A stretch of DNA of 64,000 bases from Candidatus Latescibacterota bacterium (lineage in GTDB: Bacteria > Latescibacterota > UBA2968), in contig OZ241986.1 in the NCBI GenBank assembly GCA_965204375.1, forward strand, positions 5,216,001 through 5,280,000. The letters run 5' to 3'. Under the pieces are notes generated by a model. That model was not told where the DNA came from and did not search any database. It was given only the letters and a program-made list of their open reading frames with translations. Of the stretch, positions 1 through 64,000 are shown one piece after another (positions within the stretch are counted from its first letter, which is position 1; each line of letters starts with the position of its first letter). A program made the position numbers and the translations under genes.

Positions 1-38
1 CTCCAGAACAACCGTGAGAATATCCTGCCGAAGTCCGC

Positions 39-3000
39 GTTTCAATACCCCAGTAGTCGGGTAATCCTTCCTGATATGGGAAGGTATTCACCTGATGATA
101 TTGCGCGGGCAAGTTTCAATACCCCAGTAGTCGGGTAATCCTTCCTGATAAAATGAGCACAGCGTGCTGCTGACCATTCCGTTCACGTTTCAATACCCCA
201 GTAGTCGGGTAATCCTTCCTGATATTGGCGTGAGGGCCGATGATCGCTGGGCGCCAAGCAGGTTTCAATACCCCAGTAGTCGGGTAATCCTTCCTGATAT
301 TGCCGGTGGTGTAGCAGCTGGTGTTGGGGGTCTCGGGTTTCAATACCCCAGTAGTCGGGTAATCCTTCCTGATGAGGACAACTCGCCGGTTAATTGGGAC
401 AAGGCAGATTGTTTCAATACCCCAGTAGTCGGGTAATCCTTCCTGATGGGGAAGGGGCAGACCAAGAACTTAACTGGTGGGAAGTTTCAATACCCCAGTA
501 AGCGGGTAATCCCTCCTGATTTCGATGTTTTCCACACGTCGCTATGAGCATCATATCACCACGTTTCAATACCCCAGTAAGCGGGTAATCCTTCCTGATT
601 ATTTTGATATGCAGATGTCACACGTCTATCTGTCTGAAGTTTCAATACCCCAGTAAGCGGGTAATCCCTCCTGATCAGGCATGCGCGCTGGCAAGGCATT
701 GCTGGACGTGAAAGGTTTCAATACCCCAGTAAGCGGGTAATCCCTCCTGATTTATGGGTGCATTAGCGCAGAGTTTGATTGGGTAGATGATGTTTCAATA
801 CCCCAGTAAGCGGGTAATCCCTCCTGATATGTAAAATCTTTCGGCGTAAGCGTTCGCGTAGAGGAGTTTCAATACCCCAGTAAGCGGGTAATCCCTCCTG
901 ATTAGGAACGGAATCAAATTCAGCATAGGGCGCAGAACAATGACGTTTCAATACCCCAGTAAGCGGGTAATCCTTCCTGATAAGACAGCAAAACAAAGTA
1001 CGCTTGGGCCTTCTGCTATTAGTTTCAATACCCCAGTAAGCGGGTAATCCTTCCTGATCCGAACGGCTAAATTTAGCTTTCTATTTCTTCGTTTCGGTTT
1101 CAATACCCCAGTAAGCGGGTAATCCTTCCTGATGAGATATTAAGGCGTGCCGGACACGCTTGGCTTCCCATTTGTTTCAATACCCCAGTAAGCGGGTAAT
1201 CCTTCCTGATTTCTGGGCGTCAAACGACCTAACTTACTCATCCGACTATGTTTCAATACCCCAGTAAGCGGGTAATCCTTCCTGATCCGCATTATATACG
1301 GACAATCAAGAGACTGTTCTCAAGTTTCAATACCCCAGTAAGCGGGTAATCCTTCCTGATGAAATCCCAACTTGGTAACGCTTGCGCGTCTCGAAAATCT
1401 GTTTCAATACCCCAGTAAGCGGGTAATCCTTCCTGATTACGTGACGCCAACTTCGGAATACACCCCAGCGAATGGAGGTTTCAATACCCCAGTAAGCGGG
1501 TAATCCTTCCTGATGATCGTATCAAGCAGGCACTCGAAGATGGGTGGCATCAGAGTTTCAATACCCCAGTAAGCGGGTAATCCTTCCTGATGGTCGAGGT
1601 AAAGATAGAGGCGTTTGACCACAAGACAAAGTTTCAATACCCCAGTAAGCGGGTAATCCTTCCTGATTATTTCGCACAAATGCAAGTGGAAGTAGTTGTG
1701 TCACAAGTTTCAATACCCCAGTAAGCGGGTAATCCTTCCTGATTGAAGCTGAAATTTCGGCGACTGCTAACATCTTTGACATGTTTCAATACCCCAGTAA
1801 GCGGGTAATCCTTCCTGATAATTTGATCAGGCACTTGCACAGTTGCGACTCATCGAAAGGTTTCAATACCCCAGTAAGCGGGTAATCCTTCCTGATGGGA
1901 CAATCTCAAATTGCCGGACGGTGAGCAGATGAAAATGTTTCAATACCCCAGTAAGCGGGTAATCCTTCCTGATCTGCTCCCCGAACCGATGGAACAGAGC
2001 GACGAAATCACCGAGTTTCAATACCCCAGTAAGCGGGTAATCCTTCCTGATAAAGAGGGGCAAAAAACGGTTGACCTCTTACGCTCTTACGTTTCAATAC
2101 CCCAGTAAGCGGGTAATCCTTCCTGATGCGACTAACATCTTTGACATCTCCGACATTGCTTGGGAAGTTTCAATACCCCAGTAAGCGGGTAATCCTTCCT
2201 GATCGGAACTGAAGATGATGACGAGTGCGCGGTCCTGGGATAAAGTTTCAATACCCCAGTAAGCGGGTAATCCTTCCTGATAAATAGACGCGAAAGTAAC
2301 CAAAGTTTTTGACGGCAAAATGTTTCAATACCCCAGTAAGCGGGTAATCCTTCCTGATAGGGCAAGGTGGAGTCATCGTAAATATGCTTCAAGTTTCAAT
2401 ACCCCAGTAAGCGGGTAATCCTTCCTGATTTAACCATCCCCTTTTAAAAGCATGTGTAAGTGGATCAAGTTTCAATACCCCAGTAAGCGGGTAATCCTTC
2501 CTGATGAGCGATGAGAAGAAAGCTCGACTGCAAAACGTGATTGAGTTTCAATACCCCAGTAAGCGGGTAATCCTTCCTGATGAAGTGAGGGTGTATATAG
2601 GCGGTGCTTGGATGGGTTTCAATACCCCAGTAAGCGGGTAATCCTTCCTGATTCCTTATAGAGGATGGCTACGATAATCAGATGGGTTACAAGTTTCAAT
2701 ACCCCAGTAAGCGGGTAATCCTTCCTGATGAGGAGCGCATTAGCGATTTGGAGGTTGCGCTTAATGAGTATATTAAAGTTTCAATACCCCAGTAAGCGGG
2801 TAATCCTTCCTGATGAACATGGCTATTGAGTTTGGACCTGACGTTGAGTTGGTGTTTCAATACCCCAGTAAGCGGGTAATCCTTCCTGATGATTGGGCGC
2901 GTGCAGTGGTTGCGTGTGCTGATGAAGATAGTTTCAATACCCCAGTAAGCGGGTAATCCTTCCTGATTTCTCCGTTTGTGGTGGTTCTGTGACTGTCTTT

Positions 3001-3961
3001 TTCCAAGTTTCAATACCCCAGTAAGCGGGTAATCCTTCCTGATTATGTGTGCAAAACTTTGTCGAGTCTGGTCTTGAACGAGTTTCAATACCCCAGTAAG
3101 CGGGTAATCCTTCCTGATTTGCACACTTCAGTCTGGAAAAACTTTCAACGTGAACAGTTTCAATACCCCAGTAAGCGGGTAATCCTTCCTGATGACGATA
3201 TGGTGGAACAAGTACTGGCGGCGGCGCACAGCATGTTTCAATACCCCAGTAAGCGGGTAATCCTTCCTGATTGGATGAGTGGAAGCAGAGTTGCTTGGCT
3301 TGCGAAGAGTTTCAATACCCCAGTAAGCGGGTAATCCTTCCTGATTTGGCGGAGTGTGTTACGGCCACAACAAACCGTAGTGTATAGGTTTCAATACCCC
3401 AGTAAGCGGGTAATCCTTCCTGATGAGCAGGCTGAGTGGATGAGTGGTTTGGGTGGTGAACGTGGAGTTTCAATACCCCAGTAAGCGGGTAATCCTTCCT
3501 GATGTGAGCGCGGCGGGATTGAGTTGGACAGAACGCGGCGCAATGGTTTCAATACCCCAGTAAGCGGGTAATCCTTCCTGATTATCAGGAGTAGTTGGTA
3601 TAGCGATTGAATCCCTATTGGTTTCAATACCCCAGTAAGCGGGTAATCCTTCCTGATGGACGGGTATTTTGTGGCGACACTCCACCGGACTACTACAGTT
3701 TCAATACCCCAGTAAGCGGGTAATCCTTCCTGATAACGCGGTTGAATGGTCTCGCACGTCTCGCGGAGGCCAGTTTCAATACCCCAGTAAGCGGGTAATC
3801 CTTCCTGATTCACTGACGGTATCGCGAGGGACAAATCAGTTGGTAGATTTGTTTCAATACCCCAGTAAGCGGGTAATCCTTCCTGATATCATTGACCCGT
3901 TTGGGGAAGAGGAAGTTTTTATTTGTTTCAATACCCCAGTAAGCGGGTAATCCTTCCTGAT
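39..3961 (-). CRISPR. CRISPR array 1 (type III-associated), ~52 repeats of 37 bp, spacers ~34-48 bp; probably continues left of the window
   Basis: Repeat GTTTCAATACCCCAGTAAGCGGGTAATCCTTCCTGAT on +; the reverse complement ends in ATTGAAAC (typical crRNA 5' tag). Variant repeats are at the low-coordinate end and the AT-rich leader and cas genes at the high end, so transcription is on the minus strand. Confidence 0.98.
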
Positions 3962-4260
3962 ACCATCTGCGTTATTTCCTCTCTCGCAGACGGTTACAAG
4001 GCGGTTTGCGACTCAGGCCATTTTGACATACAAAATCCTCCAAAAAATGAAAATCTGCGTTCAAGTTTATGCTCATAATACACACTCCTGCAAAAGGTTA
4101 GAAATTTGCGACCCACCAGAACATGAGGAAATGCCTCTAATCCCTACGCGCGTTATTCACTACACGCTCAAACTGCCAAAGTGACATTGACAGACACATC
4201 TGGGTCGCATCCAATGGCTTTAAATAGTCTGCAATCTGTCAAATAATATGTTCACTCTGA
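3962..4260 (-). promoter_or_regulatory. CRISPR leader of array 1
   Basis: AT-rich region with no long ORF between the last consensus repeat and the last cas-associated gene. Confidence 0.8.
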
Positions 4261-4265
4261 TCCGA

Positions 4266-5390
4266 TTATACCTCCTCTATCCAGTCGTTGAGATCGGCCA
4301 CAATGCCGGGTAATACATCCTGATCATCTGTTGTTGTATGCACCTTAAATTTCACGCAATAGGTTCCGTTGGAGTATATGCCCTGGACTTCCCCACCCGA
4401 TGGTCGAAACCGAGTTGATTCAGGCAGGTCCGGGTTCCAATACGTTGAGTGGCAAAAGCGGACATAAGGCACCTCATCTATGAGCTTTTGCAGGAACCGC
4501 AAAATGGGAGTACGCGCTTGTCCATATCCATGGTGACCCAAATTGGGAATCTGCTTCTCATTTTCTGTTGCTGGCCGCGGAAGACTTTGGGCTTTTATCT
4601 GCTGAAAACGGGTTCGGAAGGTCTCGTGAAAAATCTGGCCCGTCGCGGAGAGTTCCAGATAGTTCTCGCCATCGATTTCCTCGCGGTTGACCAGTGGCTC
4701 AAAGCGTTCATCCCAATCTTCGCGATACTGTTCCCACGGAACAATATCGCCTTTGCCAAGTACCATAAACATGCCGCTGGCTCGCTGCCAGATCGAAAAA
4801 TCGAGTGCCACTGGCATAGGTGGAAACGGAATAATGGCATCAAAGCGTTCATGCTTGTAATACACGGGAATGTCGAGTGCCTGGCCCATCAAAACGGCAA
4901 TGGCGATCTGGGCTTTATAGCCACCTGTCGCGTTAATTGCGCAAAAGGCTGCTCCAGTTTCACGCACTCGTTCACCAAAAATTTTTGCCAGATTGCGTAA
5001 GCCATGCGTGCGAAAAGCTCGAGGGTCATCATCGCGCAAACCTTCTACGCAATGGGTTGTTACTTGCCAACCATCCGATTGGAAGTAGAATTGTAAAATT
5101 TCCGCAATCGCCTGTCCATCATCCGTATCAGAATGGAGCAGATGGAGGTGGACTTGTTCAATAAACTCCTCTTTGAGAAGGTCCGTTACTGAGTTGATTT
5201 CTGCGCCGCAGAGCCTATCCATTGGCTTTAGTTCGTGCAACAATTCCGCTACTTTCTGCCAGTCTTTTAGGACATACGCCTGGGCCAAAGCAGCGAGGAT
5301 GGGGTCGGGGTCCGCATCCTTGAGCCTGGACAGATTGGGATAGAACAAACTCGTCCCAATGGTGCAGAGGAGTGTATGAGGTTTTGGCAT
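4266..5390 (-). CDS. CRISPR-associated CARF protein, APE2256/Crn1-like family, with wHTH-like linker and an uncharacterised C-terminal domain
   Basis: N-terminal LLCTIGTSL, LLHSDTDDG and INATGGYKAQ...VYYKHERF motifs typical of APE2256-family CARF; last gene of the cas operon. Confidence 0.85.
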   Translation of the reverse strand: MPKPHTLLCTIGTSLFYPNLSRLKDADPDPILAALAQAYVLKDWQKVAELLHELKPMDRLCGAEINSVTDLLKEEFIEQVHLHLLHSDTDDGQAIAEILQFYFQSDGWQVTTHCVEGLRDDDPRAFRTHGLRNLAKIFGERVRETGAAFCAINATGGYKAQIAIAVLMGQALDIPVYYKHERFDAIIPFPPMPVALDFSIWQRASGMFMVLGKGDIVPWEQYREDWDERFEPLVNREEIDGENYLELSATGQIFHETFRTRFQQIKAQSLPRPATENEKQIPNLGHHGYGQARTPILRFLQKLIDEVPYVRFCHSTYWNPDLPESTRFRPSGGEVQGIYSNGTYCVKFKVHTTTDDQDVLPGIVADLNDWIEEV

Positions 5391-5478
5391 AAGGTACTCT
5401 CTAATCAAGGTATGACACGGGTCACTCTGCCCGTGTTGTCCACGCGTTGCACTTTCACCTTAACCGGATTCCAGTGAG

Positions 5479-7050
5479 TTATATTGGAATGACAGGCACA
5501 CGGAACACCTCAAACTTCGATTTATCGTAGGCGTCCAGAAATAGGCGTTTGGCTTTGTTCTGCCTGGTCATCCCCTGTAATACAGTAAGCGTTATCTCTG
5601 CTTCAATCTCTTTTTCCAGATCGATATCCGTGATTAGGGTATGATAAACCGCATCGATATTTGCCCGTTGTGCTGCAAAAAGTGTCAATACAGCCATCCC
5701 TTTGCGCCCACCAGATAAGGATAGATAGATACTTTTATCTGGGGCATCTCCCTGTGCATTCTCAATGACAGAGATCAGTTTTTTGAGATAGATCTCACAA
5801 TCGTCATCAGACGTGACATCTTTAATATCCGTAATGGAAATAGGTTCAAAGTCTATCCGTTTTCGCCTAAACGCCTCCTTCAGCAGGTTCACTCCGTTGC
5901 GAATCTCGGCATTGTTGGGATAAACGACGATGACTTTTTTGAGGTTGGCCTTTTCTCGTTCAGAAAGTAAAGAGAAGGTTTGCGTCACAACCATGGGCGA
6001 TTTTCCAAGTGGAGCAATTAGGATGCTATTGTTTTCGAGTTCATTCACCTGTACACATTTGGGGTGGTTTTTTGACCAAAGTTCCCTTTTTCCATTAGCA
6101 ATGTCTTGATAAGTGGTATTCTTCAACGCGATTTCACAGACTACAACTTCGCCATTGGTTCGATAATAGAATGGGCGTTCAGCGGTCTTTCCCATTTTGA
6201 ATGGCGTGCAATCTGTTTTTGCATTGGCCAATGATTTACCGCGACTTTCTAGCCGTTGCGGATACCGCATAGCTCTAAAACAGTTCCTCAATCGTTTTTG
6301 GGTATCACCACCACGTATTTTTTTTAGCTGCTGATGGGCTGCTTCGGAAAGATAAACATCGAGAAGTTGGATTTTCTCTTTTTGATTGGTTTCTTCTTGC
6401 TGAAAAATCTCGCGATAAAACGCATCTAGCTCACCCTCAATTTCAATGGGGGTCGGTGCATTCGGGTCAGATTGTGTCTCACTGAAGTATTTTCGAAGGA
6501 CAGTGCTATTTGATAAGCGTGGATAGGGAATCTCTACAAGGATCAGGTCATCGTCAGGCGGACTCAATTTTGCCTTTTGTTTCGCTTCCTCAAATTCAAA
6601 TAATTCCTCAATAGAATGGAAATTTCGCTTATTGGGATTATCTTCATGTTTATCCAGAATATGGTACAATCCACAAACGCATTCGAAGAACTGACACGTC
6701 ACGGCCATTAGTGAGGACATGTTCTTGCGTCCACCAGCAAGGGAAAGATAGACTTGATCTTCCTCATATTCGTGGGATTCGATTAAACCCGACAAAATCT
6801 GAAGAAATTTCATTGATGTTTCGCGGCTATTTGTGTCGGAAAACGGTAGGATACATTGATTGACATCGCATTGCTCTTCAAGATGTTCTTTGACCATTTC
6901 ATAGCCCAAGTCAATTAGTTTTTCGCTTTGCGGATGGATGACGTGTAGTAGATCAACCGGTATCCCCTTCTTCGTTTGCAATGCTTTCACCATTGAGGTG
7001 ACGACAATCGGAGATTCACCAAGCGTTGCAATCAGAACATTCTTCGCCAT
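5479..7050 (-). CDS. Tandem CARF protein (NE0113/Csx14-like) with a central RelE/ParE-like domain
   Basis: Two CARF repeats (LIATLGESP...YLSLAGGRKNM...LYHIL; LIAPLGKSP...YLSLSGGRKGM...VYHTL) flank VYLSEAAHQQLKKI...RLRNCFRAMRYP...RPFYYR...VVVCEI. Confidence 0.8.
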   Translation of the reverse strand: MAKNVLIATLGESPIVVTSMVKALQTKKGIPVDLLHVIHPQSEKLIDLGYEMVKEHLEEQCDVNQCILPFSDTNSRETSMKFLQILSGLIESHEYEEDQVYLSLAGGRKNMSSLMAVTCQFFECVCGLYHILDKHEDNPNKRNFHSIEELFEFEEAKQKAKLSPPDDDLILVEIPYPRLSNSTVLRKYFSETQSDPNAPTPIEIEGELDAFYREIFQQEETNQKEKIQLLDVYLSEAAHQQLKKIRGGDTQKRLRNCFRAMRYPQRLESRGKSLANAKTDCTPFKMGKTAERPFYYRTNGEVVVCEIALKNTTYQDIANGKRELWSKNHPKCVQVNELENNSILIAPLGKSPMVVTQTFSLLSEREKANLKKVIVVYPNNAEIRNGVNLLKEAFRRKRIDFEPISITDIKDVTSDDDCEIYLKKLISVIENAQGDAPDKSIYLSLSGGRKGMAVLTLFAAQRANIDAVYHTLITDIDLEKEIEAEITLTVLQGMTRQNKAKRLFLDAYDKSKFEVFRVPVIPI

Positions 7051-7108
7051 AGTTAAAACTTCCTTTGGAATTTACGATGTGCGGCTAATCAATGTTTTAG
7101 GATTTTTG

Positions 7109-8077
7109 TCAAACTCTGCTTGACCTGGGATAATGATATTCCGTGTTATCATTTGGATCCCATCGCCAGATGCGACGGAGCGCGTTAAGTGTTTTTGAGG
7201 CTGTGTTATTTCTAAACGATTGAGTCTGCTGTAATAGATAGGCTTCTAAACGCCTTCCTTCCACATGCTCTACCTCCTGATTGACTGTGTAACGACTGGC
7301 GTAGTCAATCAGCGTGAGTTTTGTGATTTCAAAGTGGACGCTACCCAGTCCCGCAGGTTTAGCGTAACCGAGTTTATGGCGCATATCCGGTTCGAGAACA
7401 AGTGCGTAGAGGAGCGTCTGCAATTCGACAGCTTCAAGATTTATAAACTGTGCTGAGAATGCGAATTGACTCTCCTTATTAATCGGCTTGATGTGTTGAT
7501 TAACTCGACTTTTTTGGTTTGTAGTCTGTATTCCAAGCGGTTGATGAAAGTAGAACTTTCGTCCTGCAATATGTCGCCTTTTGGGATCAAAGTAGAGTGC
7601 CCCCTGACCTGGTTTGGGGGCCATGAGCGCGATGGTATAAACTGCCCCATGCTCGTGTATCTTGACTTCAACGGCATCATTGAATGAGACCTTACCGAGT
7701 ATTGATCCTTGAATTGTTCCGAACATTCGACAACCGATGCACAACTTATCGGTGTTACATTTGTGGAAATCGCTTGGCAATTTATTGTTATATTTCTTAT
7801 CAAACAGCAGAAAACAGCCGTTGCCAATCGTTTCCACTAAGTTGCGGAAAAGCCCTTTGAGCGAACTTCCGGGGATAATGTGCTGCTTCTGTTCGTTCTG
7901 GATAAAAGGCTCTGCGCCCTGGTTCTTTTTCGGTGAGTGAAAAATGAAAACGGGTGTCTCTGCTGTAATTGTTCCTTCAATTTTTCCGGATACGCCACTG
8001 AATCTATCATGTGGCAAAGGGCGATCACGTTCAGGGGTGCTGTTCCAGTCAATCGGTACAAAATCATAAGGATTCAT
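7109..8077 (-). CDS. Type III-D RAMP (Cas7 group, terminal Csm5-like subunit)
   Basis: MNPYDFVP start, IIPGSSLKGLFR, GRKFYFH, KLGYAKPAGLGSV G-loop. Confidence 0.9.
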   Translation of the reverse strand: MNPYDFVPIDWNSTPERDRPLPHDRFSGVSGKIEGTITAETPVFIFHSPKKNQGAEPFIQNEQKQHIIPGSSLKGLFRNLVETIGNGCFLLFDKKYNNKLPSDFHKCNTDKLCIGCRMFGTIQGSILGKVSFNDAVEVKIHEHGAVYTIALMAPKPGQGALYFDPKRRHIAGRKFYFHQPLGIQTTNQKSRVNQHIKPINKESQFAFSAQFINLEAVELQTLLYALVLEPDMRHKLGYAKPAGLGSVHFEITKLTLIDYASRYTVNQEVEHVEGRRLEAYLLQQTQSFRNNTASKTLNALRRIWRWDPNDNTEYHYPRSSRV

Positions 8078-8628
8078 GAGACTTCCTCCAGATGTCGAAA
8101 GCGGTAAAATTCCAGCGCACCGGTTTCTAAATTCAGATAATGTCGCGCAGATAATTTTATGCGGGATTTGTTATTTTCACTTGAGACAGGATAATGCAGC
8201 AACCGCGGGATTTGTAATTCGAGAAATAAGTTTGTTGTCTCTGGCTGACCAATCAATTCAAGGGTATCTTCTGTCATCTTTTCACCCCAAAGATAGTAGC
8301 TATCATCCTGATGTTCAAAATCGGACAATGCCCTGGTAGCAAGCATTGGCAACTCTTTCGGTTCACCGATGTAAATGACCGTAAAAGTGCTGTCCTGCTT
8401 TTCCCATCGCAACTCAAAATCGTCGTGAAAGATGCGTCCCTGTTCCCATGCCTCAAAGTTTTCACTTGCGTCGTATTGCCGCAGACAGATTCCTTTTTCT
8501 CGCTCATCGTCAGACAAGAAAGTGCTCGGTACACGTTCAAGCATCATCAGTGACTTTGGGGGGCAGTCCAACGCTTGGACGATCGGAAGCAGATTTTCAG
8601 TTGTTCCCCAACAGATATTTTCTATCAT
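8074..8628 (-). CDS. csx19: Csx19 (type III-D signature subunit)
   Basis: GRIF...ELRWE, YYLWGE and C-terminal YRF pattern; position between RAMP genes. Confidence 0.8.
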   Translation of the reverse strand: MIENICWGTTENLLPIVQALDCPPKSLMMLERVPSTFLSDDEREKGICLRQYDASENFEAWEQGRIFHDDFELRWEKQDSTFTVIYIGEPKELPMLATRALSDFEHQDDSYYLWGEKMTEDTLELIGQPETTNLFLELQIPRLLHYPVSSENNKSRIKLSARHYLNLETGALEFYRFRHLEEVS

Positions 8629-8630
8629 TT

Positions 8631-9680
8631 TCAGTCTCCGATACGTTGAAATTGCAGGTGTTCAAACTGCATCTTTTGAGGGATGCTCCACAACTTAATC
8701 TTATCAACAAATGATTGAACAGAGGCTTGTTTGAGGACATTGAGGCTATCATCCGAGAAAGTAGTGGTTTTGCGGATACCGTGTGTCTCCTCATTGGGTG
8801 GTGGTTGAATAGTCAATTGGTCATTCGTATCCGTACCATAAGAATTATCGCCCAGGAATTTTCCCAATCCCCACACATTCTCTGTGGGTTTTCCATTCAC
8901 TGCGCCGATGTAATTGACTGACACCTCAGAAATTTCACCCTTGACGTTTCCAAGTCCGCGTGACCTCCCAGAACCAATACGGATCAAGCCATCCTCCAAA
9001 TCTTGCACAATGAGCATTAGCATTCCGAGTTGCCATACCTCAAAGTTTCGCATGTAAATACCTGTTTCAAACGCGACACCGGACGAAACGACTTCCAAAT
9101 CGAATTTGGCTTGACCTGCTGCGCCACCAGTAAACCGATCAATGCCAACTCCATCGCGTTGCTCGGTTTTTTCTTGACTGTCTTCAGCAAGGTAGGCATC
9201 TGAGATGGCGACACGTCCAATGAACGAAGTAGAACCAAATAAGCGACATGCCGGACAAGAATCGCGATAGACATCTTTATTTAACAAATCTTCTTTTTTA
9301 CGCTGCCATTGGGCGTTGTTAATCCTCCATTGATCTCTTTGGCGCACCTCAAATTTATCGCCACACGAAACTTCAGTGTAATCGAGACAGACAAGCTGAT
9401 TTTGTTTTTTCTTTGGCTGTGTCTTGACAAATGGATTGCAAACGACACCATCTTTAAGTGTACGGATCACTTTTTCAATATGACTTCGAAAGACACCCTT
9501 CAGCGAACTCCCCGGTAGATAGACCTCTGTTTTACCATTGCGGTAAGTTCGGACAGGTGTCATATCTGGACCCGAAACAGTGCCATGTCCCGATTTGACA
9601 AGCACAGGGCCTTCAGTGTGAATTGTGAGATTGAAACGGCATTCATTAACAAGTCGCTTGAGCATTTTCTCCTCCTTCAC
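8631..9680 (-). CDS. Cas7-group RAMP (Csm3/Csx7-like)
   Basis: YLPGSSLKGVFRS, CPACRLFGS, RDGVGIDR, IGSGRSRGLG. Confidence 0.92.
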   Translation of the reverse strand: MKEEKMLKRLVNECRFNLTIHTEGPVLVKSGHGTVSGPDMTPVRTYRNGKTEVYLPGSSLKGVFRSHIEKVIRTLKDGVVCNPFVKTQPKKKQNQLVCLDYTEVSCGDKFEVRQRDQWRINNAQWQRKKEDLLNKDVYRDSCPACRLFGSTSFIGRVAISDAYLAEDSQEKTEQRDGVGIDRFTGGAAGQAKFDLEVVSSGVAFETGIYMRNFEVWQLGMLMLIVQDLEDGLIRIGSGRSRGLGNVKGEISEVSVNYIGAVNGKPTENVWGLGKFLGDNSYGTDTNDQLTIQPPPNEETHGIRKTTTFSDDSLNVLKQASVQSFVDKIKLWSIPQKMQFEHLQFQRIGD

Positions 9681-10489
9681 GCACTTTGTGAAAGTAGTGC
9701 TCCAATATGATTTTCTAGAAAACTATCCATATTATTAATTTTTTTCATTTTATCTTCGAGTGTTTTGCCGATCAGGTACTGGCGCAACCGATCATCTCTT
9801 GTCCCATCATCTGTTAAGTCCAATTCATAGCCGGCAAGATCAATGACCTGGCAGTTACCCAGTCCCCGTGAGCGCATGCCGCCGATTCCACCCATGCCGC
9901 TCGCAAACTCATTCAATCCCACGCAAGCCAAACACAGGTCGGTATCACTCGGACCCTCCAGGACGATTTCCATTTTGAATGTCGAACCAACAGAGACGAC
10001 TTCATAATCGTACTTCAACCCATCGACAGCTCGCTCACTATCTCGGTCAATCGCCACGCCATCGCGCACTTGTGTGGCTTCTGCCCATTCGTCAACGTAC
10101 AGGTCGGTAAAGAAAATTTTAGAAGCAGAAAACGGTGAGCCAAAGAGTTTGCATGTATCACATAGTTCTTCGTTAAGAATTTCTGCGAGTTTAGCTTCAC
10201 TCCAGTTACCAATCCTCCGACGGTTGTTGAAGTTTTCTTGATTGGCAGTTGGACAATCGCCTTCAGACAAAGAACAAGTGGTTCGATTTGGAATCACGCC
10301 AACCAATTTTTCAATAGTACTCCGAAACACACCTTTGAAACTGGAACCGGGTATAAAAGGCTCTCCTTCAGGTGTGAGAACAACAGGACTATCGGTGCCG
10401 CGTAGATTGATATTTCCACCGCCAATATGCATGGCGGATTTCAATTTCAATTTTCCAGTAAACACGTATTTCCTGCTCATTTCACGCAT
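9677..10489 (-). CDS. Cas7-group RAMP (Csm3/Csx7-like)
   Basis: MHIGGG, DSPV, FIPGSSFKG, CKLFGS, RDGVAIDRD, IGGMRSRGLG. Confidence 0.92.
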   Translation of the reverse strand: MREMSRKYVFTGKLKLKSAMHIGGGNINLRGTDSPVVLTPEGEPFIPGSSFKGVFRSTIEKLVGVIPNRTTCSLSEGDCPTANQENFNNRRRIGNWSEAKLAEILNEELCDTCKLFGSPFSASKIFFTDLYVDEWAEATQVRDGVAIDRDSERAVDGLKYDYEVVSVGSTFKMEIVLEGPSDTDLCLACVGLNEFASGMGGIGGMRSRGLGNCQVIDLAGYELDLTDDGTRDDRLRQYLIGKTLEDKMKKINNMDSFLENHIGALLSQSA

Positions 10490-10925
10490 TTGATAGACTC
10501 CTTTGGTAGTTGTATTCAGCGATTAAATGTTGGATAAATTCCTTCGCCAAAAGATAGGCATACCGATCAATTTCTGCACTCACTTGCCGCTTTTGAGCAC
10601 GTCCCATTTCTTTGGGTTTTACGACAAGTTGAGTCTCCTCAACCTGTTTGGGCAGTCCGTTGAGGTAATCTTTCAGGTTTTGGTAAAATTTCTTCAATTC
10701 ATCGGGGGTTGTATTCCTATTGAGTCGATTATCAATGTAGCGGAAAATTTCACCCTGATCGCTTGCGCCGACAGCGTTCCAAAGACCGCTCAATTGGGAA
10801 TTTGAGATTTTTGAGTGGGCATGCTTTGCGACAAGATCAACGGCATCACAATAGAGTTTCCCATCACTCAACAGACGGATCTGTTGCGCCTGTCCAATTG
10901 TCACTGCCATCTCATTTACCTCCAA
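10482..10925 (-). CDS. Putative small subunit (Cas11/Csm2-like)
   Basis: ~147 aa, all-helical character, SQLSGL motif, C-terminal EFIQHLIAEYNY; overlaps both neighbours in the operon. Confidence 0.65.
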   Translation of the reverse strand: MEVNEMAVTIGQAQQIRLLSDGKLYCDAVDLVAKHAHSKISNSQLSGLWNAVGASDQGEIFRYIDNRLNRNTTPDELKKFYQNLKDYLNGLPKQVEETQLVVKPKEMGRAQKRQVSAEIDRYAYLLAKEFIQHLIAEYNYQRSLSNA

Positions 10926-11340
10926 CTGTCACTTGATATTCGTAATGCACGACCAATTGACTCACAAATGCACGGATGAGGCTCAGATAGATGCGCTGTC
11001 CTTCAGATGTGTTTTCCTCGACACTTTCGAGTTTTCCACAAATCTCTCGTCGTCGGACGCGAAGACTTTGTTCAATATAGTCCTTCAAGCGCTCGCCAAA
11101 GTTATTCTTTCTCCAAGTTTGGTGCCTGTCATCCTTTGCAACCTGTTTCTTGATGTAATCAAGTACATCCGTTACCTTGAGCGTGGAATTTGCAATATTT
11201 TCGAGGTTTGTCATCTGGCTTCGGTGACGAGATTCAAATGCCTGTGAAGCGGCGTCTCCAAGTTCCTTTGCCCGATTATAAAAATCATCGCGATCAGTGA
11301 CCTGAGCAATTTCTTTAAGGATTTTCATTTGTTGGTTCAT
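10912..11340 (-). CDS. Putative small subunit (Cas11/Csm2-like)
   Basis: SQMTNLENIA, YIKKQ..K...W, C-terminal AFVSQLVVHYEY; resembles the adjacent gene. Confidence 0.7.
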   Translation of the reverse strand: MNQQMKILKEIAQVTDRDDFYNRAKELGDAASQAFESRHRSQMTNLENIANSTLKVTDVLDYIKKQVAKDDRHQTWRKNNFGERLKDYIEQSLRVRRREICGKLESVEENTSEGQRIYLSLIRAFVSQLVVHYEYQVTVGGK

Positions 11341-12584
11341 AATTCGTTGACCTCCCTATGAAAGGCATCGGCAATCATAACTTGCCCAAAACCTTCTGAC
11401 CGGCGTTTGCCTATGCCCTTCTGTTCAATGTCGTAGAGTTTCTGATAAAAACGTTCATCAGGTGTTCCGTTATATCCAAACAGAAAAACAGAACCCATTG
11501 AAATCGCCCACTCTGCCGCTTTAGGCAATCCCAAAAGGGCGTTCCAGCCGATTACACGACGTTGGCCTGCGTTTTGGTAAATCAATGCTATATCCTCTAA
11601 ATCCCACATATCACGCAAGTAAGTCTGATCAAGAGCCATTTGATAACGCAACTGATGATCGAGAAGAATCGCATCAGATTGAAGCGTGATCGGAAAGTAG
11701 AATTCATGCGGCAAATCAACATCATATCTTTGCGCTTCAGTGTGAAACTTCTCACTAAATGCTCCAGCCCGCTTTTTTAAAGACTCCATAGCATCAGTCC
11801 TGAAAGCTTGGATTTGTGGAACGCCAAGTTTTCCCAATCCTCGCGTCAAGTTATTTCCTACTCTGAGTATCCCTTTATCCCCGACATCCTCTGCAAAATC
11901 GTAAAAATCATCATGTAGCGATTCATCAGCAAAGGATATAGTTCCCCAGAACGATTGTCCTTCATTAAGGACTTCACGATTATAGAGGATACCTTCTTGC
12001 ACGGTTCCTGTTTCTCGACTGATTCCCGTTCGGGTCAATAAACGAGTCTTTACTTCTGATTGACCAATTTCCGCAACATCCTCCCCACGACGGTAGAAGC
12101 CAGAAAACGTATCAAGCAACTCGCCACATCTTCCATGATTATCAGAGTAGGTGCAATTCTTATGTGGTTCGAGGATTTCAACCTTTATCTGCCCACTCAA
12201 TGCAAACAATCCCCAATAGATGAGGCTATCCATGACTCCGTGACGCTCTTTATCGCGTTCATTCGCCTTAAAACGGAAACCGCTGAATCGTTTACAAGAG
12301 CGAGCGGTCTTCGGTATCGGTTTTATTGGTTGCTCATTGTCTTGCAGATCAGTGTCTGAAAAATCATTAAAGTTTGCCGGATAGAGATTGCCAAAATGGA
12401 TCTCTCCAGAGAGGAAAAACTTTGCAAATTCATCTTTATCATCACGAGCTTTGCGATGCGCCGCCGCAAACGCCCCTAACAATGCGGTACCGGGAATGTA
12501 TTTGAGTGTATTAAAGCTTGCCGTTGAACGAGACACACGAAAGTTCAGCGGAGATTCCGATGAAACGATCAGTCTTGCTTTCAT
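11337..12584 (-). CDS. csx10: Csx10 (Cas5 group RAMP)
   Basis: YIPGTALLGA, FGNLYP, RTGISRETGT, VGNNLTRGLG, GWN...LPK, GIGKRRSEGFG. Confidence 0.9.
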   Translation of the reverse strand: MKARLIVSSESPLNFRVSRSTASFNTLKYIPGTALLGAFAAAHRKARDDKDEFAKFFLSGEIHFGNLYPANFNDFSDTDLQDNEQPIKPIPKTARSCKRFSGFRFKANERDKERHGVMDSLIYWGLFALSGQIKVEILEPHKNCTYSDNHGRCGELLDTFSGFYRRGEDVAEIGQSEVKTRLLTRTGISRETGTVQEGILYNREVLNEGQSFWGTISFADESLHDDFYDFAEDVGDKGILRVGNNLTRGLGKLGVPQIQAFRTDAMESLKKRAGAFSEKFHTEAQRYDVDLPHEFYFPITLQSDAILLDHQLRYQMALDQTYLRDMWDLEDIALIYQNAGQRRVIGWNALLGLPKAAEWAISMGSVFLFGYNGTPDERFYQKLYDIEQKGIGKRRSEGFGQVMIADAFHREVNEL

Positions 12585-13315
12585 TCCGCATCCTCCTGTG
12601 CCATTTCATAGTATTCCAATTCACCCAGACTTTCCAATAACTTTGCAACTTCAATTGTTTTATCATTGATTGTCATTTTTTGTATTTTGCAATCATATTT
12701 GCCCATTCCCGTTGATTTGTTTGCGCCGATTCGGTCATTGGTACAAATGCCTGCAACCAATAACAGCAGCGAATAGCTCCATTCATTTTCGTCGATATGC
12801 AATCCTTCGAGATAGCCGTAAATTCGCCCTTCAAAGCAGAGTGTCTTGATGCCAAATTCGCTTTGGAATAGGGCTTGTTCACGCACAGTACCCAGAACTC
12901 GAGATATACTCGTTTGTGAGCGCTCCTCTGTCTGGAGGTGGATGTATCTCTTTGACTTTTGAGAATTATCAAAGAGATCTTGATCTTCTTTAGTCATTGT
13001 TGCATTGTCGAAATAGAGTTCGCCCGGTTTGTAGCGAGAGCCGAAGATTCTATCAACAATGTCGATAGTATTGCAGAAATCCGAAACCGCTTCTTGCTCA
13101 TCATGTGGACTGACAGCCCGGAGGCCAACCAGACGAGCGATCTGTTCACACCTCTCGCGCAATACACCTTTCAGCGTTGAGCCAGGAATATAGAGATGAT
13201 CGTGCGCATCTCTACTGACACTGCGGTCTAATAAATTTCGACGCAATCCAGTCCCAAAGTGGAAGGGCGTTTCAAACTGGATATAGTAATCAATGCTAAT
13301 AAAGTCTCGTCGCAT
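12581..13315 (-). CDS. csm3: Cas7-group RAMP (Csm3-like)
   Basis: FHFGTG, YIPGSTLKGVLRE, RIFGS, IGANKSTGMG. Confidence 0.88.
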   Translation of the reverse strand: MRRDFISIDYYIQFETPFHFGTGLRRNLLDRSVSRDAHDHLYIPGSTLKGVLRERCEQIARLVGLRAVSPHDEQEAVSDFCNTIDIVDRIFGSRYKPGELYFDNATMTKEDQDLFDNSQKSKRYIHLQTEERSQTSISRVLGTVREQALFQSEFGIKTLCFEGRIYGYLEGLHIDENEWSYSLLLLVAGICTNDRIGANKSTGMGKYDCKIQKMTINDKTIEVAKLLESLGELEYYEMAQEDAE

Positions 13316-13332
13316 AAAAATTTACCTCACTC

Positions 13333-14868
13333 TTATTCGATAAAATCGTAAAGTTCAATGAGGTCCAAAAATGGGGTATAATAATCGTCACCCTCCTTGA
13401 ACCAAGGAAAACTGGGAATTTGCTGATTGGTAGTGAAATAGGTGGGAAAGTCCATAAATTTCTTCTTTCCTTTTTCTTCCTGGATGTGTCTCAGGAACGC
13501 CAAGCCTTCTAAAAGCGATAGATTTCGACTTTGAAAAATCGCATCTTGAAGTCCTTTTAGTTTTCCGCGTGGGAAATTTTCTCCTTTCAAGTAGCGAATA
13601 TTCTCAACGATATATCGCAGATCTGTCAAGCTATAGGGACGCAGTGTTCGATAGAGACTTTGGTCTTCATTGCTAAGCGTCTCGCTGTAGTAGGCGTCAA
13701 AATCGAGACTATTGGAATTACTCTCTACGATAAAGTTGATCAGACCTTCCTTTGCCTCCTCTTGTCCGCGTCTTTTGCGTTTCGTAGCTTCCATTTTCGC
13801 AAATTTCAACGCCTGTTCAGCCAACGTCAGTAAACTCGAAAATGGAAATGTTGTATGTGCGATAGCCACGCCAACTGATAATTTTAAAGGTCTGCCCAGG
13901 TCTGTGCTGGTGAGTTCGCTGAATTTTTCGGCGATTTGTATGGAAACTTCAATAGCTTTGTGTGCCGTTGTGACCATCACCAAATCATCGCCCCCAAGTA
14001 TCAGAATGTCGAATGGAAAATACTTTTCCTTGTCAGACGGTAGATATTCACAAATCGCCTCTCGCACCGCCTGATAGATAGCATCATCAACCATCTGAGA
14101 AAACTGTTTGACTTCGTCCAAATTGCTCAACTGATCCAGTTCCCTGCCCATACTATCCCCATCTGCATAGATGAGTCCCATGTAGTTCGTGGGCTTAGAC
14201 ATTTCGCCCAAATTATTAAAATCTTCGGGGCGGGTTTTACCTGCTATCTGATAACCTGCCCCTTTTAAGTCATATAGCAAGCGAGGCCAGAGTTTGTATT
14301 CCACATCTTCTTTGCTGTTCCCACTGATAAAGTCTTCAATATCTGCTCTAATTTCGTTATTCTTATCTCGTTTATTTTTGCAACTTCCGCAAAGCAATTC
14401 AAATTCAGGCTCTGTAACGCTTTGGTTTGCGTACTGTTCACCACAAGAATCGCAAGTTCTCAAAAATGGATGCGTCACAAGCGGTTGATTCAAGGTCTTT
14501 CCATCCTTTTTTAGACGGAGTCGATAGCCAAGTGTTCGAAGGTAAGGTTTAATATCATCTTGATTTGTGAAGTTATCAGGTAGGTCTGTTACAGCACTTG
14601 TGATAGACCCTGTGCGTGTCTTCAAATGATATTCCTGTTCTACGGCCTGAATCAGTGCCTCTGCGGAAGTTTCAGGTACAGTAAACATCCCAGAGCCACC
14701 ATTTGCGTAAATTTTCTTTGCATTGAAGTTCTGGCTCTTTTCGACCATATCCCGACGGTTCAATTCATCCAGAATCGCGCTTGCTCCTCGAATTTCTTTG
14801 AGCTTGTTAGTTGCGAAAATATATTCTTTGATACGGTCTGTATCAAACGAGACTAACTTTTGTCCCAT
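13333..14868 (-). CDS. cas10: Cas10, type III-D, without HD domain; Palm2 cyclase motif intact
   Basis: Starts directly at Palm1 (DTDRIKEYIF..NKLKEIRGAS), CxxC/CxxC zinc finger, YADGDSMG, LGGDDLV. Confidence 0.95.
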   Translation of the reverse strand: MGQKLVSFDTDRIKEYIFATNKLKEIRGASAILDELNRRDMVEKSQNFNAKKIYANGGSGMFTVPETSAEALIQAVEQEYHLKTRTGSITSAVTDLPDNFTNQDDIKPYLRTLGYRLRLKKDGKTLNQPLVTHPFLRTCDSCGEQYANQSVTEPEFELLCGSCKNKRDKNNEIRADIEDFISGNSKEDVEYKLWPRLLYDLKGAGYQIAGKTRPEDFNNLGEMSKPTNYMGLIYADGDSMGRELDQLSNLDEVKQFSQMVDDAIYQAVREAICEYLPSDKEKYFPFDILILGGDDLVMVTTAHKAIEVSIQIAEKFSELTSTDLGRPLKLSVGVAIAHTTFPFSSLLTLAEQALKFAKMEATKRKRRGQEEAKEGLINFIVESNSNSLDFDAYYSETLSNEDQSLYRTLRPYSLTDLRYIVENIRYLKGENFPRGKLKGLQDAIFQSRNLSLLEGLAFLRHIQEEKGKKKFMDFPTYFTTNQQIPSFPWFKEGDDYYTPFLDLIELYDFIE

Positions 14869-14964
14869 AAAAATTCTCCTTTCAAATTGAACCGTATTGT
14901 CCCCATGTATAGATTTCTTTTTTTTATGTCGTTCTTATGACCGCAGAATATTACTCCATCCTCA

Positions 14965-15893
14965 GAAGCTGTTTTAAAACCCTGGCGTTTAAGCAAGTCT
15001 GTTAATTAAGAGATAAATCATACCGATGTGAATAAAGGCTTCACTGTTGTCCGTTAAGCGTTCATAATCCTTTGACAGTCGGCGGAAATTGAATAACCAA
15101 GCAAAGGTGCGTTCAATGACCCAACGGCGTTTGACTATTTGAAAGCCTTCCCCTTTTGGGGTAACGACCTCAAGATCAATCTTATGTGTTTGTTTTCTAT
15201 CAGCGACCCATTCCTTGAGGTCTTCGCCGCGATATCCGCCATCAACCCACAGCTTGCGTAAGCGTGTCACGCCTGTTTCAAAATACTGATTGAGCACCTT
15301 TTTGAGGCCATCACGATCTTGGAGATTAGCCGGTGAGACATAGGTGCTGATGACCAGTCCGAGGGTATCGACAAGCAGATGGCGTTTTCGTCCATTGATC
15401 TTCTTTCCCGCATCGTAACCCTTTGAGTCTGCTTGTGTTGCTGTCTTAACACTTTGGCTGTCAATACAGCCTGCTGATGCGTCAGGCTTGCGCCCTTGCC
15501 GTTTGCGCTCCCTACGTGAGAGTGCTTGTTGCACCTGCTGAAAGATGTCTTGCTCGCGCCATTTGTTGAAATAGCCATACACGGTTTGCCAACAGCCAAA
15601 GGTATGAGGCAGCATGCGCCATTGGCAGCCCGTCTTCGTCAGATACAGGATGCCATCAAACACGCGTCGCAAATTGGCAGGTGGACGTCCGGGACCTCCT
15701 TTTTGCCATTTGCGTTTGGGCAACAAGGGGATCAGCAGTTGCCATTGCGCTTGGGTGACATTTGTCGGATATTGTCTTGGCGTATTCATCGCATGTCCTT
15801 TCTTTTTAAGGTTTTTGGATACCCTAAATTTGGACTGATGAATACGCTTTTTCAACTCTTTTTTTTATTTCTCCATAATTTTAAAACAGCTTC
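14965..15893 (-). mobile_element. IS5-family (IS1031-like) insertion sequence
   Basis: 15-bp perfect terminal inverted repeats GAAGCTGTTTTAAAA (14965-14979 / 15879-15893); 3-bp TCA target duplication (14962-14964 / 15894-15896). Confidence 0.93.
14989..15789 (-). CDS. IS5-family DDE transposase
   Basis: TGCQWRMLP, IDSQSVK, GRKRHLLVD, VDGGY, KRRWVIERTFAWL. Confidence 0.95.
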   Translation of the reverse strand: MNTPRQYPTNVTQAQWQLLIPLLPKRKWQKGGPGRPPANLRRVFDGILYLTKTGCQWRMLPHTFGCWQTVYGYFNKWREQDIFQQVQQALSRRERKRQGRKPDASAGCIDSQSVKTATQADSKGYDAGKKINGRKRHLLVDTLGLVISTYVSPANLQDRDGLKKVLNQYFETGVTRLRKLWVDGGYRGEDLKEWVADRKQTHKIDLEVVTPKGEGFQIVKRRWVIERTFAWLFNFRRLSKDYERLTDNSEAFIHIGMIYLLINRLA

Positions 15894-15946
15894 TCATGAA
15901 AATAGAGCACCAGAGTAAGCGGTCTATCTCTTTCTCCCTTCACACG

Positions 15947-16297
15947 TCAATCTCCAAACCACTCGGCTACTTTTTCTTTTGCATGGGCTTTAATCTCCGG
16001 CGTTACATGAGCCGCTACGGTTGCGAGAGCTGCGACCAGCACACCCAGATCATCGCCGTAGCCGACGGCGGGGGTCACGTCGGGAATCGCGTCAACTGGG
16101 AAGATGAAGTATCCCAGTGCCCCTTTGATGACTGTTTTGGCCCAGAGTGGCGTATCAGGAGCCTGCGCGGTGTAGTAGAGTGATAGGGCATTCTCTACGA
16201 CTTTCCGTCCCGCAGGGCTGGCGAAGTTGAGCAGTTTTTTCCAGAAGCTGTCCTGAGAGTAATATTTCCCATACCCCTGCTTGTTTCGATTGTTCAT
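15947..16297 (-). CDS. YkvA/DUF1232 family small membrane protein
   Basis: TPLWAK..I.GALGYFIFPVDAIPD.TP.VGYGDD signature; GGAGG RBS. Confidence 0.9.
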   Translation of the reverse strand: MNNRNKQGYGKYYSQDSFWKKLLNFASPAGRKVVENALSLYYTAQAPDTPLWAKTVIKGALGYFIFPVDAIPDVTPAVGYGDDLGVLVAALATVAAHVTPEIKAHAKEKVAEWFGD

Positions 16298-16360
16298 GTC
16301 TTTCCTCCATTCGGTTTTACTGCGGATTTAAAAAACTTTTTTGCGCTCACCTCTTATTTA

Positions 16361-16376
16361 TGCAATCCGCGTGCCA
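16361..16376 (-). promoter_or_regulatory. sigma54 -24/-12 promoter upstream of the DUF1232 gene and cas10 operon
   Basis: Minus strand reads TGGCACGCGGATTGCA, matching TGGCACG-N4-TTGC(A/T). Confidence 0.9.
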
Positions 16377-16474
16377 AAATGGAAGAAAATTTAAATTTAT
16401 TTTTTAATTTATATAAAAACAATATGTTATAAGAATCTTTTTATTTTTCAAACATGACGCTAATCTGTTCAAGC

Positions 16475-16509
16475 GTGCAATTCTGCACGTTTGCCGTGCA
16501 ATTTTGCAC
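16475..16509. promoter_or_regulatory. Paired palindromic upstream activator sites
   Basis: GTGCAATTCTGCAC (16475-16488) and GTGCAATTTTGCAC (16496-16509), 21 bp apart, ~100-130 bp upstream of the sigma54 promoter. Confidence 0.75.
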
Positions 16510-16535
16510 TTATTCGACTATATGCTGCTCTTCTT

Positions 16536-17492
16536 TCACACTTCATCCTTCACACTTCTTCCTTTTATAGCGTATTGTCCCATCCCAAAGCTGGTCCACT
16601 TGCCCACATGCATTGGTACGCCCAGTGCCAGTAGTGGGTGGAATTGTGTCATGTCGCCTTCAAAGACGACATTTCCTGTGAAACCGCTCACGTTCATGCG
16701 TCGGTTCTTGCGGTTTGAATATCGCTCCCATGTGCGCCAGGTCAAGTTGTGGGATGTGGTTTGAACATTCTCTGCCGTTGAGATATAATCGGCATAATCC
16801 AAATCTGGCGGTCCATCTGCGTGAAATGCGGCCAATGCTGAATACCGCCGCAACAGTCCGCGTATGAGCACGGGGAAATCCAATCCGCGCTGCAATATCC
16901 GGTCTGCTTTGAGTTGTGTGGGGGTTACAAATGAGAGGCGAATCCGGGATCCGATTTTGTTGTGCATTAAATCGCTCGCTGCCAGATGTGGCACATCTTG
17001 TAACATCTCGCTCGTCCCGTCGTACACCGTCTGCCATGTTCCATCCGGGTGCAGAGCTTCGCCTGAAATGAGATCGCATTTGCCGCGTCCGCGTCCAATA
17101 CCTGTGTCTCCCATTCGCTGGAAGGTGTAGATGAAATAGGGCATGTAATTCAGTGCTCGGCCAATGAGGGTCAGACCAATCGCAAACTCGTCGTCCGGTG
17201 CGTAATCGGTTTTGGTTTCCAATGGCGGTTCGATCAAATAGGGATGGGGTGCCTCGCTGTACCCGCGAAAAATGCCTTGTGCATTCTCCACTGGCGTGTC
17301 AAATATGTATGGATACACGCATTGCGTCCGAACGAGACATCGCTCGCACTCGCCGTGTTGCACAATACAAACCGCACGCTTAAATGACACGCCAAAAGCC
17401 CCGCGAAATGTGGAGCCTTTATAGGGTGGCAGGCGCAGATTATCTCGTGCTTTGAAGTGCAGGCGCATATATGCGAATTCGAGTGTAAACAT
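16536..17492 (-). CDS. cas6: Cas6 pre-crRNA endoribonuclease
   Basis: YKGSTFRGAFG, CxxC..C, PHPYLIEPP, F.TP, HVGKWTSFGMGQY G-loop. Confidence 0.95.
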   Translation of the reverse strand: MFTLEFAYMRLHFKARDNLRLPPYKGSTFRGAFGVSFKRAVCIVQHGECERCLVRTQCVYPYIFDTPVENAQGIFRGYSEAPHPYLIEPPLETKTDYAPDDEFAIGLTLIGRALNYMPYFIYTFQRMGDTGIGRGRGKCDLISGEALHPDGTWQTVYDGTSEMLQDVPHLAASDLMHNKIGSRIRLSFVTPTQLKADRILQRGLDFPVLIRGLLRRYSALAAFHADGPPDLDYADYISTAENVQTTSHNLTWRTWERYSNRKNRRMNVSGFTGNVVFEGDMTQFHPLLALGVPMHVGKWTSFGMGQYAIKGRSVKDEV

Positions 17493-17629
17493 CCATATCT
17501 CCTTTGTATGATGGAACTATAAAACTCTAAGCCATCACGCACAGCGCGCTATTCCGTCAACCGCTGTCCTCCTTGTTTGCATTCAACTTTGAAGGCCACT
17601 ACATATCGTCTATCCACCTGAGCAATTTG

Positions 17630-17715
17630 CGCTGTGCCAGCCCCTCGGCGTTTGAGAGCGGCATTTTTTGCCTACTTTTTTTTGCTGGAGAAAAAAAGTA
17701 GGTCGCCGAAGGCAT
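17630..17715. repeat. REP-like palindromic element in the cas6 5' region
   Basis: Hairpin CCTACTTTTTTT-TGCTGGAG-AAAAAAAGTAGG with GC-rich flanks. Confidence 0.5.
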
Positions 17716-17793
17716 AAAAAGAAAAATCTTAAAAAAAGCTTAATACGTCGTTGTACCACAACACAAGAATTATGTGCACTCCTCAATTGTATA

Positions 17794-17809
17794 TGCAATC
17801 TGCGTGCCA
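17794..17809 (-). promoter_or_regulatory. sigma54 -24/-12 promoter upstream of cas6
   Basis: Minus strand reads TGGCACGCAGATTGCA; 15/16 identical to the site at 16361-16376. Confidence 0.9.
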
Positions 17810-17908
17810 AACACAAAAAAATCTCCGATTTTTCCTCAGAGATCAAAAAAACAACGGGTTGTATGATATTTTTTTGAAACAGGAAATGGACAACAGTTAT
17901 GTTTAGCC

Positions 17909-18011
17909 GTGCAAATATACACACGTTTGTTATAAGAAAAAATTAAAAATAACTGCTATACCAACATATCGGGCCAATGTGCATTTTTGCACACCAGATG
18001 CAATTCTGCAC
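17909..18011. promoter_or_regulatory. Palindromic upstream activator sites for the second sigma54 promoter
   Basis: GTGCATTTTTGCAC (17979-17992), ATGCAATTCTGCAC (17998-18011), degenerate GTGCAAATATACAC (17909-17922). Confidence 0.7.
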
Positions 18012-18059
18012 GCCTTTCAATTCATATATTTGGGATTTTCGGTCCCTTTTCTCTGCAAA

Positions 18060-19736
18060 TCAAGTCAAGCCATATTCTTTGGCTCTTCTACTCAGCGTTG
18101 ACCGATCCATACGTAGCATCTTCGCGGCGTGTGCAATAACTCCCTGCGTTTGCTCCAGCGCGTCTTGAATGATCTTTTTCTCAAATTGCGCTACCTGCTC
18201 GTCGAACGAACCCTGAAAAATATCCGTATCCTCTTGATCAAATAACACATCGGGCGTAATCCATTGATCTTCTGGTGTCACAATAGCTGCCCGTTCAATA
18301 GCATTCTTTAACCCTCGGATATTGCGGGGCCAATCATAAGCCTGCAACGCACGCATAGCGTCCTCTGTAAAACCCGCAAATTCCTTTCCTTCATTCTCAG
18401 AAAAACTTTTCAAAAAGTGATGGGCAAGCAATGGAATATCTTCTCGTCTTTCCTTGAGTGGTGGCAACTCAATTTTTAAAGAAAAACGGCTTAGCAGATC
18501 GCCTCGAAACGCGCTTTCCTCTGTATTCAGGTTTTCATTGGTCGCGGCAATAAGGCGCACATTCACCGATATATCTGTCTCGCTGCCCATCCGTCGTATC
18601 ACACCGTCTTCCATGACTCGTAACAACATGCCCTGCACATCGGGTCGAAGCGAATTGATTTCATCGAGAAAGAGCGTGCCATTATTTGCTTGTTCAAACA
18701 AACCCTGACGCTGCTTGTTTGCGTTCGTAAATGCTCCCTTTTCATGACCAAACAATTGACTTTCCGCCAGATCTCCTAATCTCGCACAGTTTTCTGGGCG
18801 ATATTTTCCTGTTCGATCACTCGCTTTGTGCAGTGCAGAAGCAACCAGTTCTTTGCCAGATCCGGTGGAGCCTGTGATCAATACTGAATGACTATAAGGC
18901 GCATATAGTTTAATGTCCTTCTTAACATCCTGAATGCTGTCACTCTGACCAATAATTTCTGGAAACGCATCTTCTGCGCCCGATGCAATCCGCTCTATAT
19001 ACTGTTCTTGCATCTGCTTTGCGTAATCATTGACTGCCTGCTGTGTCAATCTCAGGGTGTCTTCAGTATATTGCCCGGGGGCTACAAATTGCACCACATC
19101 GCGCAATCGACAAAATGGCACGTCAGCCAATTCGATGCTCACAGTATCGCTCATGACTTTCTGGCCCCTGACGATTAGAGATTCCTCCTGTCCTGTACTG
19201 CGATTAAATACCATAATCGGTTCAGGCTTCTCTGGTGGATAATAATAGGACGCATCGCTTCGTTCAATCTCGGGCACGGAAACCAGAACGTGATAAAGCC
19301 GGTCTTGTGGCCGACCAAAAAAGTGAATGGCTGCCCCCAGTATAAAGCCCATAGATTTTCTTCCACCGGCAAGCGAGCAGTGCAATGCCACTTGATCATC
19401 CTGCGTCAGTGTCTCTATCAATTCAAAAATGCCGTCTCGCGCAATGCGATTCTCGTCAGAGGTGCGGATATCGTCTAAAAAGTTGCCCTTGGCGTCTTCG
19501 AATACGTGTATCTGATCGGTGTCGAAAACAGGCTTGGGATCGATATTGTAATCCGACAGCATCTTTTCAAAGCGGCCCTCGTCTAATAGGCGTTTCTGGC
19601 AGATTTCTTTGCCTACGGTTGTCGTTATCACAAATACTTCATTGATGGGCACCTTGCGCTGGACACGCAATGCCCAGAAGGTTTCTGTCATAACTTGTGG
19701 TGTGTTGCCGACTACAGCGACCAATTTGTGTTGCAT
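18060..19736 (-). CDS. CARF (NE0113/Csm6-type) - sigma54-interacting AAA+ ATPase - Fis-type HTH transcriptional activator
   Basis: CARF: VVGNTPQVMTET, LDDIRT, LHCSLAGGRKSM, GRPQDRLYHVLV, YYYP, LADVPFCRL. AAA+: GSTGSGKE, ESQLFGHEKGAFTNA, GTLFLDEI, RLIAATN, FRGDLLSRF, WPRNIRGL. HTH: AAKMLRMDRSTL. Confidence 0.93.
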   Translation of the reverse strand: MQHKLVAVVGNTPQVMTETFWALRVQRKVPINEVFVITTTVGKEICQKRLLDEGRFEKMLSDYNIDPKPVFDTDQIHVFEDAKGNFLDDIRTSDENRIARDGIFELIETLTQDDQVALHCSLAGGRKSMGFILGAAIHFFGRPQDRLYHVLVSVPEIERSDASYYYPPEKPEPIMVFNRSTGQEESLIVRGQKVMSDTVSIELADVPFCRLRDVVQFVAPGQYTEDTLRLTQQAVNDYAKQMQEQYIERIASGAEDAFPEIIGQSDSIQDVKKDIKLYAPYSHSVLITGSTGSGKELVASALHKASDRTGKYRPENCARLGDLAESQLFGHEKGAFTNANKQRQGLFEQANNGTLFLDEINSLRPDVQGMLLRVMEDGVIRRMGSETDISVNVRLIAATNENLNTEESAFRGDLLSRFSLKIELPPLKERREDIPLLAHHFLKSFSENEGKEFAGFTEDAMRALQAYDWPRNIRGLKNAIERAAIVTPEDQWITPDVLFDQEDTDIFQGSFDEQVAQFEKKIIQDALEQTQGVIAHAAKMLRMDRSTLSRRAKEYGLT

Positions 19737-19761
19737 ATCGTTATCCTCTTGAGACATCTCA

Positions 19762-19801
19762 TTGACTTGTATAGTATAACACAGTAATTTTGAAATATCA
19801 A
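19762..19801. promoter_or_regulatory. Overlapping divergent sigma70-type promoters, copy 1
   Basis: Minus strand TTGATA-N17-TATACT; plus strand TTGACT-N17-TAATTT. Confidence 0.75.
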
Positions 19802-19839
19802 TCTATGACTGTTTGAAATACGTACCAGTGGAGAGGACA

Positions 19840-20025
19840 ATGGAAACGACGCTTGATTTGTCAGGATTGCCCAAAAATCTCGTTGCGGTTTGGAAAGCGC
19901 GGGGTGAGCATAGCGATGGACTACAGCCCATTATCAAGCGGAAGGTGGCGCCGTCGGAATTTATATTGAAGGATTCGGATGTTGTTGGCGGTGAAGTGAC
20001 TCGAGCAATGGCGTATGATGAATAA
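19840..20025 (+). CDS. Small antitoxin-like hypothetical protein
   Basis: GAGGA RBS, 61 aa, C-terminal TRAMAYDE resembles VapB-type tails; no toxin ORF follows. Confidence 0.45.
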   Translation: METTLDLSGLPKNLVAVWKARGEHSDGLQPIIKRKVAPSEFILKDSDVVGGEVTRAMAYDE

Positions 20026-20145
20026 TTCCTGAATTCTCAAAGAACAAGAGTCGCTGTTTTATATAATCTGCAGATGGGGCTAATCGGGTTTGCACTCTAT
20101 TTGACAGGTCATCGATGGGATCCTTCTTACCTGAGGATGATACGA

Positions 20146-22704
20146 TCAACGACCCTTCGGCGCCGGAAACATCTCATAGACTTGTTGTATAAGCCTATCT
20201 TTCAGGTCTTGGACCTGAACCGCATTCTGATAAACAAGAAATGCGCACACCAACTCCCGCCTCCGATCAATTCGAAAATGCGCCCCCCACGCGCCGCCGT
20301 GAAAAACGAGATCGGCCAAGCCGGACTCTGAAACGTCGCCCCGGAACCATCCCAATCCGTAGGTCCTCCGAGGTCTGTCAGGTGACTGTAGTCGCCGCAT
20401 CTCGCTTATGGATGCCCTGGAAAGGATTCGCTTTCCGTCAAACACGCCGTCGTTCAGGTGCATCTGACCGAACACCGCCAGCTCGTCCAACGTGGTAAAC
20501 AGCGATCCCCCCGACAGGATGAAGCGGAAATCCTCGATCTCCGCCATGGAACGTTGTCTCTGTAGTTTCCCTTTTTGTCTCAGATACCCCGTGGGCACCG
20601 TCTTTCGCGCTTCGATAGAGGGCAAAAAGGTCGTGTTATTCAGACCCAGGGGGCGAAACAAAGCATCCTGCGCAATCTCCTCGAGCGACTGGCCAAGAGC
20701 GACTTCAGCGACACGACCCAACACGCAATATCCAGTGCCGGAATAGATCCATTTCGTTCCCGGCTCATAGACGAGATCGTACTCTGCAATGCCATTGACC
20801 GCTTCGGCCAGCGGGCGTTCGAAGTTGCGGATGAGATCCATCTTCTCGGGCGTGATTCCCTGGTTCCCCCAAAAGCCTGCGGTGTGCGAGAGCAGGTGGC
20901 GAATCGTCATCGGTCGTGCTGGCGTCTGATTGCCCTCAACCTTTTTCCCTTTGAACTCCGACAGGTATTTCTCCACCGGATCGTCCAGGTTCACCTTCCC
21001 CTGTTCAACCAGGGCCATTACCACGCTTGCCATAAAGGGTTTGGAGACAGATGCGATCGGAAGCAATTCGTCCGTAGTGAATGGTCGCTTCGCTTCGATA
21101 TCGGCATATCCGAACGCCTCTCGAAAGACGATTTCTCCTTTGTGGGCGACAAGAAAGGAGCCCCCCGCAATCTGGTCCTGCTGCACAGCCTGACGCATAA
21201 TTTCGGCCAGCGATGCGATCTGATTTTGCGTCACGCCATGCGACTGTAGATCCGTCTGAATAAACCGATCGAATAGATTCGCCGTCATACGCTGCACGCG
21301 CGCGTCAGGGCCTTGCGGCCGGGCGAATCTATTTGCGGGCAAAACGTGGCCTGGAGGCGATGACACACCTTGCACATACCAGATGGATGCCGCATTGAAT
21401 ACAACGTTGTCCTTAGGCCCATTGTAGATCGTCGCTACATGGGATGAATCAGGCCTATTTTTCCCGTCAACCGCATTGCTTGTGGCCAGGATTTCATGAC
21501 CGGGCAAATCGCGGGCAGGATAACCGTTCCATTCCCAGCCCACCAGGCCATTGATGGCGTCGCCTTCTTTCATATCGGTGCCTTCATACAGCCAGTGATC
21601 GGGCCTGGTGCAGATAAAGTTACCGCCGCCGATGCCCGCGTGGCGTCCACCCATGAGCAGCGCCCCGTCCGGCCCCATTGGATACTTGAGTTTTCGTTCC
21701 GGATACCGCTTGGCGTAGGCATCGCCGACGAAGTAGCCTTCGCGTCGCATAATACGGTGAGGCTGTCCTTCAGCGGAGGGCAGCAAAGGCACCACACCCA
21801 ACACCGTGTTACCACTCAGGAATGCAAGGTTCACACCGGCGTCGCGGGCCACACCGGCACTGTCGAACATCTCCCGCGTCCAATACTCGTCATGGCCCAC
21901 GGAAATGAAACCTTTCGCGCGTTGCAATCCCGTCCCGTCCGTATGCGTATCTACGTTCGATATGTACGACACATCGTAACCCTGCTGCTCCATCCAATAG
22001 GACAGGGGATATTCCCAAAGAAGAAATTCGCCCGAACCCACAGAATTAGGTCTATCGACAAGATGATTCTGGCAGAAATTGGCGTACGGACGATCAAAAC
22101 TCACCCACCCGGTTTCGTTCGGATCGGTGCTCCACTTCTTTCTTCCATTGGGATTGTAAACTTCCTTGTCGTTATGGTAGAGAGACCACCTGTCATCGGG
22201 CCAACTGTTGTAGGCTTGCCAGGTCATGTCGCTACACTGGAAAAGCAGGTCACAGGGCCGGTCGTCACGCACGATGAAGATGATGTAGCTTTGCAGGCCC
22301 TCCTTCTTGGCGGTGAGTTTGCCGAGATAGACACCGCTCAACCAATCGCTGGGAATCTCAAATTCAACCGACGGTTCCCATTTGCATTCACGCAAGCGGT
22401 TTTCACCGATAGGCGGATCGGGTTGGATCTTGCCCTGAATGGATTCAAATTTCATCATGGAGCGCCCGCCGTCACCACCATAATAACCCACGCGGAAAAT
22501 TTCCAACTCGAACTCCGACACTGGATTCGTGCTCACCATGATCTTGAGCGTATCGCCAGCACTCACACTCGTCTCAGAGCAGTAACCCTCGATCCCGGGA
22601 GAACGCCACCATGTATCTGGGTCGATGTAAGTCTTAGCAAGTAACCAGTCGCGCGTTCCGGGTTTTTCGTTTTCTTGCCGGATCAGGCTATTCGATTCGT
22701 TCAT
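20146..22704 (-). CDS. DMFase beta-subunit-like (DUF6605) domain fused to a beta-lactamase-family serine hydrolase
   Basis: IEGYCS..SV, TWQAYN.W, VSFDRPY, SVGHDEYWT, GLVGWEW; C-terminal half has SVSK (SxxK), LLSHTAG, YSG, YGLGW, HGG. Confidence 0.85.
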   Translation of the reverse strand: MNESNSLIRQENEKPGTRDWLLAKTYIDPDTWWRSPGIEGYCSETSVSAGDTLKIMVSTNPVSEFELEIFRVGYYGGDGGRSMMKFESIQGKIQPDPPIGENRLRECKWEPSVEFEIPSDWLSGVYLGKLTAKKEGLQSYIIFIVRDDRPCDLLFQCSDMTWQAYNSWPDDRWSLYHNDKEVYNPNGRKKWSTDPNETGWVSFDRPYANFCQNHLVDRPNSVGSGEFLLWEYPLSYWMEQQGYDVSYISNVDTHTDGTGLQRAKGFISVGHDEYWTREMFDSAGVARDAGVNLAFLSGNTVLGVVPLLPSAEGQPHRIMRREGYFVGDAYAKRYPERKLKYPMGPDGALLMGGRHAGIGGGNFICTRPDHWLYEGTDMKEGDAINGLVGWEWNGYPARDLPGHEILATSNAVDGKNRPDSSHVATIYNGPKDNVVFNAASIWYVQGVSSPPGHVLPANRFARPQGPDARVQRMTANLFDRFIQTDLQSHGVTQNQIASLAEIMRQAVQQDQIAGGSFLVAHKGEIVFREAFGYADIEAKRPFTTDELLPIASVSKPFMASVVMALVEQGKVNLDDPVEKYLSEFKGKKVEGNQTPARPMTIRHLLSHTAGFWGNQGITPEKMDLIRNFERPLAEAVNGIAEYDLVYEPGTKWIYSGTGYCVLGRVAEVALGQSLEEIAQDALFRPLGLNNTTFLPSIEARKTVPTGYLRQKGKLQRQRSMAEIEDFRFILSGGSLFTTLDELAVFGQMHLNDGVFDGKRILSRASISEMRRLQSPDRPRRTYGLGWFRGDVSESGLADLVFHGGAWGAHFRIDRRRELVCAFLVYQNAVQVQDLKDRLIQQVYEMFPAPKGR

Positions 22705-22769
22705 GCTGTTTTCTCCGTGCATCACTTTATTTGTCTGCGCCGTTCTACTTTTATACGATCAACGATCAT

Positions 22770-24008
22770 TTACTCAAGATGATCGCCAATGCCGTTCTTG
22801 TTTTTATCTGTAACGCCGGAGAGGGGATGCTCCACCACCGCTTTCCAGACGATTTCGCGGAAAATTTCGTCAAGGTCGGCGCTTAGGAAACTCGGATTCC
22901 TATTGAACTTGATAGGCGCTGAAATGAGTTCGGGGGATTTGCCGTAGAGCGTGGCGTAGAAGACATAGCCCTCCAGGCGGTCGAAGCCGGGCCCCAAGTG
23001 GCCGCGTTGGTCTGCCCAGATAGAACTTTCTTTTCCGCCAATGACCTTATACAGGCCTTCTACGCCGGGAAGCTCTCCTCGAATGAAGCGTTTGGCCGCC
23101 TCCGTCATGGCGGCGCGCGTCGGCAAGATGTAGACTTCATCGGTTGATTCGCGCAGCGTTTTCACGAAGTCCGCAAAGCCAGTGTTCACAGGGGCGTTGA
23201 GCTGATCGAAGACCGCATCGGTGAAGAACGCTTCAGACTCCGGGTTTCCTTTCCGACTGAAGACTCTCTGGACCTGAGATAGCGTGGGCCAGCCGTCGAT
23301 GAGAAAAAACTTCATGCCGGGATTGTATTGTTCGCAGAAATCGATCCAGCATGTGTAAAATTCTGGACGATCACCGACGTAGGGTCCCCAGATCATCGCC
23401 TCCCATTCCGCGTTGGAAATAGCAGACAGCAGTTTGGGCAGGGGCTTGCCGTCGAATTGGAAGATGCCATTTTCCTGCTCCCATTTGTAGCGAACGCTGC
23501 CCCTTTCCCCGCCGCCGTTATGCAGGCAAAAGGGCTGCTCGAACCCGGCGGCACGGGTGATGGCGGGTAAGGTTCTGTAGCCGGGCGCAGTGAAGCTGTG
23601 GCCCGTGCCCACGATGCGCATGATGCCGTCGGCAGGCTTGGGAAAGGAAAGGGCGTCGCTCGCATCCACATAACTTCGACCCGCAGGGCCGCGCTTATAA
23701 ATTGCCATAATCTCATCAGGCGTCTTAAAGCTTACCGCGTGTGGCGGGAATTCATCCTTCTCCCAGCCGGGATGAAATCTCCCCTTCCATTGCGCTGCTG
23801 CGGCCTCAGCTTGCTCCTTGTGCGCGCGGGCGGCCTTGATCTCCTCTGCGGTCAGCTTGCCATCGCCATCCGCATCCGCGCCAGGATGTTGCCTGAGGAA
23901 TCGAGACAGTTCTTCTTCGGAGAACTGTTGCGCTTGCGCATTCGAGAAGGGTGCGGCCGCCACCAGGGCGAGGATCACTAAGAGTAGGATTGGGCGTTGT
24001 TTGTTCAT
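22770..24008 (-). CDS. Secreted hypothetical protein with an EF-hand-like motif and a possible SGNH-like domain
   Basis: Signal peptide, DADGDGKLTAEE, VGTGHSF, D..GH. Confidence 0.7.
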   Translation of the reverse strand: MNKQRPILLLVILALVAAAPFSNAQAQQFSEEELSRFLRQHPGADADGDGKLTAEEIKAARAHKEQAEAAAAQWKGRFHPGWEKDEFPPHAVSFKTPDEIMAIYKRGPAGRSYVDASDALSFPKPADGIMRIVGTGHSFTAPGYRTLPAITRAAGFEQPFCLHNGGGERGSVRYKWEQENGIFQFDGKPLPKLLSAISNAEWEAMIWGPYVGDRPEFYTCWIDFCEQYNPGMKFFLIDGWPTLSQVQRVFSRKGNPESEAFFTDAVFDQLNAPVNTGFADFVKTLRESTDEVYILPTRAAMTEAAKRFIRGELPGVEGLYKVIGGKESSIWADQRGHLGPGFDRLEGYVFYATLYGKSPELISAPIKFNRNPSFLSADLDEIFREIVWKAVVEHPLSGVTDKNKNGIGDHLE

Positions 24009-24202
24009 GGTTCCTCCTTATTAACTGATATTTCCCACATACAACCGCTCGCGCCTATCGCGAACAGGTTTCAATTATATTATCGACGTTTCCCTGCGTG
24101 CGAACCATCAAGGTGCCTTTCCATGTCCCGGAGAATCACCATCTTGGCGTTCGGTATGGCCTCCTGGGTATCCCACTGGGCCTTGAGCACCACATCTCCT
24201 TT

Positions 24203-25795
24203 TTATTCAAATGATGGAGATTCCTTGACGAACCAATCAAACACATTTTTTGTCATACGTTGAACGCGCGGGTCCGGACCTTTCGGCTTGGCATGCCTAT
24301 GTGCGGGCAATATGTGGCCGGGAGGCGCCGACAAACCTTGCGCCCACCAGATCGTCCCGGCGTTGAAGACGACATTATTCTTTGGCCCATCGTAGATCGT
24401 AGCGGCATGAGGACTGTACCTGCGATTCTTCGGTAGCATCGGTCCCTCGGCCAGAACTTCAAAGTTAGGCAGTTCGAGAGCAGGCGATCCATGCCATTCC
24501 CAGCCCACCAGGCCTTTGATCGTGTCGCCTTCTTTCATGCCCGTGCCTTCATACAGCCAGTGATCGGCATTGGCGCAGGTCCAATCGCCTCCGCCAACCC
24601 CGGCGGTGCGTCCCCCCATGAGTAGCCTCGCGTCCGGTCCCGCTGGATACTTGGCGGGGGTGCCGCGTCGCTTGTTCAACATCTTGCTGAGTTCCTCGCC
24701 AAGGAACTTATCTTCGCGTCGCATGATCCGGTGGAGCTGCCCTTCGGCAGAGGGCAGCAAAGGCACCACACCCCAAACCGAATTACCACTCAGGAACGCA
24801 AGGTTGACACCGGCGTCCCGAGCCTCGATGACGTTGTCGTACATCTCTCGGGTCCAATACTCGTCATGGCCCACGGAGATAAAGCCTTTCGCGCGTTGTA
24901 GTCTCGGACCGTGCCTGTGCGTATCCACATTTGAGATATACGACACATCGTACCCCTGCTGCTCTATCCAGTAGGACAGCGGAAATTCCCAAAGAAGAAA
25001 TTCGCCCGTGCCCACGGACTTGGGATTCATGACAAGATGATCCTGGCAGAACTGCGCGTAGGGACGGTCAAAACTCACCCACCCGGTATCGTTCGCGTTG
25101 GTGCTCCACTTTTTTCTTTTCTTGTATCCCGTGTAGCCATTTTTGTCGTTGTGGTAAAGAGACCACTCGTTGGTAGGCCAACTGTTGTAGGCTTGCCAGG
25201 TCATGTCGCTGCACTGGAAGAGCAAATCGCAGGGGCGATCATCGCGCACAATAAAGATGACGTAGCTTTGTACGCCGCCCTCCTTGGCAGTGAGTTTGCC
25301 GAGATAGACACCACTCAGCCAATCGTCGGGAATCTCAAATTCTACGGAAGGTTCCCAGGTGCATTCGCGCAGACGGTTCTCGCCTATCGACGGATCGGCT
25401 TGGGTTTTACCCGGCAGCGAATCGAAACGCTTCATGGACCGCCCGCCGGTGCCGCCGTAGTAACCCGTGCGGAAGATTTCCAGACTGAACTCCGAAACCG
25501 GATTCGTGCTCACCATGACCTTGATCATGTCGCCAGCGCTCACGCTCGTCTCGGAGCAGTAGCCCTCGATTCGCGGGCTACGCCACAACGCCACCGGCTC
25601 GTTGGCAGTGATGTCGGTCTTAGTGAGCAACCAGTCCCGCGTTCCACGCTCGGCGTTTTCGAGTTCTATCATATTTTCCCCTACTGGCGTTTGGCCAAAG
25701 GCCTCAGGAATGCCAAGCGCGCCTGATGCCAGCCCAAGGCTTACTGCAGCGGCGCCTTTGAGTGCATCACGGCGATTCATGCTGGATTCGTTCAT
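24203..25795 (-). CDS. Tat-exported DMFase beta-like (DUF6605) protein
   Basis: NRRDALKG Tat motif and the same conserved motifs as its paralogues. Confidence 0.85.
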   Translation of the reverse strand: MNESSMNRRDALKGAAAVSLGLASGALGIPEAFGQTPVGENMIELENAERGTRDWLLTKTDITANEPVALWRSPRIEGYCSETSVSAGDMIKVMVSTNPVSEFSLEIFRTGYYGGTGGRSMKRFDSLPGKTQADPSIGENRLRECTWEPSVEFEIPDDWLSGVYLGKLTAKEGGVQSYVIFIVRDDRPCDLLFQCSDMTWQAYNSWPTNEWSLYHNDKNGYTGYKKRKKWSTNANDTGWVSFDRPYAQFCQDHLVMNPKSVGTGEFLLWEFPLSYWIEQQGYDVSYISNVDTHRHGPRLQRAKGFISVGHDEYWTREMYDNVIEARDAGVNLAFLSGNSVWGVVPLLPSAEGQLHRIMRREDKFLGEELSKMLNKRRGTPAKYPAGPDARLLMGGRTAGVGGGDWTCANADHWLYEGTGMKEGDTIKGLVGWEWHGSPALELPNFEVLAEGPMLPKNRRYSPHAATIYDGPKNNVVFNAGTIWWAQGLSAPPGHILPAHRHAKPKGPDPRVQRMTKNVFDWFVKESPSFE

Positions 25796-25859
25796 GCTGT
25801 TTTCTTTGTTCATTCTGGCGCTCCTCTGGATATTGGACACAGATAGCCTTGTTTCTACC

Positions 25860-26025
25860 ATGGGAACCCTTCGGTCGGCGTCGCCGTGGAAGATCCAAAT
25901 GGGGATGTGCTTGATCTTTGGGGCTTCTTCAGGCGCCCATGCTGAGGCGATGGGAATGGCCGCTGCAAAGGTGTTCGGGCGGGAGACAATGGCGCCGAAG
26001 GTTCCGAGGCCGCCCATAGATTCGA
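25860..26025 (-). pseudogene. Fragment of an alpha/beta-hydrolase (esterase/peptidase)
   Basis: SMGGLGTF...FAAAIPI...IPIWIFHGDAD..VP, with no N- or C-terminus. Confidence 0.7.
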
Positions 26026-26030
26026 TGGAC

Positions 26031-27476
26031 CTATCGGTTGCGTCCAGATAGTTCGCCAGGTGGCTCATGATGAACAGGAATCCCTTTTTGCATCTCTTTT
26101 TTTACATCTGCATATTCAGGACTATCCGCGAGGTTATGCCATTCCCACTTATCTTTCTCGTGATCATACAACTCTTCACTTCCGTCAGCATATACGATAT
26201 ACCTGTATCGTTCGGATCGAACGCCATAATTCTTGTACCCAAAAGTGGTTAAGGAAGTCTTATCCCATGGAGCCTCAGGGTTTTTCATCAAGACTGAGAG
26301 ATCGTTTCCTTCCAGTTGTTTTTCAGGTGGTTTGCAGCCGGTCAGGGAGGCAAGTGTAGGATAAATATCCAGCAAATTCACGGGCTTGGCGCAGGTCGAA
26401 CCAGGCTTTGTCACACCAGGTGCCACCCATACCAAATTCACCCTCGTGGCCCTTTCCCAGAGAGAGTATTTTGCCCAACGCTCTTTTTCGCCCAGCTGAA
26501 AACCATGGTCGCTCCACAACACGATAATCGTATTGTCGGCGTACTTTGATTTCTCGAGCGCCCCTACAATCTGGCCGATCAGGTCATCCGTCATGGCAGT
26601 GGACGCCAGATAAGCCTGAATCGCAGGCTTCCACTGACCGGCAGCCCTAATCTTCTTAAGCCACGCAATATGCTGCTGCTTTGCACTCGCCTCGGGCACA
26701 TCTTCCAAATCATCCTCTTTGTAACCCTCCGGAAGCTCTATTTCATCCAGAGGGAACCAATCAAAATACTTTTGGAGCGCATAATTGGGCAGATGCGGTT
26801 GGAAGATGCCGGCGCCTAAAAAGAAGGGTTCTTTCAGCTCTCCCCCGAGCAGTGTCTCTGCCGCCCATTTCGCGGTTTTCCCATCATTGATATCCTCCAG
26901 TTTAACGTCTGGGGCGTAAGGGCCCCAGTCGGCATATCTTGCTATATTCTTCATCCCGTTCATGGGCCTCGGGCTGGAGAATCTGTCTATCCAAGGGAAC
27001 AGGTCCTGCGTTTTGCTCGGGTAATAGTCATCAAAGCCCCGCCCTTGTACTTCCTGTTTGAAATGAGCGCCGTGAAACAACTTTCCGGAGCCGCAGACAT
27101 AGTATCCATTTTGTTGAAAAAACTCGGGCAATAGAACCGAGTTGTTCAGTATCGGATTGCGTGTAAGCGAGCTTCGGTTGACATAATTACCCGATGTCGA
27201 AGGACGGATCCCGGTCATAATGGCAGCTCTTGAAGGACCGCAGGCGGGAGCTGTACAATGCGCATTTGTGAACACCACCCCACGAGAAGCCAGCTTGTCT
27301 ATATGAGGCGTTCGGGCCTGAGGATTGCCTTTCAACATGCCAGTCCAGTCATTTAAATCATCAATAGCGATAAACAATATATTGGGCTTCTCGTCCTGCT
27401 GGTTTAAGTCCTGCCCTTCAATCTTTCCTACCATGCACAAGAGGCAAACCGCCAGAGACAGTATCATTATTTTCAT
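26031..27476 (-). CDS. Secreted sulfatase (choline/iduronate sulfatase-like)
   Basis: PNILFIAIDDL, CGPSR (CxPxR), GKLFH, WSDHG. Confidence 0.92.
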   Translation of the reverse strand: MKIMILSLAVCLLCMVGKIEGQDLNQQDEKPNILFIAIDDLNDWTGMLKGNPQARTPHIDKLASRGVVFTNAHCTAPACGPSRAAIMTGIRPSTSGNYVNRSSLTRNPILNNSVLLPEFFQQNGYYVCGSGKLFHGAHFKQEVQGRGFDDYYPSKTQDLFPWIDRFSSPRPMNGMKNIARYADWGPYAPDVKLEDINDGKTAKWAAETLLGGELKEPFFLGAGIFQPHLPNYALQKYFDWFPLDEIELPEGYKEDDLEDVPEASAKQQHIAWLKKIRAAGQWKPAIQAYLASTAMTDDLIGQIVGALEKSKYADNTIIVLWSDHGFQLGEKERWAKYSLWERATRVNLVWVAPGVTKPGSTCAKPVNLLDIYPTLASLTGCKPPEKQLEGNDLSVLMKNPEAPWDKTSLTTFGYKNYGVRSERYRYIVYADGSEELYDHEKDKWEWHNLADSPEYADVKKEMQKGIPVHHEPPGELSGRNR

Positions 27477-27496
27477 TCTAGATTTCCCCTTTATTT

Positions 27497-29083
27497 TCAC
27501 CCAATAAAGCGTTGAAACAGATTGTGAGTAATTTGCTGGACGCGCTCGTCTGGGCCTTGTTGCGTTACCCCATGCCTTGATGGGTTGACGTGCCCCGGTG
27601 GGCTGGACAAACCATTGGCCCACCAGATGGTGGCGCAGTTGAACACGATGTTGCCTTTTGGCCCGTCGTAAACGGTTGCGGTATAATGGCCCGGATTTTT
27701 GCCGTTGATCAGTGTTTCGCCTTCAGCAACGACTTGCATTCCGGGCAGGTCCATCGCGGGAGCACCGTGCCACTCCCAGCCAACGAGACCTTTGACCGAA
27801 TCTCCCTTTTCCATCCCGGTCCCTTCAAAAAGCCAGTGTTCTGGCATGGCGCATGTCCAATCGCCGCTTCCTCTACCGGGGGGAGTCCACCGTGCCCCCA
27901 TTAATTGTGCGCCATCGGGACCCATGTTGGGTTGAAAACCTTTCTGATTGTGCGTTCTTTGTTCGACCCTGCTGTGGTATTCGGATGGAAAGAACCAGCC
28001 TTCTCTGCGCGTGGCGCGGTTGGGCGTACCGTTTGCGGAAGGCAGCAGCGGTACTACACAGAGAACTGAATTGGCGCTTAGAAACGCCAGGTTCACGCCT
28101 TCGTCACGGGCTTTGAGCACATTGTCGTACATGTCCAAAGTCCAGTACTCGTCGTGCCCCACCGAAATGAACCCTTTGGTGCGCAGCAAACCCGCGGGGT
28201 CGGCGTGCGTGTCGATATTGGAGATATAGGAAACATCGTACCCGTGTTGCTCCAGCCAAAAGGACAATGGGAATTCCCAGGGCAGGAATTCGCCGGAGCC
28301 ACCGGAGGTCTTGTGCTTGTTGACGGGGTGGGTAAACAAGCCGTAGGGCCGATCGAAGCTCACTGTCCCGCTGGGCACACCGGTGCTGGAATACCCTTCA
28401 TGTTTTGTGTAAATAGAGAAATCGGCTGGCCAGCGGTTGTAGGCAGACCAGGTCAGGTCACTGCATTGAAACAGCAGATCGCAGGGGCGATCATCGCGGA
28501 CGATGAAGATGACGTAGCTCTGAATTCCGGTGGTCTCTTCCGTCAGTTTCCCCAGGTAGACGCCGCTCAGCCAATCTTCGGGAATCTCGAATTCCACAGA
28601 GGGCTTCCAACTGCATTCGCGCAGGTAGTTTTCATCGATGGGCGGGTCCGGCTGCTGGGTGCCTTCGAGCGCATCATAAGTACGAACAAGCCGCCCCCCA
28701 TCCCCGTTGTAGTAACCGGTCCGAAAGATCTCCAACTTGAACGCGGATGCTGGAGCCGTGCTCACCATAATCTGCAACTTCTCGCCAGCTCGAATGCTGT
28801 TCGCCGAGCAATACCCTTCAATCCACGGGCAGCGCCCGTTGGTCAAGATGGGATTGATCTTCCCCGGGAGCTGGCGTGTCTTGGTGAGCATCCAGTCCCG
28901 CGTTCCACGCTCGGCGTTTTCGAGTTGGATGCGATTGCGTCGTTTTGATTTCGATACGTTTGAATTTCCGTAGAGTTGTGGCGCGCCGAAGGTTCCGGCT
29001 GCGAGACCGAGACTTGTGGCGGCGACGCCTTTGATAAAATCGCGGCGATGCAGACCGCCCCCGGGTGTGTGTGATTCGGTCAT
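27497..29083 (-). CDS. Tat-exported DMFase beta-like (DUF6605) protein
   Basis: HRRDFIKG Tat motif, TWSAYN.W, SFDRPY, SVGHDEYW. Confidence 0.85.
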   Translation of the reverse strand: MTESHTPGGGLHRRDFIKGVAATSLGLAAGTFGAPQLYGNSNVSKSKRRNRIQLENAERGTRDWMLTKTRQLPGKINPILTNGRCPWIEGYCSANSIRAGEKLQIMVSTAPASAFKLEIFRTGYYNGDGGRLVRTYDALEGTQQPDPPIDENYLRECSWKPSVEFEIPEDWLSGVYLGKLTEETTGIQSYVIFIVRDDRPCDLLFQCSDLTWSAYNRWPADFSIYTKHEGYSSTGVPSGTVSFDRPYGLFTHPVNKHKTSGGSGEFLPWEFPLSFWLEQHGYDVSYISNIDTHADPAGLLRTKGFISVGHDEYWTLDMYDNVLKARDEGVNLAFLSANSVLCVVPLLPSANGTPNRATRREGWFFPSEYHSRVEQRTHNQKGFQPNMGPDGAQLMGARWTPPGRGSGDWTCAMPEHWLFEGTGMEKGDSVKGLVGWEWHGAPAMDLPGMQVVAEGETLINGKNPGHYTATVYDGPKGNIVFNCATIWWANGLSSPPGHVNPSRHGVTQQGPDERVQQITHNLFQRFIG

Positions 29084-29110
29084 ATTGTCTCCTTTTCCCA
29101 TTGTTGGACC

Positions 29111-30733
29111 TTACTCTACAAACCGATTAAACACATTCTCCATCATGCGTTGCACGCGCGGATCCGGGCCTTGCGGCTCGGCAACCCGCGCGGGTAGTAC
29201 GTGGCCTAGAGGCGATGCCAAGCCTTGTGCCCACCAGATCGTCCCGGCGTTGAACACAAAGTTGTTCTTGGGCCCGTCGTAGATCGTCGCGACATGGGGC
29301 GGTTTGACTTTTCCCTGGTTATTTTTTGTGGCGCCTTTCGCCAGGATTTCCATCCCGGGCTGATCGTAAGGGGGAGAACCGTGCCATTCCCATCCCACCA
29401 GGCCTTTGATTGCGTCGCCTTCTTTCAGGTCTGTGCCTTGATATAGCCAGTGATCGGGCTTGACGCAGACCCAGTCTCCGCCGCCGCCGATACCGGCCGT
29501 ACGTCCACCCATAAGCAGCGCCCCGTCCGGCCCTGGCGGAGACTTGAAGCCTGTTCGCTTGTGATACATCCCGCCAAGTTCCTGGCCAAGGAACACGCCT
29601 TCCCGCCGCATGATCCGGTGGGACTGCCCCTCGGCAGAGGGCAACAAAGATACAACGCCCCAGATGGCGTTCCCGCTCAGGAAGGTGAGGTTGACACCGG
29701 CGTCCCGAGCCTCGATGACGTTGTCATACATTTCCCGGGTCCAATACTCGTCGTGCCCTACCGAGATAAAGCCTTTGGCGCGCTGCAGTCCAGATCCATC
29801 CGCGTGCGTATCCACATTTGAGATATACGACACATCGTAGCCCTGCTGCTCTATCCAATAGGACAGCGGAAATTCCCAAAGAAGAAATTCGCCCGAACCC
29901 TGGGACTTGGGATTCTTGACCAGATGATCCATGCAGAACTGCGCGTAGGGACGGTCAAAACTCACCCATCCGGTATCCGGACCGGTACTCCACTTTTTCC
30001 TTTTCTTATATCCCGTGTAGCCATTCTCGTCGTTGTGGTAAAGAGACCACTCGTTAGTAGGCCAACTGTTGTAGGCTTGCCAGGTCATGTCGCTGCACTG
30101 GAAGAGCAAATCGCAGGGGCGATCATCGCGGACGATGAAGATGACGTAGCTTTGCAGACCTTCCTTGGCAGTGAGTTTGCCCAGATAGACGCCGCTCAGC
30201 CAATCGTTGGGGATCTCCAATTCTACCGATGGTTCCCACTTGCATTCTCGCAAGCGGTTCTCGCCGATTGGTGGATCCGGTTGGGTTTTACCCGGCAGCG
30301 AATCAAATCGTTTCATGAACCGCCCGCCGGTGCCGCCGTAGTAACCCGTGCGGAAGATTTCCAGACTGAACTCCGACACTGGATTCGTGCTCACCATGAT
30401 CTTGATCGTGTCGCCGGCACGCACACTCATCGCGGAGCAGTAGCCCTCGATTCGCGGGGAACGCCACAACTCCACCGGTTCGATGTCGTTGATGTCGGTC
30501 TTAGTGAGCAACCAGTCGCGCGTTCCACGCCTGGCGTTTTCGAGTTGGATACGCTTGCGTCGTTTTGATTTCGATACGTTTGAATTTCCGTAGAGCTGTG
30601 GCGTGCCGAAGGTTCCGGCTGCGAGCCCGAGACTTGCGGCTGCGACGCCTTTGATTAAATCACGGCGATTCAGGCCATTTTGACACGTAAAACGCTTCCA
30701 GAAATGAAAAACTGCTTTCAAATCTTTGCTCAT
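29111..30733 (-). CDS. Tat-exported DMFase beta-like (DUF6605) protein with an N-terminus derived from a CRISPR leader copy
   Basis: NRRDLIKG and conserved motifs; AGGAG-N8-ATG lies inside the leader-like sequence. Confidence 0.8.
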   Translation of the reverse strand: MSKDLKAVFHFWKRFTCQNGLNRRDLIKGVAAASLGLAAGTFGTPQLYGNSNVSKSKRRKRIQLENARRGTRDWLLTKTDINDIEPVELWRSPRIEGYCSAMSVRAGDTIKIMVSTNPVSEFSLEIFRTGYYGGTGGRFMKRFDSLPGKTQPDPPIGENRLRECKWEPSVELEIPNDWLSGVYLGKLTAKEGLQSYVIFIVRDDRPCDLLFQCSDMTWQAYNSWPTNEWSLYHNDENGYTGYKKRKKWSTGPDTGWVSFDRPYAQFCMDHLVKNPKSQGSGEFLLWEFPLSYWIEQQGYDVSYISNVDTHADGSGLQRAKGFISVGHDEYWTREMYDNVIEARDAGVNLTFLSGNAIWGVVSLLPSAEGQSHRIMRREGVFLGQELGGMYHKRTGFKSPPGPDGALLMGGRTAGIGGGGDWVCVKPDHWLYQGTDLKEGDAIKGLVGWEWHGSPPYDQPGMEILAKGATKNNQGKVKPPHVATIYDGPKNNFVFNAGTIWWAQGLASPLGHVLPARVAEPQGPDPRVQRMMENVFNRFVE

Positions 30734-30761
30734 AATACACACTCCTGCAAAAGATTAGAAA
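30665..30761 (-). repeat. Copy of the array-1 leader segment 4008-4104
   Basis: Ungapped 97-nt alignment with about 15 mismatches by manual count. Confidence 0.9.
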
Positions 30762-30767
30762 ATGGAA

Positions 30768-30941
30768 CAATGCCCAGAAGGTTTCTGTCATAACTTGCGG
30801 TATGTTGCCAACTACAGCGAACAATTTATGTTGCATATCATTATCCTTTTGAGACATTGTGTTGACTTTTGTAGTATAACACCGTACTCTTAAAATTTCA
30901 ATCTCTGACTGTTTGCAATACGTATCAGTAGGGAGGACAAT
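30768..30941 (-). pseudogene. Copy of the promoter and first ~23 codons of the CARF-sigma54 activator gene (19668-19841)
   Basis: MQHKLFAVVGNIPQVMTETFWAL versus MQHKLVAVVGNTPQVMTETFWAL; includes divergent promoter copy 2 (30862-30901). Confidence 0.9.
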
Positions 30942-31024
30942 ATATTCTGGTCTATGCTCAACAACAGAAATCCGCTCGGCACGAAGTTGCCTTGATCCGG
31001 CTGTCTTCTCTCAGGAGATATTAG

Positions 31025-32557
31025 ATGCAGGTTAATCAAGCCAAATACCTGCGGAGCGTTGGCGAGGAGCATCGCAAGAGATACGGGCAGTTCTTCACTC
31101 GCCCTGAAGTGGCTGAGTTTATGGTGCGGTGGGTCTTGAAATCAGGGCAGAGGACGCTCTTTGACCCCGGCTTTGGTCTGGGTGCTTTTTTCGATCCCGT
31201 TGCCGACGATCCAGGCATTGTGTTCGCCGGAAGTGAGAAAGATCCCAAAATTCTCGGCTTTTGGACAGGCGGGGCAAGGGGACGGAAAGTGGAGATTGAG
31301 CCTGAAGACTATCTGCTCTCCTGGGGGAAATCACACGCCAATATCGTCTGTAATCCGCCTTACATGCGCTTTCAGAAGTTTATTGGCAGGGATTCCGTGT
31401 TCAAGGGGTTTGTCGATAATCTGGGTTTGCGATTGTCGGGATACACGAATACGGCATCCGCATTCTTGCTGAAGTCGCTCTCCGAACTGAATGGGGAGGG
31501 ACGACTTGCGTATATTATGCCTCTTGAGTTTCTCAATACTGGATATGGAATCATTGTTAAGAAACGTCTTATCGAGAGCGGTCATCTTGTCTCTATTATC
31601 AATCTTAAATGTGAGAAGGACATATTCCCCGATGCAATAACCTCAGTGGGAATAATTCTGTATGATGCCTGTCGGCAATATTCCCACGTTGATTTCCATA
31701 TCGCCGATTCCATTTCTTCATTGGAAAACATCCTTGAAAATCAGCCAATTACCAGGATCGCATTGGACCGACTCAATCCAGAGTCGAAGTGGTTGTCATA
31801 CTTCCAGAAAAATACATTCGATATCAATCATGGAATGACGGTGCCGCTGAACTATTATGGTCATTTCAGCAGAGGCATTGCCACCGGAGCCAACGAGTTT
31901 TTTGTTTTGAAACCGTCTCGCGCCAAAACGCTGGGAATCAATGGCCCGGAGATTGTTCCCTGCATTACGAAAAGCTCTCAAATTCGGCAACCGGTGTTTG
32001 GTCGCGCAGACTACGATGATTTGGTCAGAAACGACGCGCCTGTTTTGCTATTCAGTGTTAGTAAGACACACTCGAAATACGCGGCGGATTATATTCGGAG
32101 TGGGGAGCAAAGGGGTTATAACACGCGGTTTTTAACGAAAAACCGAAATCCCTGGTACAAGACGGAAAGGAGAGCACCTGCACCACTTCTGCTTGGCGTC
32201 TTTTCTCGCGGAGGTTACAAGATTATTCGCAACAGAAGTGAGGTGTTGAACTTGACGTGTTTTCACGGCTTTCAGCCCAATATTATTGGTATGGCATATC
32301 TCGACCGCCTGTTTCTCTATCTGGCCTCTGCGCCGGGGCGAGATGTAGTTTCATTATGTGTTCGAAGATACGGCGACGCGCTGGATAAGTTCGAGCCTAA
32401 TGATCTGAATCAGGCACTTGTACCAGGCCAACAGGTGTTTGATGAACTTTCGAATAGGGAGGTCGCGAAAGCCGTTCGCTGTACAGAAAGAACCGGAAAA
32501 ACGCCCGGCTGGATAGACACTTTCTTTGAGCAATTGATGATACCCACCGACCATTAG
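31025..32557 (+). CDS. N6-adenine DNA methyltransferase (gamma class), no cognate endonuclease adjacent
   Basis: GQFFT, DPGFGLG, VCNPPY, RGIATGANEFF. Confidence 0.9.
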   Translation: MQVNQAKYLRSVGEEHRKRYGQFFTRPEVAEFMVRWVLKSGQRTLFDPGFGLGAFFDPVADDPGIVFAGSEKDPKILGFWTGGARGRKVEIEPEDYLLSWGKSHANIVCNPPYMRFQKFIGRDSVFKGFVDNLGLRLSGYTNTASAFLLKSLSELNGEGRLAYIMPLEFLNTGYGIIVKKRLIESGHLVSIINLKCEKDIFPDAITSVGIILYDACRQYSHVDFHIADSISSLENILENQPITRIALDRLNPESKWLSYFQKNTFDINHGMTVPLNYYGHFSRGIATGANEFFVLKPSRAKTLGINGPEIVPCITKSSQIRQPVFGRADYDDLVRNDAPVLLFSVSKTHSKYAADYIRSGEQRGYNTRFLTKNRNPWYKTERRAPAPLLLGVFSRGGYKIIRNRSEVLNLTCFHGFQPNIIGMAYLDRLFLYLASAPGRDVVSLCVRRYGDALDKFEPNDLNQALVPGQQVFDELSNREVAKAVRCTERTGKTPGWIDTFFEQLMIPTDH

Positions 32558-32593
32558 CACCCTCTGTCCTCTTCCCTCCAAATCCATACAACT

Positions 32594-33526
32594 CTACTTT
32601 TTGCCTTCGGTTTGTTTGCGATATTTTGAAGTTACCATCTCTATCTCATCGAGCAGGGCCTCAACGGATACGTCTTTGGCGATGGTGGTATTTAGAGAAC
32701 CATAATGGATCTCGAGACATTCCAGGAGTAATGCCTTGATCTTATCTTCGTCTGGCTTGTGAGGTATCGGACTTTCCTTATCATCATAGAGCTTGTCGAG
32801 TTCCGCTTTTTTGCGATCAAAGAACTCCCTGAGCTGCTCCTTCGTCCATTCTCCCCGACGGATTGATTTGTAGATTTCTTTATACCGATCAAGCACAATA
32901 TCGCCTTCTCGCATGATCATTTCGCACTCGTATGCCAGGCGAACCAGATGATACCCGAATTTGGTATCATATCCAAACCGTTCGATATCTGATTGCCGGC
33001 GCGGGTTTGTGCGGCTTTCTGCATCGAGCTTCTTGAGCTGGGAATGGGCATAACCCAAAAACTTGTGGTAGGCTCCCTTGTGCAAAAAAGCTTTTCGGCT
33101 TTGCCGCATGAGATCATAAATCTGGGAGGTAGATAACAGGCATCTGGGAGGCAGGAATAGAATCTCCACTATATTTGGATTGTTCTCCATTGCAAGCTGG
33201 AAGAACTTCACGATGTTGTAGATCGTAATGTCATAAGTTTTCCGCTCATCCTTTGCTTCTATGCCGTGCGCCTGGAATTGATCGAACTTTGGGGGTTGTG
33301 TACCGAAGCCCTGGATATGTCCTGCAAGGTGGGGGAAAATAACTGTCTTTGGGGGGATGGCGATTCCGACAATATCTCGATCAGCCTTTTTGGGGTCTTC
33401 GCATCCGTAGGCAAAAGATCCGGTTAGCCCTTCGAGCATTATGTTATCCGGCAGCCAGGGTGGGGGATGAATGAGGTCCTTATTGGCAAGCCTCGCTGTG
33501 CGTGTGAGTTTCTTCGGTTTCGGCAT
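32594..33526 (-). CDS. Pol-beta superfamily nucleotidyltransferase (RlaP/YcgL-like)
   Basis: GSFAYG...DRDIVGI, NNPNIVE, GYA..Q, YDTKFGYHLVRL. Confidence 0.82.
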   Translation of the reverse strand: MPKPKKLTRTARLANKDLIHPPPWLPDNIMLEGLTGSFAYGCEDPKKADRDIVGIAIPPKTVIFPHLAGHIQGFGTQPPKFDQFQAHGIEAKDERKTYDITIYNIVKFFQLAMENNPNIVEILFLPPRCLLSTSQIYDLMRQSRKAFLHKGAYHKFLGYAHSQLKKLDAESRTNPRRQSDIERFGYDTKFGYHLVRLAYECEMIMREGDIVLDRYKEIYKSIRRGEWTKEQLREFFDRKKAELDKLYDDKESPIPHKPDEDKIKALLLECLEIHYGSLNTTIAKDVSVEALLDEIEMVTSKYRKQTEGKK

Positions 33527-33540
33527 TCTCTACCTCCTTT

Positions 33541-33762
33541 CTATACAAGATTAAATTCCTTTTTTTCTTGATTTTTTTCGACCTTAAATTCGAGCCACAT
33601 GCGTATCATCCGCAAGATAAATGTGGCAATCGCCAGATATAAGACCGCATTCCATATCACCTTTGAACCAAAAATGCCGTACAACAATAATGCCAGGACA
33701 AAAGCGACAGGAAATAAATATCGAAAAATACGGATTTGCTCTTGTCGTGAAAGACGGTTCAT
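33541..33762 (-). CDS. Small two-TM membrane protein
   Basis: GGAG RBS, two hydrophobic segments, 14 bp from the nucleotidyltransferase start. Confidence 0.6.
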   Translation of the reverse strand: MNRLSRQEQIRIFRYLFPVAFVLALLLYGIFGSKVIWNAVLYLAIATFILRMIRMWLEFKVEKNQEKKEFNLV

Positions 33763-33781
33763 GATTTTGTATTGCTCCGTT

Positions 33782-33859
33782 TCGTTATCCTCTTGAGACC
33801 TCTCATTGACTTTTGTAGTATAACACAGTACTTTTGGAATATCAATTTATGAGTGTTTG
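33782..33859. promoter_or_regulatory. Third copy of the divergent promoter cassette (19738-19815)
   Basis: Plus TTGACT-N17-TACTTT; minus TTGATA-N17-TATACT; flanks similar to copy 1. Confidence 0.8.
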
Positions 33860-33953
33860 TCTGGCATCTAATAAAGAGAATTGAGGAGTGATGTATAACT
33901 GCGTAGCAGTTCATTGCCCCCGCTCCCAATTTTTAATTACAAGGATTGATACT

Positions 33954-34496
33954 ATGACTCGACAACCATTCTCGCCACCATCTCGGAAGCTACCAGGTTG
34001 GTTCTACGAATCGAAACCTGCCCAAGAAATCATCACAAAAGCATTTGTTCAAGCAAGCAGAGAACGCGCCATCGAATTTATTTTGAAAGCTTTAGAACTG
34101 CGCTTTGATCCCGATCCTGATCAGGCTTGGCTATTGGCAGCCCGCATTGCGGCCCTCGAAGATTTGGAAAGCCTCAATAGGTTCCATCGTGCGGCGATAC
34201 AGGTGCCTACTCTGGCGGCGTTTCAAGACTTGTTATCGGAAGCGTTCAGGTCAGAATCATCCATTGGTCAGCTAGTCGTCGAAGAAGGGTTTGAGGAAGG
34301 GAGCAAAAAATACGCCATCAAATTCCTCCGTGAAGTGTTAGACCTTCGCTTTGATCCGGACGAGGTGAGGCAGTTGACCGCGCGTATTGCGGGTATTAAA
34401 GATGTGCAACGACTCAAGCAATTACATCGTGCGGCGATACAGGTGCCCGATCTTGAAGAATTCAGACGCCTGTTAGAGGATATGATAGTGGCGTGA
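33954..34496 (+). CDS. Protein of two tandem Rpn C-terminal/DUF4351-like domains
   Basis: Internal repeat LELRFDPD...ARIA..EDL..L...HRAAIQVP.L..F..LL occurs twice. Confidence 0.6.
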   Translation: MTRQPFSPPSRKLPGWFYESKPAQEIITKAFVQASRERAIEFILKALELRFDPDPDQAWLLAARIAALEDLESLNRFHRAAIQVPTLAAFQDLLSEAFRSESSIGQLVVEEGFEEGSKKYAIKFLREVLDLRFDPDEVRQLTARIAGIKDVQRLKQLHRAAIQVPDLEEFRRLLEDMIVA

Positions 34497-34609
34497 CGAA
34501 ATTTCTCCAAATTCTCCCCACTGCTTGCAATCCAAATCTATCCAACTAAATCACCCCTGAAGAGTATATCTCTCCAGGGGTTTTAAAATTTTGCAATATG
34601 TGGAGGACA

Positions 34610-34810
34610 TCAGGGCAATGCGTCAACTCGTTCCACTTCTGTAATTAAGATTTGATTCACCACGTCACCCAAATCTTTGCCTCTTTTCTCCGCGATCTGT
34701 TCAAGCCGGTGCTGGAGTTTCGCATCGAGGTAAATCGGCAGCCGGATTTCAGCGCCCTTGCGGTAAAATTTTCCTCTTTCGGCTTTGGAGAAATCGTATT
34801 CTGGCTTCAT
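34610..34810 (-). CDS. BrnA-like antitoxin
   Basis: MKPEYDFSKAERGKFYR; directly downstream of BrnT. Confidence 0.8.
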   Translation of the reverse strand: MKPEYDFSKAERGKFYRKGAEIRLPIYLDAKLQHRLEQIAEKRGKDLGDVVNQILITEVERVDALP

Positions 34811-34813
34811 TGG

Positions 34814-35119
34814 CTATCTCCTTGTGTATTGTCTTGTTTCATTCCGGGTTGCCTTACGTGCCGAGATTAACCGTATTCGGGCAGTTACCGCTGTCTCCTC
34901 CCGATATGTGTGACAAACAACCAATAAACTACCTGTTCGATCTATGCCAAGAATGATCCATCTATCCTCGTCTTGGCTGTGCTCCTCGTCAAACTCAGAG
35001 AAGGCGTGTGGATCCCAGAAAACAGTAGCAGCACGCTCAAAAGCAATGCCATGGTCCTGAAGATTTCGTTGCGCTTTAACGGGGTCCCATTCAAATTGAT
35101 ATTGAAACGGGTTAGTCAC
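34814..35119 (-). CDS. brnT: BrnT family toxin
   Basis: FEWDPVKA..N..HGIAFE.A..VF.DP, EDRW..LG, IRLISARKAT. Confidence 0.9.
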   Translation of the reverse strand: MTNPFQYQFEWDPVKAQRNLQDHGIAFERAATVFWDPHAFSEFDEEHSQDEDRWIILGIDRTGSLLVVCHTYREETAVTARIRLISARKATRNETRQYTRR

Positions 35120-35342
35120 TTATTGTCCTATCAATTTCCACCTATAATTCACTCAAAAAAATGAGATACTTTACTACTGTACCTTATAATAGCAAATGAG
35201 TGATGTAAATACAATGCGAAAAATCAGATTGCCCGACGGATGCGGATGTCTGAATCGAGGCGTTTGAAAAATTTCAACGGGTGATGTGATCTATTGCTGC
35301 TTTGAGTTCTTTGGGACTGAATCCATTTCCTTTTGTTGGACC

Positions 35343-36977
35343 TTACTTTACGAACCGATTAAATACATTCTCCATCATGCGTTGCACGCGCGGGTCCGGG
35401 CCTTGCGGCTCGGCAACCCGCGCGGGTAGTACGTGGCCGGGAGGCGATGACAAACCTTGCGCCCACCAGATCGTCCCGGCGTTGAACACAAAGTTGTTCC
35501 TGGGCCCGTCGTAGATCGTCGCGACATGGGGCGGTCTGACTTTTCCCTGGTTATTTTTCGTGGTGCCTTTCGCCAGGATTTCCATCCCGGGCTGATCGTA
35601 AGGGGGAGAACCATGCCATTCCCATCCCACCAGGCCTTTGATTGCGTCGCCTTCTTTCAGGTCTGTGCCTTGATATAGCCAGTGATCGGGCTTGACGCAG
35701 ACCCAGTCTCCGCCGCCGCCGATACCGGCCGTACGTCCACCCATAAGCAGCGCCCCGTCCGGCCCTGGCGGAGACTTGGCGGGGGTGCCGCGTCGCTTGT
35801 TCAACATCTTGCTGAGTTCCTCACCAAAGAACTTATCTTCGCGTCGCATAATCCGGTGGAGCTGCCCCTCGGCAGAGGGCAGCAAAGGCACCACACCCCA
35901 AACCGAATTACCACTCAGGAACGCAAGGTTGACGCCCGCGTCTCGGGCCGCGCTGACGTTGTCATACATCTCCCGCGTCCAATACTCGTCATGGCCCACG
36001 GAGATAAAGCCTTTGGTGCGTTGTAATCTCGGACCGTGCCTGTGCGTATCCACATTTGAGATATACGACACATCGTAGCCCTGCTGCTCCATCCAATAGG
36101 ACAACGGGAATTCCCAGAGAAGAAATTCGCCCGAACCCTGGGACTTGGGATTCTTGACCAGATGATCCTGGCAGAACTGCGCGTAGGGACGGTCAAAACT
36201 CACCCACCCGGTATCGTTCGCGTTGGTGCTCCACTTTTTCCTTTTCTTATATCCCGTGTAGCCATTCTCGTCGTTGTGGTAAAGAGACCACTCGTTAGTA
36301 GGCCAACTGTTGTAGGCTTGCCAGGTCATGTCGCTGCACTGGAAGAGCAAATCGCAAGGCCGGTCGTCGCGCACAATGAAGATGACGTAGCTTTGCAGAC
36401 CTTCCTTCTCGGCTGTGAGTTTCCCGAGATAGACGCCGCTCAGCCAATCGTCTGGAATCTCAAATTCTACGGAAGGTTCCCACTTGCATTCTCGCAGACG
36501 GTTTTCGCCTATCGACGGATCGGCCTGGGTTTTGCCCTGTATAGAATCAAAGCGCTTCATGGACCGCCCGCCGGTGCCGCCGTAGTAACCCGTGCGGAAG
36601 ATCTCCAGATCAAACTGGGACACTGGATTCGTGCTCACCATGATCTTGATCGTGTCGCCAGTGCTCACGCTCGTCTCGGAGCAGTAGCCCTCGATTCGCG
36701 GGGAACGCCACAACTCTACCGGTTCGATGTCGTTGATGTCGGTCTTAGTGAGCATCCAGTCGCGCGTTCCACGCTCGGCGTTTTCGAGTTGGATACGATT
36801 GCGTCGTTTTGATTTCGATGCGTTTGAATTTCCGTAGAGTTGTGGTGCGCCGAATGTTCCGGCTGCGAGACCGAGACTTGTGGCGGCGACGCCTTTGATT
36901 AAATCACGGCGATTCAGGCCATTTTGACACGTAAAACGCTTCCAGAAATGAAAAACTGCTTTCAAATCTTTGCTCAT
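35343..36977 (-). CDS. Tat-exported DMFase beta-like (DUF6605) protein, mosaic paralogue with a leader-derived N-terminus
   Basis: Near-identical blocks shared with the 24203, 27497 and 29111 copies; leader copy at 36909-36991. Confidence 0.82.
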   Translation of the reverse strand: MSKDLKAVFHFWKRFTCQNGLNRRDLIKGVAATSLGLAAGTFGAPQLYGNSNASKSKRRNRIQLENAERGTRDWMLTKTDINDIEPVELWRSPRIEGYCSETSVSTGDTIKIMVSTNPVSQFDLEIFRTGYYGGTGGRSMKRFDSIQGKTQADPSIGENRLRECKWEPSVEFEIPDDWLSGVYLGKLTAEKEGLQSYVIFIVRDDRPCDLLFQCSDMTWQAYNSWPTNEWSLYHNDENGYTGYKKRKKWSTNANDTGWVSFDRPYAQFCQDHLVKNPKSQGSGEFLLWEFPLSYWMEQQGYDVSYISNVDTHRHGPRLQRTKGFISVGHDEYWTREMYDNVSAARDAGVNLAFLSGNSVWGVVPLLPSAEGQLHRIMRREDKFFGEELSKMLNKRRGTPAKSPPGPDGALLMGGRTAGIGGGGDWVCVKPDHWLYQGTDLKEGDAIKGLVGWEWHGSPPYDQPGMEILAKGTTKNNQGKVRPPHVATIYDGPRNNFVFNAGTIWWAQGLSSPPGHVLPARVAEPQGPDPRVQRMMENVFNRFVK

Positions 36978-37003
36978 AATACACGCTCCTGATAACGAAA
37001 TAC

Positions 37004-37031
37004 TTGACACTTTCCAATCGCATCCTATAAT
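37004..37031 (+). promoter_or_regulatory. Consensus sigma70 promoter
   Basis: TTGACA-N16-TATAAT. Confidence 0.65.
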
Positions 37032-37115
37032 AGCAATCGCGTTATGTAAACACAATGCGAAAAATCAGATTGCGGTGTTGTGGTTGCTTGTATGTAGTTG
37101 CATTTGATTTTCATC

Positions 37116-37261
37116 CTGTTCATCCTTTCATCCTGATAATCCTGATTCAGACTGTGGTTGCTTTTCTGCATTTGATTTTCATCACTGGATAGAATCATTC
37201 CAGTGCAGGCTCTGTTCATCCTTTCATCCTGATAATCCTGATTCAGACTGTAGTTGCTTTT
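37116..37261. repeat. Two direct copies of a ~48-bp CATCCT-rich intergenic repeat
   Basis: CTGTTCATCCTTTCATCCTGATAATCCTGATTCAGACTGT at ~37116 and ~37212. Confidence 0.75.
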
Positions 37262-37383
37262 TTGCCTTTCATCTGTGATTGCTATAATAAAGGAGTAAGA
37301 AAAAAGTTGAGTATGAAGGCCATAGTTGCCAAATTCGAAGAGGAAGAAAAAACCATTTCATTATATTCTTCGAGGAGGCAACC

Positions 37384-38652
37384 ATGGCCAAGACGCACAA
37401 GCATTCGCAGTATGTTTCTCCCAACACCTTAATCATTGGGATCGATATCGGTAAACAGGTTCACTTTGTCAAGATGATGTTAGATGGTATGCAGATCGCC
37501 AGTTTTAAACTCTACAACGAAGGTCGCGCCTTTATGTCTTTGCTGCAAAAGATTCAACAGGTTAAGAACCAACATCAATGTACCGCGTCCCTCATTGGTA
37601 TGGAACCTACCGGACATTACTGGTTGCCGTTGGCCTACTTTCTCCAAGCTCATAAGCAGCCTTTTGTCATCGTCAAGCCTTCCCACGTGCGCTGGTCAAA
37701 GGAACTGGCAGACAACAGTCCCTTGAAAACAGACCAAAAAGATGCCAGCGTCATTGCCGAGTTAGTGCGTCAAGGCACCTATCACAGTGCCTATCTCCCT
37801 GAAGGGGTCTATGCCCATTTGCGGACATTGACCGCGATGCGCTATCACAAGAAAGACCAAATCGCAGCGACTAAAAACGTGCTTCATCGTATCCTAGATG
37901 TATGCTTCCCTGAGTTTGTGACCCTCTTTAGCGACCTGTCTGGCAAAACCGCCCGACAACTTCTGAGCGTGGCACCGACGCCTTTGCAGATACAAGCCCT
38001 TGGAATAAAAAAACTTACGGCCTTGATCCGCAAGGCATCTAATCATCGCCTCAGTAAAGCCAAAGCCAAAGCTGTGCTCAAGGCGGCCAGAGCTTCTATT
38101 GGCGTGAGCCAGGGTTTGGACAGTGTCTGTATGGAACTGTCTCAGACCCTCTGCTTACTTGAGCTTCTTAATACCCAACTGCAAGAGATCGAAACCCGTC
38201 TGCAAGAGCACTTACAAAACATACCACAGGCAAGATATATGTGCTCAATCCCTGGCATAGGACCTATCACGGTCGCCTCCATACTCGGTGAAACAGGGCC
38301 CTTCACTGCTTATGATGCCCCTGAAAAACTCATCAAACTGGCTGGCTTAAATCTCTTTGAAATCTCTTCAGGACATAAAAAGGGCAGGAGAAGGATCGCC
38401 AAACGCGGACGATCCAGACTCAGACGCATACTCTATACAGCTATCTTGCCCCTCATCATACATAATCCCATATTCAATGAGACCTATCACCGATTCAAAG
38501 AGGCAGGAAAACCCAATCAAAAAGCCTTTGTTGCACTGTGCACGAAACTCTTACGCATCCTGTTTGCACTGGTCAATAAACAAGAAGTATTTAATACCGA
38601 CTTCAACACGAGGAAGAATCACAAAGCACAAATCGCGCCCAAAGCGGCTTAA
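37384..38652 (+). CDS. IS110-family DEDD recombinase
   Basis: GIDIGK, GMEPTG, KTDQKDA, SIPGIG, AGL....SSG. Confidence 0.95.
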   Translation: MAKTHKHSQYVSPNTLIIGIDIGKQVHFVKMMLDGMQIASFKLYNEGRAFMSLLQKIQQVKNQHQCTASLIGMEPTGHYWLPLAYFLQAHKQPFVIVKPSHVRWSKELADNSPLKTDQKDASVIAELVRQGTYHSAYLPEGVYAHLRTLTAMRYHKKDQIAATKNVLHRILDVCFPEFVTLFSDLSGKTARQLLSVAPTPLQIQALGIKKLTALIRKASNHRLSKAKAKAVLKAARASIGVSQGLDSVCMELSQTLCLLELLNTQLQEIETRLQEHLQNIPQARYMCSIPGIGPITVASILGETGPFTAYDAPEKLIKLAGLNLFEISSGHKKGRRRIAKRGRSRLRRILYTAILPLIIHNPIFNETYHRFKEAGKPNQKAFVALCTKLLRILFALVNKQEVFNTDFNTRKNHKAQIAPKAA

Positions 38653-38825
38653 GCTCCTGGGATGAGCGGGACAGAACTGTGATGAACATGCGGGCTTTGA
38701 CCCTGAATCTGTGACGTGTTCGCCTGCCTCTCAGGAGCTTGAATGAAGCAATTTAAGGGCACAGACCCTCGATGACATACCTGTGTAAAGCCCTGAGACA
38801 TAACCGGCAGGATTAACCGCTCGAC
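38652..38825 (+). ncRNA. Putative bridge RNA/seekRNA
   Basis: Guides for target (GATGAACA, ATCTGTG) and donor (AGCAAT, ATACCTG), each pair flanking a GGG..CCC hairpin; AAGCTCCTG/CAGGAGCTT closing stem. Exact ends are uncertain. Confidence 0.75.
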
Positions 38826-38910
38826 TCTCGTTTTTGGCACTTTTATCACTTGACTTTCTTATACCTGTTCATCTGCGTTCATCTGCGGATACTTTTTTTG
38901 GGAGTTTTTT

Positions 38911-40383
38911 ATGGCATCGACAACCAATTATCTCGCTTATGATTTGGGTGCGTCCAGCGGTCGGGCTGTTTTGGGGCGTTTTGATGGCGCGCGTCTGGAT
39001 ATTGAAGAGGTTCACCGTTTTCCCAATCAGGGGATACCTGTTGGCAATCATTATTATTGGGATGCGTTGCGGCTGTTTGACGAGATGTGTACGGGGTTGC
39101 GTCTCGCTGTTCGGTCCGGGGAACCGCTCAATGGCATGGGCTGTGATACCTGGGGGGTCGATTATGGCTTGCTCGATGCGCAGGACAATTTGCTCGGCAA
39201 TCCCTTTTGTTACCGCGATGCGCGCACACAAGGGATGATGGAGGTTGCGTTTGAGCGCGTTTCTCGCGAGGAGATTTTTGAGCAGACGGGTATTCAGTTT
39301 ATGGAGCTTAATACGCTTTATCAGTTGCTCGCGCAGCGTCTCGCGCAGTCGCCCCAGCTCGATATTGCGCGTACGTTTCTCACGATGCCCGATTTGTTCA
39401 ATTTCTGGTTTACGGGTATGAAGGTGTGTGAGTATTCCAATGCAACGACCACGCAGTTTTACAATCCGCGCGAGAATGCCTGGGCAAAATCAATGCTCAA
39501 TGCGCTGGATATTCCCACGGATATGCTTCCGGATGTGGTGTCGCCAGGTACGGTGCTCGGTCCTGTTCGCAAGAGCATTGCGGATGAGATGGGTATTGCA
39601 CCTGTTGACGTGATTGCACCGGCTTGTCACGATACGGGGTCGGCGGTTGCGGCTGTGCCCCTTTCTTCGCCCGATGCGGTTTATATCAGTTGTGGCACAT
39701 GGGCGTTGATGGGGGCGGAATTGCCCGAACCCGCGATTAATAAGCGCGCGCTCGCACACAATTTTACCAATGAGGGCGGTGTTGATCATACGATTCGGTT
39801 TTTGAAGAATATTTCGGGGCTGTGGATTGTGCAGGAGTGCCGCCGCGTGTGGGCTTTGGCGGGGAAAGATTATTCGTGGGAAGAGTTGATGGGGCTGGCG
39901 ATGGCGTCGGATCGGCTCGCGTCGTTTATCGATCCGGATCACGCTGATTTTGGTACGCCCGGGAATATGCCGTCTCGCATTCGGGATTTTTGCAGGCGCA
40001 CGGGTCAACGGCTGCCCGATAGTGAGGGAGATATTATTCGCACGGCACTGGAGAGTCTGGCGCTCAAATGTCGCTATGTTCTGGGGCAGCTCGAAGATGT
40101 ATTGGGCAAGACGCTGGGGGATATTCACATTGTGGGTGGGGGTATTCACAATACGCTTTTGTGCCAGTTTATCGCTTCTGCGACGGGACGTGCGGTGCTG
40201 TCAGGTCCGGCTGAGGCGACTGCAATGGGCAATCTTTTGATGCAGGCGATGGGCAAAGGGCAGATTGGCTCTTTGGATGAACTTCGCGATGTTGTGCGCG
40301 CTTCTACTGCGATTAAGACATACAGCCCGACAGATACGGATGCCTGGGACGAGGCGTTTGAAAAATTTCAACGGGTGATGTGA
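38911..40383 (+). CDS. rhaB: Rhamnulokinase (FGGY family)
   Basis: DLGASSGR, DTWGVDY, TGIQFM..NTLYQL, HDTGSA, FTNEGG. Confidence 0.9.
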   Translation: MASTTNYLAYDLGASSGRAVLGRFDGARLDIEEVHRFPNQGIPVGNHYYWDALRLFDEMCTGLRLAVRSGEPLNGMGCDTWGVDYGLLDAQDNLLGNPFCYRDARTQGMMEVAFERVSREEIFEQTGIQFMELNTLYQLLAQRLAQSPQLDIARTFLTMPDLFNFWFTGMKVCEYSNATTTQFYNPRENAWAKSMLNALDIPTDMLPDVVSPGTVLGPVRKSIADEMGIAPVDVIAPACHDTGSAVAAVPLSSPDAVYISCGTWALMGAELPEPAINKRALAHNFTNEGGVDHTIRFLKNISGLWIVQECRRVWALAGKDYSWEELMGLAMASDRLASFIDPDHADFGTPGNMPSRIRDFCRRTGQRLPDSEGDIIRTALESLALKCRYVLGQLEDVLGKTLGDIHIVGGGIHNTLLCQFIASATGRAVLSGPAEATAMGNLLMQAMGKGQIGSLDELRDVVRASTAIKTYSPTDTDAWDEAFEKFQRVM

Positions 40384-40931
40384 TCTATTGCCGCTTTGAG
40401 TTCTTTGGGGCTGAATCCAGAGGGACCGTGTTTGCCCGCGTAGGCGATGCGGTTGTCCGTGCCGATGAGGTAGAGGCGTTCGGGCCAGGCGACGTAGTCG
40501 TTCATGACAGCGTCGTCCATGTCGTCAACGTAGGTGCGTATGCCGTATTGCATGGCGTCTTCGCATGTTTTTGCAACTTTTCGGCGTTCCGCAAGGGTTT
40601 TTGGGTCGTAGATGCCCGTGTCTCTGAGTTTCCAGCCGTCTTCTGGATGGGCTTCGCGGATGTAGATTACGAGAAAGTGTACCCGGTTGTGATATGTTGC
40701 ATAGAGGTCGCGGAGGCTGACCGCCTCGCGGACAAAGGGCGGTCACGTGAAGCTGCCGAAGATGAGTGCAACGGGTTTGTCTTTGCATAGTTGCGAGAGG
40801 CGCACGGGGTTTTCGCCGTTGATGTCCGATAGTTCAAAGTCTGGTGCGAAGTCTCCTGCTTTGGGCGCTCGGGGGTCATTTTGGCTGAGCCAGGCAAAGG
40901 CTTCGGCGCGATTTTGGAAGGTGTTGGGCAT
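40368..40931 (-). CDS. Iodothyronine deiodinase-like thioredoxin-fold selenoprotein (in-frame UGA at 40743-40745)
   Basis: Read-through gives APDF...LIFGSFT-U-PPF...FLVIYIREAHPEDGW...VDDMDD...YVAWPERLYLI, in frame to the stop at 40368. Confidence 0.88.
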
Positions 40932-41022
40932 GGGGAGTCCTCCGGGTTTGTTTTTTGAATATATTATGGATTGACACGTTGTTTGTCAATATATCTGAGC
41001 AAAAATAAAAGAGGAGAGCGTT

Positions 41023-42132
41023 ATGGTCAGGTTCGGTGTGGTCGGTTTGAAGGGCATGGGCGGGCGGCATGTACGGGAGATTTCAGAGTTGGATCGGGCA
41101 GAATTGGTGGCGGTGGCGGATTTGGATCTGGATTATGCGCGGCAGGTTGGAGAAGAACGGAGTGCGCGCGCCTGGGGAGATTACCGGGAGATGATCGCGT
41201 CCGAGGATCTGGATGCGGTGGTGATTGCAACGCCGCACCATCTCCACGCGCCGATGGGGTTGGATTGTTTGGAGGCGGGGTTGCATACTTTTGTGGAGAA
41301 GCCGATTGCGAATACGGTTTCCGAAGCGGATAGGATGATCGAGGCGGCGCAGGCGCGGGATCTGAAGCTGGCTGTGGGGCACAATTATCGCACGTTTCCC
41401 GGCAATCGCGCGCTGAAGCGGCTGATTGATGAGGGGGCGTTGGGAGAGATTTACCGGGTGCTGTGGATGTGGATTGAGACGCGGCCAGAGGTGTATTACG
41501 ACCGGGATATCTGGCGGTGTACCTGGGAGCACGCAGGGGGCGGGGTGCTGATGAATCAGACGAGTCACGATCTGGATTTGCTTTGCTGGATGGTGGGCGA
41601 TCCGGTTGCGGTTTCTGCGATGATGTGCAATTGGGGTCATCGGGTGGAGATTGAGGATACGGTTGTTGCCAATATCCGTTTTGCCTGTGGTGCCCATGCA
41701 AATGTGCAGTTGAGTACGTGTGATCGACGATTGAATTACAGGCAGATTTCAGGCGATCTGGGTACGATTGAGTTTCGGGATGAGAAGAATGCCAATTCAG
41801 TGGTGCCAGATGTGTTTCGGCTGGGGCGATACGAGGTGCCCATGCGGGCGTTTATAAAGGGAGCAAAGGGGCATCAGCCAGGTATTAGCTGGGAGGATGT
41901 GCCGTCCGATGAAGGTGGGCCAACTCTAATGGAGAGTTTTGTTGCCGCGATTCTGGATGGGGGAGAGGCGATTACAGATGGGGTGACGGCGCGGCGAACA
42001 CTGGAGCTGATTAACGCGATTGTGCTTTCGGCTATACGAAAAGAGGAGGTCGCGTTTCCGGTTGATCGGGATCAATACGATGAGCTTATGGAAGAGCTGA
42101 AGGGTGGAGAGACGCAGGTGGATAGGTTGTAG
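41023..42132 (+). CDS. Gfo/Idh/MocA oxidoreductase
   Basis: GVVGL.GMG, IATPHHLH, VEKP, GGGVLMNQ.SHDLD. Confidence 0.92.
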   Translation: MVRFGVVGLKGMGGRHVREISELDRAELVAVADLDLDYARQVGEERSARAWGDYREMIASEDLDAVVIATPHHLHAPMGLDCLEAGLHTFVEKPIANTVSEADRMIEAAQARDLKLAVGHNYRTFPGNRALKRLIDEGALGEIYRVLWMWIETRPEVYYDRDIWRCTWEHAGGGVLMNQTSHDLDLLCWMVGDPVAVSAMMCNWGHRVEIEDTVVANIRFACGAHANVQLSTCDRRLNYRQISGDLGTIEFRDEKNANSVVPDVFRLGRYEVPMRAFIKGAKGHQPGISWEDVPSDEGGPTLMESFVAAILDGGEAITDGVTARRTLELINAIVLSAIRKEEVAFPVDRDQYDELMEELKGGETQVDRL

Positions 42133-42203
42133 GTTCTGTGCAGTTAAATGGAAAGAAGTAGTAGAGGAAGTGCGTGACCTCATAAAATCAAAGGAGCGCG
42201 AGA

Positions 42204-42575
42204 ATGGCTAAAAAAGTTTTCCTTTCTTATGCATATGAGGACCGTGGTATTGCAGAACAGGTGTCCAGATTATTGAAGGAGCATGGTCACGATACCGACG
42301 ACATGTCGTTTATTGATCCTCAAGTAGATACCGAGATTGGTGACGATGTTCGGGGGGCAATAAAGCAGAAGATGTGTAGCGCGAGTAACGTAGTAATTAT
42401 TGTCACGCCAAATAGTGCAAAATCACAATGGGTGAACTATGAGGCTGGAATGGCATCTGCCCTTGACAAGCCAATTATCCTGATCAGAAGCAAGGACGCA
42501 AAAGATGTTGATTTTGTGACTTCGCTTGCAGACCCCCAGTTGATCGAGATAGGCAACGGGGCGGGTGAACAATAG
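42204..42575 (+). CDS. Stand-alone TIR domain protein
   Basis: KVFLSYA..D, S.WVNYEAG (catalytic Glu), KPII. Confidence 0.85.
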   Translation: MAKKVFLSYAYEDRGIAEQVSRLLKEHGHDTDDMSFIDPQVDTEIGDDVRGAIKQKMCSASNVVIIVTPNSAKSQWVNYEAGMASALDKPIILIRSKDAKDVDFVTSLADPQLIEIGNGAGEQ

Positions 42576-42648
42576 GGTGCTACCTATCTGCGAAAATTCT
42601 CTGAGCAATTAGCGATACTATACGATTTTTGAAAACACCAAAGATAAA

Positions 42649-42688
42649 CATAAACGCCATCAGCAAAATAGCTGGTGGCGTTTTTTGT
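42649..42688. terminator. Terminator hairpin between convergent genes
   Basis: AAACGCCATCAGC-AAAATA-GCTGGTGGCGTTTTTT; near-identical copy at 48138-48177. Confidence 0.7.
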
Positions 42689-43794
42689 TATACCAGGTCA
42701 GGATCAATCAATTCAAGAAGTCTGTGCCGGATCTCTCTGGGATTTGCGTCGAGATTTACGGTAGCAAATCGTATGTTGTGGCCCTGTATGTCAACCGATT
42801 CGTCAACTGAACAATTGACAGCAGGATGCAGGAGTATTCCCGATGCCGTGTCCGCCAAAGGATCACCCATGCCCTCTTGGGATCTCAAGTAGGCGTATAT
42901 CTGGTATATGTGGCCTGAAGCCAATGTTTGGTCACGGTAAAACCCTGGCTTAAGAATGGAAGTAAATTTGGTATCTATTATGATGCGGCGACCGGAAGCG
43001 GTATGGTCTAAAACAGTATCTGCACGCATTGAGGGGAGGATGGCATCAATTCCCTCAGTCCTCATACCTTTGGCCCAATCGAGTTGCCGCCCGGGATGAA
43101 CTCTCCACCCGTGCTGTGTAAGCGTAACATCGTAGAATCCAGCGATGGCCTTCTCGTAAAGTTCCCGTACCCATCGGGTTTCGCGGGATGGTGAGGATAA
43201 ATTTCTGGGACCAGCGGTTTCGGTGGGGAGTGCCAAATCAAAGGCCAGTTGCGCCGCAGCCAGCATCTGCCGGTCGGCGATATCTATCCTGCCAGTGAAA
43301 TTTACCGATGAGTCATGTCGGATAAGATGTTCCCCACTTACTCCCATTCGCACTAAACTTGTGGCAAGGGCGCGACATTGACGGGATAGGTCAACGCGTC
43401 GCACCATCTTGGCCGACTTCTCCAATGCCGCTCGAACATATCGGTTGCGTGGTGTATCTACTGTTAGTTCTTCAAACCGGCATGCGACAAGCCCTCTGTG
43501 CAGCATTTGGCGGCGTTCTGTATGGATATGGTCAATTCTGCCGCGCACCCTGCTGAGGATAGCTTGCCGGGGCTGGTAGCCAAAACTCAGGTTTCGCCTC
43601 AACCGGCGTTCTACCGCCCGCGCCAGGATTTCTGCCACCAGATCGGGGATGTCGTCCGGATTGTCTTCGATCTCTCGCTTTTGTAAATCGTTTATTTGTC
43701 GGAATAGTTGGGACGCATAAAGCATCAGCAGCCAGAGATTTCTGACGGGAATTTCTCCGATATATCCCAGTTCGCTTTCTTGAGAGGTGGTCAT
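42688..43794 (-). CDS. mcrC: McrC 5-methylcytosine restriction component
   Basis: IPVRNLWLLMLYA, RGRID, ADTVL...IIIDTKF, YQIYAY. Confidence 0.92.
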   Translation of the reverse strand: MTTSQESELGYIGEIPVRNLWLLMLYASQLFRQINDLQKREIEDNPDDIPDLVAEILARAVERRLRRNLSFGYQPRQAILSRVRGRIDHIHTERRQMLHRGLVACRFEELTVDTPRNRYVRAALEKSAKMVRRVDLSRQCRALATSLVRMGVSGEHLIRHDSSVNFTGRIDIADRQMLAAAQLAFDLALPTETAGPRNLSSPSRETRWVRELYEKAIAGFYDVTLTQHGWRVHPGRQLDWAKGMRTEGIDAILPSMRADTVLDHTASGRRIIIDTKFTSILKPGFYRDQTLASGHIYQIYAYLRSQEGMGDPLADTASGILLHPAVNCSVDESVDIQGHNIRFATVNLDANPREIRHRLLELIDPDLV

Positions 43795-45536
43795 TAAAAC
43801 CCTTCCAGTAGTTGTTCTCGAGCCTTTTGAGCTATATCCGGCGCATCAAACCAGTATTCGTCCAGCAAGGGACCGATTTCGGTTTCGACCACTTGTGTGA
43901 ACCATTCACGGGAATTATCAATCTCTCCAGCGGAAGGCGTTACATAACTGTGTCCCACCCTGAATTGAGCACCGAGGTTGGAGTCCTCAGCTATCTGTTT
44001 GTTCAGCGCATTCATTCTTTCTTCTACTTGCGATAGAATCTCCTCGCCTATTTTGCACTGATCATGTACCCAGTCTCGCCAGACACTGCCAAATACGGGT
44101 TCTAAATCAACGAAGGCGAATCGCCGGCGAAGGGCGAAATCGACCATAGCGATTGAGCGGTCGGCGACGTTCATTGTGCCAATGACATATAGGTTTTCGG
44201 GAATGTAAACCCGTTCGCCTTCGCGTTTTCGGTAAGAGAGTTCCAATGCCTCAGCCTCATTTCGCTTGTCCGATTCCAGTAGCGTAAGTATCTCGCCAAA
44301 AATTTGTGCGGGATTGCCGCGATTGATTTCCTCAATGATGATCGCATATTCTGACTCAGGATCGTCTTTTGCGGTGTTTATCATCTGAAGAAAGGGACCG
44401 TCAACCAGGTCCAGCTTGCCGTCGCCTGATGGTCGCCATCCTCTTACAAAATCTTCGTAAGAAAGATTGGGGTGAAACTGCACAGGGCGTATTTTGTCTT
44501 CGTCGCGCTTACCTATCGCGGCAAAGGCCAGCTTTTTTGCCAGCCATGTTTTGCCAGTGCCCGGCGGTCCCTGTAAAATCAGATTCTTCTTGTCACTAAG
44601 ACGTTGAAGAATAGTCTCTAATTTCTCCCGTTCGAGAAAACAGCCTTCTGCCAGGATGTTGTCTATGGAATAGAAGGATGCAGTTTCCTTCACTTCTGGA
44701 ACGGAGAGTGTCTCATTATCTTGAGAGTGCTGATCATCTTCAGTCGTGGGTCTCCATTTATTGAAGGGTGAAATATAAAAGTTGACTTCCTCGTCGGGAT
44801 GTTCGGCTTCAAGTCTTTCTCGAATCTTCAATAATGCTATATCAATAGCGACACTGTCCTCGTCGTTAGTGAGTAGATCCTCGTTCCATTTTTTAGCGTA
44901 GAATAGGACTATTGCCTTTTTATTCTCTTCTGGCAGAATTGGTTCAAATGAATCTGGGAACAGAAGAAACAGAAAAGCGTGCCGAAAGTGACGATTTTTG
45001 CGGTGATCTCGATTGTCGAGCCAATCAGCGAATCTCCAGGGAACGGTCAGTAGTGATTTTCTATCCTCTAAGGAAAACCAGTTAAACATTGTGGTGATGA
45101 TGAAACGGAATTCTAGCCCCCGATACTGAATATAAGGTTGAGGAGTGTTTACTATGCCTTGTTTTAATATTGCGCTCAGTGTCTCAGTAGCATCCGGAAG
45201 TTCCACCTCCGACCATTCCCAGACCCTCTTGATATGTTCAATTTTTTTTTCTCGGTTGGGATTTAAGACGATTAGATAAAATATCCATATCATCTCGGCA
45301 CATAGTTGCTTTGCCACCGGGGGAAGAGGATCTAGTCGATGCTCTAGTGTATCGTAGAATTGAGGGGCATTTCTCGGCCAGTCCGTGTCCTCGTCGAAGA
45401 TGGTGCGAAGTTGGCCAAAGTTTTCTCGAGTCCAGAGCGATTCTTCCGTGAATAGCGATCCGCCATTCAAAAGGCACTGCTGCTTCCACTTTTCGGCGGC
45501 GGCGAGAATGGCTTTGGCACTTTTTAATCGGCTCAT
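43794..45536 (-). CDS. mcrB: McrB-family AAA+ GTPase
   Basis: NLILQGPPGTGKT, QFHPNLSYEDF, EEINRGN, GTMNVADRS, ALRRRF. Confidence 0.92.
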   Translation of the reverse strand: MSRLKSAKAILAAAEKWKQQCLLNGGSLFTEESLWTRENFGQLRTIFDEDTDWPRNAPQFYDTLEHRLDPLPPVAKQLCAEMIWIFYLIVLNPNREKKIEHIKRVWEWSEVELPDATETLSAILKQGIVNTPQPYIQYRGLEFRFIITTMFNWFSLEDRKSLLTVPWRFADWLDNRDHRKNRHFRHAFLFLLFPDSFEPILPEENKKAIVLFYAKKWNEDLLTNDEDSVAIDIALLKIRERLEAEHPDEEVNFYISPFNKWRPTTEDDQHSQDNETLSVPEVKETASFYSIDNILAEGCFLEREKLETILQRLSDKKNLILQGPPGTGKTWLAKKLAFAAIGKRDEDKIRPVQFHPNLSYEDFVRGWRPSGDGKLDLVDGPFLQMINTAKDDPESEYAIIIEEINRGNPAQIFGEILTLLESDKRNEAEALELSYRKREGERVYIPENLYVIGTMNVADRSIAMVDFALRRRFAFVDLEPVFGSVWRDWVHDQCKIGEEILSQVEERMNALNKQIAEDSNLGAQFRVGHSYVTPSAGEIDNSREWFTQVVETEIGPLLDEYWFDAPDIAQKAREQLLEGF

Positions 45537-45719
45537 AGATGTATCCTCTGTTGAATTCCAGGTCCTTTTGTCAAAAATTTTGAGCGTTTGATTACCCGGA
45601 CAATATACTATATATCGCGATCTCGCGCGGGGTTGAAAATTTGCGGATAGGTGTGGTGACAGACTTTCGCTGTTTGGTCAATGGGTTGAAAGCCGATGTG
45701 ACGAGCCGATAAATAATTG

Positions 45720-45747
45720 TTGACAGTGTAACAAAGTATGTTACATT
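45720..45747 (+). promoter_or_regulatory. higBA promoter with palindromic operator
   Basis: TTGACA-N16-TACATT overlapped by TGTAACA-N5-TGTTACA. Confidence 0.7.
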
Positions 45748-45753
45748 TTGTAA

Positions 45754-46029
45754 ATGATCACAAGTTTCAAGCATAAAGGGCTTGCCGAACTTTTTGAACG
45801 CGGTCACAGCCGTCGAATGCGCTGGGATTTGCAAAGGCGTTGTTTACGTCGTTTGGAAGTTCTCGATCAAGCGGAATCATTGACAGACTTGAATATACCG
45901 GGGTTCAACTTTCACGGTCTACAGGGATTACCCAAACGTTATAGTATTCACATCAATGGCCCGTGGTGTATTACGTTCGAATGGCAAGATGGTGATGCAT
46001 TAAGGGTCAATCTTGAGCAATATCATTGA
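45754..46029 (+). CDS. higB: HigB (RelE-type) toxin
   Basis: MI.SFKHKGL..LF, PG..FH.L.G, YSI.INGPW.ITF, LEQYH. Confidence 0.92.
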   Translation: MITSFKHKGLAELFERGHSRRMRWDLQRRCLRRLEVLDQAESLTDLNIPGFNFHGLQGLPKRYSIHINGPWCITFEWQDGDALRVNLEQYH

Positions 46030-46036
46030 GGTGATA

Positions 46037-46354
46037 ATGGCTGAATATTTTGTCAAACGTCCGTTGAAGCGCGTGCCTGTTCATCCGGGTGAGATTCTGC
46101 GCGAAGATGTATTGCCGTCGCTTGAGTTATCGGTTAGTGAAGCTGCTCGGCGACTCGGTGTTTCGCGTCAACAATTGCATCGCGTTCTGGCCTGTACGCA
46201 TCCGGTTACGATAGAAATGGCACTCAGAATCGGTAAGCTTGTAGGCAACGGTCCCGGACTCTGGTTGCGCCTGCAACAGGCTTGTGATTTGTGGCGTGTA
46301 GAGCAATCTTTGAAAGACAAACTTGAAGAAATAAGACCTGCGGGTACAAAATAG
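46037..46354 (+). CDS. higA: HigA antitoxin
   Basis: HPGEILRED, HTH, EMALRI, WL.LQ. Confidence 0.92.
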   Translation: MAEYFVKRPLKRVPVHPGEILREDVLPSLELSVSEAARRLGVSRQQLHRVLACTHPVTIEMALRIGKLVGNGPGLWLRLQQACDLWRVEQSLKDKLEEIRPAGTK

Positions 46355-46388
46355 CGGATATTATACCAATTTAAAAAAAGAATACATT

Positions 46389-47204
46389 ATGATCTATCGG
46401 CTCAAAATTACGCTAATGGGTTCCAGGCCGCCGATATGGCGGCGGGTTGAGGTTGATGGCAACATCTCACTTGGAGAACTACATGAGGTGATTCAGCTTG
46501 TGATGGGATGGACAGATTCTCATCTTCACCAATTCATCGTCAAAGATACCTATTATAGCATCCCTTATCCAGGTACGGAAGACTGGGGAATGATGGAAGA
46601 TATCCGAGATGCAAATGAAACCTCTCTTCAGCAGGTCGCCGCTGAGGTTGGGGCGCAAATCATATATGAATATGATTTCGGCGATGGTTGGGAACACAGG
46701 ATTCGGGTTGAACAAATCAAGGAGCCAGAAGCTGAGGTATTTTATCCTGTATGTCTGACGGGAAAACGCGCATGCCCACCAGAGGATGTGGGTGGCGTTT
46801 GGGGGTACGAGGAATGTTTAAGCGCGCTTCAGAACAAAAATCATCCAGAGCATGACAGGTATTCAGAGTGGATTGAAGGGCCATTCGATCCCGAACATTT
46901 TGATCTTGAAGAAAGCAATCGGATGCTATCTTACCTTGACTGCTACAAGGTCTTCAAGCGCGAGAAGGCACCAGCATATACCGATAGACAGGGACAATAT
47001 CTGACATTCATCTATTATTATACGAAGTTGAACGGTTATCCCCCGGCTCAGGCGGACATACAGAGATATTTTCGCGTCACAGGTCCTTCCGTCAACAGCA
47101 TGCTCAAAACCCTGGAAAAACGAGGTCTTATATCGAGAGTTCCCCGCCAACCACGCTCAATCAAGTTGCTCCTGTCCCGCGAGGAACTCCCCGACCTGGA
47201 ATAA
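46389..47204 (+). CDS. pRiA4b ORF3-family protein with a C-terminal LexA-like winged HTH
   Basis: PPIWRR, HLHQF, YEYDFGDGWEH, ACPPEDVGG; C-terminal TDRQGQYL..I..Y...GYPP...LEKRGLI. Confidence 0.85.
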   Translation: MIYRLKITLMGSRPPIWRRVEVDGNISLGELHEVIQLVMGWTDSHLHQFIVKDTYYSIPYPGTEDWGMMEDIRDANETSLQQVAAEVGAQIIYEYDFGDGWEHRIRVEQIKEPEAEVFYPVCLTGKRACPPEDVGGVWGYEECLSALQNKNHPEHDRYSEWIEGPFDPEHFDLEESNRMLSYLDCYKVFKREKAPAYTDRQGQYLTFIYYYTKLNGYPPAQADIQRYFRVTGPSVNSMLKTLEKRGLISRVPRQPRSIKLLLSREELPDLE

Positions 47205-47329
47205 GTCGCAGCATCCTACCTTCAATTTCCCACTTTATATCTGGCGGGATAAGGACGCAAAAGATATTGATTTTGTTGCAGCCCCAATTGATCGAGATAG
47301 GCAATTTTAACTCAATAGGAGAAGTAAGC

Positions 47330-48115
47330 ATGAAACTTTCGTGGATGACTTATGGTGTTTTGAAGGCGCTTTCCCGACGGGATTTGTTGCAGATGTTGAA
47401 GGATCACGGGTTTGAAGGGGTGGAGTTTCGGACGGATGCGGGGCATGGTCACGGGGTGGAGGCGTCGATTGACGAGGCAGAACGAGAGCAGGTGGTGGCA
47501 GATTGCGAGGCGATGGGGATCGATATTATGAGTGTTGCGACGGGCAATCGGTATCACGATACGGATCCGGACGAGCTTCAAGATCATATTGAGCAGACGA
47601 TGATTCGGATGGATCTGGCGTCGGATCTGGACGCGCCTCGCGTGCGCGTGTTTGGGAATAATTTCCCAACAGAAGTGCCCAGGGAACAGACGATTGCTCA
47701 GGTGGCAGAGGCGCTGAAGCCGCTGTGTGATTACGGTGTGGAGAAGGGGGTGAAGCCGTGCTTGGAGTTGCACGGGGAGTTCGATTGGCAAGCGTGCAGG
47801 GCAGTGGCAGAGCAGGTGGATCACGAGAATTTTGGATTGGTCTGGAATTCGGTCCCGCAAGATGTGGTGGATGGATCTGTGAAACAGGCGCTGGATACGG
47901 TATGGCCCTGGCTGGACCACGTGCATATGCACGATCTGGCAGGACAGGGCTATCCGTATCGCGAGTTGTTCCGGTTGCTGCACGAGAAGGGCTATGAGGA
48001 CTACATGTCGGCAGAGACAGAGCGACGACCCGATAAGGGAGTGGGCGATTTGTGGATGTTTGTGGCCTATTATTCAGATTTGTTCAGGGCGTATCGCGAT
48101 CTCGCACGGGGTTGA
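47330..48115 (+). CDS. Sugar phosphate isomerase/epimerase (xylose isomerase-like TIM barrel)
   Basis: GFEGVEFR, LELHG, HVHMHD, SAE. Confidence 0.85.
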   Translation: MKLSWMTYGVLKALSRRDLLQMLKDHGFEGVEFRTDAGHGHGVEASIDEAEREQVVADCEAMGIDIMSVATGNRYHDTDPDELQDHIEQTMIRMDLASDLDAPRVRVFGNNFPTEVPREQTIAQVAEALKPLCDYGVEKGVKPCLELHGEFDWQACRAVAEQVDHENFGLVWNSVPQDVVDGSVKQALDTVWPWLDHVHMHDLAGQGYPYRELFRLLHEKGYEDYMSAETERRPDKGVGDLWMFVAYYSDLFRAYRDLARG

Positions 48116-48199
48116 GAGAGGTTATAGCGGAGGTAATCATAAACGCCATCGGCAAAATAGCTGATGGCGTTTTTTGTGTTGGGAATTTGTGTCGTAAGT

Positions 48200-49327
48200 T
48201 TATCTGGTCAATATTTCGCGCAGGCGTGCGGTGACAATTTCCTGGTCGTCTTCAATAAAGTTGGTTACGGCGACGCGAAAGGTGTTTGCACTGCCGCGTG
48301 TCCATACGGATGGGTTGCCCTGTCGAAGTTCTTCGATGATTTGCGCTGCGGTTTTGCCCAGTGCGGTTTCATCAACTGTAATGTGTACGCCAGTGCTCAA
48401 GCTGCGCGCGTCGGTGGAGAATTTGGCTGTGATGTGGGGGATGTCTTTCAGGTCTGATAATAGTGCTTCGGATTTGCGTTTGTATTCGGATAGGCGCGCT
48501 TCGTGGTCCATGCTGAACCATTCACGCAGGGCAACGACGACGGCGATGACTTCTTGTCGATCCACTTTTAGCGGGCGGCCTATGGTGTCGTAGGGGCTGG
48601 TTTCATAGCCGATGAAGGAGTGGAGAAAGGCGGCGTCGATCAGGTCTTTGCGTCCGCACAAGATGCCCGTGGAGTGACACGAGCCGATGTATTTGGCACC
48701 GTAGCCTATTAGATCTGCGCCCATGTCGGGATATTTTAGCATGGTTTCGAGGGGATAGACCTGGCTTGCTGCATCGACGATGACGGGTATCCCGTTGGCG
48801 TGGGCGATGCGGACTACGTCTTCGGGGGATAGGACGCCTGCCTGGCCTCCGGGGGCGAAATAGTGGATGGCTGCAGTCTGGTCTGATATGGCGGTTTCGA
48901 GTTGGGCTTCGGTCGTTCCGTTTTCATCGCCGACTTCTATGAGTTTGGCGCCGAAAACAGTGAGTACCGGGTCGTAGTGATAGCGTTGCTTTTTTTGGAT
49001 TAGAATGTGGTGCTTCATCCCCGTGGTATCGGGTAGTTGTTCCATTTTTTTGGGATCGCTGCCCGACATGCAGGCGGCTGTGCTGAGGGCTAATGCCGCG
49101 GCGCATCCGGGTGTGACCATTGCCGCTTCTGCGCCGAGGGTGTCGGCGATGATTGCGCCGGTTTTTTTGAGTAGTTCTTCCATGTCCGCAAAGTAGCGAT
49201 TCGCTATGTCCATTGCAGCTTGCACTTCTGTGCCCACACGCGACCCGCCGATGACTGTCTGATAACCCGATGCGTTGATTACAGGGACAACGCCCAGGTC
49301 TTCGTAGATCTGACTCGCTTTGCTCAT
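48200..49327 (-). CDS. SelA-like PLP enzyme (DgaE-type ammonia-lyase family)
   Basis: VINASG..T.IGGS, VIVDAAS, GAKYIG, IGRPLKV. Confidence 0.8.
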   Translation of the reverse strand: MSKASQIYEDLGVVPVINASGYQTVIGGSRVGTEVQAAMDIANRYFADMEELLKKTGAIIADTLGAEAAMVTPGCAAALALSTAACMSGSDPKKMEQLPDTTGMKHHILIQKKQRYHYDPVLTVFGAKLIEVGDENGTTEAQLETAISDQTAAIHYFAPGGQAGVLSPEDVVRIAHANGIPVIVDAASQVYPLETMLKYPDMGADLIGYGAKYIGSCHSTGILCGRKDLIDAAFLHSFIGYETSPYDTIGRPLKVDRQEVIAVVVALREWFSMDHEARLSEYKRKSEALLSDLKDIPHITAKFSTDARSLSTGVHITVDETALGKTAAQIIEELRQGNPSVWTRGSANTFRVAVTNFIEDDQEIVTARLREILTR

Positions 49328-49344
49328 GATTTCCCTTTCTTTTT

Positions 49345-50580
49345 TTAGACCGCGTAAGCTGAGTTTTTCCATACCTCTCGTGCTACGCGGAGGATGTTGC
49401 CGCCGATGATTTTTGCGATGTCGTCGTCGCTGTAACCCCGTTGTACAAGGCCGACGGTGAAGAGGGGCCAGTTGGTCCAGGTGAGGCTTTGTTCCTGGTG
49501 GGGTTGTCGCCATTCGGAGGAATGGAGCGGGTCTCTGGGCGGCCAGAGTGCCTCCCAGCGGTTGCGCTGTTTGGGGCGGGGGTTGAGTTTGCGGTTGGCT
49601 TCGGCAATGTATTGAGAGGGGTAGCCTCGGTCCGTGCCGATGGTGACGGCGTCGGTGCCAAAGGTTTTGGCGACGTAGTCGATGTGGTCGAGGAAGGCAC
49701 TGATGTCGCCGCTGCCGCCGAGGAATGCGGGTACATTGGTGATGCCCATGGTGCCCCCGGTGTCGAGTACCGCGCGGATGATGTTGTCGGGTTTGCTTCG
49801 GATGTGTTCGTTGAGTGTGCAGGCGACGGAGTGACTGACGACGACGGGTTGTTTGGATGCTTTTGCTGTGTCGAGGCAGGTTTGCCAGCCGGTGTGGGCG
49901 AGGTCAATGATGATGCCGAGGCGGTTCATTTCGGCGACTGTGGCATGTCCAAAGTCGCTCAAGCCCGCGTCGTTGGGTTCGCCGCAGCCGTCTCCAATGG
50001 GGTTGCGGCGGTTGTACGTGAGGTGCATCATGCGCGCGCCGAGTTGTGCAAAGACGCGGATGTAGCGCAGTTCTTCTTCCGGGTTGGTCTGGTCGCCGGC
50101 GAGTGGAATACCGTTGCAGGTGAGATAGGTGCAGCGTTTGCCCGCTTTGTGGGTTGCGACGATGTCGTCGGGTGTGGTGACGCGCTGGAGGAAGTCGGGC
50201 ATGGCGTCGGTGTTGTACGTGTGTCGGGCAAGGCGTTTGATGATGCGCAGGGGGTCGTTGCATTCTTCGCCTGCGTTTTGAAAGGTGCAGGTGACGCCAG
50301 AGGTCTGCCAGATTTCCCGGTATTCTCGACGGAGTTCGGGTGTGAGTGCCCAGCGGGTCATGCCCATGTCTTCGGTGAGGTCTTGCAGTTCGCGGTCAGA
50401 TGCGCCTGCTTCGATGGCTGCGTTGACGGGGTCGGGATCGATGGGTGAGCGCAGGCCCAGGCCGTAGGATTCGATGACGAGGGCGTGTTCGTGGAGTTCC
50501 AGGCCGTGTTCCAGGTCGCGCTGTGACGGTTTGAGGATGTTGAGTGCTATGTCGCGGGCGTGTTGCATTTGGTCGTTCAT
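49345..50580 (-). CDS. Membrane dipeptidase (M19) family amidohydrolase
   Basis: LTYN..N..GDG, MNRLGIIIDLAH, VSHS, IGTD, KIIGGN. Confidence 0.85.
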   Translation of the reverse strand: MNDQMQHARDIALNILKPSQRDLEHGLELHEHALVIESYGLGLRSPIDPDPVNAAIEAGASDRELQDLTEDMGMTRWALTPELRREYREIWQTSGVTCTFQNAGEECNDPLRIIKRLARHTYNTDAMPDFLQRVTTPDDIVATHKAGKRCTYLTCNGIPLAGDQTNPEEELRYIRVFAQLGARMMHLTYNRRNPIGDGCGEPNDAGLSDFGHATVAEMNRLGIIIDLAHTGWQTCLDTAKASKQPVVVSHSVACTLNEHIRSKPDNIIRAVLDTGGTMGITNVPAFLGGSGDISAFLDHIDYVAKTFGTDAVTIGTDRGYPSQYIAEANRKLNPRPKQRNRWEALWPPRDPLHSSEWRQPHQEQSLTWTNWPLFTVGLVQRGYSDDDIAKIIGGNILRVAREVWKNSAYAV

Positions 50581-50643
50581 GGTTATTTTCCTGTTTTATA
50601 TGTTAATCTGCGTCCATCTGCGTCCATCTGCGGATACCTGTTT

Positions 50644-52593
50644 TTATTTTTCGCACAAAAAATTGATTAAATCCTCGTTTTTTGCAAGGTCATTTTTTAC
50701 TGTCAGGGTTGCTTCGGGATAAAGTGCATAGGCCGCTTCTGCCCAGGATGTGTCGAAGGTATCGCCTGTGTTGTGTAAGAGCAAGTTATTTGGGGCGATG
50801 AGCGCGGCGGCATTGGGCAAGCCTCCCGCTTTGAGTATGCCGGGGATGGGCAGGCGTTTGAGGTAGTCGTTTTCGGTTTTGGTATTGAATTCGCCGATGT
50901 CAGATGCGATTTGCAGGTCGGAGCGTTCTGAGATTGCACCTGCGATGATGGTCCAGAGTCCGGCATTGCCAAAGCCGACGATGTTTGTCGGACCATCGGG
51001 CATGTGGCGCAACGCGAGTGCGATGTCGTATATGCGTTCGGCGTCGTCGGTGCGGTTAAAGGTGTTGAAGAAGTTTCCGCCCCCGCGCGGTTCTTCGGGG
51101 TTTTCTTCGCCGATGTTTTGACCCGTGCCGAAGGGGTCTATGGCATAGACGGTTTGACCTTTGTCGAGGAGGGCCTGGATGAGAGGTGAGTACAGGGCGT
51201 CCATGCCATGCGGGTGAATTAAGAGGGTAGATGTGTCGGACGGGGTTTCGGGTGTGAAGGTGCGGATGGGGACGCGCACATTGCGGCGGTTGCCGATCAG
51301 GGTTCCGTTTTCTTTCGTGTTGTGTTGATATGTGACGGTGCTGTTGTCGTAGCCGACGGTTATACGCAGTGCTTCGCCCAGGATGCGTCGATTTTTGGCG
51401 AGTGCGTCGGGTGTGTTTGGGCGATGGGCTTCCAGTGCTGTTTTGGATGCGGCGATGCACTGGCGGATGAGGTCTTTGTGTTGGGTGATTGCACCGTCGG
51501 GCAGGCCATCGAAAAAGGCGAGCATGTCTTTGTGTTCTTCGACTTCAAAGGGCGGTTCGCGAAAGTCGTCGCCATAGGGCAGGTCGAGCCATCGGGCGAA
51601 CCAGCGGTACACGGCTTCTCGCATTTCGAGGTTGTAGCCGTGGGGCGCGTCAATCTGGATTTGAGAGATGCGGTCGTCGGCGTCGTAGAGGTCGTATATG
51701 CGTTTGATGGCGGGGTATTCGACGTCGGGGGTGTGTTGCGTCCAGTCCTGTGAGGAACTGACGAGGATGAGGGGTTTGGGCGCGAAGGTGGTGCCGATAT
51801 CGACGTTGTTGGTGTCGATGCGCAGGAGGGGTGCGTTTTCACAGACACAGCCGCCTTGCATGTAGGCGGAGACCATGCAGACGGGTGCGGCGACATGCAG
51901 GCGGTCGTCAACGGCATAGAGGTTATAGGTTTGGGTGCCTCCGCCCGATTCGCCCGTGCAGCCCAAGCGGTTGGTATCGACTTCGGGGAGTTCGCAAAGG
52001 AAGTCGAGTGCGCGGATGCTGTTCCAGAGTTGAAATCCCAGGATGCCGATGTTCCAGAGCATGCGGTCATCTTGTTTGTGGGGCCAGGGTGCGCGGTGTA
52101 CAACACTGTAGGTTTCTTCCTGATATGCGCCGGAGAGGTGTCGGGCGCTGTCGTTGTAATCGACCATGTCCCACATGAAGGCTGTGCAACCCATTCGGGC
52201 AAAGGTGATGCCCCGGCCCGGGTAGGATGTGTCCCCGTGTTGTATGCGGCCCAGTGGTGCATGTCCATGTGGACTTAAGATGCCGGGGTGGCTTTTGGGT
52301 TGTGGGTTGAGGGGACGAAAGAGGCTACCGCCCACGTAGAAGTTGGGCAAGCTCTGAAAGTAGGCTTTTTCTATGGTGTACCCGTCTCGTTCAATGCGGT
52401 CGTAGATGTGGATGTCGAGCGGGGGCTTTTCGGGCATTGGCCAGAGTCCAGCGGCAAAGAGGATTTGCTTTTTGAGTCTTGCCTTTTCTCGTTCCCAGGT
52501 TTCGCGGTCGGGATATGTTGCGGGCGTAAATTCGGTGTGGGTGTGCGGGAGGTTCTGCCATCGGGGGTCCATGAGGTGATCACTCCTCTTCAA
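50644..52593 (-). CDS. Acetylxylan esterase-like alpha/beta hydrolase
   Basis: PHGH, GCTGESGGGTQT, GGCVCEN. Confidence 0.8.
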   Translation of the reverse strand: MKRSDHLMDPRWQNLPHTHTEFTPATYPDRETWEREKARLKKQILFAAGLWPMPEKPPLDIHIYDRIERDGYTIEKAYFQSLPNFYVGGSLFRPLNPQPKSHPGILSPHGHAPLGRIQHGDTSYPGRGITFARMGCTAFMWDMVDYNDSARHLSGAYQEETYSVVHRAPWPHKQDDRMLWNIGILGFQLWNSIRALDFLCELPEVDTNRLGCTGESGGGTQTYNLYAVDDRLHVAAPVCMVSAYMQGGCVCENAPLLRIDTNNVDIGTTFAPKPLILVSSSQDWTQHTPDVEYPAIKRIYDLYDADDRISQIQIDAPHGYNLEMREAVYRWFARWLDLPYGDDFREPPFEVEEHKDMLAFFDGLPDGAITQHKDLIRQCIAASKTALEAHRPNTPDALAKNRRILGEALRITVGYDNSTVTYQHNTKENGTLIGNRRNVRVPIRTFTPETPSDTSTLLIHPHGMDALYSPLIQALLDKGQTVYAIDPFGTGQNIGEENPEEPRGGGNFFNTFNRTDDAERIYDIALALRHMPDGPTNIVGFGNAGLWTIIAGAISERSDLQIASDIGEFNTKTENDYLKRLPIPGILKAGGLPNAAALIAPNNLLLHNTGDTFDTSWAEAAYALYPEATLTVKNDLAKNEDLINFLCEK

Positions 52594-54358
52594 TCGCCGC
52601 GGGGGCGCCGAAGTATTTTTTCAGTCGTTTTGCGTCGAATTTTTCCTGGCGGTCATAGGTGTAGATGCCGTTTTGTTCTTGTTCGATGTCGGTGAGTTGG
52701 GTGTAGCAATATCCCGCGATGTTGGGGTGGTTGAGGAGTATGGCTGTGAGTTTTTCGATTCGGTGATACACTTCTTCGATGTCGGTGGGGCGTTTGCCAT
52801 AGCCCCAGCTGCTTTTGCGGTCTGCGGCTTGTTCTGTTTCGACGGCATTGGGGTCCCACCATGTGCCGCCGTATTCATCGACGACGTAGGGTTGTCCCTG
52901 ATAGGGCACATTCAATTCGGGGAAGCGGATGGGTGTGTTTTCCCAGTCGTCGGGGGATACGGGGGCGTAGGTTGCTTTGAATTTGACGGGGTCCTGTTCG
53001 TAGTCGTGTACGGTGTAGATGTCTGTGCAGACGTGTACGTAGCCGCTGGTGTCGTGGCAGGGACGAGAAGGGTCGAGTGCTCTGGTGAGGTCGTAGGTTT
53101 CCTGTACGGCACGGCGGTGTGCTTCAAAGTGGTTGGTCGCGCCGCCCCGGGTTTCATTGTAGGGGGTCCACGCGAGGATAGAGGGGTGATTGAGGTCGCG
53201 CTGGACGATTTCTCGCCATTCGCGCTGCTGGTTGTGTATGGATTGGGGTGAGCCGAAGTTCATGCCCCAGTCACAGTATTCGCCCCAGGTGAGGTATCCG
53301 AGTTTGTCAGCCCAGTAGTGAAAGCGTTCTTCGAATACTTTCTGGTGAAGGCGCGCGCCGTTGAAGCCGACGGCGAGCGATTTTTCGATGTCGCCTTTGA
53401 GCATGTCGTCGGATGGGGCGGTCCATATTCCGTCGGGATAGAATCCCTGGTCCAGTACAAGGCGCAGGAAGATGGGGGTGTTGTTGAGGTAGAATTTGTG
53501 GCCTTCGATGTGAAATTTTCGCAGTCCGGCATAGCTGTTGACTGTGTCGATGATGGTGTCGCCGTCGCGGAGTTCAAAGCGGAGGTCGTAGAGGTGAGGG
53601 TTGTCTGGCGACCAGGGTTGCGGGTTTTTGATGCGCAAGGACATGGCAGCGCCGCTCGTGGCGGGCATGGTAGAGACCGCGACTTCTTCTTTGCCGTTGA
53701 GGAGGACGGCGCGGAAGGTGTGTCCGCGATGCGCGTTTTTAAATGTGGGGGTGAGTACAAAGCGGCTGCTGTCGAGGTCGGGTACGATGCGTACAGTTTC
53801 CATGCGCGATTCGGGCACGGCTTCGAGCCAGACGGTTTGCCATATTCCCGTGACGCGGGTGTAGTGGCAGCCGCGGGAATAGAGGTCGGGGCATTGTTTG
53901 CCCGAGGGCTGGTCACCTGAGCGCGTGTCGTCATTGGCGCAGACGACGAGATGATTTGCGTTAGATGTGAGCGCATCTGTGATGTCATAAGTGAAGGATG
54001 AACTGCCGCCGTAATGCTGTCCGATAAGATGACCGTTGACCCAGGCTTTGCAGTGGTAATCGACCGCGCCGAAGTGCAGGAGTACGCGCTTGTCCGTCCA
54101 TTCGTCGGGGATGTCGAGGGTGCGATGATACCAGACCGAGGGCATAAAGTCCGTGTATTGAATGCCCGAGAGACTGGATTCCGGGCAGAAAGGCACGGTG
54201 ATGACACGGTCTAATTCAGCGGGATTTTGGGGCCAGCCTTTGGCTTCGCCGGATTGTCCAACGTCAATGGCGAAGTTCCAGATGCCGTTGAGGTTTAGCC
54301 ATGTGTTGCGCTGAAATTGCGGACGGGGGTGTTCGGGTCGCGGTTGTGTTTCGGGCAT
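52580..54358 (-). CDS. Glycoside hydrolase family 2
   Basis: EHPRPQ, LHFGAVDY, TGIWQTVWLE, LDQG..P, WTPYNE, EYGG. Confidence 0.92.
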   Translation of the reverse strand: MPETQPRPEHPRPQFQRNTWLNLNGIWNFAIDVGQSGEAKGWPQNPAELDRVITVPFCPESSLSGIQYTDFMPSVWYHRTLDIPDEWTDKRVLLHFGAVDYHCKAWVNGHLIGQHYGGSSSFTYDITDALTSNANHLVVCANDDTRSGDQPSGKQCPDLYSRGCHYTRVTGIWQTVWLEAVPESRMETVRIVPDLDSSRFVLTPTFKNAHRGHTFRAVLLNGKEEVAVSTMPATSGAAMSLRIKNPQPWSPDNPHLYDLRFELRDGDTIIDTVNSYAGLRKFHIEGHKFYLNNTPIFLRLVLDQGFYPDGIWTAPSDDMLKGDIEKSLAVGFNGARLHQKVFEERFHYWADKLGYLTWGEYCDWGMNFGSPQSIHNQQREWREIVQRDLNHPSILAWTPYNETRGGATNHFEAHRRAVQETYDLTRALDPSRPCHDTSGYVHVCTDIYTVHDYEQDPVKFKATYAPVSPDDWENTPIRFPELNVPYQGQPYVVDEYGGTWWDPNAVETEQAADRKSSWGYGKRPTDIEEVYHRIEKLTAILLNHPNIAGYCYTQLTDIEQEQNGIYTYDRQEKFDAKRLKKYFGAPAAIEEE

Positions 54359-54371
54359 GAAATACTCCTTA

Positions 54372-55817
54372 TTAAAATCCCGCTTCTCTCGGGGGCAGGG
54401 GATCAACTGTCCAGGCCATGCGGTCAGCAAGGCGGGTCATGAGGTCGAGTCTTACGGTAGTGTAGTCGGGGTTGTTCCACTGGTTGTGCGTTTCAGTGGG
54501 GTCGGTTTCGAGGTCGTAGAGTTCGCCGCCGCCAGTGCCGTGTGCGGCGACGAGTTTGTGGCGGTCGGTGCGTACCATGGTGGCATGGGCTGGCGGATTT
54601 TTATGGCCCTGCATGGCGTTGTAATATTCGCAGTAGATGTCGTCGCGGTGCTGGTCGAGGGGTGCGTCGCCTTTCAGGAGTGGTTGGAGGGTGCGTCCTT
54701 GCATGGCGGGATGGCGGTCGAGGCCGACCCATTCGAGGATGGTGGGCGCGAGGTCAACGAGTTCGACGAGTGCATAAGATCGCGAGCCGTCGTTGCGAAG
54801 GCCGGGTCCTGAGATGAGGAGAGGGACGCGCACAGCGGGTTCGTAGAAGAAGGGGCCTTTGAGGTAGATGCCGTGGTCGCCGAGCATTTCGCCGTGGTCA
54901 GAGGTGAAGATGATATAGGTGTTGTCGCGTTGTCCGGTTTCTTCAAGGCAGTCGAGCAGGTGACCGATCTGGCGGTCTATTACATCGACCATGGCCCAGT
55001 ACGCCGCGGTGACCCAGCGGTGATCAATGTCGGTCATTTTGTCGTAGGCAAATTGGCCTTTGCCGCCGTAGGAGCCGCCGTGATCGATGCGTTGCCAGAT
55101 GGGTTTGTCGTCGAGTTCGCCCTGGACGTAGTTGGGCAGGGGTATGTCGTCGATTATATCGCGGTAGCGTTCGAGGTCTTCGCGCGGGGGATCAAAGGCG
55201 TGATGCGGGTCAAAGGGGTTGAGGGAGAAGGTCCAGGGCATGTTTTCTTCAGCACATCGGCGGATGAAGGTGATGGCGCGCTGGATGCAGTAGGTGGTCT
55301 GGCTGTGTTCTTCAGAGGGGAGTGTCTGTACGTATCGAGAATCTGGGAAGGGCTGGACGTCGCGCGTCAGACCCTTGTCGCGCAACCACTGGTGGTAGTC
55401 ATTGGTGGGCCATCTGGGGGCGGGGTCGTGCGACCAGAAGAACTGGTCATAGCCATCGTCTATGCGGCGTTCTGTGCCGTGACACGCGCTGGGGTTGCAG
55501 ACCGAGATGTGGAGTTTGCCGGATAGGCCACATACGTATCCGGCGTCGTGAAGCAGTTTGGTGACGGGGATTTCGTCGCCGGGTATGGATTGGCCGTTTT
55601 GTCGGCAGCGCGTGGTGCGCGGGTAGCGTCCGGTGAGAAAGCTGGATCGGCTGGGCGTGCAGACGGGACTTTGCGAGAAGGCGTATTCAAAGAGGACACT
55701 TTGTTCGGCGAGGCGGTCCAGGTTGGGGGTGTGTACATAGGGGTTGCCATAACAGCCGAGGGTGTCAAAGCGCTGCTGGTCAGTGCAGATCCAGAGGATG
55801 TTGGGTTTGTTGGGCAT
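54372..55817 (-). CDS. Sulfatase
   Basis: PNILWI.TDQQR, CTPSR, GKLH, DPHH, SDHGE. Confidence 0.93.
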   Translation of the reverse strand: MPNKPNILWICTDQQRFDTLGCYGNPYVHTPNLDRLAEQSVLFEYAFSQSPVCTPSRSSFLTGRYPRTTRCRQNGQSIPGDEIPVTKLLHDAGYVCGLSGKLHISVCNPSACHGTERRIDDGYDQFFWSHDPAPRWPTNDYHQWLRDKGLTRDVQPFPDSRYVQTLPSEEHSQTTYCIQRAITFIRRCAEENMPWTFSLNPFDPHHAFDPPREDLERYRDIIDDIPLPNYVQGELDDKPIWQRIDHGGSYGGKGQFAYDKMTDIDHRWVTAAYWAMVDVIDRQIGHLLDCLEETGQRDNTYIIFTSDHGEMLGDHGIYLKGPFFYEPAVRVPLLISGPGLRNDGSRSYALVELVDLAPTILEWVGLDRHPAMQGRTLQPLLKGDAPLDQHRDDIYCEYYNAMQGHKNPPAHATMVRTDRHKLVAAHGTGGGELYDLETDPTETHNQWNNPDYTTVRLDLMTRLADRMAWTVDPLPPREAGF

Positions 55818-55853
55818 GAAGACCTCGTGTTATACAATGAATACCACAGACAA

Positions 55854-56891
55854 TTACGCGCTGATAGCCAGTCCAATGCCTTTTTCTCCGCCACCGGCGT
55901 AATAGAGATAGAGTTTTTTATCGTGAAATATGGGAAAGGGGTCGCGCACATTTCGCTTTTCCCATTCCCCTTGAGGTGTTAAAATTGTACCGTGTTTTTG
56001 AACAAGGCTTACCGCCTGGCTGTTGATTTGCAATGTGGCAGCGAAGATGCTTTCAAAGGTTGCATTGATGTTGGCTAAGCAAGAATAGGTCGCCAGGATG
56101 TGTGTGTCGTCGATGAGCGTGCATCCAATATGGCGAATGCGCTGGTGTTCCCCATATATTTCTTCGGCGGTGAGGATGGCACCGGTTTCATCGAGGGTCC
56201 AATCTAATCCGTCGGGCGAATAGGCGTGTCCAATGCTTGTGGGATGGGGACGACCTCTCCGTTGTTCTTTGGGAAGTTTTTTGGTTTCACCATTGTAATC
56301 AGCTTCTTCTCGGCTCATGGTCATGAAGAAGCCGTGGCATCCGTTTTCTGTGGGCACGACGCGCAGATACATGTTGGTGGCCACACGCCAATGATCGGGT
56401 GTGGTGATGGGCAAGAGGAGGTTGTTGGGGTGTACATCAAAGTGGATGCCATCGGTTGAGGTGGCTGCGCCTGAGTTTTGAATGCGGCGATAATAGTGGG
56501 TGGGCATTCGGCGGTTTTGTTCTTTGAGTACTTCTGCCGGACAGCCGCCGTGGTAGTAGAGGATGAAGCGGTTGTTGTAATAAATGATTTCGGGCGAGCT
56601 GAGGTGGCCCTTGACGGCAGGGCAATTGTCGAGGTGGAGGACGGCTTTTTTTTGCATTGTCCAGGGGCCTTCGAGCGTTGGCGCAGTGGCAAAGCCGATT
56701 TCTCTGCCGCCGTGTGAGGCGAGATACATGTAGTAGCGATCAATGGGGCTGTTGAGTTTGTCGCTCATGTCGATGACGCTGGGAAACATGATGGATCGCC
56801 TTTTTTTAAAATCCCAGGTGATGTCGTCGATGGTTAAGAGGGGGTTGGATTTAGAGCGCTGGAGTGTTTGGAGAAAATGAGGTTGTGTCAT
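55854..56891 (-). CDS. Beta-propeller glycosidase-like protein (GH43/GH130 clan-like)
   Basis: NPLL, YYMY.ASH, GPW, HLSSP, S.DG..F, VRDP, YLYYAG. Confidence 0.7.
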   Translation of the reverse strand: MTQPHFLQTLQRSKSNPLLTIDDITWDFKKRRSIMFPSVIDMSDKLNSPIDRYYMYLASHGGREIGFATAPTLEGPWTMQKKAVLHLDNCPAVKGHLSSPEIIYYNNRFILYYHGGCPAEVLKEQNRRMPTHYYRRIQNSGAATSTDGIHFDVHPNNLLLPITTPDHWRVATNMYLRVVPTENGCHGFFMTMSREEADYNGETKKLPKEQRRGRPHPTSIGHAYSPDGLDWTLDETGAILTAEEIYGEHQRIRHIGCTLIDDTHILATYSCLANINATFESIFAATLQINSQAVSLVQKHGTILTPQGEWEKRNVRDPFPIFHDKKLYLYYAGGGEKGIGLAISA

Positions 56892-56954
56892 AGGGGCCTG
56901 TGGGTTTATTTTAAGGTGAGGAAAGAGACGATCTTTATTATGAAGGGAGTTTGC

Positions 56955-58352
56955 ATGAGAAGCAAGCCAAATATTATTTACTTGTTGGCCGATGATTGGG
57001 GGTATGGAGATGTGGGTTGTTTGAATCCCGATTCGAAGATTCCAACGCCGCATACGGATCAACTCGCGTCTGAGGGGATGATTTTTACGGATGCACATAG
57101 CAATTCTGCGGTGTGTACGCCCACGCGGTATGGTGTGATGACGGGGCGCTATTGCTGGCGGTCGCGGTTGATGCGCGGGGTTTTGAATGGGTATTCTGAG
57201 CCGTTGATTGAAGATGGGCGGATGACTGTGCCATCGCTGTTGCGCGATGAGGGTTATACGACGGCGTGTGTGGGGAAGTGGCATTTGGGGTTGGGCTGGC
57301 AGGTGAGTGATGGGGCGGAGCGAACGAATGGGGAGACGGTGGATTTTTCCGCGCCGTTGTCAGAGGGTCCCCATACGGTGGGTTTTGATTATTCGTTTAT
57401 TATTCCGGCGTCGCTGGATATGGCTCCGTATTGTTATATTGAAGATGGGGTGGTGGTGGAGCAGCCGGTTGAGGAGACTGCGGATTCGCCGAGGCCAGAA
57501 TTTTGGCGCGGGGGTGCGTGTGCGCCCGGGTTTATGCATGATACGTGTTTGCTGGAGTTGACGATTCGCGCCGAGGGGTTTATCAATCAGCACGCGAAGG
57601 AGAATGGGGATAAGCCGTTCTTTTTGTATTTTCCCGCGCCTTCGCCGCATACGCCGCATTTTGCACGGGGGCGATTTGCAGGGCGAAGTCAGGCAGGGGA
57701 ATACGGGGATTATGTGACGGAGCACGATTGGAGTGTTGGGCGCATTTTGGAGGCGGTGAAGCGCAATGGGTTGGCGGATGATACGCTGATTATTGTGACG
57801 AGTGATAATGGTTGTCACGAAGAGCCAATAGGGTTGAAGGAGAAGTACGATCATCTGGGGAATTATATTTTTCGGGGGCAGAAGTCCGATGCGTGGGATG
57901 GCGGGCATCGCATTCCGTTTATCGCTTCGTGGCCCGGGGTGATTGAGCCGGGGTCGCGTTGTGATAAGACGGTGTGTTTGACGGATTTGCTGGCGACTGT
58001 AGCCGGGATTTGCGATGTGGATTTGCCGAGGGATGCGGGGGAGGATAGTTATGATATTTTGCCGTATATGCAGGGCGTTCAGGAAGAGACGATTCGAGAG
58101 GCGACGGTACATCATTCGATTAGCGGAGAGTTTGCGATTCGCAAAGATGAGTGGAAGTTGGTGACATGTCGTGGGTCGGGTGGCTGGAGTTTGAGAGAGG
58201 CAGATGTGCCTGCAGATGCACCGCCAATGCAGCTTTACGATATGGCATCCGACCCGGAGGAACAGAATAATTTGTTCTGTGAAAAGCCAGAGGTGGCAGA
58301 GAAATTGCTGGGGATTTTGGATCGGTATCGGGAAGGAGATAGGAGTACGTGA
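56955..58352 (+). CDS. Arylsulfatase
   Basis: PNIIYLLADDWGYGD, CTPTR, GKWHLG, SDNG. Confidence 0.93.
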   Translation: MRSKPNIIYLLADDWGYGDVGCLNPDSKIPTPHTDQLASEGMIFTDAHSNSAVCTPTRYGVMTGRYCWRSRLMRGVLNGYSEPLIEDGRMTVPSLLRDEGYTTACVGKWHLGLGWQVSDGAERTNGETVDFSAPLSEGPHTVGFDYSFIIPASLDMAPYCYIEDGVVVEQPVEETADSPRPEFWRGGACAPGFMHDTCLLELTIRAEGFINQHAKENGDKPFFLYFPAPSPHTPHFARGRFAGRSQAGEYGDYVTEHDWSVGRILEAVKRNGLADDTLIIVTSDNGCHEEPIGLKEKYDHLGNYIFRGQKSDAWDGGHRIPFIASWPGVIEPGSRCDKTVCLTDLLATVAGICDVDLPRDAGEDSYDILPYMQGVQEETIREATVHHSISGEFAIRKDEWKLVTCRGSGGWSLREADVPADAPPMQLYDMASDPEEQNNLFCEKPEVAEKLLGILDRYREGDRST

Positions 58353-58496
58353 GAGGAGGCGTTATGGATCAAAAAAAGTATGTTTTGAGGTTAAAGGTGC
58401 TCGAGATTTTGCGCCGTTATCACAAGGTGCAACAGCATTTTCACATTATGCGGGAGTGGAAAAAGCGCTGGATTTCTCCGAATTGACTTGTGTTTT

Positions 58497-59360
58497 TTAT
58501 ATTATCGGAACACCAGCGCGGGTGGCGATAGCGCGGGTGTTGGATGCAGCTTCGGGTATGAGGTCGGGTTTGAGGTGTTCGATGAGGCCGTAGTTGTTGG
58601 GGTGGTGGTTCTGGAAATGCCGGAAGCAGTGGGCGAGGTCGAGTTCGCCATTGCCAGGTACGGTTTCGTCGAGGTGGATGACAAGCCCTTTGCCGATGGC
58701 GATGTCTTTGATGTGCATGACCGGGGAATAAGCGCCCATTTGGGAAAAGATGTGGTCCAGGCGGTCGGTGCTATCATAGACCTGGCTTAAGGTTTCAAAG
58801 TGGTTGACGTAGTCCATGACCAGGCGCAGGTTGGGCGATCCGACGTTTTCGACCATTTTGCGGCATGTTTCCGGGTTTTTGAGGATGGAGACGAGGTGAG
58901 TTTCCATGACGACTGTGACGCCGTTTTGTTCGAGGGTGGGGGTGATTTTTTGCAGGGTTTCAATGAGGCGATCCCATGCTTCTGGCGTGTGATTGTCGCG
59001 ATGGGGCGTCCAGCTTCCGGCGGGGTTGCGGCTGCCCGGGCGCAGGAGAAAGGCTTGTGCGGATAGACCCGCGGCGATTTCTGTTCCTTTTTTGATTTTG
59101 CGGATGATTGTGTTTCGGATTTCTGAGTCGGGATCAAAGAGGCATTCGGGGTATGTGATGGAGAATTGTGCGAGGTCGAGGTTGTGTTCGGCAAAGCGTG
59201 CGCGGCACCGGTCCGTGTCGGCGGTTGTGATTTCTTCGCAGAGTTCTGCAGGGAAGTGAAAGGCTCCACCGGTGAATCCGAGGTTTTGGATGGTTTGAAG
59301 ATGTGACGATTCAAGGGTGCGAAAATCTCTGGGCAAGAGGCCAACAACACCTAAGCGCAT
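58497..59360 (-). CDS. Sugar phosphate isomerase/epimerase
   Basis: MET, MDYVN, HIKD, PG.GELD, IEH. Confidence 0.85.
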   Translation of the reverse strand: MRLGVVGLLPRDFRTLESSHLQTIQNLGFTGGAFHFPAELCEEITTADTDRCRARFAEHNLDLAQFSITYPECLFDPDSEIRNTIIRKIKKGTEIAAGLSAQAFLLRPGSRNPAGSWTPHRDNHTPEAWDRLIETLQKITPTLEQNGVTVVMETHLVSILKNPETCRKMVENVGSPNLRLVMDYVNHFETLSQVYDSTDRLDHIFSQMGAYSPVMHIKDIAIGKGLVIHLDETVPGNGELDLAHCFRHFQNHHPNNYGLIEHLKPDLIPEAASNTRAIATRAGVPII

Positions 59361-59371
59361 GGTCTGGTCTC

Positions 59372-60106
59372 CTATCGCGTGAAGATGCTGCCGCGAAGAT
59401 AGTCGGCTTCGTCAGATACGAGGAAGGATAGTATTTTACCCACGCCTTCGGGGTCGCCGAGTCCGGCTGCCATGCGTGAGACATCGCGCCCTGAGGCGTC
59501 GGCTTGTTTTTGTACGACGCGCATTTTGAGCGGTGTTTCAATACCGCCCGGGCATACGCCGTGGACGCGGATGTTGCGGTTGGACAGTTGGGCTGCCAAT
59601 ACGAGGGAGAGGCCGTGGGCGCCGCCTTTGCTGGAGCCATAGGCGACGGATGAGCTTCCGCCTTTGACACCCGCGCCAGAGGCGATGAGTACGATGACGC
59701 CTTTGCCGGCTTTTTCCATTAGTGGTACGGTGTATTTTGAGACGAGAAAGCTTCCTTTTAGATTGATGTCTATGACCCTGTCCCAGGTGAATTCGTCAAA
59801 TTCATCGATGGGTACTAATGCGCCTTCGAGGATGCCAGCGGCGTTGATTAAGCCATCGATATGGCCGAAGGTATTGCCGATGTTTTCAAAGAGTGCGCGT
59901 ACCTGGTTTTCCTCTTTTATGTCTGTCTGAAATCCCGCTGCATTCCCACCCGCGTTTTCGATTTCTCGAACTGTGCGTTCCACGCCCGCTCCGTCCAGAT
60001 CTACGACGGCTACACGCGCGCCTTCCCGGGCACAGCATCGCGCTGCCGCCTGTCCTATGCCCGATGCACCGCCCGTTACGACGATGTTTTTGTTTTCCAG
60101 TCTCAT
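59372..60106 (-). CDS. SDR oxidoreductase
   Basis: TGGASGIG, NAAG, YGSSK. Confidence 0.93.
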   Translation of the reverse strand: MRLENKNIVVTGGASGIGQAAARCCAREGARVAVVDLDGAGVERTVREIENAGGNAAGFQTDIKEENQVRALFENIGNTFGHIDGLINAAGILEGALVPIDEFDEFTWDRVIDINLKGSFLVSKYTVPLMEKAGKGVIVLIASGAGVKGGSSSVAYGSSKGGAHGLSLVLAAQLSNRNIRVHGVCPGGIETPLKMRVVQKQADASGRDVSRMAAGLGDPEGVGKILSFLVSDEADYLRGSIFTR

Positions 60107-60128
60107 GGGTTCTCCTTTTCAAAGACCA

Positions 60129-60632
60129 TTAAGGCTCATGTTCATCAGTCTCCACGCGATAGACTTCCATGCCCCGTGCTTTGTAATTTTGTAGTGCATG
60201 CGGATGGTCAAGGGTGCAGGTATGCACCCATACTCTTTTTGTTTTTCCCCACGCCCATGCCGATTTTATTGCATGGGATAAGAGATACCCCCCAAAGCCC
60301 TGTCCGATGAATTTGGTAGCCAGACCAAAATAGAGGATTTCGACATTGCCGCCCTCTTGCTTCTGGAGTTCGTAGTATCCAGCAGGCGCGCCTTTGTACT
60401 GCGCAAGCCAGGTTCTCAGGCTGTCGTTTTCTACATGTGCTTTCCATTGTTCATCTGACAATGAGAGTTTGTTTGTCCATTCATAGGGTCCGCCTATGAA
60501 TTGATATAGGAATTTGTTAAATTGATATTGTTTGATTTCGCATTCCTGTACTTGCAATCCGTTCGATTCCGTTTTTTCTTTGAGAGAAGATGGCGATTTC
60601 ATTTCGAGGTAGTATGTGGTGACTTCGTTCAT
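60129..60632 (-). CDS. GNAT acetyltransferase
   Basis: YFGL...FIGQGFGG, WVHTCTLDHP.A..NY. Confidence 0.9.
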   Translation of the reverse strand: MNEVTTYYLEMKSPSSLKEKTESNGLQVQECEIKQYQFNKFLYQFIGGPYEWTNKLSLSDEQWKAHVENDSLRTWLAQYKGAPAGYYELQKQEGGNVEILYFGLATKFIGQGFGGYLLSHAIKSAWAWGKTKRVWVHTCTLDHPHALQNYKARGMEVYRVETDEHEP

Positions 60633-60720
60633 TGGTTTTTCTGTCCAGATGGGATAGAGATGAATGAGGATGGTTTATATGTGACTGACAACACGTTTTC
60701 TTGTGCTTGTTTTGTTCTTT

Positions 60721-60800
60721 ATCTGCGTTTATCTGCGTTTATCTGCGTTCATCTGCGTTCATCTGCGTTCATCTGCGTTCATCTGCGTTCATCTGCGGAT
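60721..60800. repeat. Tandem 10-mer ATCTGCGTT(C/T) repeat ending in ATCTGCGGAT; relatives at 38871-38890 and 50606-50635
   Basis: Eight consecutive units visible in the sequence. Confidence 0.9.
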
Positions 60801-60876
60801 AAAAATACACGCGATATTGAGAACAAACAACCTCTTTCGGATGCCGCTGTTTTAGCGGTCTCATCAGGAGGCTACA

Positions 60877-61638
60877 ATGGGCGGTATTTTAAAATTTTTG
60901 TGCGTGCTCATTGGGATGGGATTGATAGCTAATTGTGGCGATGATTATCCCGTTCAGCCAGAATCAGAGGATGAGTTGGTTGAAGAGATGGTCGAAATTC
61001 CAGCGGGCGAATTTGTGATGGGTACCAATGAATACGGGCGGGATGAAGGTCCCGAGCATGTGGTGTTTTTAGATGCGTTCTGGATTGATCGCTTTGAGGT
61101 GGTGAACGCGGATTACAGGTTGTTTGTTGCGACTACAGGACGCGATCCTTCGGCGTGTGCCGATTCCGTGGGGTTTAATGCCGCGCGGCAACCGGTGGTT
61201 GGTGTGACCTGGTTTGATGCACAGGATTTTTGCGCGTGGGCAGGCAAGCGGTTGTGTTCCGAGGCGGAGTGGGAAAAGGCCGCGGGTGGCGATGGACGTA
61301 TTTATCCCTGGGGCAATGAGGAGCCCGATCCGGCGCGGTTGAATTTTAATGGGTATGTGGGCAAGCCCTCGGCTGTGGGTAGTTTTCCCAATGGTATGAG
61401 TCCTTTTGAGGTGGCGGATTTGTCGGGTAATGTGTGGGAGTGGGTGTCGGATTGGTATCGCGTGGATTATTATCGCAATAGTCCGCGAGAGAATCCTCCG
61501 GGTCCAGAGAGTGGGAGCTTGCGCGTGATGCGCGGTGGCGGTTGGGTAAACGGCGCGCCAGCCGTGCGAGTGCAAGAGCGCGGACGACTGAGTCCTATAT
61601 GGCAGGGGAAGGCAATCGGGTTCCGCTGTTGTCGGTGA
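60877..61638 (+). CDS. FGE/SUMF1-domain lipoprotein
   Basis: Lipobox-like ANC, F.MG, EAEWEKAA, YPWG, GNVWEW, RGG.W, GFRC. Confidence 0.85.
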   Translation: MGGILKFLCVLIGMGLIANCGDDYPVQPESEDELVEEMVEIPAGEFVMGTNEYGRDEGPEHVVFLDAFWIDRFEVVNADYRLFVATTGRDPSACADSVGFNAARQPVVGVTWFDAQDFCAWAGKRLCSEAEWEKAAGGDGRIYPWGNEEPDPARLNFNGYVGKPSAVGSFPNGMSPFEVADLSGNVWEWVSDWYRVDYYRNSPRENPPGPESGSLRVMRGGGWVNGAPAVRVQERGRLSPIWQGKAIGFRCCR

Positions 61639-61743
61639 TGTGATAAGGGTGCTTTGTTTCTTTCGTCGAAGGAGATGAGTTTTCCACCTATTGCCAGGAG
61701 TTGTGGTATTATGTATAATTCGGTTACGGATAGGAGTTTTATC

Positions 61744-61977
61744 ATGAATATGAGCATCCGATTGCCCGACTCACTACATAAGCGGATCAAGCAGATGGCG
61801 GCGGCGGAGGGGATTTCTATGAATCAATTTATTACTCTGGCAGTGGCGGAGAAGATGTCGGCTTTGGCGACGGTCGAGTATTTGAAAGAGCGCGCTAAGC
61901 GAGGTAGCCGCCAGAAGTTTGAAGCTGTTTTGGCAAATGTGCCAGATGTAGAGCCAGAAGAATATGATAAATTATAG
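61744..61977 (+). CDS. Ribbon-helix-helix (HicB-like) antitoxin
   Basis: SIRLPDSLH...A..EGISMNQFI..AVAEK. Confidence 0.8.
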   Translation: MNMSIRLPDSLHKRIKQMAAAEGISMNQFITLAVAEKMSALATVEYLKERAKRGSRQKFEAVLANVPDVEPEEYDKL

Positions 61978-62007
61978 CCGGTATCACAATGAGGCTGTGG
62001 ATATAAA

Positions 62008-62214
62008 ATGAAAAAAGAATACGACTTCTCAAAATCCGTCAAGAATCCCTATGCAAAACATCTTACGAAGCAGGTTACGCTTCGTTTGGGAACGGATGTG
62101 ATTGCGTATTTTAAGGATTTGGCAGACGAAGCAGGTGTTCCATACCAGAGTTTGATCAATCTGTATCTCAGGGACTGCGTCCAGACCAAGAAAAAGCTCA
62201 AGTGGGCATCATGA
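62008..62214 (+). CDS. BrnA/CopG-like antitoxin
   Basis: MKKEYDFSKS.KNPY, VTLRL...VI.YFK, PYQSLINLYL. Confidence 0.85.
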   Translation: MKKEYDFSKSVKNPYAKHLTKQVTLRLGTDVIAYFKDLADEAGVPYQSLINLYLRDCVQTKKKLKWAS

Positions 62215-62240
62215 TCTGAAAAACAGTCTCATTTTAATAC

Positions 62241-62276
62241 AAAAGGGCGTGCGATTCGATTCCGCACGCCCTTTTC
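62241..62276. terminator. Intrinsic terminator
   Basis: AAAAGGGCGTGCG-loop-CGCACGCCCTTTT between convergent genes. Confidence 0.8.
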
Positions 62277-62295
62277 TGTGCCATGTGTTTATGAG

Positions 62296-62520
62296 CTATA
62301 CCTGCTGTGCTGATTCCAATATTTCACCAACAGCATCGGGTAGGTCAACGCGATGAAAGCGGTCATCGCCAAAAGCATAATTTTCACCACTTTCATCAAT
62401 GATGCGAATATAGCCATGAGTGGCTGCTTCTTCATCGGGAATAATGCGATAAACCTTACCCACTTCAAGAGACGCCTCGTATCCCTCGTTATTGATGCAG
62501 ATGGCAAATGGTTGTGTCAT
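62296..62520 (-). CDS. Small hypothetical protein
   Basis: FAICINNEGY.ASLE..KVY...PD, IRIIDESGE.Y; AAGAG upstream of the start. Confidence 0.7.
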   Translation of the reverse strand: MTQPFAICINNEGYEASLEVGKVYRIIPDEEAATHGYIRIIDESGENYAFGDDRFHRVDLPDAVGEILESAQQV

Positions 62521-62683
62521 GTTCTCTTTATGCAGGTCGTTCCCGCACTATCTCATATTCATGGAAAATATCATAAGCAATCGCACTCTAACTTTGGCAG
62601 AAGGGAGATGCCAAAAAAGCGTTTTAATTCCCGCCCCATAAAGGAGTGCCGCACGGAGAGACAAAGGCAACGTGCCTGTGGCT

Positions 62684-63969
<1,286 letters not shown>

Positions 63970-64000
63970 CATCGCGAGGGTATCAGCAGCGATACCCATC

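Follow-up and report, generated by a model that had tools for sequence, protein, structure and literature searches.

What does a protein do that places a RelE domain between two CARF domains and is encoded at the end of a type III CRISPR operon? In type III systems, target RNA activates Cas10. The CARF sensors are, to our knowledge, almost all symmetric homodimers. The gene that raises the question lies in the 64,000-nucleotide stretch of Latescibacterota DNA analyzed here (the window), in a segment that is open on the minus strand only and closed on the plus strand, and it reads as 523 codons (Table 1). From the N- to the C-terminus, the protein is fully covered by a first CARF domain (CARF1), a linker, a RelE domain and a second CARF domain (CARF2), with which the chain ends. 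The stretch separating the two CARFs comprises about 165 residues, about 50 of linker and about 110 of RelE, rather than the segment of about 90 residues estimated in the original prediction.

Table 1. Features of the CARF-RelE-CARF gene and its operon, and variants of the protein in related loci. Positions without prefix are those of the window.
Feature	Position	Strand	Details
CARF-RelE-CARF gene	5479..7050	minus	523 aa
CARF1, residues 3-177	6520..7044	minus	motif I G11-E12-S13, D72, motif II G107-R108-K109, S19
Linker, residues 178-228	6367..6519	minus	two helices, zero strands (model)
Cami1-type RelE domain, residues 229-338	6037..6366	minus	K272, K285, R292, K310, Y314
CARF2, residues 341-521	5488..6030	minus	motif I G349-K350-S351, Q357, D411, motif II G448-R449-K450
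CARF7 (APE2256)-DUF2103 gene	4266..5408	minus	PADLOC E 1.6e-121; directly downstream
III-D effector operon	7109..13315	minus	cas7, cas5 (csx10), two small-subunit-like genes, cas7, cas7, csx19, cas7 with insertion
Cas10, 511 aa	13333..14868	minus	GGDD intact; no HD domain detected
cas6	16536..17492	minus	profile match
CRISPR array	39..3961		52 repeats in window, 76 in total; runs beyond window start
CARF-CARF forms, 412-420 aa	L035:4025-5263, L036:9986-11248, L040:323-1579		
TIR + CARF-RelE-CARF fusions	P0163, P0175, P0178, P0184, P0185, P0193, P0200, P0201, P0208, P0213, P0215		TIR N-terminal in 10, C-terminal in 1

That both outer domains are CARFs of the NE0113/Csx14 type, as had been proposed, was borne out by three sets of profiles, each of which matched two stretches of the protein: Pfam Cas_NE0113 (E 8e-32), TIGR03642 Csx14 (above cut-off) and the PADLOC profiles CARF5 and CARF3, the latter scoring nearly equally (E 2e-39 for CARF3 vs 1e-43 for CARF5). 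The APE2256 (CARF7) profile, in contrast, had no match in the protein. The predicted LG.SP motif is present in each half (LGESP at 10-14, LGKSP at 348-352). The second predicted motif, S.GGRK.M, also occurs in both, but its true form is one residue longer, SL[AS]GGRK.M (SLAGGRKNM at 103-111 in CARF1 and SLSGGRKGM at 444-452 in CARF2). CARF1 and CARF2 are 29% identical over 133 aligned residues. Conservation was analyzed in 65 representatives with less than 70% identity, selected from 152 sequences after two RelE-less ones had been set aside. D72/D411 and the GRK motif of either half hardly vary in this set. The residues equivalent to those of Sso2081 are kept in both halves, i.e., motif I (GES/GKS), D72/D411, RK108-109 and RK449-450; for Sso2081 itself, motif I, Asp75, Arg105 and Lys106 are described as binding or cleaving cA4 (PMC10018336). 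At the position of Sso2081 Glu17, CARF2 has Gln357 in 65 of 65 representatives, whereas CARF1 has Ser, Ala or Gly (S19 in the window copy). The consensus of motif I is G-[ED]-[SH] in CARF1, where Ser is replaced by His in 24 of the 65, and G-[KE]-[ST] in CARF2. Judged by these residues, the two halves of the pocket differ in a conserved manner, and both carry ring-nuclease motifs.

A full-length model, built from 115 sequences, of which one was the query and 114 came from 120 listed matches, reached a pLDDT of 91.9 and a pTM of 0.90. When its Foldseek matches were re-ranked with VIA-align, the best matches to single CARFs were the CARF of Cad1 (Z 18.8) and Sso2081 (Z 18.6). Both CARFs together superposed on Can1 (250 residues, 3.4 Å, spanning 3-521 of the model) and on Csm6-2 (297 residues, 4.9 Å). 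The confident model and the joint match to Can1 agree with the pseudo-dimeric arrangement suggested at the outset and predict that CARF1 and CARF2 pair in cis, within one chain. All CARF1s and all CARF2s form separate groups in a quick tree with midpoint root, as were all three trees of this study, and CARF7 sequences are separate as well; the pairing of the two CARFs thus appears to predate the spread of the family. CARF1 and CARF2 may stem either from a duplication inside one gene or from the joining of two genes; CARF3-WYL sequences were placed beside CARF2 (SH-aLRT 85) in this tree, one outgroup row of which, L039, is non-homologous.

The pattern of RelE/ParE toxins recognized earlier in the middle of the protein was confirmed by sequence profiles and by structure prediction. 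The PADLOC CARF_RelE profile matched residues 212-320 (E 2e-9), and a profile of 33 middle-domain sequences matched YoeB structures (E 1.7e-5 and 3.3e-5). The domain folded alone gave a pLDDT of 91.8, and its top match in Foldseek (E 4.8e-4) was Cami1 (Crf7, CARF-RelE; PDB 8phb, 8phj), reportedly described by Mogila et al. in 2023. VIA-align, used to re-rank 678 Foldseek matches of the domain, also placed Cami1 first (8phj 261-381; Z 12.4, rmsd 2.5, 110 residues), with a match over the full length of the domain, C-terminal extension included; the best other entry had a Z of 9.7, RelE, ParE and YoeB toxins came after Cami1, and the ParE structures among them had a Z of 8-9. Profile-profile comparison of residues 9-327 with Cami1-like proteins gave a probability of 99.3 and an E of 1e-20; a profile run against one distant Cami1-like protein, that of L030, had no match. 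The middle domain is thus a RelE fold, specifically of the Cami1 type, which is unannotated because Pfam recognizes no family for it in any of 33 members.

In an alignment to chain 8phb made through Cami1-like intermediates, RelE positions 272, 285, 292, 310 and 314 correspond to H306, K317, R325, H343 and Y346, of which R325 and H343 are, as we assume, catalytic residues of Cami1. R292 is present in 63 of the 65 representatives, Y314 in 61, K285 in 52 (a further 8 have His) and H272 in 50, and position 310 is variable, with H in 28, E in 23 and K in 11. The window copy keeps K285, R292 and Y314 (the K/R/Y triad), and both His positions of 8phb, 272 and 310, are Lys. Mean identity among the representatives is 28% for RelE vs 45% for each CARF.

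In Cami1, CARF and RelE are separated by a complete winged-helix domain, the part that binds bL12. The linker of the CARF-RelE-CARF proteins, with a family median of 47 residues, shows no wing in the model, and only its last element aligned clearly in profile-profile comparison, namely with the element that immediately precedes RelE in Cami1-like proteins. The linker end therefore seems to be a winged-helix stub, the complete winged helix of Cami1 being absent from the model. The predicted complex of the protein with the C-terminal domain of bL12 from its own genome scored 0.17, against a mark of 0.32, which speaks neither for nor against an interaction.

The type III context that had been assumed for the gene was found as well, and more precisely the locus is of type III-D, with cas10, csx10-type cas5, csx19 and cas7 with insertion all recognized by PADLOC and TIGR profiles. 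The CARF-RelE-CARF gene is the last of the operon and starts 58 nt behind the end of the preceding III-D genes; a scan for promoters and terminators gave results at chance level. The CARF7-DUF2103 gene that follows is predicted to be a second effector and is not a conserved neighbour in related loci. A transposase-like ORF, recognized by eye, lies between cas10 and cas6 (14989-15855, minus strand). A gene on the minus strand (18060-19757), which lies about 3 kb upstream of cas10, encodes a fusion of CARF5, a sigma-54 AAA+ activator and a Fis-type HTH, a candidate cOA-responsive transcription activator, and a 30-codon copy of its start is found near 30768-30857. The window further contains four to five paralogous segments that are 60-95% alike (21263-37005), short tandem 10-mers (at 38848, 50583 and 60698) and a further CRISPR array, whose repeat differs from that of the first (62676-63975; 20 copies, spacing 65-68 nt). 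Past the far end of the first array, genes for a CRISPR-associated primase-polymerase, cas1 and cas2 are located (L053:6384-9612). A second III-D locus of the same genome, at about 3.918-3.950 Mb (L051, L052), includes a Cad1-like CARF-adenosine deaminase, a TIGR02221 CARF protein, a fusion of Cas7-insertion and cold-shock domains, a primase-polymerase and cas1.

To place the gene in a wider context, 46 loci were compared from GTDB genomes with titles that point to Latescibacterota, Poribacteria, Chloroflexota and organisms of the Desulfobacterota type. Eight lacked enough upstream DNA; in 35 of the 38 informative ones the gene directly follows the gene for cas7 with insertion, and the remaining three show only a partial or weak match. 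Its occurrence is patchy, with 3 of 168 genomes in the phylum of the window, own genome counted. The GGDD motif was present in all 26 Cas10s recovered, and an N-terminal HD domain in none, from which we expect any defence that goes beyond target cleavage to depend on signalling. Some loci deviate in other genes of the operon. In two genomes (L002:6487-7329, L005:6541-7358), one cas7 is divided at a similar point into two neighbouring ORFs, by either a natural split or a shared frameshift, and in L024 the place of the second small-subunit gene is taken by a 959-aa ORF (3666-6545) with a partial match to it, an unexplained fusion.

Other effector genes neighbour the CARF-RelE-CARF gene in several loci: Can2-like in L004, L008 and L030, Csx1-like in L020 and as a fragment in L007, Cam1-like in L006 and L011, SAVED genes in L019 and L042, and Cami1-like genes directly adjoining it in L030 and L033. 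Can2, Csx1, Cam1 and Cami1 are all listed as cA4-binding families in the supplement of PMC12669027. A gene for Csx15, of a ring-nuclease family, co-occurs in five loci. Five genomes were searched as a whole for Cas10 and eight families of CARF and SAVED sensors. Four of them have other CARF or SAVED genes, three with further CARF genes and G170 with one Cas10 and a SAVED gene about 55 kb away. G169, a single chromosome, has one Cas10, and the CARF-RelE-CARF gene was the only sensor found; no other effector was recognized in its flanks or, for the eight families, genome-wide. For the effector families searched, the protein is thus strictly the sole effector in one of the five genomes. A sole-effector reading for L001 and L011, based on 10-kb flanks (123 of 201 neighbouring ORFs and 3 others), was overturned by the whole-genome searches.

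A profile of the RelE domain matched 132 proteins among 1.84 billion representatives. According to domain profiles, 72 of these have the layout CARF-RelE-CARF, 16 RelE-CARF, 6 CARF-RelE and 38 RelE only, where the two-domain forms could be contig fragments. A Pfam scan of 48 matches identified 22 Cami1-like APE2256-RelE proteins and 11 TIR fusions of the CARF-RelE-CARF family; the Cami1-like CARF7-RelE proteins are the nearest sequence relatives outside the family. A search of the ESM Atlas gave a single cluster of 76 members, named only NE0113. Three proteins of about 510 aa (P0216, P0234, P0242) have the same type of RelE near the C-terminus and no Pfam match, and represent an unrelated RelE fusion. 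The CARF-RelE-CARF proteins form a real, conserved and apparently uncharacterised effector family.

Natural variants of two kinds were found. In three of 37 aligned loci, RelE is cleanly gone while both CARFs and the linker are kept, and in two of the three (L035, L036) the gene holds the same operon position as CARF-RelE-CARF. These CARF-CARF proteins are candidate single-chain ring nucleases or sensors, and their retention without RelE indicates that the scaffold is selected without the toxin. In the TIR fusions, RelE has mostly decayed, and in P0184 the CARF motifs are broken too; the K/R/Y triad is present in 2 of the 11 vs 44 of 52 full-length forms without TIR. A link between gain of TIR and decay of RelE was considered and is not proven: 8 of the 10 TIR forms placed in a tree fall into one clade that includes decayed non-TIR forms, and two separate TIR fusions outside this clade retain the triad (quick tree, midpoint root).

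We consider it probable that the protein acts as an mRNA interferase that is gated by cOA and limits itself, with an asymmetric cis pocket and a single RelE. Target RNA would cause Cas10 to form cyclic oligoadenylate (cOA), which would bind in the predicted pocket between CARF1 and CARF2 and thereby release RelE. By analogy to Cami1, RelE would then cut mRNA in the A site of the ribosome and stall translation, and the motifs shared with Crn1 and Cad1 suggest that both CARFs slowly degrade the activator, which would make the response self-limiting. As the winged helix is only a stub, closure of the CARFs is likely coupled to RelE by a route other than that of Cami1. The Lys residues at 272 and 310, the variability of position 310 in the family, the RelE-less relatives, the lower identity of RelE compared to the CARFs and the other CARF or SAVED genes in four of the five genomes searched as a whole count against this reading. 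So do the adjacent Cami1-like genes in L030 and L033, since the two effectors would be redundant if their ligand and target were identical.

With respect to the ligand, we slightly favour cA4, because of the co-occurring effectors and the kinship with Crn1 and with Cad1, whose CARF is described as binding and cleaving cA4 (PMC12669630). As the two halves of the pocket differ, cA3, cA5 or cA6 might also serve; the published Cas10 determinant of cA6 vs cA4, helix 17, is described for type III-A. An odd-numbered ligand is conceivable in view of the asymmetry and the precedent of Csm6-2, the fused exception among the CARF sensors, which is described to have an intramolecular CARF pair with cA5 as ligand and to require tetramerisation for activity (PMC13187428). 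It seems unlikely, though worth considering, that fusion of two diverged CARFs around one RelE gave rise to an asymmetric pocket reading an odd-numbered messenger (cA3 or cA5), that the translation toxin is gated without capture of the ribosomal stalk, and that CARF-CARF is a reusable chassis from which RelE was deleted or in which it was replaced by TIR. If this were true, III-D would gain a second signalling channel beside that of cA4, which would explain the coexistence with Cami1-like genes.

The ring-nuclease motifs might alternatively mean that the protein serves chiefly as a ring nuclease in a single chain, i.e., an off-switch, with RelE as an accessory or in the process of being lost. 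Both CARFs have motifs I and II of the Crn1 type, Csx14 is counted in the Crn1 family (PMC12409355), CARF-CARF forms exist, and one clade shows decay of the RelE triad. We regard this as rather improbable because the triad is kept in the non-TIR full-length forms at a frequency comparable to that in Cami1-like proteins (18/22), and the RelE-less L036 and L040 fall together as one branch inside the RelE-bearing forms (SH-aLRT 98 in a quick midpoint-rooted tree), which points to one nested loss. Moreover, a pure off-switch would have nothing detected to switch off in G169, and the five loci with Csx15 already possess a separate gene of a ring-nuclease family. A cOA-activated RelE effector that works as a dimer or a larger oligomer, as in Csm6-2, where the intramolecular CARF pair does not suffice, would be invisible to a single-chain model; however, RelE domains have a self-contained active site and the model is confident without partners, so we give this little credence. 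Equally improbable is a RelE-fold domain with another target (free RNA, tRNA or rRNA) or a ParE-like non-nuclease, a reading that derives from the missing ribosome-capturing winged helix, the matching ParE structures and the frequent Glu or Lys at position 310, since Cami1 is the top structural match across the whole domain and Cami1-like proteins are the closest outside relatives.

The proteins extend type III CRISPR signalling by a conserved effector family that is apparently uncatalogued and is tied to one type of III-D operon in several phyla. The family would allow a direct test of how breaking the symmetry of the pocket changes the choice of messenger, and of what turns on a Cami1-type RelE whose winged helix is incomplete, with the RelE-deleted and TIR-fused relatives as ready controls. 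The original prediction had not recognised the architecture as characterised, and neither CARF-RelE-CARF nor RelE-CARF occurred among the matches listed in full-text literature searches, although the supplements of Makarova 2020 and Mogila 2023 might list it. In the 2025 classification, RelE is listed only with Crf7 in supplementary file 1 part 2 of PMC12669027.

Among the known systems, Cami1 shares with our protein the type of RelE with aligned Lys, Arg and Tyr, its position C-terminal to a CARF and the type III context. Its CARF, however, is of the APE2256/CARF7 and not of the NE0113/Csx14 type, its winged helix is complete, and it is a homodimer with two RelE domains, whereas here each chain has two different CARFs and each pocket one RelE. 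The protein would thus resemble Cami1, which is described to cut ribosome-bound mRNA (PMC11229360), in its action, but by CARF clade and winged helix it falls outside Cami1/Crf7. Can1 (PDB 6sce) also has two CARFs in one chain around another domain, as reflected by the joint superposition of the model, but differs by nuclease domains of the PD-(D/E)xK type (PMC12669027 supplement), the lack of RelE and an identity of only 11%; here, RelE is the sole non-CARF domain. Csm6-2 (Crf8; PDB 9w3u, 9w3v, 9w3w) has a fused CARF pair with a composite pocket and occurs in III-D loci, but arose by whole-gene duplication as CARF-HEPN-CARF-HEPN and is a tetramer with a HEPN RNase, a domain absent here. Of Can1 and Csm6-2, our protein has the principle of paired CARFs only. 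Cad1 (Crf5) and Crn1/Sso2081 provide the closest CARF folds and share motif I, motif II and the Asp, but both are homodimers. The CARF5/Csx14 domain with motifs I and II of Crf5 is present in our protein, whereas Supplementary Table 2 of PMC12669027 lists Crf5 only as CARF alone or CARF with adenosine deaminase, architectures unlike CARF-RelE-CARF. Crn1, defined as a small stand-alone CARF of <250 aa (PMC12409355), lacks an effector domain, in contrast to the 523 aa and three domains found here.

Follow-up and report, generated by a model that had tools for sequence, protein, structure and literature searches.

A candidate CARF-gated sigma-54 transcription switch at a type III CRISPR-Cas locus of a Latescibacterota bacterium

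Sigma-54 promoters are silent by default; what, then, would turn on a type III CRISPR-Cas operon that lies behind one? The question is raised by a 64 kb stretch of a Candidatus Latescibacterota genome (the window, in which all coordinates below are given), where the gene of a CARF-bearing sigma-54 activator is followed by two sigma-54 promoters that face cas6 and an effector operon. We consider it fairly probable that the type III locus is controlled by a self-contained sigma-54 transcription switch, with amplification gated by cyclic oligoadenylate (cOA).

The activator is encoded by a 565-aa reading frame on the minus strand (18060–19757) that joins an NE0113-type CARF, a sigma-54 AAA+ domain and a Fis-type HTH. 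Residues 19–222 match Pfam Cas_NE0113 (E 4.2e-34; ~19092–19703), residues 268–426 Sigma54_activat (E 1.6e-51; ~18480–18956), with AAA_lid_14 also matched, and residues 522–562 HTH_8 (E 4.1e-13; ~18072–18194), while NCBIfam TIGR02584 (cas_NE0113) scores 174.4 bits against a cut-off of 80.65. The translation contains Walker A (GSTGSGKE), Walker B (LFLDEI) and the loop GAFTNA. Pfam, NCBIfam and the translation thus bear out the domains named in a preliminary description of this DNA. The start codon is more likely M8 at 19736, giving 558 aa, because a conserved AGAGGA ribosome-binding site lies there and sequence conservation begins there. Homologues begin MQHKL, and the database entry for the protein (P0002) has 558 aa. 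The gene also has the sigma-70-type promoter of its own that had been proposed (19801 to 19773, minus strand; TTGATA-17-TATACT with TG before the -10), which matches 10 of 12 consensus positions and ties for the top score in a scan of 13000–20200; the assignment is by consensus match only.

The activator loop reads GAFTNA and not GAFTGA, a point that we counted against the switch reading. Position 5 of this loop is G, N or D across the activator family, and a sister group reads GAYTGQ. The promoters remain perfect although the loop varies naturally, and therefore GAFTNA is unlikely to be a dead variant.

Exact TGGCAC-N5-TTGCA boxes lie on the minus strand at 17794–17809 (P1, TGGCACGCAGATTGCA, facing cas6) and 16361–16376 (P2, TGGCACGCGGATTGCA, facing the DUF1232 gene and effector operon), as the preliminary description had reported. 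No other site in the window matches without a mismatch (the third on the list has one), and exact boxes number 39 in the 6.34 Mb genome; two of them within 1.4 kb and on one strand, each intergenic before a gene, are far from that base rate. The usual -12 spacing would place the P1 start near 17783, and the predicted P2 start is near 16350. Upstream of each box are enhancer-like GTGCA-N4-TGCAC palindromes. Those of P1 comprise a distal pair (17979–18011; GTGCATTTTTGCAC and ATGCAATTCTGCAC) at -184 and -203 from the GG, with identical offsets in relatives L003, L005 and L006, and a proximal site (17909–17922; GTGCAAATATACAC, one mismatch) ~114 bp upstream of the GG, whose aligned column block is conserved (alignment A3). 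P2 has an exact pair (16475–16509; GTGCAATTCTGCAC and GTGCAATTTTGCAC) with centres 21 bp apart, at -113 and -134, offsets that recur in L003, L005, L010, L011 and L012. Paired sites are therefore present before each box, as claimed, ~113–203 bp away and some with one mismatch (17909 and 17998; the sites at 16475, 16496 and 17979 are exact). A scan of the window for this palindrome gave 7 matches vs 1.9 expected, and 3 of the 8 exact copies in the genome are in the activator locus, which holds the genome's only exact pair within 40 bp.

The A/T-rich, IHF-like elements AAAACAA-N4-TTR were likewise found at essentially the same offset from each box, 39 bp at P1 (17848–17861, AAAACAA-CGGG-TTG, a block unchanged in 8/8 aligned sequences) and 40 bp at P2 (16416–16429, AAAACAA-TATG-TTA, a motif match in which AAC..T.TTG.TTT is unchanged in 8/8). 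Of the genome's three HU/IHF-family genes, none exceeds the IHF-alpha cut-off, and IHF itself was not identified among them. Directly upstream of the P1 -24 element is a terminator-like hairpin with a U-tract (17820–17844, minus strand; -10.4 kcal/mol, z -2.44) that is unchanged in alignment A3 (-11.2 in L002, -10.6 in L007); the more distant locus L080 has a different, stronger hairpin in the same place (-24.3, z -7.3).

Comparison with relatives and with the rest of the genome is informative about this wiring. Among 168 Latescibacterota genomes surveyed, 12 have a full-length fusion with its downstream flank, and in all 12 TGGCAC-N5-TTGC lies on the same strand 150–340 bp past the activator stop codon. 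The -24/-12 boxes, palindromes and A/T-rich element are unchanged in 8/8 aligned sequences, where mean column identity is 69% and 50% overall; at P2 the conserved box reads TTTGGCACG..GATTGC. The L080 activator is 56% identical and the sequence there is otherwise unlike, with the offsets kept at -116/-187/-208. Gene order in the relatives is activator, cas6, DUF1232 and then a type III module, which differs by species (III-D, a fused-RAMP variant, III-B with Cmr2/Cmr3, or III-A with Csm1/Csm5). The constant partner is thus type III of any subtype, which agrees with a signal shared by every Cas10 enzyme. Two loci count against the switch reading: the L008 promoter is followed by genes unrelated to CRISPR, and a search allowing up to 2 mismatches gave no box after the fusion gene of L013 (Bacteroidetes). 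The genome encodes an intact RpoN (500 aa, with AID, CBD and DBD) and 18 other sigma-54 activators; together with the 39 exact boxes, the latter indicate that sigma-54 is in use in the host. A homologue survey and a search for rpoN had both been suggested beforehand, and the proposed arrangement of CARF activator, enhancer sites and two sigma-54 promoters for cas6 and the effector operon emerges strongly supported by rpoN, the invariant elements and the 12/12 boxes.

The genes downstream are all on the minus strand. The product of cas6 (16536–17492; Pfam CRISPR_Cas6, E 2.8e-19) is 88–92% identical in L002, L003, L005, L006, L007, L009 and L011. P2 faces the gene of a small DUF1232 (YkvA-like) protein, the first after this promoter (15947–16297; E 2.2e-12; 69–87% identical in 9 loci), and an 11-gene type III-D operon. 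The boxes do face cas6 and DUF1232 as first described, but DUF1232 and cas10 are not adjacent, since an IS5-family element lies between them. The short-form cas10 (13333–14868, 511 aa, from profile matches), a length class found also in L002 and L005, has the GGDD cyclase motif, and domain searches of its product gave no HD match, which makes the locus dependent on signalling. The effector genes (7109–13315: csx7, csx10, two small genes, csx7, a RAMP gene, a 184-aa gene and a RAMP gene) overlap or are tightly packed; Csx7 scores 143.4 bits, over its cut-off, and Csx10 167.6 bits against a cut-off of 177.3. Two further CARF genes (4266–7050) encode a 523-aa protein with two NE0113-like regions and a 380-aa Cas_APE2256 protein (Csx1-type CARF). 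The CRISPR array (39–3966, 37-nt repeat) is in our reading transcribed on the cas-gene strand, because the reverse complement of the repeat ends in ATTGAAAC, in line with the 8-nt handle rule.

The circuit that we propose would work as follows. The activator gene would be transcribed from its own sigma-70-like promoter, the transcript being stopped, at least partly, at the hairpin terminator abutting P1. The Fis-type HTH would bind the GTGCA-N4-TGCAC sites, a DNA-bending protein at the A/T-rich element would bring the activator to RNA polymerase-sigma-54 sitting closed at both promoters, and the NE0113/Crn1-like CARF would keep the AAA+ ring inactive until a nucleotide signal is bound, most likely cOA produced once a Cas10 has encountered its target RNA. 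ATP hydrolysis would then open P1, for more Cas6 and more crRNA maturation, and P2, for more DUF1232 protein, Cas10, and effector and CARF accessory gene products, and the initial alarm would be amplified. With Cas10 itself encoded in the silent sigma-54 operon, the circuit has a start-up problem, as it could not start from zero; it would need leaky read-through or a second source of cOA. Basal read-through may thus supply the first cOA, or else the genome's second type III system, which has Cad1 and lies at 3.93 Mb, may do so.

That the CARF ligand is cOA is suggested by its sequence. The solved sequences closest to it are the Cad1 CARF (E 0.0015) and the ring nuclease Crn1/Sso2081 (E 0.02), both described as binding cA4 in the available text of PMC11645235 and PMC12409355. 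T19 of the GxTPQ motif and R133-K134 of GGRKSMG vary hardly or not at all, in fused and stand-alone members alike, and of the stand-alone NE0113 loci spanning 15 kb or more, 23 of 39 have cas10 within reach. Less probable, though a possibility of some weight, is that the circuit is real and the CARF senses a signal not made by Cas10, such as 2',3'-cyclic-phosphate RNA ends, a nucleotide of phage origin or a partner protein (e.g., a Cas subunit). This would remove the start-up problem and would fit the weak similarity to cOA-binding CARFs (PDB matches of E 0.0015–0.06; hhalign probability 11.9% against the genome's own Cad1). RtcR, the one studied CARF-fused sigma-54 activator, is proposed to sense RNA ends with 2',3'-cyclic phosphate and, in the accessible part of PMC9650030, its CARF ignores oligoadenylates and binds RtcA/RtcB. 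Against this, the activator CARF is of NE0113/TIGR02584 type and not of RtcR type (no Pfam RtcR-domain match, and the NCBIfam RtcR model covers only residues 229–536, with 249 bits against a cut-off of 650), the pocket motifs are common to stand-alone type III-associated NE0113 proteins, and the cassette is linked alike to III-A, III-B and III-D.

It is unlikely that cOA is bound but turns the activator off, or that the CARF is mainly a ring nuclease degrading cOA, the locus then being a brake or homeostat and not an amplifier. Csx14/NE0113-like proteins are classed among the Crn1 ring nucleases, keeping Ser/Thr and Lys, in the portions available of PMC8284326 and PMC12409355; T19 and K134 are conserved in the activator CARF, and constitutive activity without signal would also solve the start-up problem. 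The terminator right before P1 and the sigma-54 promoters suggest instead an off state at rest, and such N-terminal domains usually repress until ligand binds, RtcR being the precedent for an inhibitory CARF on a sigma-54 activator (PMC9650030, in part).

We think it very unlikely that the circuit has decayed in this genome, its motifs being relics uncoupled from cas10 and cas6 by two insertions. The IS5-family element (14961–15894, minus strand; transpos_IS5_3, 239.9 bits) is absent from a related strain and has four other genomic copies at 99.8–99.9% and one at 85%; it is active, its edges show raised depth and loose ends (14959–14964 and 15894–15896), and it may be polar on cas10. In the cas6 leader, alignment with relatives reveals a ~276 bp repeat element (17510–17785), present in the window and L006, absent from L002, L005 and L011 (a related strain without it has the joint 17509→17786); the rest of the genome has three diverged copies. 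That the region has been rearranged is shown by a truncated activator 5' end with a near-copy of its sigma-70-like promoter (30768–30930). On the other side, every reading frame from the activator through csx1 is open, the boxes and enhancer sites match exactly, read-through is possible because the IS occupies an intergenic gap and its transposase is oriented as the operon, and the insertions look recent. Finally, chance matches with no regulatory role are close to refuted: consensus scans alone are no proof of function, and shuffles give a mean of 2.41 boxes at up to one mismatch, a figure without discriminating power for exact boxes, but the box recurs in the same place and strand in 12 of 12 homologous loci, invariant columns stand amid diverged intergenic DNA, L080 retains the geometry, and exact boxes and palindromes are few in 6.34 Mb.

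The favoured reading, a cOA-gated sigma-54 switch, shares parts with several known systems, and we found no published description of a CARF-gated sigma-54 switch for type III CRISPR within the literature searched. RtcR, the activator of rtcBA RNA repair, has the same order of N-terminal CARF, central sigma-54 AAA+ and C-terminal HTH, and its CARF is considered to keep the ATPase inactive before the signal arrives (PMC4012209, PMC9650030, as far as available); it differs in that its model matches only the AAA+ part of our activator and in its target, which here would be cas6 and the type III operon. Csa3, a cA4-responsive CARF-wHTH regulator, likewise links type III signalling to cas/CRISPR expression and is described as positive feedback (PMC8284326, PMC8699464, PMC8844856, each in part), but it has no ATPase and uses ordinary promoters, mostly of type I-A and adaptation genes in archaea, whereas output here would pass through sigma-54, with energy-dependent, all-or-none opening, to the type III genes themselves. 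Stand-alone NE0113/Csx14/Crn1-like proteins have the same CARF family and motifs, often beside cas10, but are ~370–400 aa or shorter, without AAA+ or HTH; the 150 best of 3787 representative clusters include a single known activator fusion, P0082 (562 aa), leaving out P0234, of similar length (537 aa) with its CARF at 173–375. CalpL-CalpT-CalpS also converts type III cOA into transcription, a cA4-activated protease freeing a sigma factor (PMC11229360, in part), but by anti-sigma proteolysis and an ECF-type sigma and not by a ligand-gated enhancer-binding ATPase on sigma-54. In Myxococcus xanthus, Nla28 and a sigma-54 promoter drive CRISPR-associated genes (MXAN7280; PMC9765219, in part), but Nla28 is a starvation-response regulator encoded elsewhere, with no known CARF domain or CRISPR-signalling link. 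At the Latescibacterota locus, the immune system would probably turn on its own genes upon raising the alarm.

The sigma-54/activator switch controlling the type III locus of the window is very probably real, and it is conserved and, as far as we have checked, uncharacterised. The activator ORF (18060-19757, minus strand, 565 aa) encodes, as the preliminary description had proposed, a CARF domain fused to a complete sigma-54 activator. Its N-terminal part matches Cas_NE0113 (PF09623) over residues 19-222 (E 4.2e-34, 118.6 bits against a cut-off of 23) and TIGR02584 of NCBIfam (174.4 bits against a cut-off of 80.65), and the remainder matches Sigma54_activat (PF00158; residues 268-426, E 1.6e-51), AAA_lid_14 and HTH_8 (residues 522-562, E 4.1e-13). 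Walker A (GSTGSGKE), Walker B (LFLDEI) and the sigma-54 contact loop (GAFTNA) are all read from the translation. The true start is probably M8 at 19736, since the database entry has 558 aa, homologues open with MQHKL and the conserved stretch opens with an AGAGGA ribosome-binding site. The contact loop is GAFTGA, NAFTGA, NAFTNA or GAFTDA in close relatives and GAYTGQ, GAYSGQ or GTYTGQ in the sister group; its F/Y-T core is retained in all but one, and the promoters downstream are intact in all.

All the relevant genes are on the minus strand of the window. From upstream to downstream these are a consensus sigma-70-like promoter (19801->19773), the activator gene, cas6 (16536-17492), a DUF1232 gene (15947-16297), the transposase gene of an IS5 element (14961-15894), and cas10 (13333-14868; Cas10-Cmr2_palm2, E 1.6e-21). 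A tightly packed series follows (7109-13315) of csx7, csx10, two small genes, another csx7, a RAMP gene, a 184-aa gene and a RAMP gene, and then come two more CARF genes (4266-7050, including Cas_APE2256 and NE0113 proteins) and a CRISPR array (39-3966). CRISPR array orientation is read by the 8-nt handle rule; the reverse complement of the array repeat terminates in ATTGAAAC, so we take the array to lie on the same strand as the cas genes. Csx10 and Csx7 RAMP subunits, Cas6, an array and CARF accessory genes, as found in type III-D, are all present, with Csx7 at 143.4 bits (cut-off 108) and Csx10 at 167.6 bits, just under its cut-off of 177.3. Cas10 carries the GGDD cyclase motif (ILGGDDLV in the translation), and a domain search found no HD domain match in it.

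Several other features of the window were noted. In the same operon, a gene at 5479-7050 (minus strand) encodes a protein of 523 aa that contains two CARF regions of NE0113-like type (residues ~1-180 and ~342-522) and in which no effector domain was recognised. Another CRISPR array, whose repeat (GTTTCAATCCACGCCCCCATGTAGGGAGCGAC) differs from that of the first, occupies 63013-64000 and runs past the window end; no cas genes belonging to it lie inside the window. Perfect 10-bp intergenic tandem repeats occur at 60721-60797 (ATCTGCGTTC, 7.7 copies) and 50606-50632 (ATCTGCGTCC, 2.7 copies). An AAA_5 (McrB-like) ATPase gene with an adjoining 368-aa gene (42688-45536, minus strand) and an Eco57I/N6-methylase-like gene (31025-32557, plus strand) are possible additional defence genes in the vicinity of the CRISPR locus.

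The two consensus sigma-54 promoters of the preliminary description have exact boxes. The sequence TGGCAC-N5-TTGCA occurs only twice in the window, at 17794-17809 facing cas6 and at 16361-16376 facing DUF1232, both on the minus strand and each in the gap ahead of a gene; the whole 6.34 Mb genome has 39. The host also has the rpoN that such promoters call for, a 500-aa gene with the activator-interacting, core-binding and DNA-binding domains, and 18 other sigma-54 activators. Upstream of both boxes are the expected paired GTGCA-N4-TGCAC palindromes, putative enhancer sites whose offsets are fixed and conserved across loci: measured from the GG of the -24 box they are about -113 and -134 ahead of DUF1232, and -113/-114, -184 and -203 ahead of cas6. 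Only eight exact copies exist genome-wide; three of them are here, as is the sole pair less than 40 bp apart. A conserved A/T-rich element resembling an IHF site lies between the palindromes and each box, but none of the genome's three HU/IHF-family (DNABII) genes scores over the IHF-alpha cut-off, and so "IHF site" describes no more than a resemblance.

The -24 element of the cas6 promoter directly adjoins a terminator-like hairpin with a U-tract (17844->17820, -10.4 kcal/mol), in the position that a terminator would need in order to keep the activator transcript out of cas6. It is convincing only in loci with cas6 after the activator; among the loci tested for terminator folding it is weak in L012 (-7.4 kcal/mol) and unsupported in L004, L008 and L010. 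An Rfam search of 14800-20200 returned no RNA family. In one sequencing run filed as RNA, contigs of a relative (~85-95% similar) cover the activator gene, cas6 and DUF1232 in part, and one such contig spans the intergenic region of the DUF1232 promoter. All the runs consist of contigs, not raw reads, possibly with DNA in the library; they give no start site, strand or level and are neutral on expression, and gaps in their cover carry no meaning.

The fusion is a rare offshoot of the large NE0113 family. The CARF profile matched 3787 representative clusters, and among the best 150 of these 148 are of at most 454 aa, most being stand-alone proteins of ~370-400 aa; the only known activator fusion among these 150 is database entry P0082 (562 aa), and another entry among them, P0234, has 537 aa with its CARF at 173-375. 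Rows that match to residue 340 (L070 type) looked like a second kind of fusion and proved to be NE0113 proteins with an unrelated C-terminal extension. PF09623 and PF00158 occur together in 107 of the 120 relatives listed at 90% clustering. Reference genomes with the fusion belong to Candidatus Latescibacterota (L002-L012 and a partial L014) and to one Bacteroidetes genome bin (L013), and a further diverged fusion, L080, comes from a metagenome.

CARF-domain matches were found in 22 of 168 Latescibacterota genomes, 12 of which have full-length fusions with downstream flank. All 12 of these related, non-independent genomes, whose two subfamilies are only ~47-55% identical in protein, carry TGGCAC-N5-TTGC on the same strand 150-340 bp past the stop codon. 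This count took in all 23 loci of the scan; L176 and L183 stop at contig ends, and the remaining loci are stand-alone genes or 30-codon remnants. The stricter TTGCW form is present in 9 of the 11 non-window loci, and L008 and L012 have TTGCG. In alignments of the two intergenic regions, which have diverged to mean column identities of 69% and 50%, the -24/-12 boxes, palindromes and A/T-rich element are invariant in 8/8 sequences of each; the alignment around the DUF1232 promoter excludes L002, where the cas6-DUF1232 gap is ~40 bp and there is no separate second promoter. The diverged L080 is GC-rich and otherwise unlike the window in sequence, yet it has palindromes at -116, -187 and -208, a GGCAC-N5-(A)TGC box, and a different, much stronger hairpin (-24.3 kcal/mol, z -7.3). 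Co-variation of the HTH with the enhancer sites gives hints but nothing consistent: CTGCA sites go with a different HTH in L010 and L012, the sites of L007 and L009 read GGCA...TGCC, and L011 has the HTH type of L007 and L009 yet retains GTGCA.

In the Bacteroidetes locus L013 no sigma-54 box was found after the fusion gene at up to 2 mismatches. The activator there adjoins both a Lon_C-like protease and a protein in which an NE0113 CARF is fused to a RelA/SpoT nucleotide-pyrophosphokinase domain (L013:8089-9519 and 7020-8192), and RT-Cas1 lies upstream of this neighbourhood. The CARF-RelA/SpoT fusion may be an alarmone synthetase triggered by cOA (cyclic oligoadenylate).

Synteny was compared in L002-L014, 13 of 78 loci, the rest being stand-alone CARF genes. 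Between loci, identity is 69-92% for the activator, cas6 and DUF1232, and only 22-27% for the downstream Cas10 proteins. By NCBIfam the downstream module is III-D-like in the window, L002 and L005, III-B (Cmr2, Cmr3) in L009, III-A (Csm1, Csm5) in L007 and L012, and, in L003, a variant in which a cold-shock domain is fused to a RAMP and Csx10 is also part of a fusion; judged by ORF pattern and tblastn matches L004 and L010 look like that variant, and by ORF pattern L011 looks III-B-like. The gene order varies as well. In five loci (L004, L008, L010, L012 and L014) cas6 is upstream of the activator, and in three of these (L004, L010 and L012) DUF1232 follows the activator directly. In L008 (11966-13075) cas6 is still upstream and the conserved promoter after the fusion faces FGE-sulfatase/PvdO-like and kinase genes, with no cas genes; this circuit may have decayed or been re-purposed. 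The regulator accompanies type III systems whatever their subtype, for which a signal common to all of them is the best explanation, and the presence of one cassette on III-A, III-B and III-D modules is evidence that regulatory and effector parts are exchanged as modules.

To our knowledge, little is known about the control of type III CRISPR-Cas expression, and the only links from cOA to transcription known to us are Csa3 and CalpL/CalpS. In its proposed mode of action the activator resembles Csa3, a cOA-responsive regulator of CRISPR genes, but Csa3 is a CARF with a winged HTH and no ATPase, whereas the activator has an AAA+ domain and a Fis-type HTH and is not a member. It also resembles RtcR, a CARF-gated sigma-54 activator, and here too the fusion is not a member: the RtcR equivalog NF038308 covers only its AAA+ part (residues 229-536; 249.4 bits against a cut-off of 650), the Pfam RtcR domain has no match at E <= 0.01, and rtcB and rtcA are not adjacent to the gene, the downstream genes being cas6, DUF1232, IS5, cas10 and RAMP genes. 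In the literature searched, an NE0113-type CARF-sigma-54 activator in a CRISPR locus is undescribed (Makarova et al. 2020, outside the search, might list the architecture). Only RtcR work and the 2014 CARF paper surfaced for CARF-sigma-54 regulators in CRISPR loci; a "CarF" in a Myxococcus review is an irrelevant name match. In the 2014 paper (PMC4012209), NtrC-type ATPases are tied only to RtcR-like CARFs and NE0113 is given without an effector domain. The terms sigma-54, NtrC and RtcR are absent from the 2025 CRISPR classification. Myxococcus Nla28, an unrelated activator, is a precedent for sigma-54 control of cas genes (PMC9765219).

From family, context and motifs we infer that the ligand would be a cyclic oligoadenylate. 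The predicted CARF pocket motifs, GxTPQ (T19) after strand 1 and GGRKSMG (R133, K134) after strand 4, vary little or not at all among 28 fusions and 42 CARF domains, with T19 and R133-K134 kept alike in fused and stand-alone NE0113 members; their counterparts in 7z55 and Sso2081 are GTSP and GGRK. Family assignment, these residues and a Cas10 with GGDD and without an HD match all count for cOA, as does the Bacteroidetes fusion beside RT-Cas1, a Lon-like protease and a CARF-RelA/SpoT protein; cas10 is nearby in 23 of 39 stand-alone NE0113 loci of at least 15 kb. Also in favour, the closest sequences with a solved structure are the CARF of Cad1 (E 0.0015) and Crn1/Sso2081 (E 0.02). Cad1 binds cA4 and cA6, and its CARF dimers sit as a trimer on a hexamer (PMC11645235), an arrangement that could by analogy apply to an AAA+ hexamer; Csx14 is grouped with Crn1 as a predicted ring nuclease from its conserved Ser/Thr and Lys (PMC12409355, PMC8284326). 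Counting against cOA, these structural matches are weak, and hhalign of the CARF profile against the N-terminus of the genome's own Cad1 aligns the motifs unconvincingly (probability 11.9%, E 0.0025); moreover RtcR, the only studied CARF-sigma-54 activator known to us, is unresponsive to oligoadenylates (PMC9650030). On balance a cOA ligand with positive feedback is the best-supported reading, and we hold it somewhat likelier to be right than wrong.

If a sigma-54 operon contains the gene for the enzyme that produces its inducer, expression must first be started in some other way. The first signal could come from read-through past the modest terminator from the activator's promoter, or from the second type III system of the same genome at 3.93 Mb (L165, G000:C1:3924000-3943999). 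That system has cas1, an AEP primase-TPR protein, a group II intron-type RT, a 544-aa Cas10, large fused RAMP proteins (one with a cold-shock domain) and a Cad1-type CARF-adenosine deaminase, and no exact sigma-54 box was found in its 20 kb.

The locus carries two insertions, both recent, and despite them its reading frames are all open. The 934-bp IS5 element is inserted in the 180-bp gap between DUF1232 and cas10 and is absent from a related strain; the genome has four other copies at 99.8-99.9% and one at 85%, and the four near-identical copies indicate recent activity. The second is a low-copy repeat element of ~276 bp with an internal A/T-rich hairpin in the cas6 leader (17510-17785), between the sigma-54 promoter and cas6. 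Copies are at 4348505-4348693, 5403030-5403223 and 5289049-5289305 of the source genome and in L006, and L003, L007 and L009 have a different insert at the same place. Separately, a truncated 5' copy of the activator gene lies at 30768-30930 (minus strand), with others at L006:1300-1389 and in loci L185-L188. It retains the sigma-70-like promoter, the ribosome-binding site and the first 30 codons at 90% identity before diverging. Between it and the intact gene stands a cluster of 11 kb (20146-30742) made up of DMFA2_C-like, sulfatase and beta-lactamase-fold genes. The copy lies upstream of this inserted cluster, which it may now drive, and the same remnant is found in several genomes of the genus.

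More tentatively, and with the odds somewhat against it, the activator, cas6 and DUF1232 may form a portable ignition cassette that locks type III modules of any subtype until a cOA alarm exists. III-A, III-B and III-D modules would then be transcriptionally locked and opened only by an alarm already in the cell. Complexes present at a leaky basal level might raise this alarm, or else another type III system with constitutive expression, which here would be the Cad1-linked one; the Crn1-like CARF may also degrade its ligand and so reset the switch. Everything from the predicted sensor, enhancer sites and insulating terminator to the promoters and target genes lies within 3.5 kb and is conserved across species, and thus self-induction by a Cas10 messenger through sigma-54 should be directly testable with a reporter and purified protein. 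If true, it would offer synthetic biology a cOA-responsive transcription switch that is tightly off by default, and a ligand-gated enhancer-binding protein would join the list of CARF effectors. The ignition cassette, if real, would constitute a two-tier, second-messenger-gated and energy-dependent amplification of CRISPR immunity, and cOA-driven self-induction would explain how costly or toxic type III modules may be kept silent.

Follow-up and report, generated by a model that had tools for sequence, protein, structure and literature searches.

The locus considered here raises the question of how an insertion sequence comes to lie in one particular host repeat, and whether it carries the instructions for doing so. 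The window analysed (a stretch of 64,000 nt) had been read from its letters alone as holding an IS110-family recombinase with a downstream bispecific RNA. That sequence-only reading has held in its core, through guide/target covariation, an empty site and structural covariation in the RNA. The best explanation, which we consider very probable, is an intact IS110-family element with a DEDD/serine recombinase and a downstream bridge RNA reading both the target and the element's own ends.

Extent of the element and its insertion site

Positions 37278-38867 of the window read as an intact insertion sequence that belongs to the IS110 family, broadly defined, a family known to be RNA-guided (Table 1). 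Since TG stands at both junctions, two equivalent sets of coordinates describe the 1590-bp element. The left end, ATTGCTATAAT, begins at 37278, and the right end, CTTATACCTG, finishes at 38867, where host sequence (TTCATCTGCGTTCATCTGCGGAT) follows; the end first proposed, 38890, takes in 23 nt of host repeat. The left target half is the last unit of a host 10-mer repeat, and the right target half has a terminator-like score. The insertion lies between two divergent genes, 43 bp before the start codon of the one for an FGGY kinase; the sequence-only reading took the host repeats for safe sites, which they may be.

The empty form of the site can be seen directly. In a metagenome contig (run X5) position 37275 is followed directly by 38866, so that exactly 1590 bases are missing, with an ambiguity of two letters. 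The locus is unoccupied in sister species, with the flanking genes adjacent in G016, G018 and G003, and the orthologous locus of G012 is likewise unoccupied and reads ..gcctTTCATCTGCGTTTATCTGCGGATAC... Other contig joints, near 37070-37155, were traced to host repeats. Searching 61 genomes gave 15 copies in five of them, all 15 with the ends ATTGCTATAAT and CTTATACCTG and with TG at both junctions, an insertion that leaves no target duplication. The left flank ..(T/C)(T/C)ATCTG-TG recurs at other copies, and the right end is unchanged in 8/8 distinct relatives. The contig and the unoccupied loci confirm the empty site that had been predicted.

Table 1. Features of the element and its flanks (positions in the window; RNA features and promoter boxes are predicted)
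Feature	Position	Strand	Basis or remark
Insertion sequence	37278-38867, equivalently 37276-38865	+	1590 bp
Left target half and core TG	TTCATCTG 37268-37275, TG 37276-37277	+	sequence; flanks of other copies
Left end, non-coding, 106 nt	37278-37383	+	sequence; conserved in relatives
Right-donor sequence ATTGCT	37278-37283	+	sequence
-10 box TATAAT	37283-37288	+	sequence
Shine-Dalgarno GAGGAGG	37372-37378	+	sequence; conserved in relatives
Recombinase gene, 422 aa, DEDD RuvC-like and Tnp domains	37384-38652	+	Pfam, NCBIfam
Bridge/seek RNA core, ~160 nt	38664-38822	+	covariation, RNAalifold, model R1
Closing stem P1	38664-38669 with 38817-38822	+	compensatory change, RNAalifold
Target-binding arm	38670-38720	+	stem P2, internal loop, distal hairpin P3
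Stem P2	38670-38674 with 38716-38720	+	covariation
Right-target guide GATGAACA	38681-38688	+	complement of core TG and TTCATC
Distal hairpin P3, GGG/CCC	38692-38694 with 38701-38703	+	sequence, RNAalifold
Left-target guide ATCTGTG	38707-38713	+	same sense as left target ATCTG and core TG
Donor-binding arm	38723-38811	+	stems P4, P5, P6, distal hairpin P7
Stem P4	38723-38728 with 38806-38811	+	two compensatory changes in L035
Stem P5	38730-38735 with 38792-38797	+	covariation
Stem P6	38737-38740 with 38788-38791	+	covariation
Right-donor guide AGCAAT	38747-38752	+	complement of left end ATTGCT; core uncovered
Distal hairpin P7, GGG/CCC	38757-38759 with 38766-38768	+	sequence, covariation
Left-donor guide ATACCTG	38777-38783	+	same sense as right end ATACC and core TG
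-35 box TTGACT	38850-38855	+	sequence
Right end, with left-donor sequence ..ATACC and core TG (38866-38867) after the -35 box	38850-38867	+	sequence
Right target half, host repeat TTCATCTGCG TTCATCTGCG GAT, outside element	38868-38890	+	sequence

The recombinase and the downstream RNA

The recombinase matches PF01548 (DEDD RuvC-like transposase domain; 2e-30, residues 18-176) and PF02371 (C-terminal Tnp domain; 5e-22, residues 284-369), and scores 229.4 bits against a cut-off of 140 with the NCBIfam model NF033542, "IS110 family RNA-guided transposase". Residues D21, E74, D117, D120, S329 and G330 are invariant in the protein alignment (A6); D21/E74/D117/D120/S329 are the counterparts of the IS621 catalytic residues D11/E60/D102/D105/S241 given in the available part of Hiraizumi et al. 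(2024; PMC11208158), and S329-G330 aligns with ..YESG.. of the IS621 chain. Both the ISCro4 and the IS621 transposase chains are matched, with only the Tnp domain aligning significantly (E 2e-6 to 3e-8). ISEc21, a validated IS110-group transposase, is 18% identical, and a plasmid search returned no name beyond 'IS110 family', with ISBth13 at 30% and ISMav6 at 28% identity. The nearest relatives are proteins of ~400 aa in records mostly titled Bacillota. The open reading frame is full length and its catalytic residues are intact.

Downstream of the gene the non-coding sequence is 215 nt long, against 106 nt upstream. The RNA predicted there would consist of a closing stem around two arms, each built of stem, internal loop and hairpin. 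P1 shows a compensatory change from G-C to A-U in 4/8 sequences, and a C-G pair of P2 is replaced by U-G and U-A in sister copies. Most stem pairs are invariant in the close clade, where (eight sequences) 98.5% of cells are paired and four pairs have changed on both sides, with slid controls reaching at most 60.6%. RNAalifold independently recovers P1 and P3-P7; for P2 its register (GAAC/GTTC) differs from our own provisional one, and breaks in L033, where ours is compensated.

Of 100 distant loci, 65 have a match at E<=0.001 to a covariance model (R1) built from RNAs of the element family; each match lies downstream of the open reading frame and on its strand, and most of the records are titled Bacillota. 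Across a wide set of 63 distinct sequences covariation is strong: 91.9% of cells are paired (66.0% in shuffles, at most 49.4% in slid controls), changes on both sides are seen in 30 of 33 pairs, and covarying pairs make up 16/16 in P4-P6 and 2/3 in P7; alignment A5 was fitted to the model's structure, and the counts lean toward that structure.

The fold of the single sequence is not unusual (z = -0.36; 73/200 shuffles fold equally well). Rfam 15 yielded nothing at the gathering score, the best E-values being chance-level matches in the flanks; this is uninformative, because Rfam 15 is equally blank for the experimentally studied ISEc21 locus and for two distant relatives. An alternative 10-bp 5' stem (38653-38662 with 38729-38738) would compete with P5 and P6. 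These two are preferred because they are stacked on P4, with its compensatory changes, and covary in the wide alignment, and the sole informative change for the alternative stem, G8 to A in L035, fits both. A contig from an RNA library (X16, 1626 nt) spans 37264-37934 and 38209-38866 with a diverged middle; being a contig, it cannot show transcription.

Guides, host repeats and natural reprogramming

All four guide segments were found by direct inspection at the coordinates first proposed for them, and they do bracket the two GGG..CCC hairpins. In loop 1, the target TTCATCTG-TG-TTCATC is matched on one strand by GATGAACA and on the other by ATCTGTG. The guide matches are better than chance would give. 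When the 197-nt non-coding stretch was shuffled 200,000 times by single nucleotides, a match of the same length or longer arose 2509 times for left target plus core (7-mer), 488 times for core plus right target (8-mer), 2278 times for left donor plus core (7-mer) and 8524 times for the right donor (6-mer). Both target guides were matched jointly in 10/200,000 shuffles, and all four guides in 0/200,000.

The target belongs to a host repeat whose copies are tandem 10-mers ending ..CATCTGCGGAT. In the 6.34-Mb genome TTCATCTG[CT]GTTCATCTG occurs 31+25 times and ATCTG[CT]GTTC 76+49 times, of which 16+9 have the TG form and 60+40 the CG form. The sequence-only reading had named ATCTG(C/T)GTTC as the target, which was too wide, as the guides specify the TG form only and not the commoner ATCTGCG. 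The guides of this copy are written for the TG form of this tandem 10-mer, which is dispersed in the host and of which 14 perfect targets (ATCTG-TG-TTCATC; 11+3) stand free.

The copies come from one genus, for which the closest named records are Latescibacteria/Latescibacterota genomes. A copy at 92% identity has guides identical to those of the studied element, and the junctions in G014, together with remnants in G000 and G002, all lie in a repeat of the form (T/C)(T/C)ATCTG-TG-T(T/C)CATC. Sister copies with 77% amino acid identity are flanked by (G/A)AGCGG-TG and TACAA(C/A), and carry GTTGTACA and AGCGGTG at the equivalent guide positions, with ends and donor guides unchanged. In L035 the left-target guide is AACGGTG. 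A third allele, GATAAACA, occurs in L126, where it adjoins TG-TCTATC with one mismatch, and several natural sites have one mismatch to the right-target guide (TCCATC, TTTATC, TCTATC). The target 13-mers are repeated in all five genomes (ATCTGTGTTCATC in 1-16 copies, AGCGGTGTACAAC in 7-22; reversed controls 0). In this genus the sister copies are written for another host repeat. Different ends or unrelated targets in other copies had been named beforehand as counter-evidence; the ends are identical and the targets track the guides. This covariation, with the confirmed empty site, bears out the TG core and the targeting of host repeats.

The second loop follows the ends in the same way, the donor guide changing together with the ends between clades. 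In distant relatives the right-donor guide is AGGAAT(G) and the left end CATTCCT, and variants of the left-donor guide (GGGAGG, GATAGG, AGAAGG, GGAAGG, AGGAGG) are each seen again 112-194 nt downstream of the RNA that carries them, at 26/43 loci. In 9/27 cases from distant relatives the RNA of the element itself contains the left-target 7-mer, compared with 25/684 cross-pairings. For the right-target guide, exact 8-mers with an assumed AG core occurred in 0/27 and exact 6-mers in 2/26, compared with 11/646 cross-pairings. The right end of the Aneurinibacillus pair L086/L121 cannot be defined, because only ~10 nt are shared beyond the RNA.

A working model can be put together from these parts. 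The first loop would read the target, its 3' side (in the sense of ATCTG-TG) pairing with the bottom strand, and the second would likewise read the element's abutted ends, AGCAAT for ATTGCT and ATACCTG for ATACC-TG. If it behaves as IS621 and ISEc11 do, the element would be excised as a circle whose junction is TTGACT-N17-TATAAT. The sequence-only reading of this junction is upheld: TTGACT and 12 nt of the right end are followed, with one TG kept, by 5 nt of the left end and TATAAT. From such a junction promoter the recombinase gene would be transcribed, and read-through would yield the RNA; the recombinase-RNA complex would then exchange strands between circle and target at the TG core, with no target duplication. 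Transcription, the RNA-protein complex, circle formation and present-day activity are all points that we infer. No circle-junction joint is listed among the assembled contigs, a type of data unable to show rare forms, and promoter prediction found no convincing sigma-70-like site for the integrated copy, only a weak one inside the open reading frame.

The downstream RNA might be something other than a guide, such as a 3'-UTR-derived small RNA, a terminator, a regulatory element or a selfish passenger module like ssr9, and its short matches might be by-products of target and end sequences copied into the element. Ssr9, encoded downstream of the ISPpu9 transposase gene, is described in the available part of its report as unneeded for transposition and self-moving (PMC12288879), solo 3' fragments of the present element exist, and the RNA has no Rfam family, although the last point tells us nothing given that the ISEc21 locus has no Rfam match either. 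However, both target strands are matched at fixed positions of one loop and change with the flanks in three alleles on a constant scaffold, the second loop follows the ends between clades, and no shuffle gave all four matches; we hold such a role for the RNA to be very unlikely. We give next to no weight to another possibility, in which the protein or the structure of the repeat DNA selects the target and the RNA matches are coincidence. Both targets are host repeats that may form hairpins, but recombinases 77% identical sit at unrelated sites that differ exactly as their RNA loops differ, and the shuffle test speaks against coincidence.

A more serious alternative accepts a genuine bridge-RNA element but takes it to be no longer mobile here: it would be a single copy, fixed recently or silenced, that has kept its anatomy and lost its activity, lack of expression being one possible cause. 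That this genome has one full copy (and one 181-nt remnant) although 14 perfect targets are empty makes activity at present doubtful or low. Relatives have decayed to fragments only (G002) or to a deleted remnant (G006), and for the integrated copy only the weak site noted above is predicted. Set against this, the open reading frame and catalytic residues are intact and the guides are the same as in the 92% copy. The locus is polymorphic, with the empty form in run X5, a sign that the element moved or was gained recently. IS110 elements are expected to be silent until circularised, and few copies are therefore no evidence of death. We regard immobility as possible but not as the likelier outcome, and retain the reading of an intact, RNA-guided element.

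Known systems, a possible lineage and solo remnants

The mechanism was described in 2024; the element adds a clear new instance and is no new kind of system. The comparisons that follow rest on the available parts of the reports cited. Like IS621 and ISCro4 (Durrant et al., 2024, PMC11208160; Hiraizumi et al., 2024, PMC11208158) it joins a DEDD RuvC-like domain to a Tnp domain with the catalytic Ser-Gly, and its RNA is bispecific, one loop holding the left and right guides for the target and the other those for the donor. Target and donor have the same core dinucleotide, the RE-LE junction rebuilds a sigma-70 promoter (here predicted), and the targets are REP-like host repeats. In contrast to them, the RNA lies downstream of the gene and not upstream, each loop has its two guides in the opposite order, TG takes the place of CT as core, a long-range stem closes both arms, the right-donor guide leaves the core uncovered, and the protein is ~95 aa longer.

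With ISEc11, ISKpn4 and ISPa11 of the IS1111 family, which use a seekRNA (Siddiquee et al., 2024, PMC11187229), it shares the longer non-coding region downstream, an RNA with short matches to both target strands in the same guide order (in IS1111-family seekRNAs the top-strand match lies 5' of the bottom-strand match), a junction promoter, here predicted, and the lack of target duplication. Natural reprogramming between relatives is also described there, for ISEc11 and ISXne4. The protein differs in length: IS1111 transposases are given as 330-350 aa and the IS110-proper subgroup as 395-455 aa (PMC11187229), and the present recombinase has 422 aa, with nearest relatives, mostly Bacillota-titled, of ~400 aa. 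The label 'IS1111-type' from the sequence-only reading holds for the layout only, with a downstream RNA whose top-strand guide precedes the bottom-strand one, and membership of the IS1111 subgroup is tentative at best. The IS1111 family has subterminal inverted repeats of 7-17 bp; here TATAATAAAG and TATAAGAAAG match at 9/10 positions and lie near-symmetrically, and 381/2000 shuffles align at least as well, so that this repeat does not exceed chance.

ISPpu9 with ssr9 of Pseudomonas putida KT2440 (PMC12288879) is likewise an IS110-family element that sits in host repeats. An RNA gene follows its transposase gene, and the RNA module also occurs on its own at other places in that genome. The RNA of ISPpu9 is reported dispensable for transposition whereas the present one carries guides, the ISPpu9 circles are described as lacking a hybrid promoter whereas the junction predicted here is a consensus promoter, and the solo pieces found here are truncated inside the RNA.

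Our understanding of the mechanism is unchanged by this element. Its value lies in very legible natural bridge-RNA programming, with three target-loop alleles on one conserved scaffold in one genus and host repeats to match. Since the scaffold is shared with many distant, mostly Bacillota-titled relatives, R1 could annotate a clade of downstream-encoded bridge RNAs, which go undetected by Rfam 15. Tool builders could reasonably test this TG-core recombinase, whose RNA is compact and for which nature has validated two guide sets.

That the element stands both for an undescribed bridge-recombinase lineage and for a built-in deletion liability is a joint reading we think rather improbable. The lineage may combine long recombinases (~400-420 aa) of IS110-proper type with a downstream RNA in the IS1111 style, in which a long-range stem closes the two guide arms, and may take in records titled Bacillota and Latescibacteria/Latescibacterota, with core TG here and AG in distant relatives. 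The clade may already be placed in Supplementary Table 5 of Durrant et al. or in the supplementary trees of Siddiquee et al.

The liability would come from the guide itself, as the DNA encoding the left-target guide is an 8-bp direct repeat of the element's own left junction. Two independent solo remnants, each half of the RNA with the right end, begin at the guide-encoding DNA, that of G002 exactly at the repeat. These starting points suggest a recurrent self-templated deletion, or a module made by the recombinase, which would be specific to RNA-guided insertion sequences.

Element boundaries and recombinase

The sequences quoted in the sequence-only reading were all found at their coordinates (see table). 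Its end point of 38890 lies 23 nt inside the host repeat. Besides this one full copy, the genome of the window (6.34 Mb, one contig) carries a single 181-nt fragment of the right end. A contig of X5, a metagenome run from another study, joins 37275 straight to 38866, skipping 1590 nt with two ambiguous letters, as predicted for an empty site that keeps one TG. On its shorter side this contig extends for 59 letters, and its depth value indicates that it continues into the downstream gene. The two flanking genes are adjacent in three sister species (G016, G018 and G003), and G012, whose downstream flank is 97% identical, has ..ttttttgcctTTCATCTGCGTTTATCTGCGGATACttttttt.. at the orthologous position, without the element. 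These data place the element at 37278-38867 (or 37276-38865); apart from the shared TG, the target is not duplicated. As claimed, abutting its ends with one TG gives TTGACT, 17 nt, TATAAT at the predicted circle junction.

Features of the element in window coordinates
Feature	Position	Sequence or remark
Left flank	37268-37275	TTCATCTG, then TG 37276-37277
Element start	from 37278	ATTGCTATAAT
Recombinase ORF (+ strand)	37384-38652	422 aa
P1, closing stem	38664-69 with 38817-22	
P2, target arm	38670-74 with 38716-20	then internal loop (two target guides) and hairpin P3
Right-target guide	38681-38688	GATGAACA
GGG..CCC hairpin	38692-94/38701-03	inside target guide pair
Left-target guide	38707-38713	ATCTGTG
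P4, donor arm	38723-28 with 38806-11	
P5, donor arm	38730-35 with 38792-97	
P6, donor arm	38737-40 with 38788-91	distally, internal loop (two donor guides) and hairpin P7
Right-donor guide	38747-38752	AGCAAT
GGG..CCC hairpin	38757-59/38766-68	inside donor guide pair
Left-donor guide	38777-38783	ATACCTG
Element end	to 38867	CTTATACCTG, then TTCATCTGCGTTCATCTGCGGAT

The sole long ORF encodes a protein with both IS110 domains (PF01548, 2e-30; PF02371, 5e-22). It reaches 229 bits with the NCBIfam model NF033542, 'IS110 family RNA-guided transposase' (cut-off 140), and its Tnp domain has matches in the structurally solved transposases of ISCro4 (E 2.6e-8) and IS621 (E 2.1e-6). In an alignment with one sister copy, three distant relatives and ISEc21, residues D21, E74, D117, D120 and S329-G330 are invariant, matching the catalytic set D11/E60/D102/D105/S241 given for IS621 (PMC11208158).

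Target guides and their natural reprogramming

The element is flanked by a dispersed tandem 10-mer, (T/C)CATCTG(C/T)G, usually of 2-6 units and ending ..CATCTGCGGAT; the genome holds 126 overlapping matches to an 18-mer repeat pattern, and 31+25 copies of TTCATCTG[CT]GTTCATCTG. That this repeat is the target stands for its TG form, ATCTG-TG-TTCATC, which the guides specify and which has 11+3 unoccupied copies, but not for the commoner CG form, which has no TG core. In shuffles of the non-coding stretch both target matches arose jointly in 10 of 200,000 and all four guide matches in none. The 14 perfect targets are free, yet there is only one full copy. The neighbouring genes are divergent, encoding a DMFA2_C-domain protein (- strand) and an FGGY carbohydrate kinase (+ strand); since 43 bp separate the element from the kinase start codon downstream of it, the description of such repeats as safe sites is an assumption.

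The strongest evidence for the guide reading is natural reprogramming. Among 61 genomes searched at the protein level, five, all from a single genus, hold 15 copies; the 40 genomes from other genera gave none. All 15 copies have the same ends, ATTGCTATAAT.. and ..CTTATACCTG, and the target sites change with the target guides. One copy (92% amino acid identity) has the same guides as the element and lies at TTTATCTG-TG / TTTATCGG. Thirteen copies at 77% identity lie at (G/A)AGCGG-TG / TACAA(C/A).., most of them inside a different, hairpin-forming host repeat; at identical positions they carry GTTGTACA, the complement of TG-TACAAC, in place of GATGAACA, and AGCGGTG (AACGGTG in L035) in place of ATCTGTG, with AGCAAT, ATACCTG and the ends unaltered. 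L126, a copy that comes from a metagenome, shows a third variant of the right-target guide, GATAAACA; its site, TTTTATCTG-TG / TCTATCTGCG, is one mismatch from that guide. The element's own repeat supplies further sites: contig-end junctions in G014, a draft genome, together with remnants from G000 and G002, show TTCATCTG-TG to the left and either TCCATC or TTCATC to the right. Both target 13-mers recur in each of the five genomes, with 1-16 copies of the one and 7-22 of the other; reversed-pattern controls gave none.

The target of the sister elements, TACAACTG(G/C).. (right flanks of L033-L045), is the left arm of a REP-like hairpin repeat, e.g. tacaactggtcgatttccagaccagttcat; thus the two target-loop alleles aim at different host repeat families, which coexist in all five genomes. 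G014 contigs break inside the element, giving three left and three right junctions (L215-L219), and copies of the ATCTG/TTCATC allele therefore exceed the two assembled ones. As the same genome also has the other allele once (L037), the two alleles occur there together.

The host 10-mer repeat with its T-run (ATCTGCGTTCATCTGCGGAT ACTTTTTTTG, 38871-38890) scores as intrinsic-terminator-like on the + strand, and many copies elsewhere follow G+C-rich hairpins; the family may mark transcription-unit ends. Immediately left of the element (37100-37260) are two tandem units of a second dispersed repeat, ttcatcctttcatcctgataatcctgattcagactgt(a/g)gttgctttt, with dozens of further genome sites. It often adjoins the 10-mer repeat, and the two may therefore be parts of one composite intergenic repeat.

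RNA structure and the donor loop

The structure was derived from eight distinct close sequences, in which 98.5% of cells are paired (at most 60.6% with partners slid) and four pairs are altered on both sides: G-C to A-U in P1, C-G to U-G to U-A in P2, and two in P4. RNAalifold independently recovers P1 and P3-P7, with P2 in another register. Of 100 loci in which the recombinase is 35-42% identical, most of them in records titled as Bacillota, 65 were matched by R1, the covariance model of this RNA, at E<=0.001 (66 matches), every match lying on the gene strand and downstream of the ORF. A second search, of the 8 seed loci, one locus per distinct earlier match and 41 further metagenome loci, gave 66 matches (63 distinct sequences), which form the alignment A5. 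Here 91.9% of cells are paired, against 66.0% in shuffles and at most 49.4% in slid controls, with both-side changes in 30 of 33 pairs and 524 compensatory cells against 155 expected. A5 was fitted to R1's structure and is thus biased towards it; even so, the slid controls and the variety of pair types make the predicted fold convincing. In L085 (a Halonatronum record), two R1 matches of equal score (2842-3002 and 3581-3741, 739 nt apart) lie downstream of one recombinase gene, with a third, partial match at the locus end, and the RNA module may be tandemly duplicated there.

Within the close clade donor guides and ends are invariant, which is consistent with the donor reading but is not a test of it. 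Between clades they change together. Distant relatives have AGGAAT(G) in place of AGCAAT, and the common sequence of paired copies begins ..AG/CATTCCT... They have ATGGGAGG or variants in place of ATACCTG. Of the 43 loci with at least 250 nt of sequence beyond the RNA, 26 repeat their own variant 6-mer (GGGAGG, GATAGG, AGAAGG, GGAAGG or AGGAGG) at 112-194 nt downstream of that RNA. One pair, L079/L083, has a readable right boundary, with the element ending ..GAGGGAGG. In 9 of 27 loci the 7-mer preceding CATTCCT is present in the target arm of the same locus, whereas cross-pairings gave 25 of 684; right-target guide matches were seen in 0/27 (exact 8-mers) and 2/26 (exact 6-mers; 11 of 646 in cross-pairings).

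Classification and proposed mechanism

The recombinase gene is intact, the structured RNA is conserved, the core is TG and the boundaries are precise; four guide segments at fixed loop positions track target and ends, and insertion into host repeats has recurred. Guide/target tracking, the empty site and RNA covariation bear out an IS110-family element with a bispecific downstream RNA. The finding is real and the sequence-only reading essentially right, making this a well-documented further case of the kind of system described in 2024. It also yields a natural series of swapped guides that is of use, and an RNA model that covers the whole family.

The label 'IS1111-type' holds for the layout. 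The guide order is like that described for IS1111-family seekRNAs, with the top-strand match on the 5' side (Siddiquee et al., PMC11187229), and the reverse of that in IS621. However, that source puts IS1111 transposases at 330-350 aa and those of the IS110-proper subgroup at 395-455 aa, a range that covers the 422 aa found here, and the 9/10 subterminal inverted repeat is not significant, being equalled in 381 of 2000 shuffles. The same source remarks on a downstream non-coding region in some IS110-type elements, so this combination is already in print. The element belongs to the IS110 family, broadly defined; its place in the IS1111 subgroup is not established.

By analogy with IS621 and ISEc11, as described in PMC11208160, PMC11208158 and PMC11187229, the element would excise as a circle and a promoter would arise at the circle junction; the assembled contigs compared with the element showed no such junction. 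The gene would then be transcribed, with the RNA made by read-through, and a recombinase tetramer would grip target and donor via the two loops, strands being exchanged at the core. The same-sense guides match product junctions one base further than substrates (38714 and 38784): ATCTGTG+A equals the left junction LT-TG-A(TTGCT), and ATACCTG+T the right junction LD-TG-T(TCATC or ACAAC) of both alleles, LT and LD being left target and left donor. With one base per guide the signal is weak, but it recalls the handshake pairing described for IS621 (PMC11208158).

Two solo right-end remnants, L002 (G000 C1:1602043-1602223, - strand) and L220 (G002 C1:187463-187642), are independent, with different flanks, and begin at the left-target-guide DNA (..ATCTGTG[TG]ACGTGTTCGCC..). 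The guide template ATCTGTGA (38707-38714) is an 8-bp direct repeat of the element's left junction (37271-37278); the G002 form is the exact product of deletion between the two, and the G000 form has one extra TG. Such remnants may come from decay by a route built into the element, or may be a module made by the recombinase, as described for ISPpu9/ssr9 (PMC12288879). The G000 remnant still scores 122 bits with R1.
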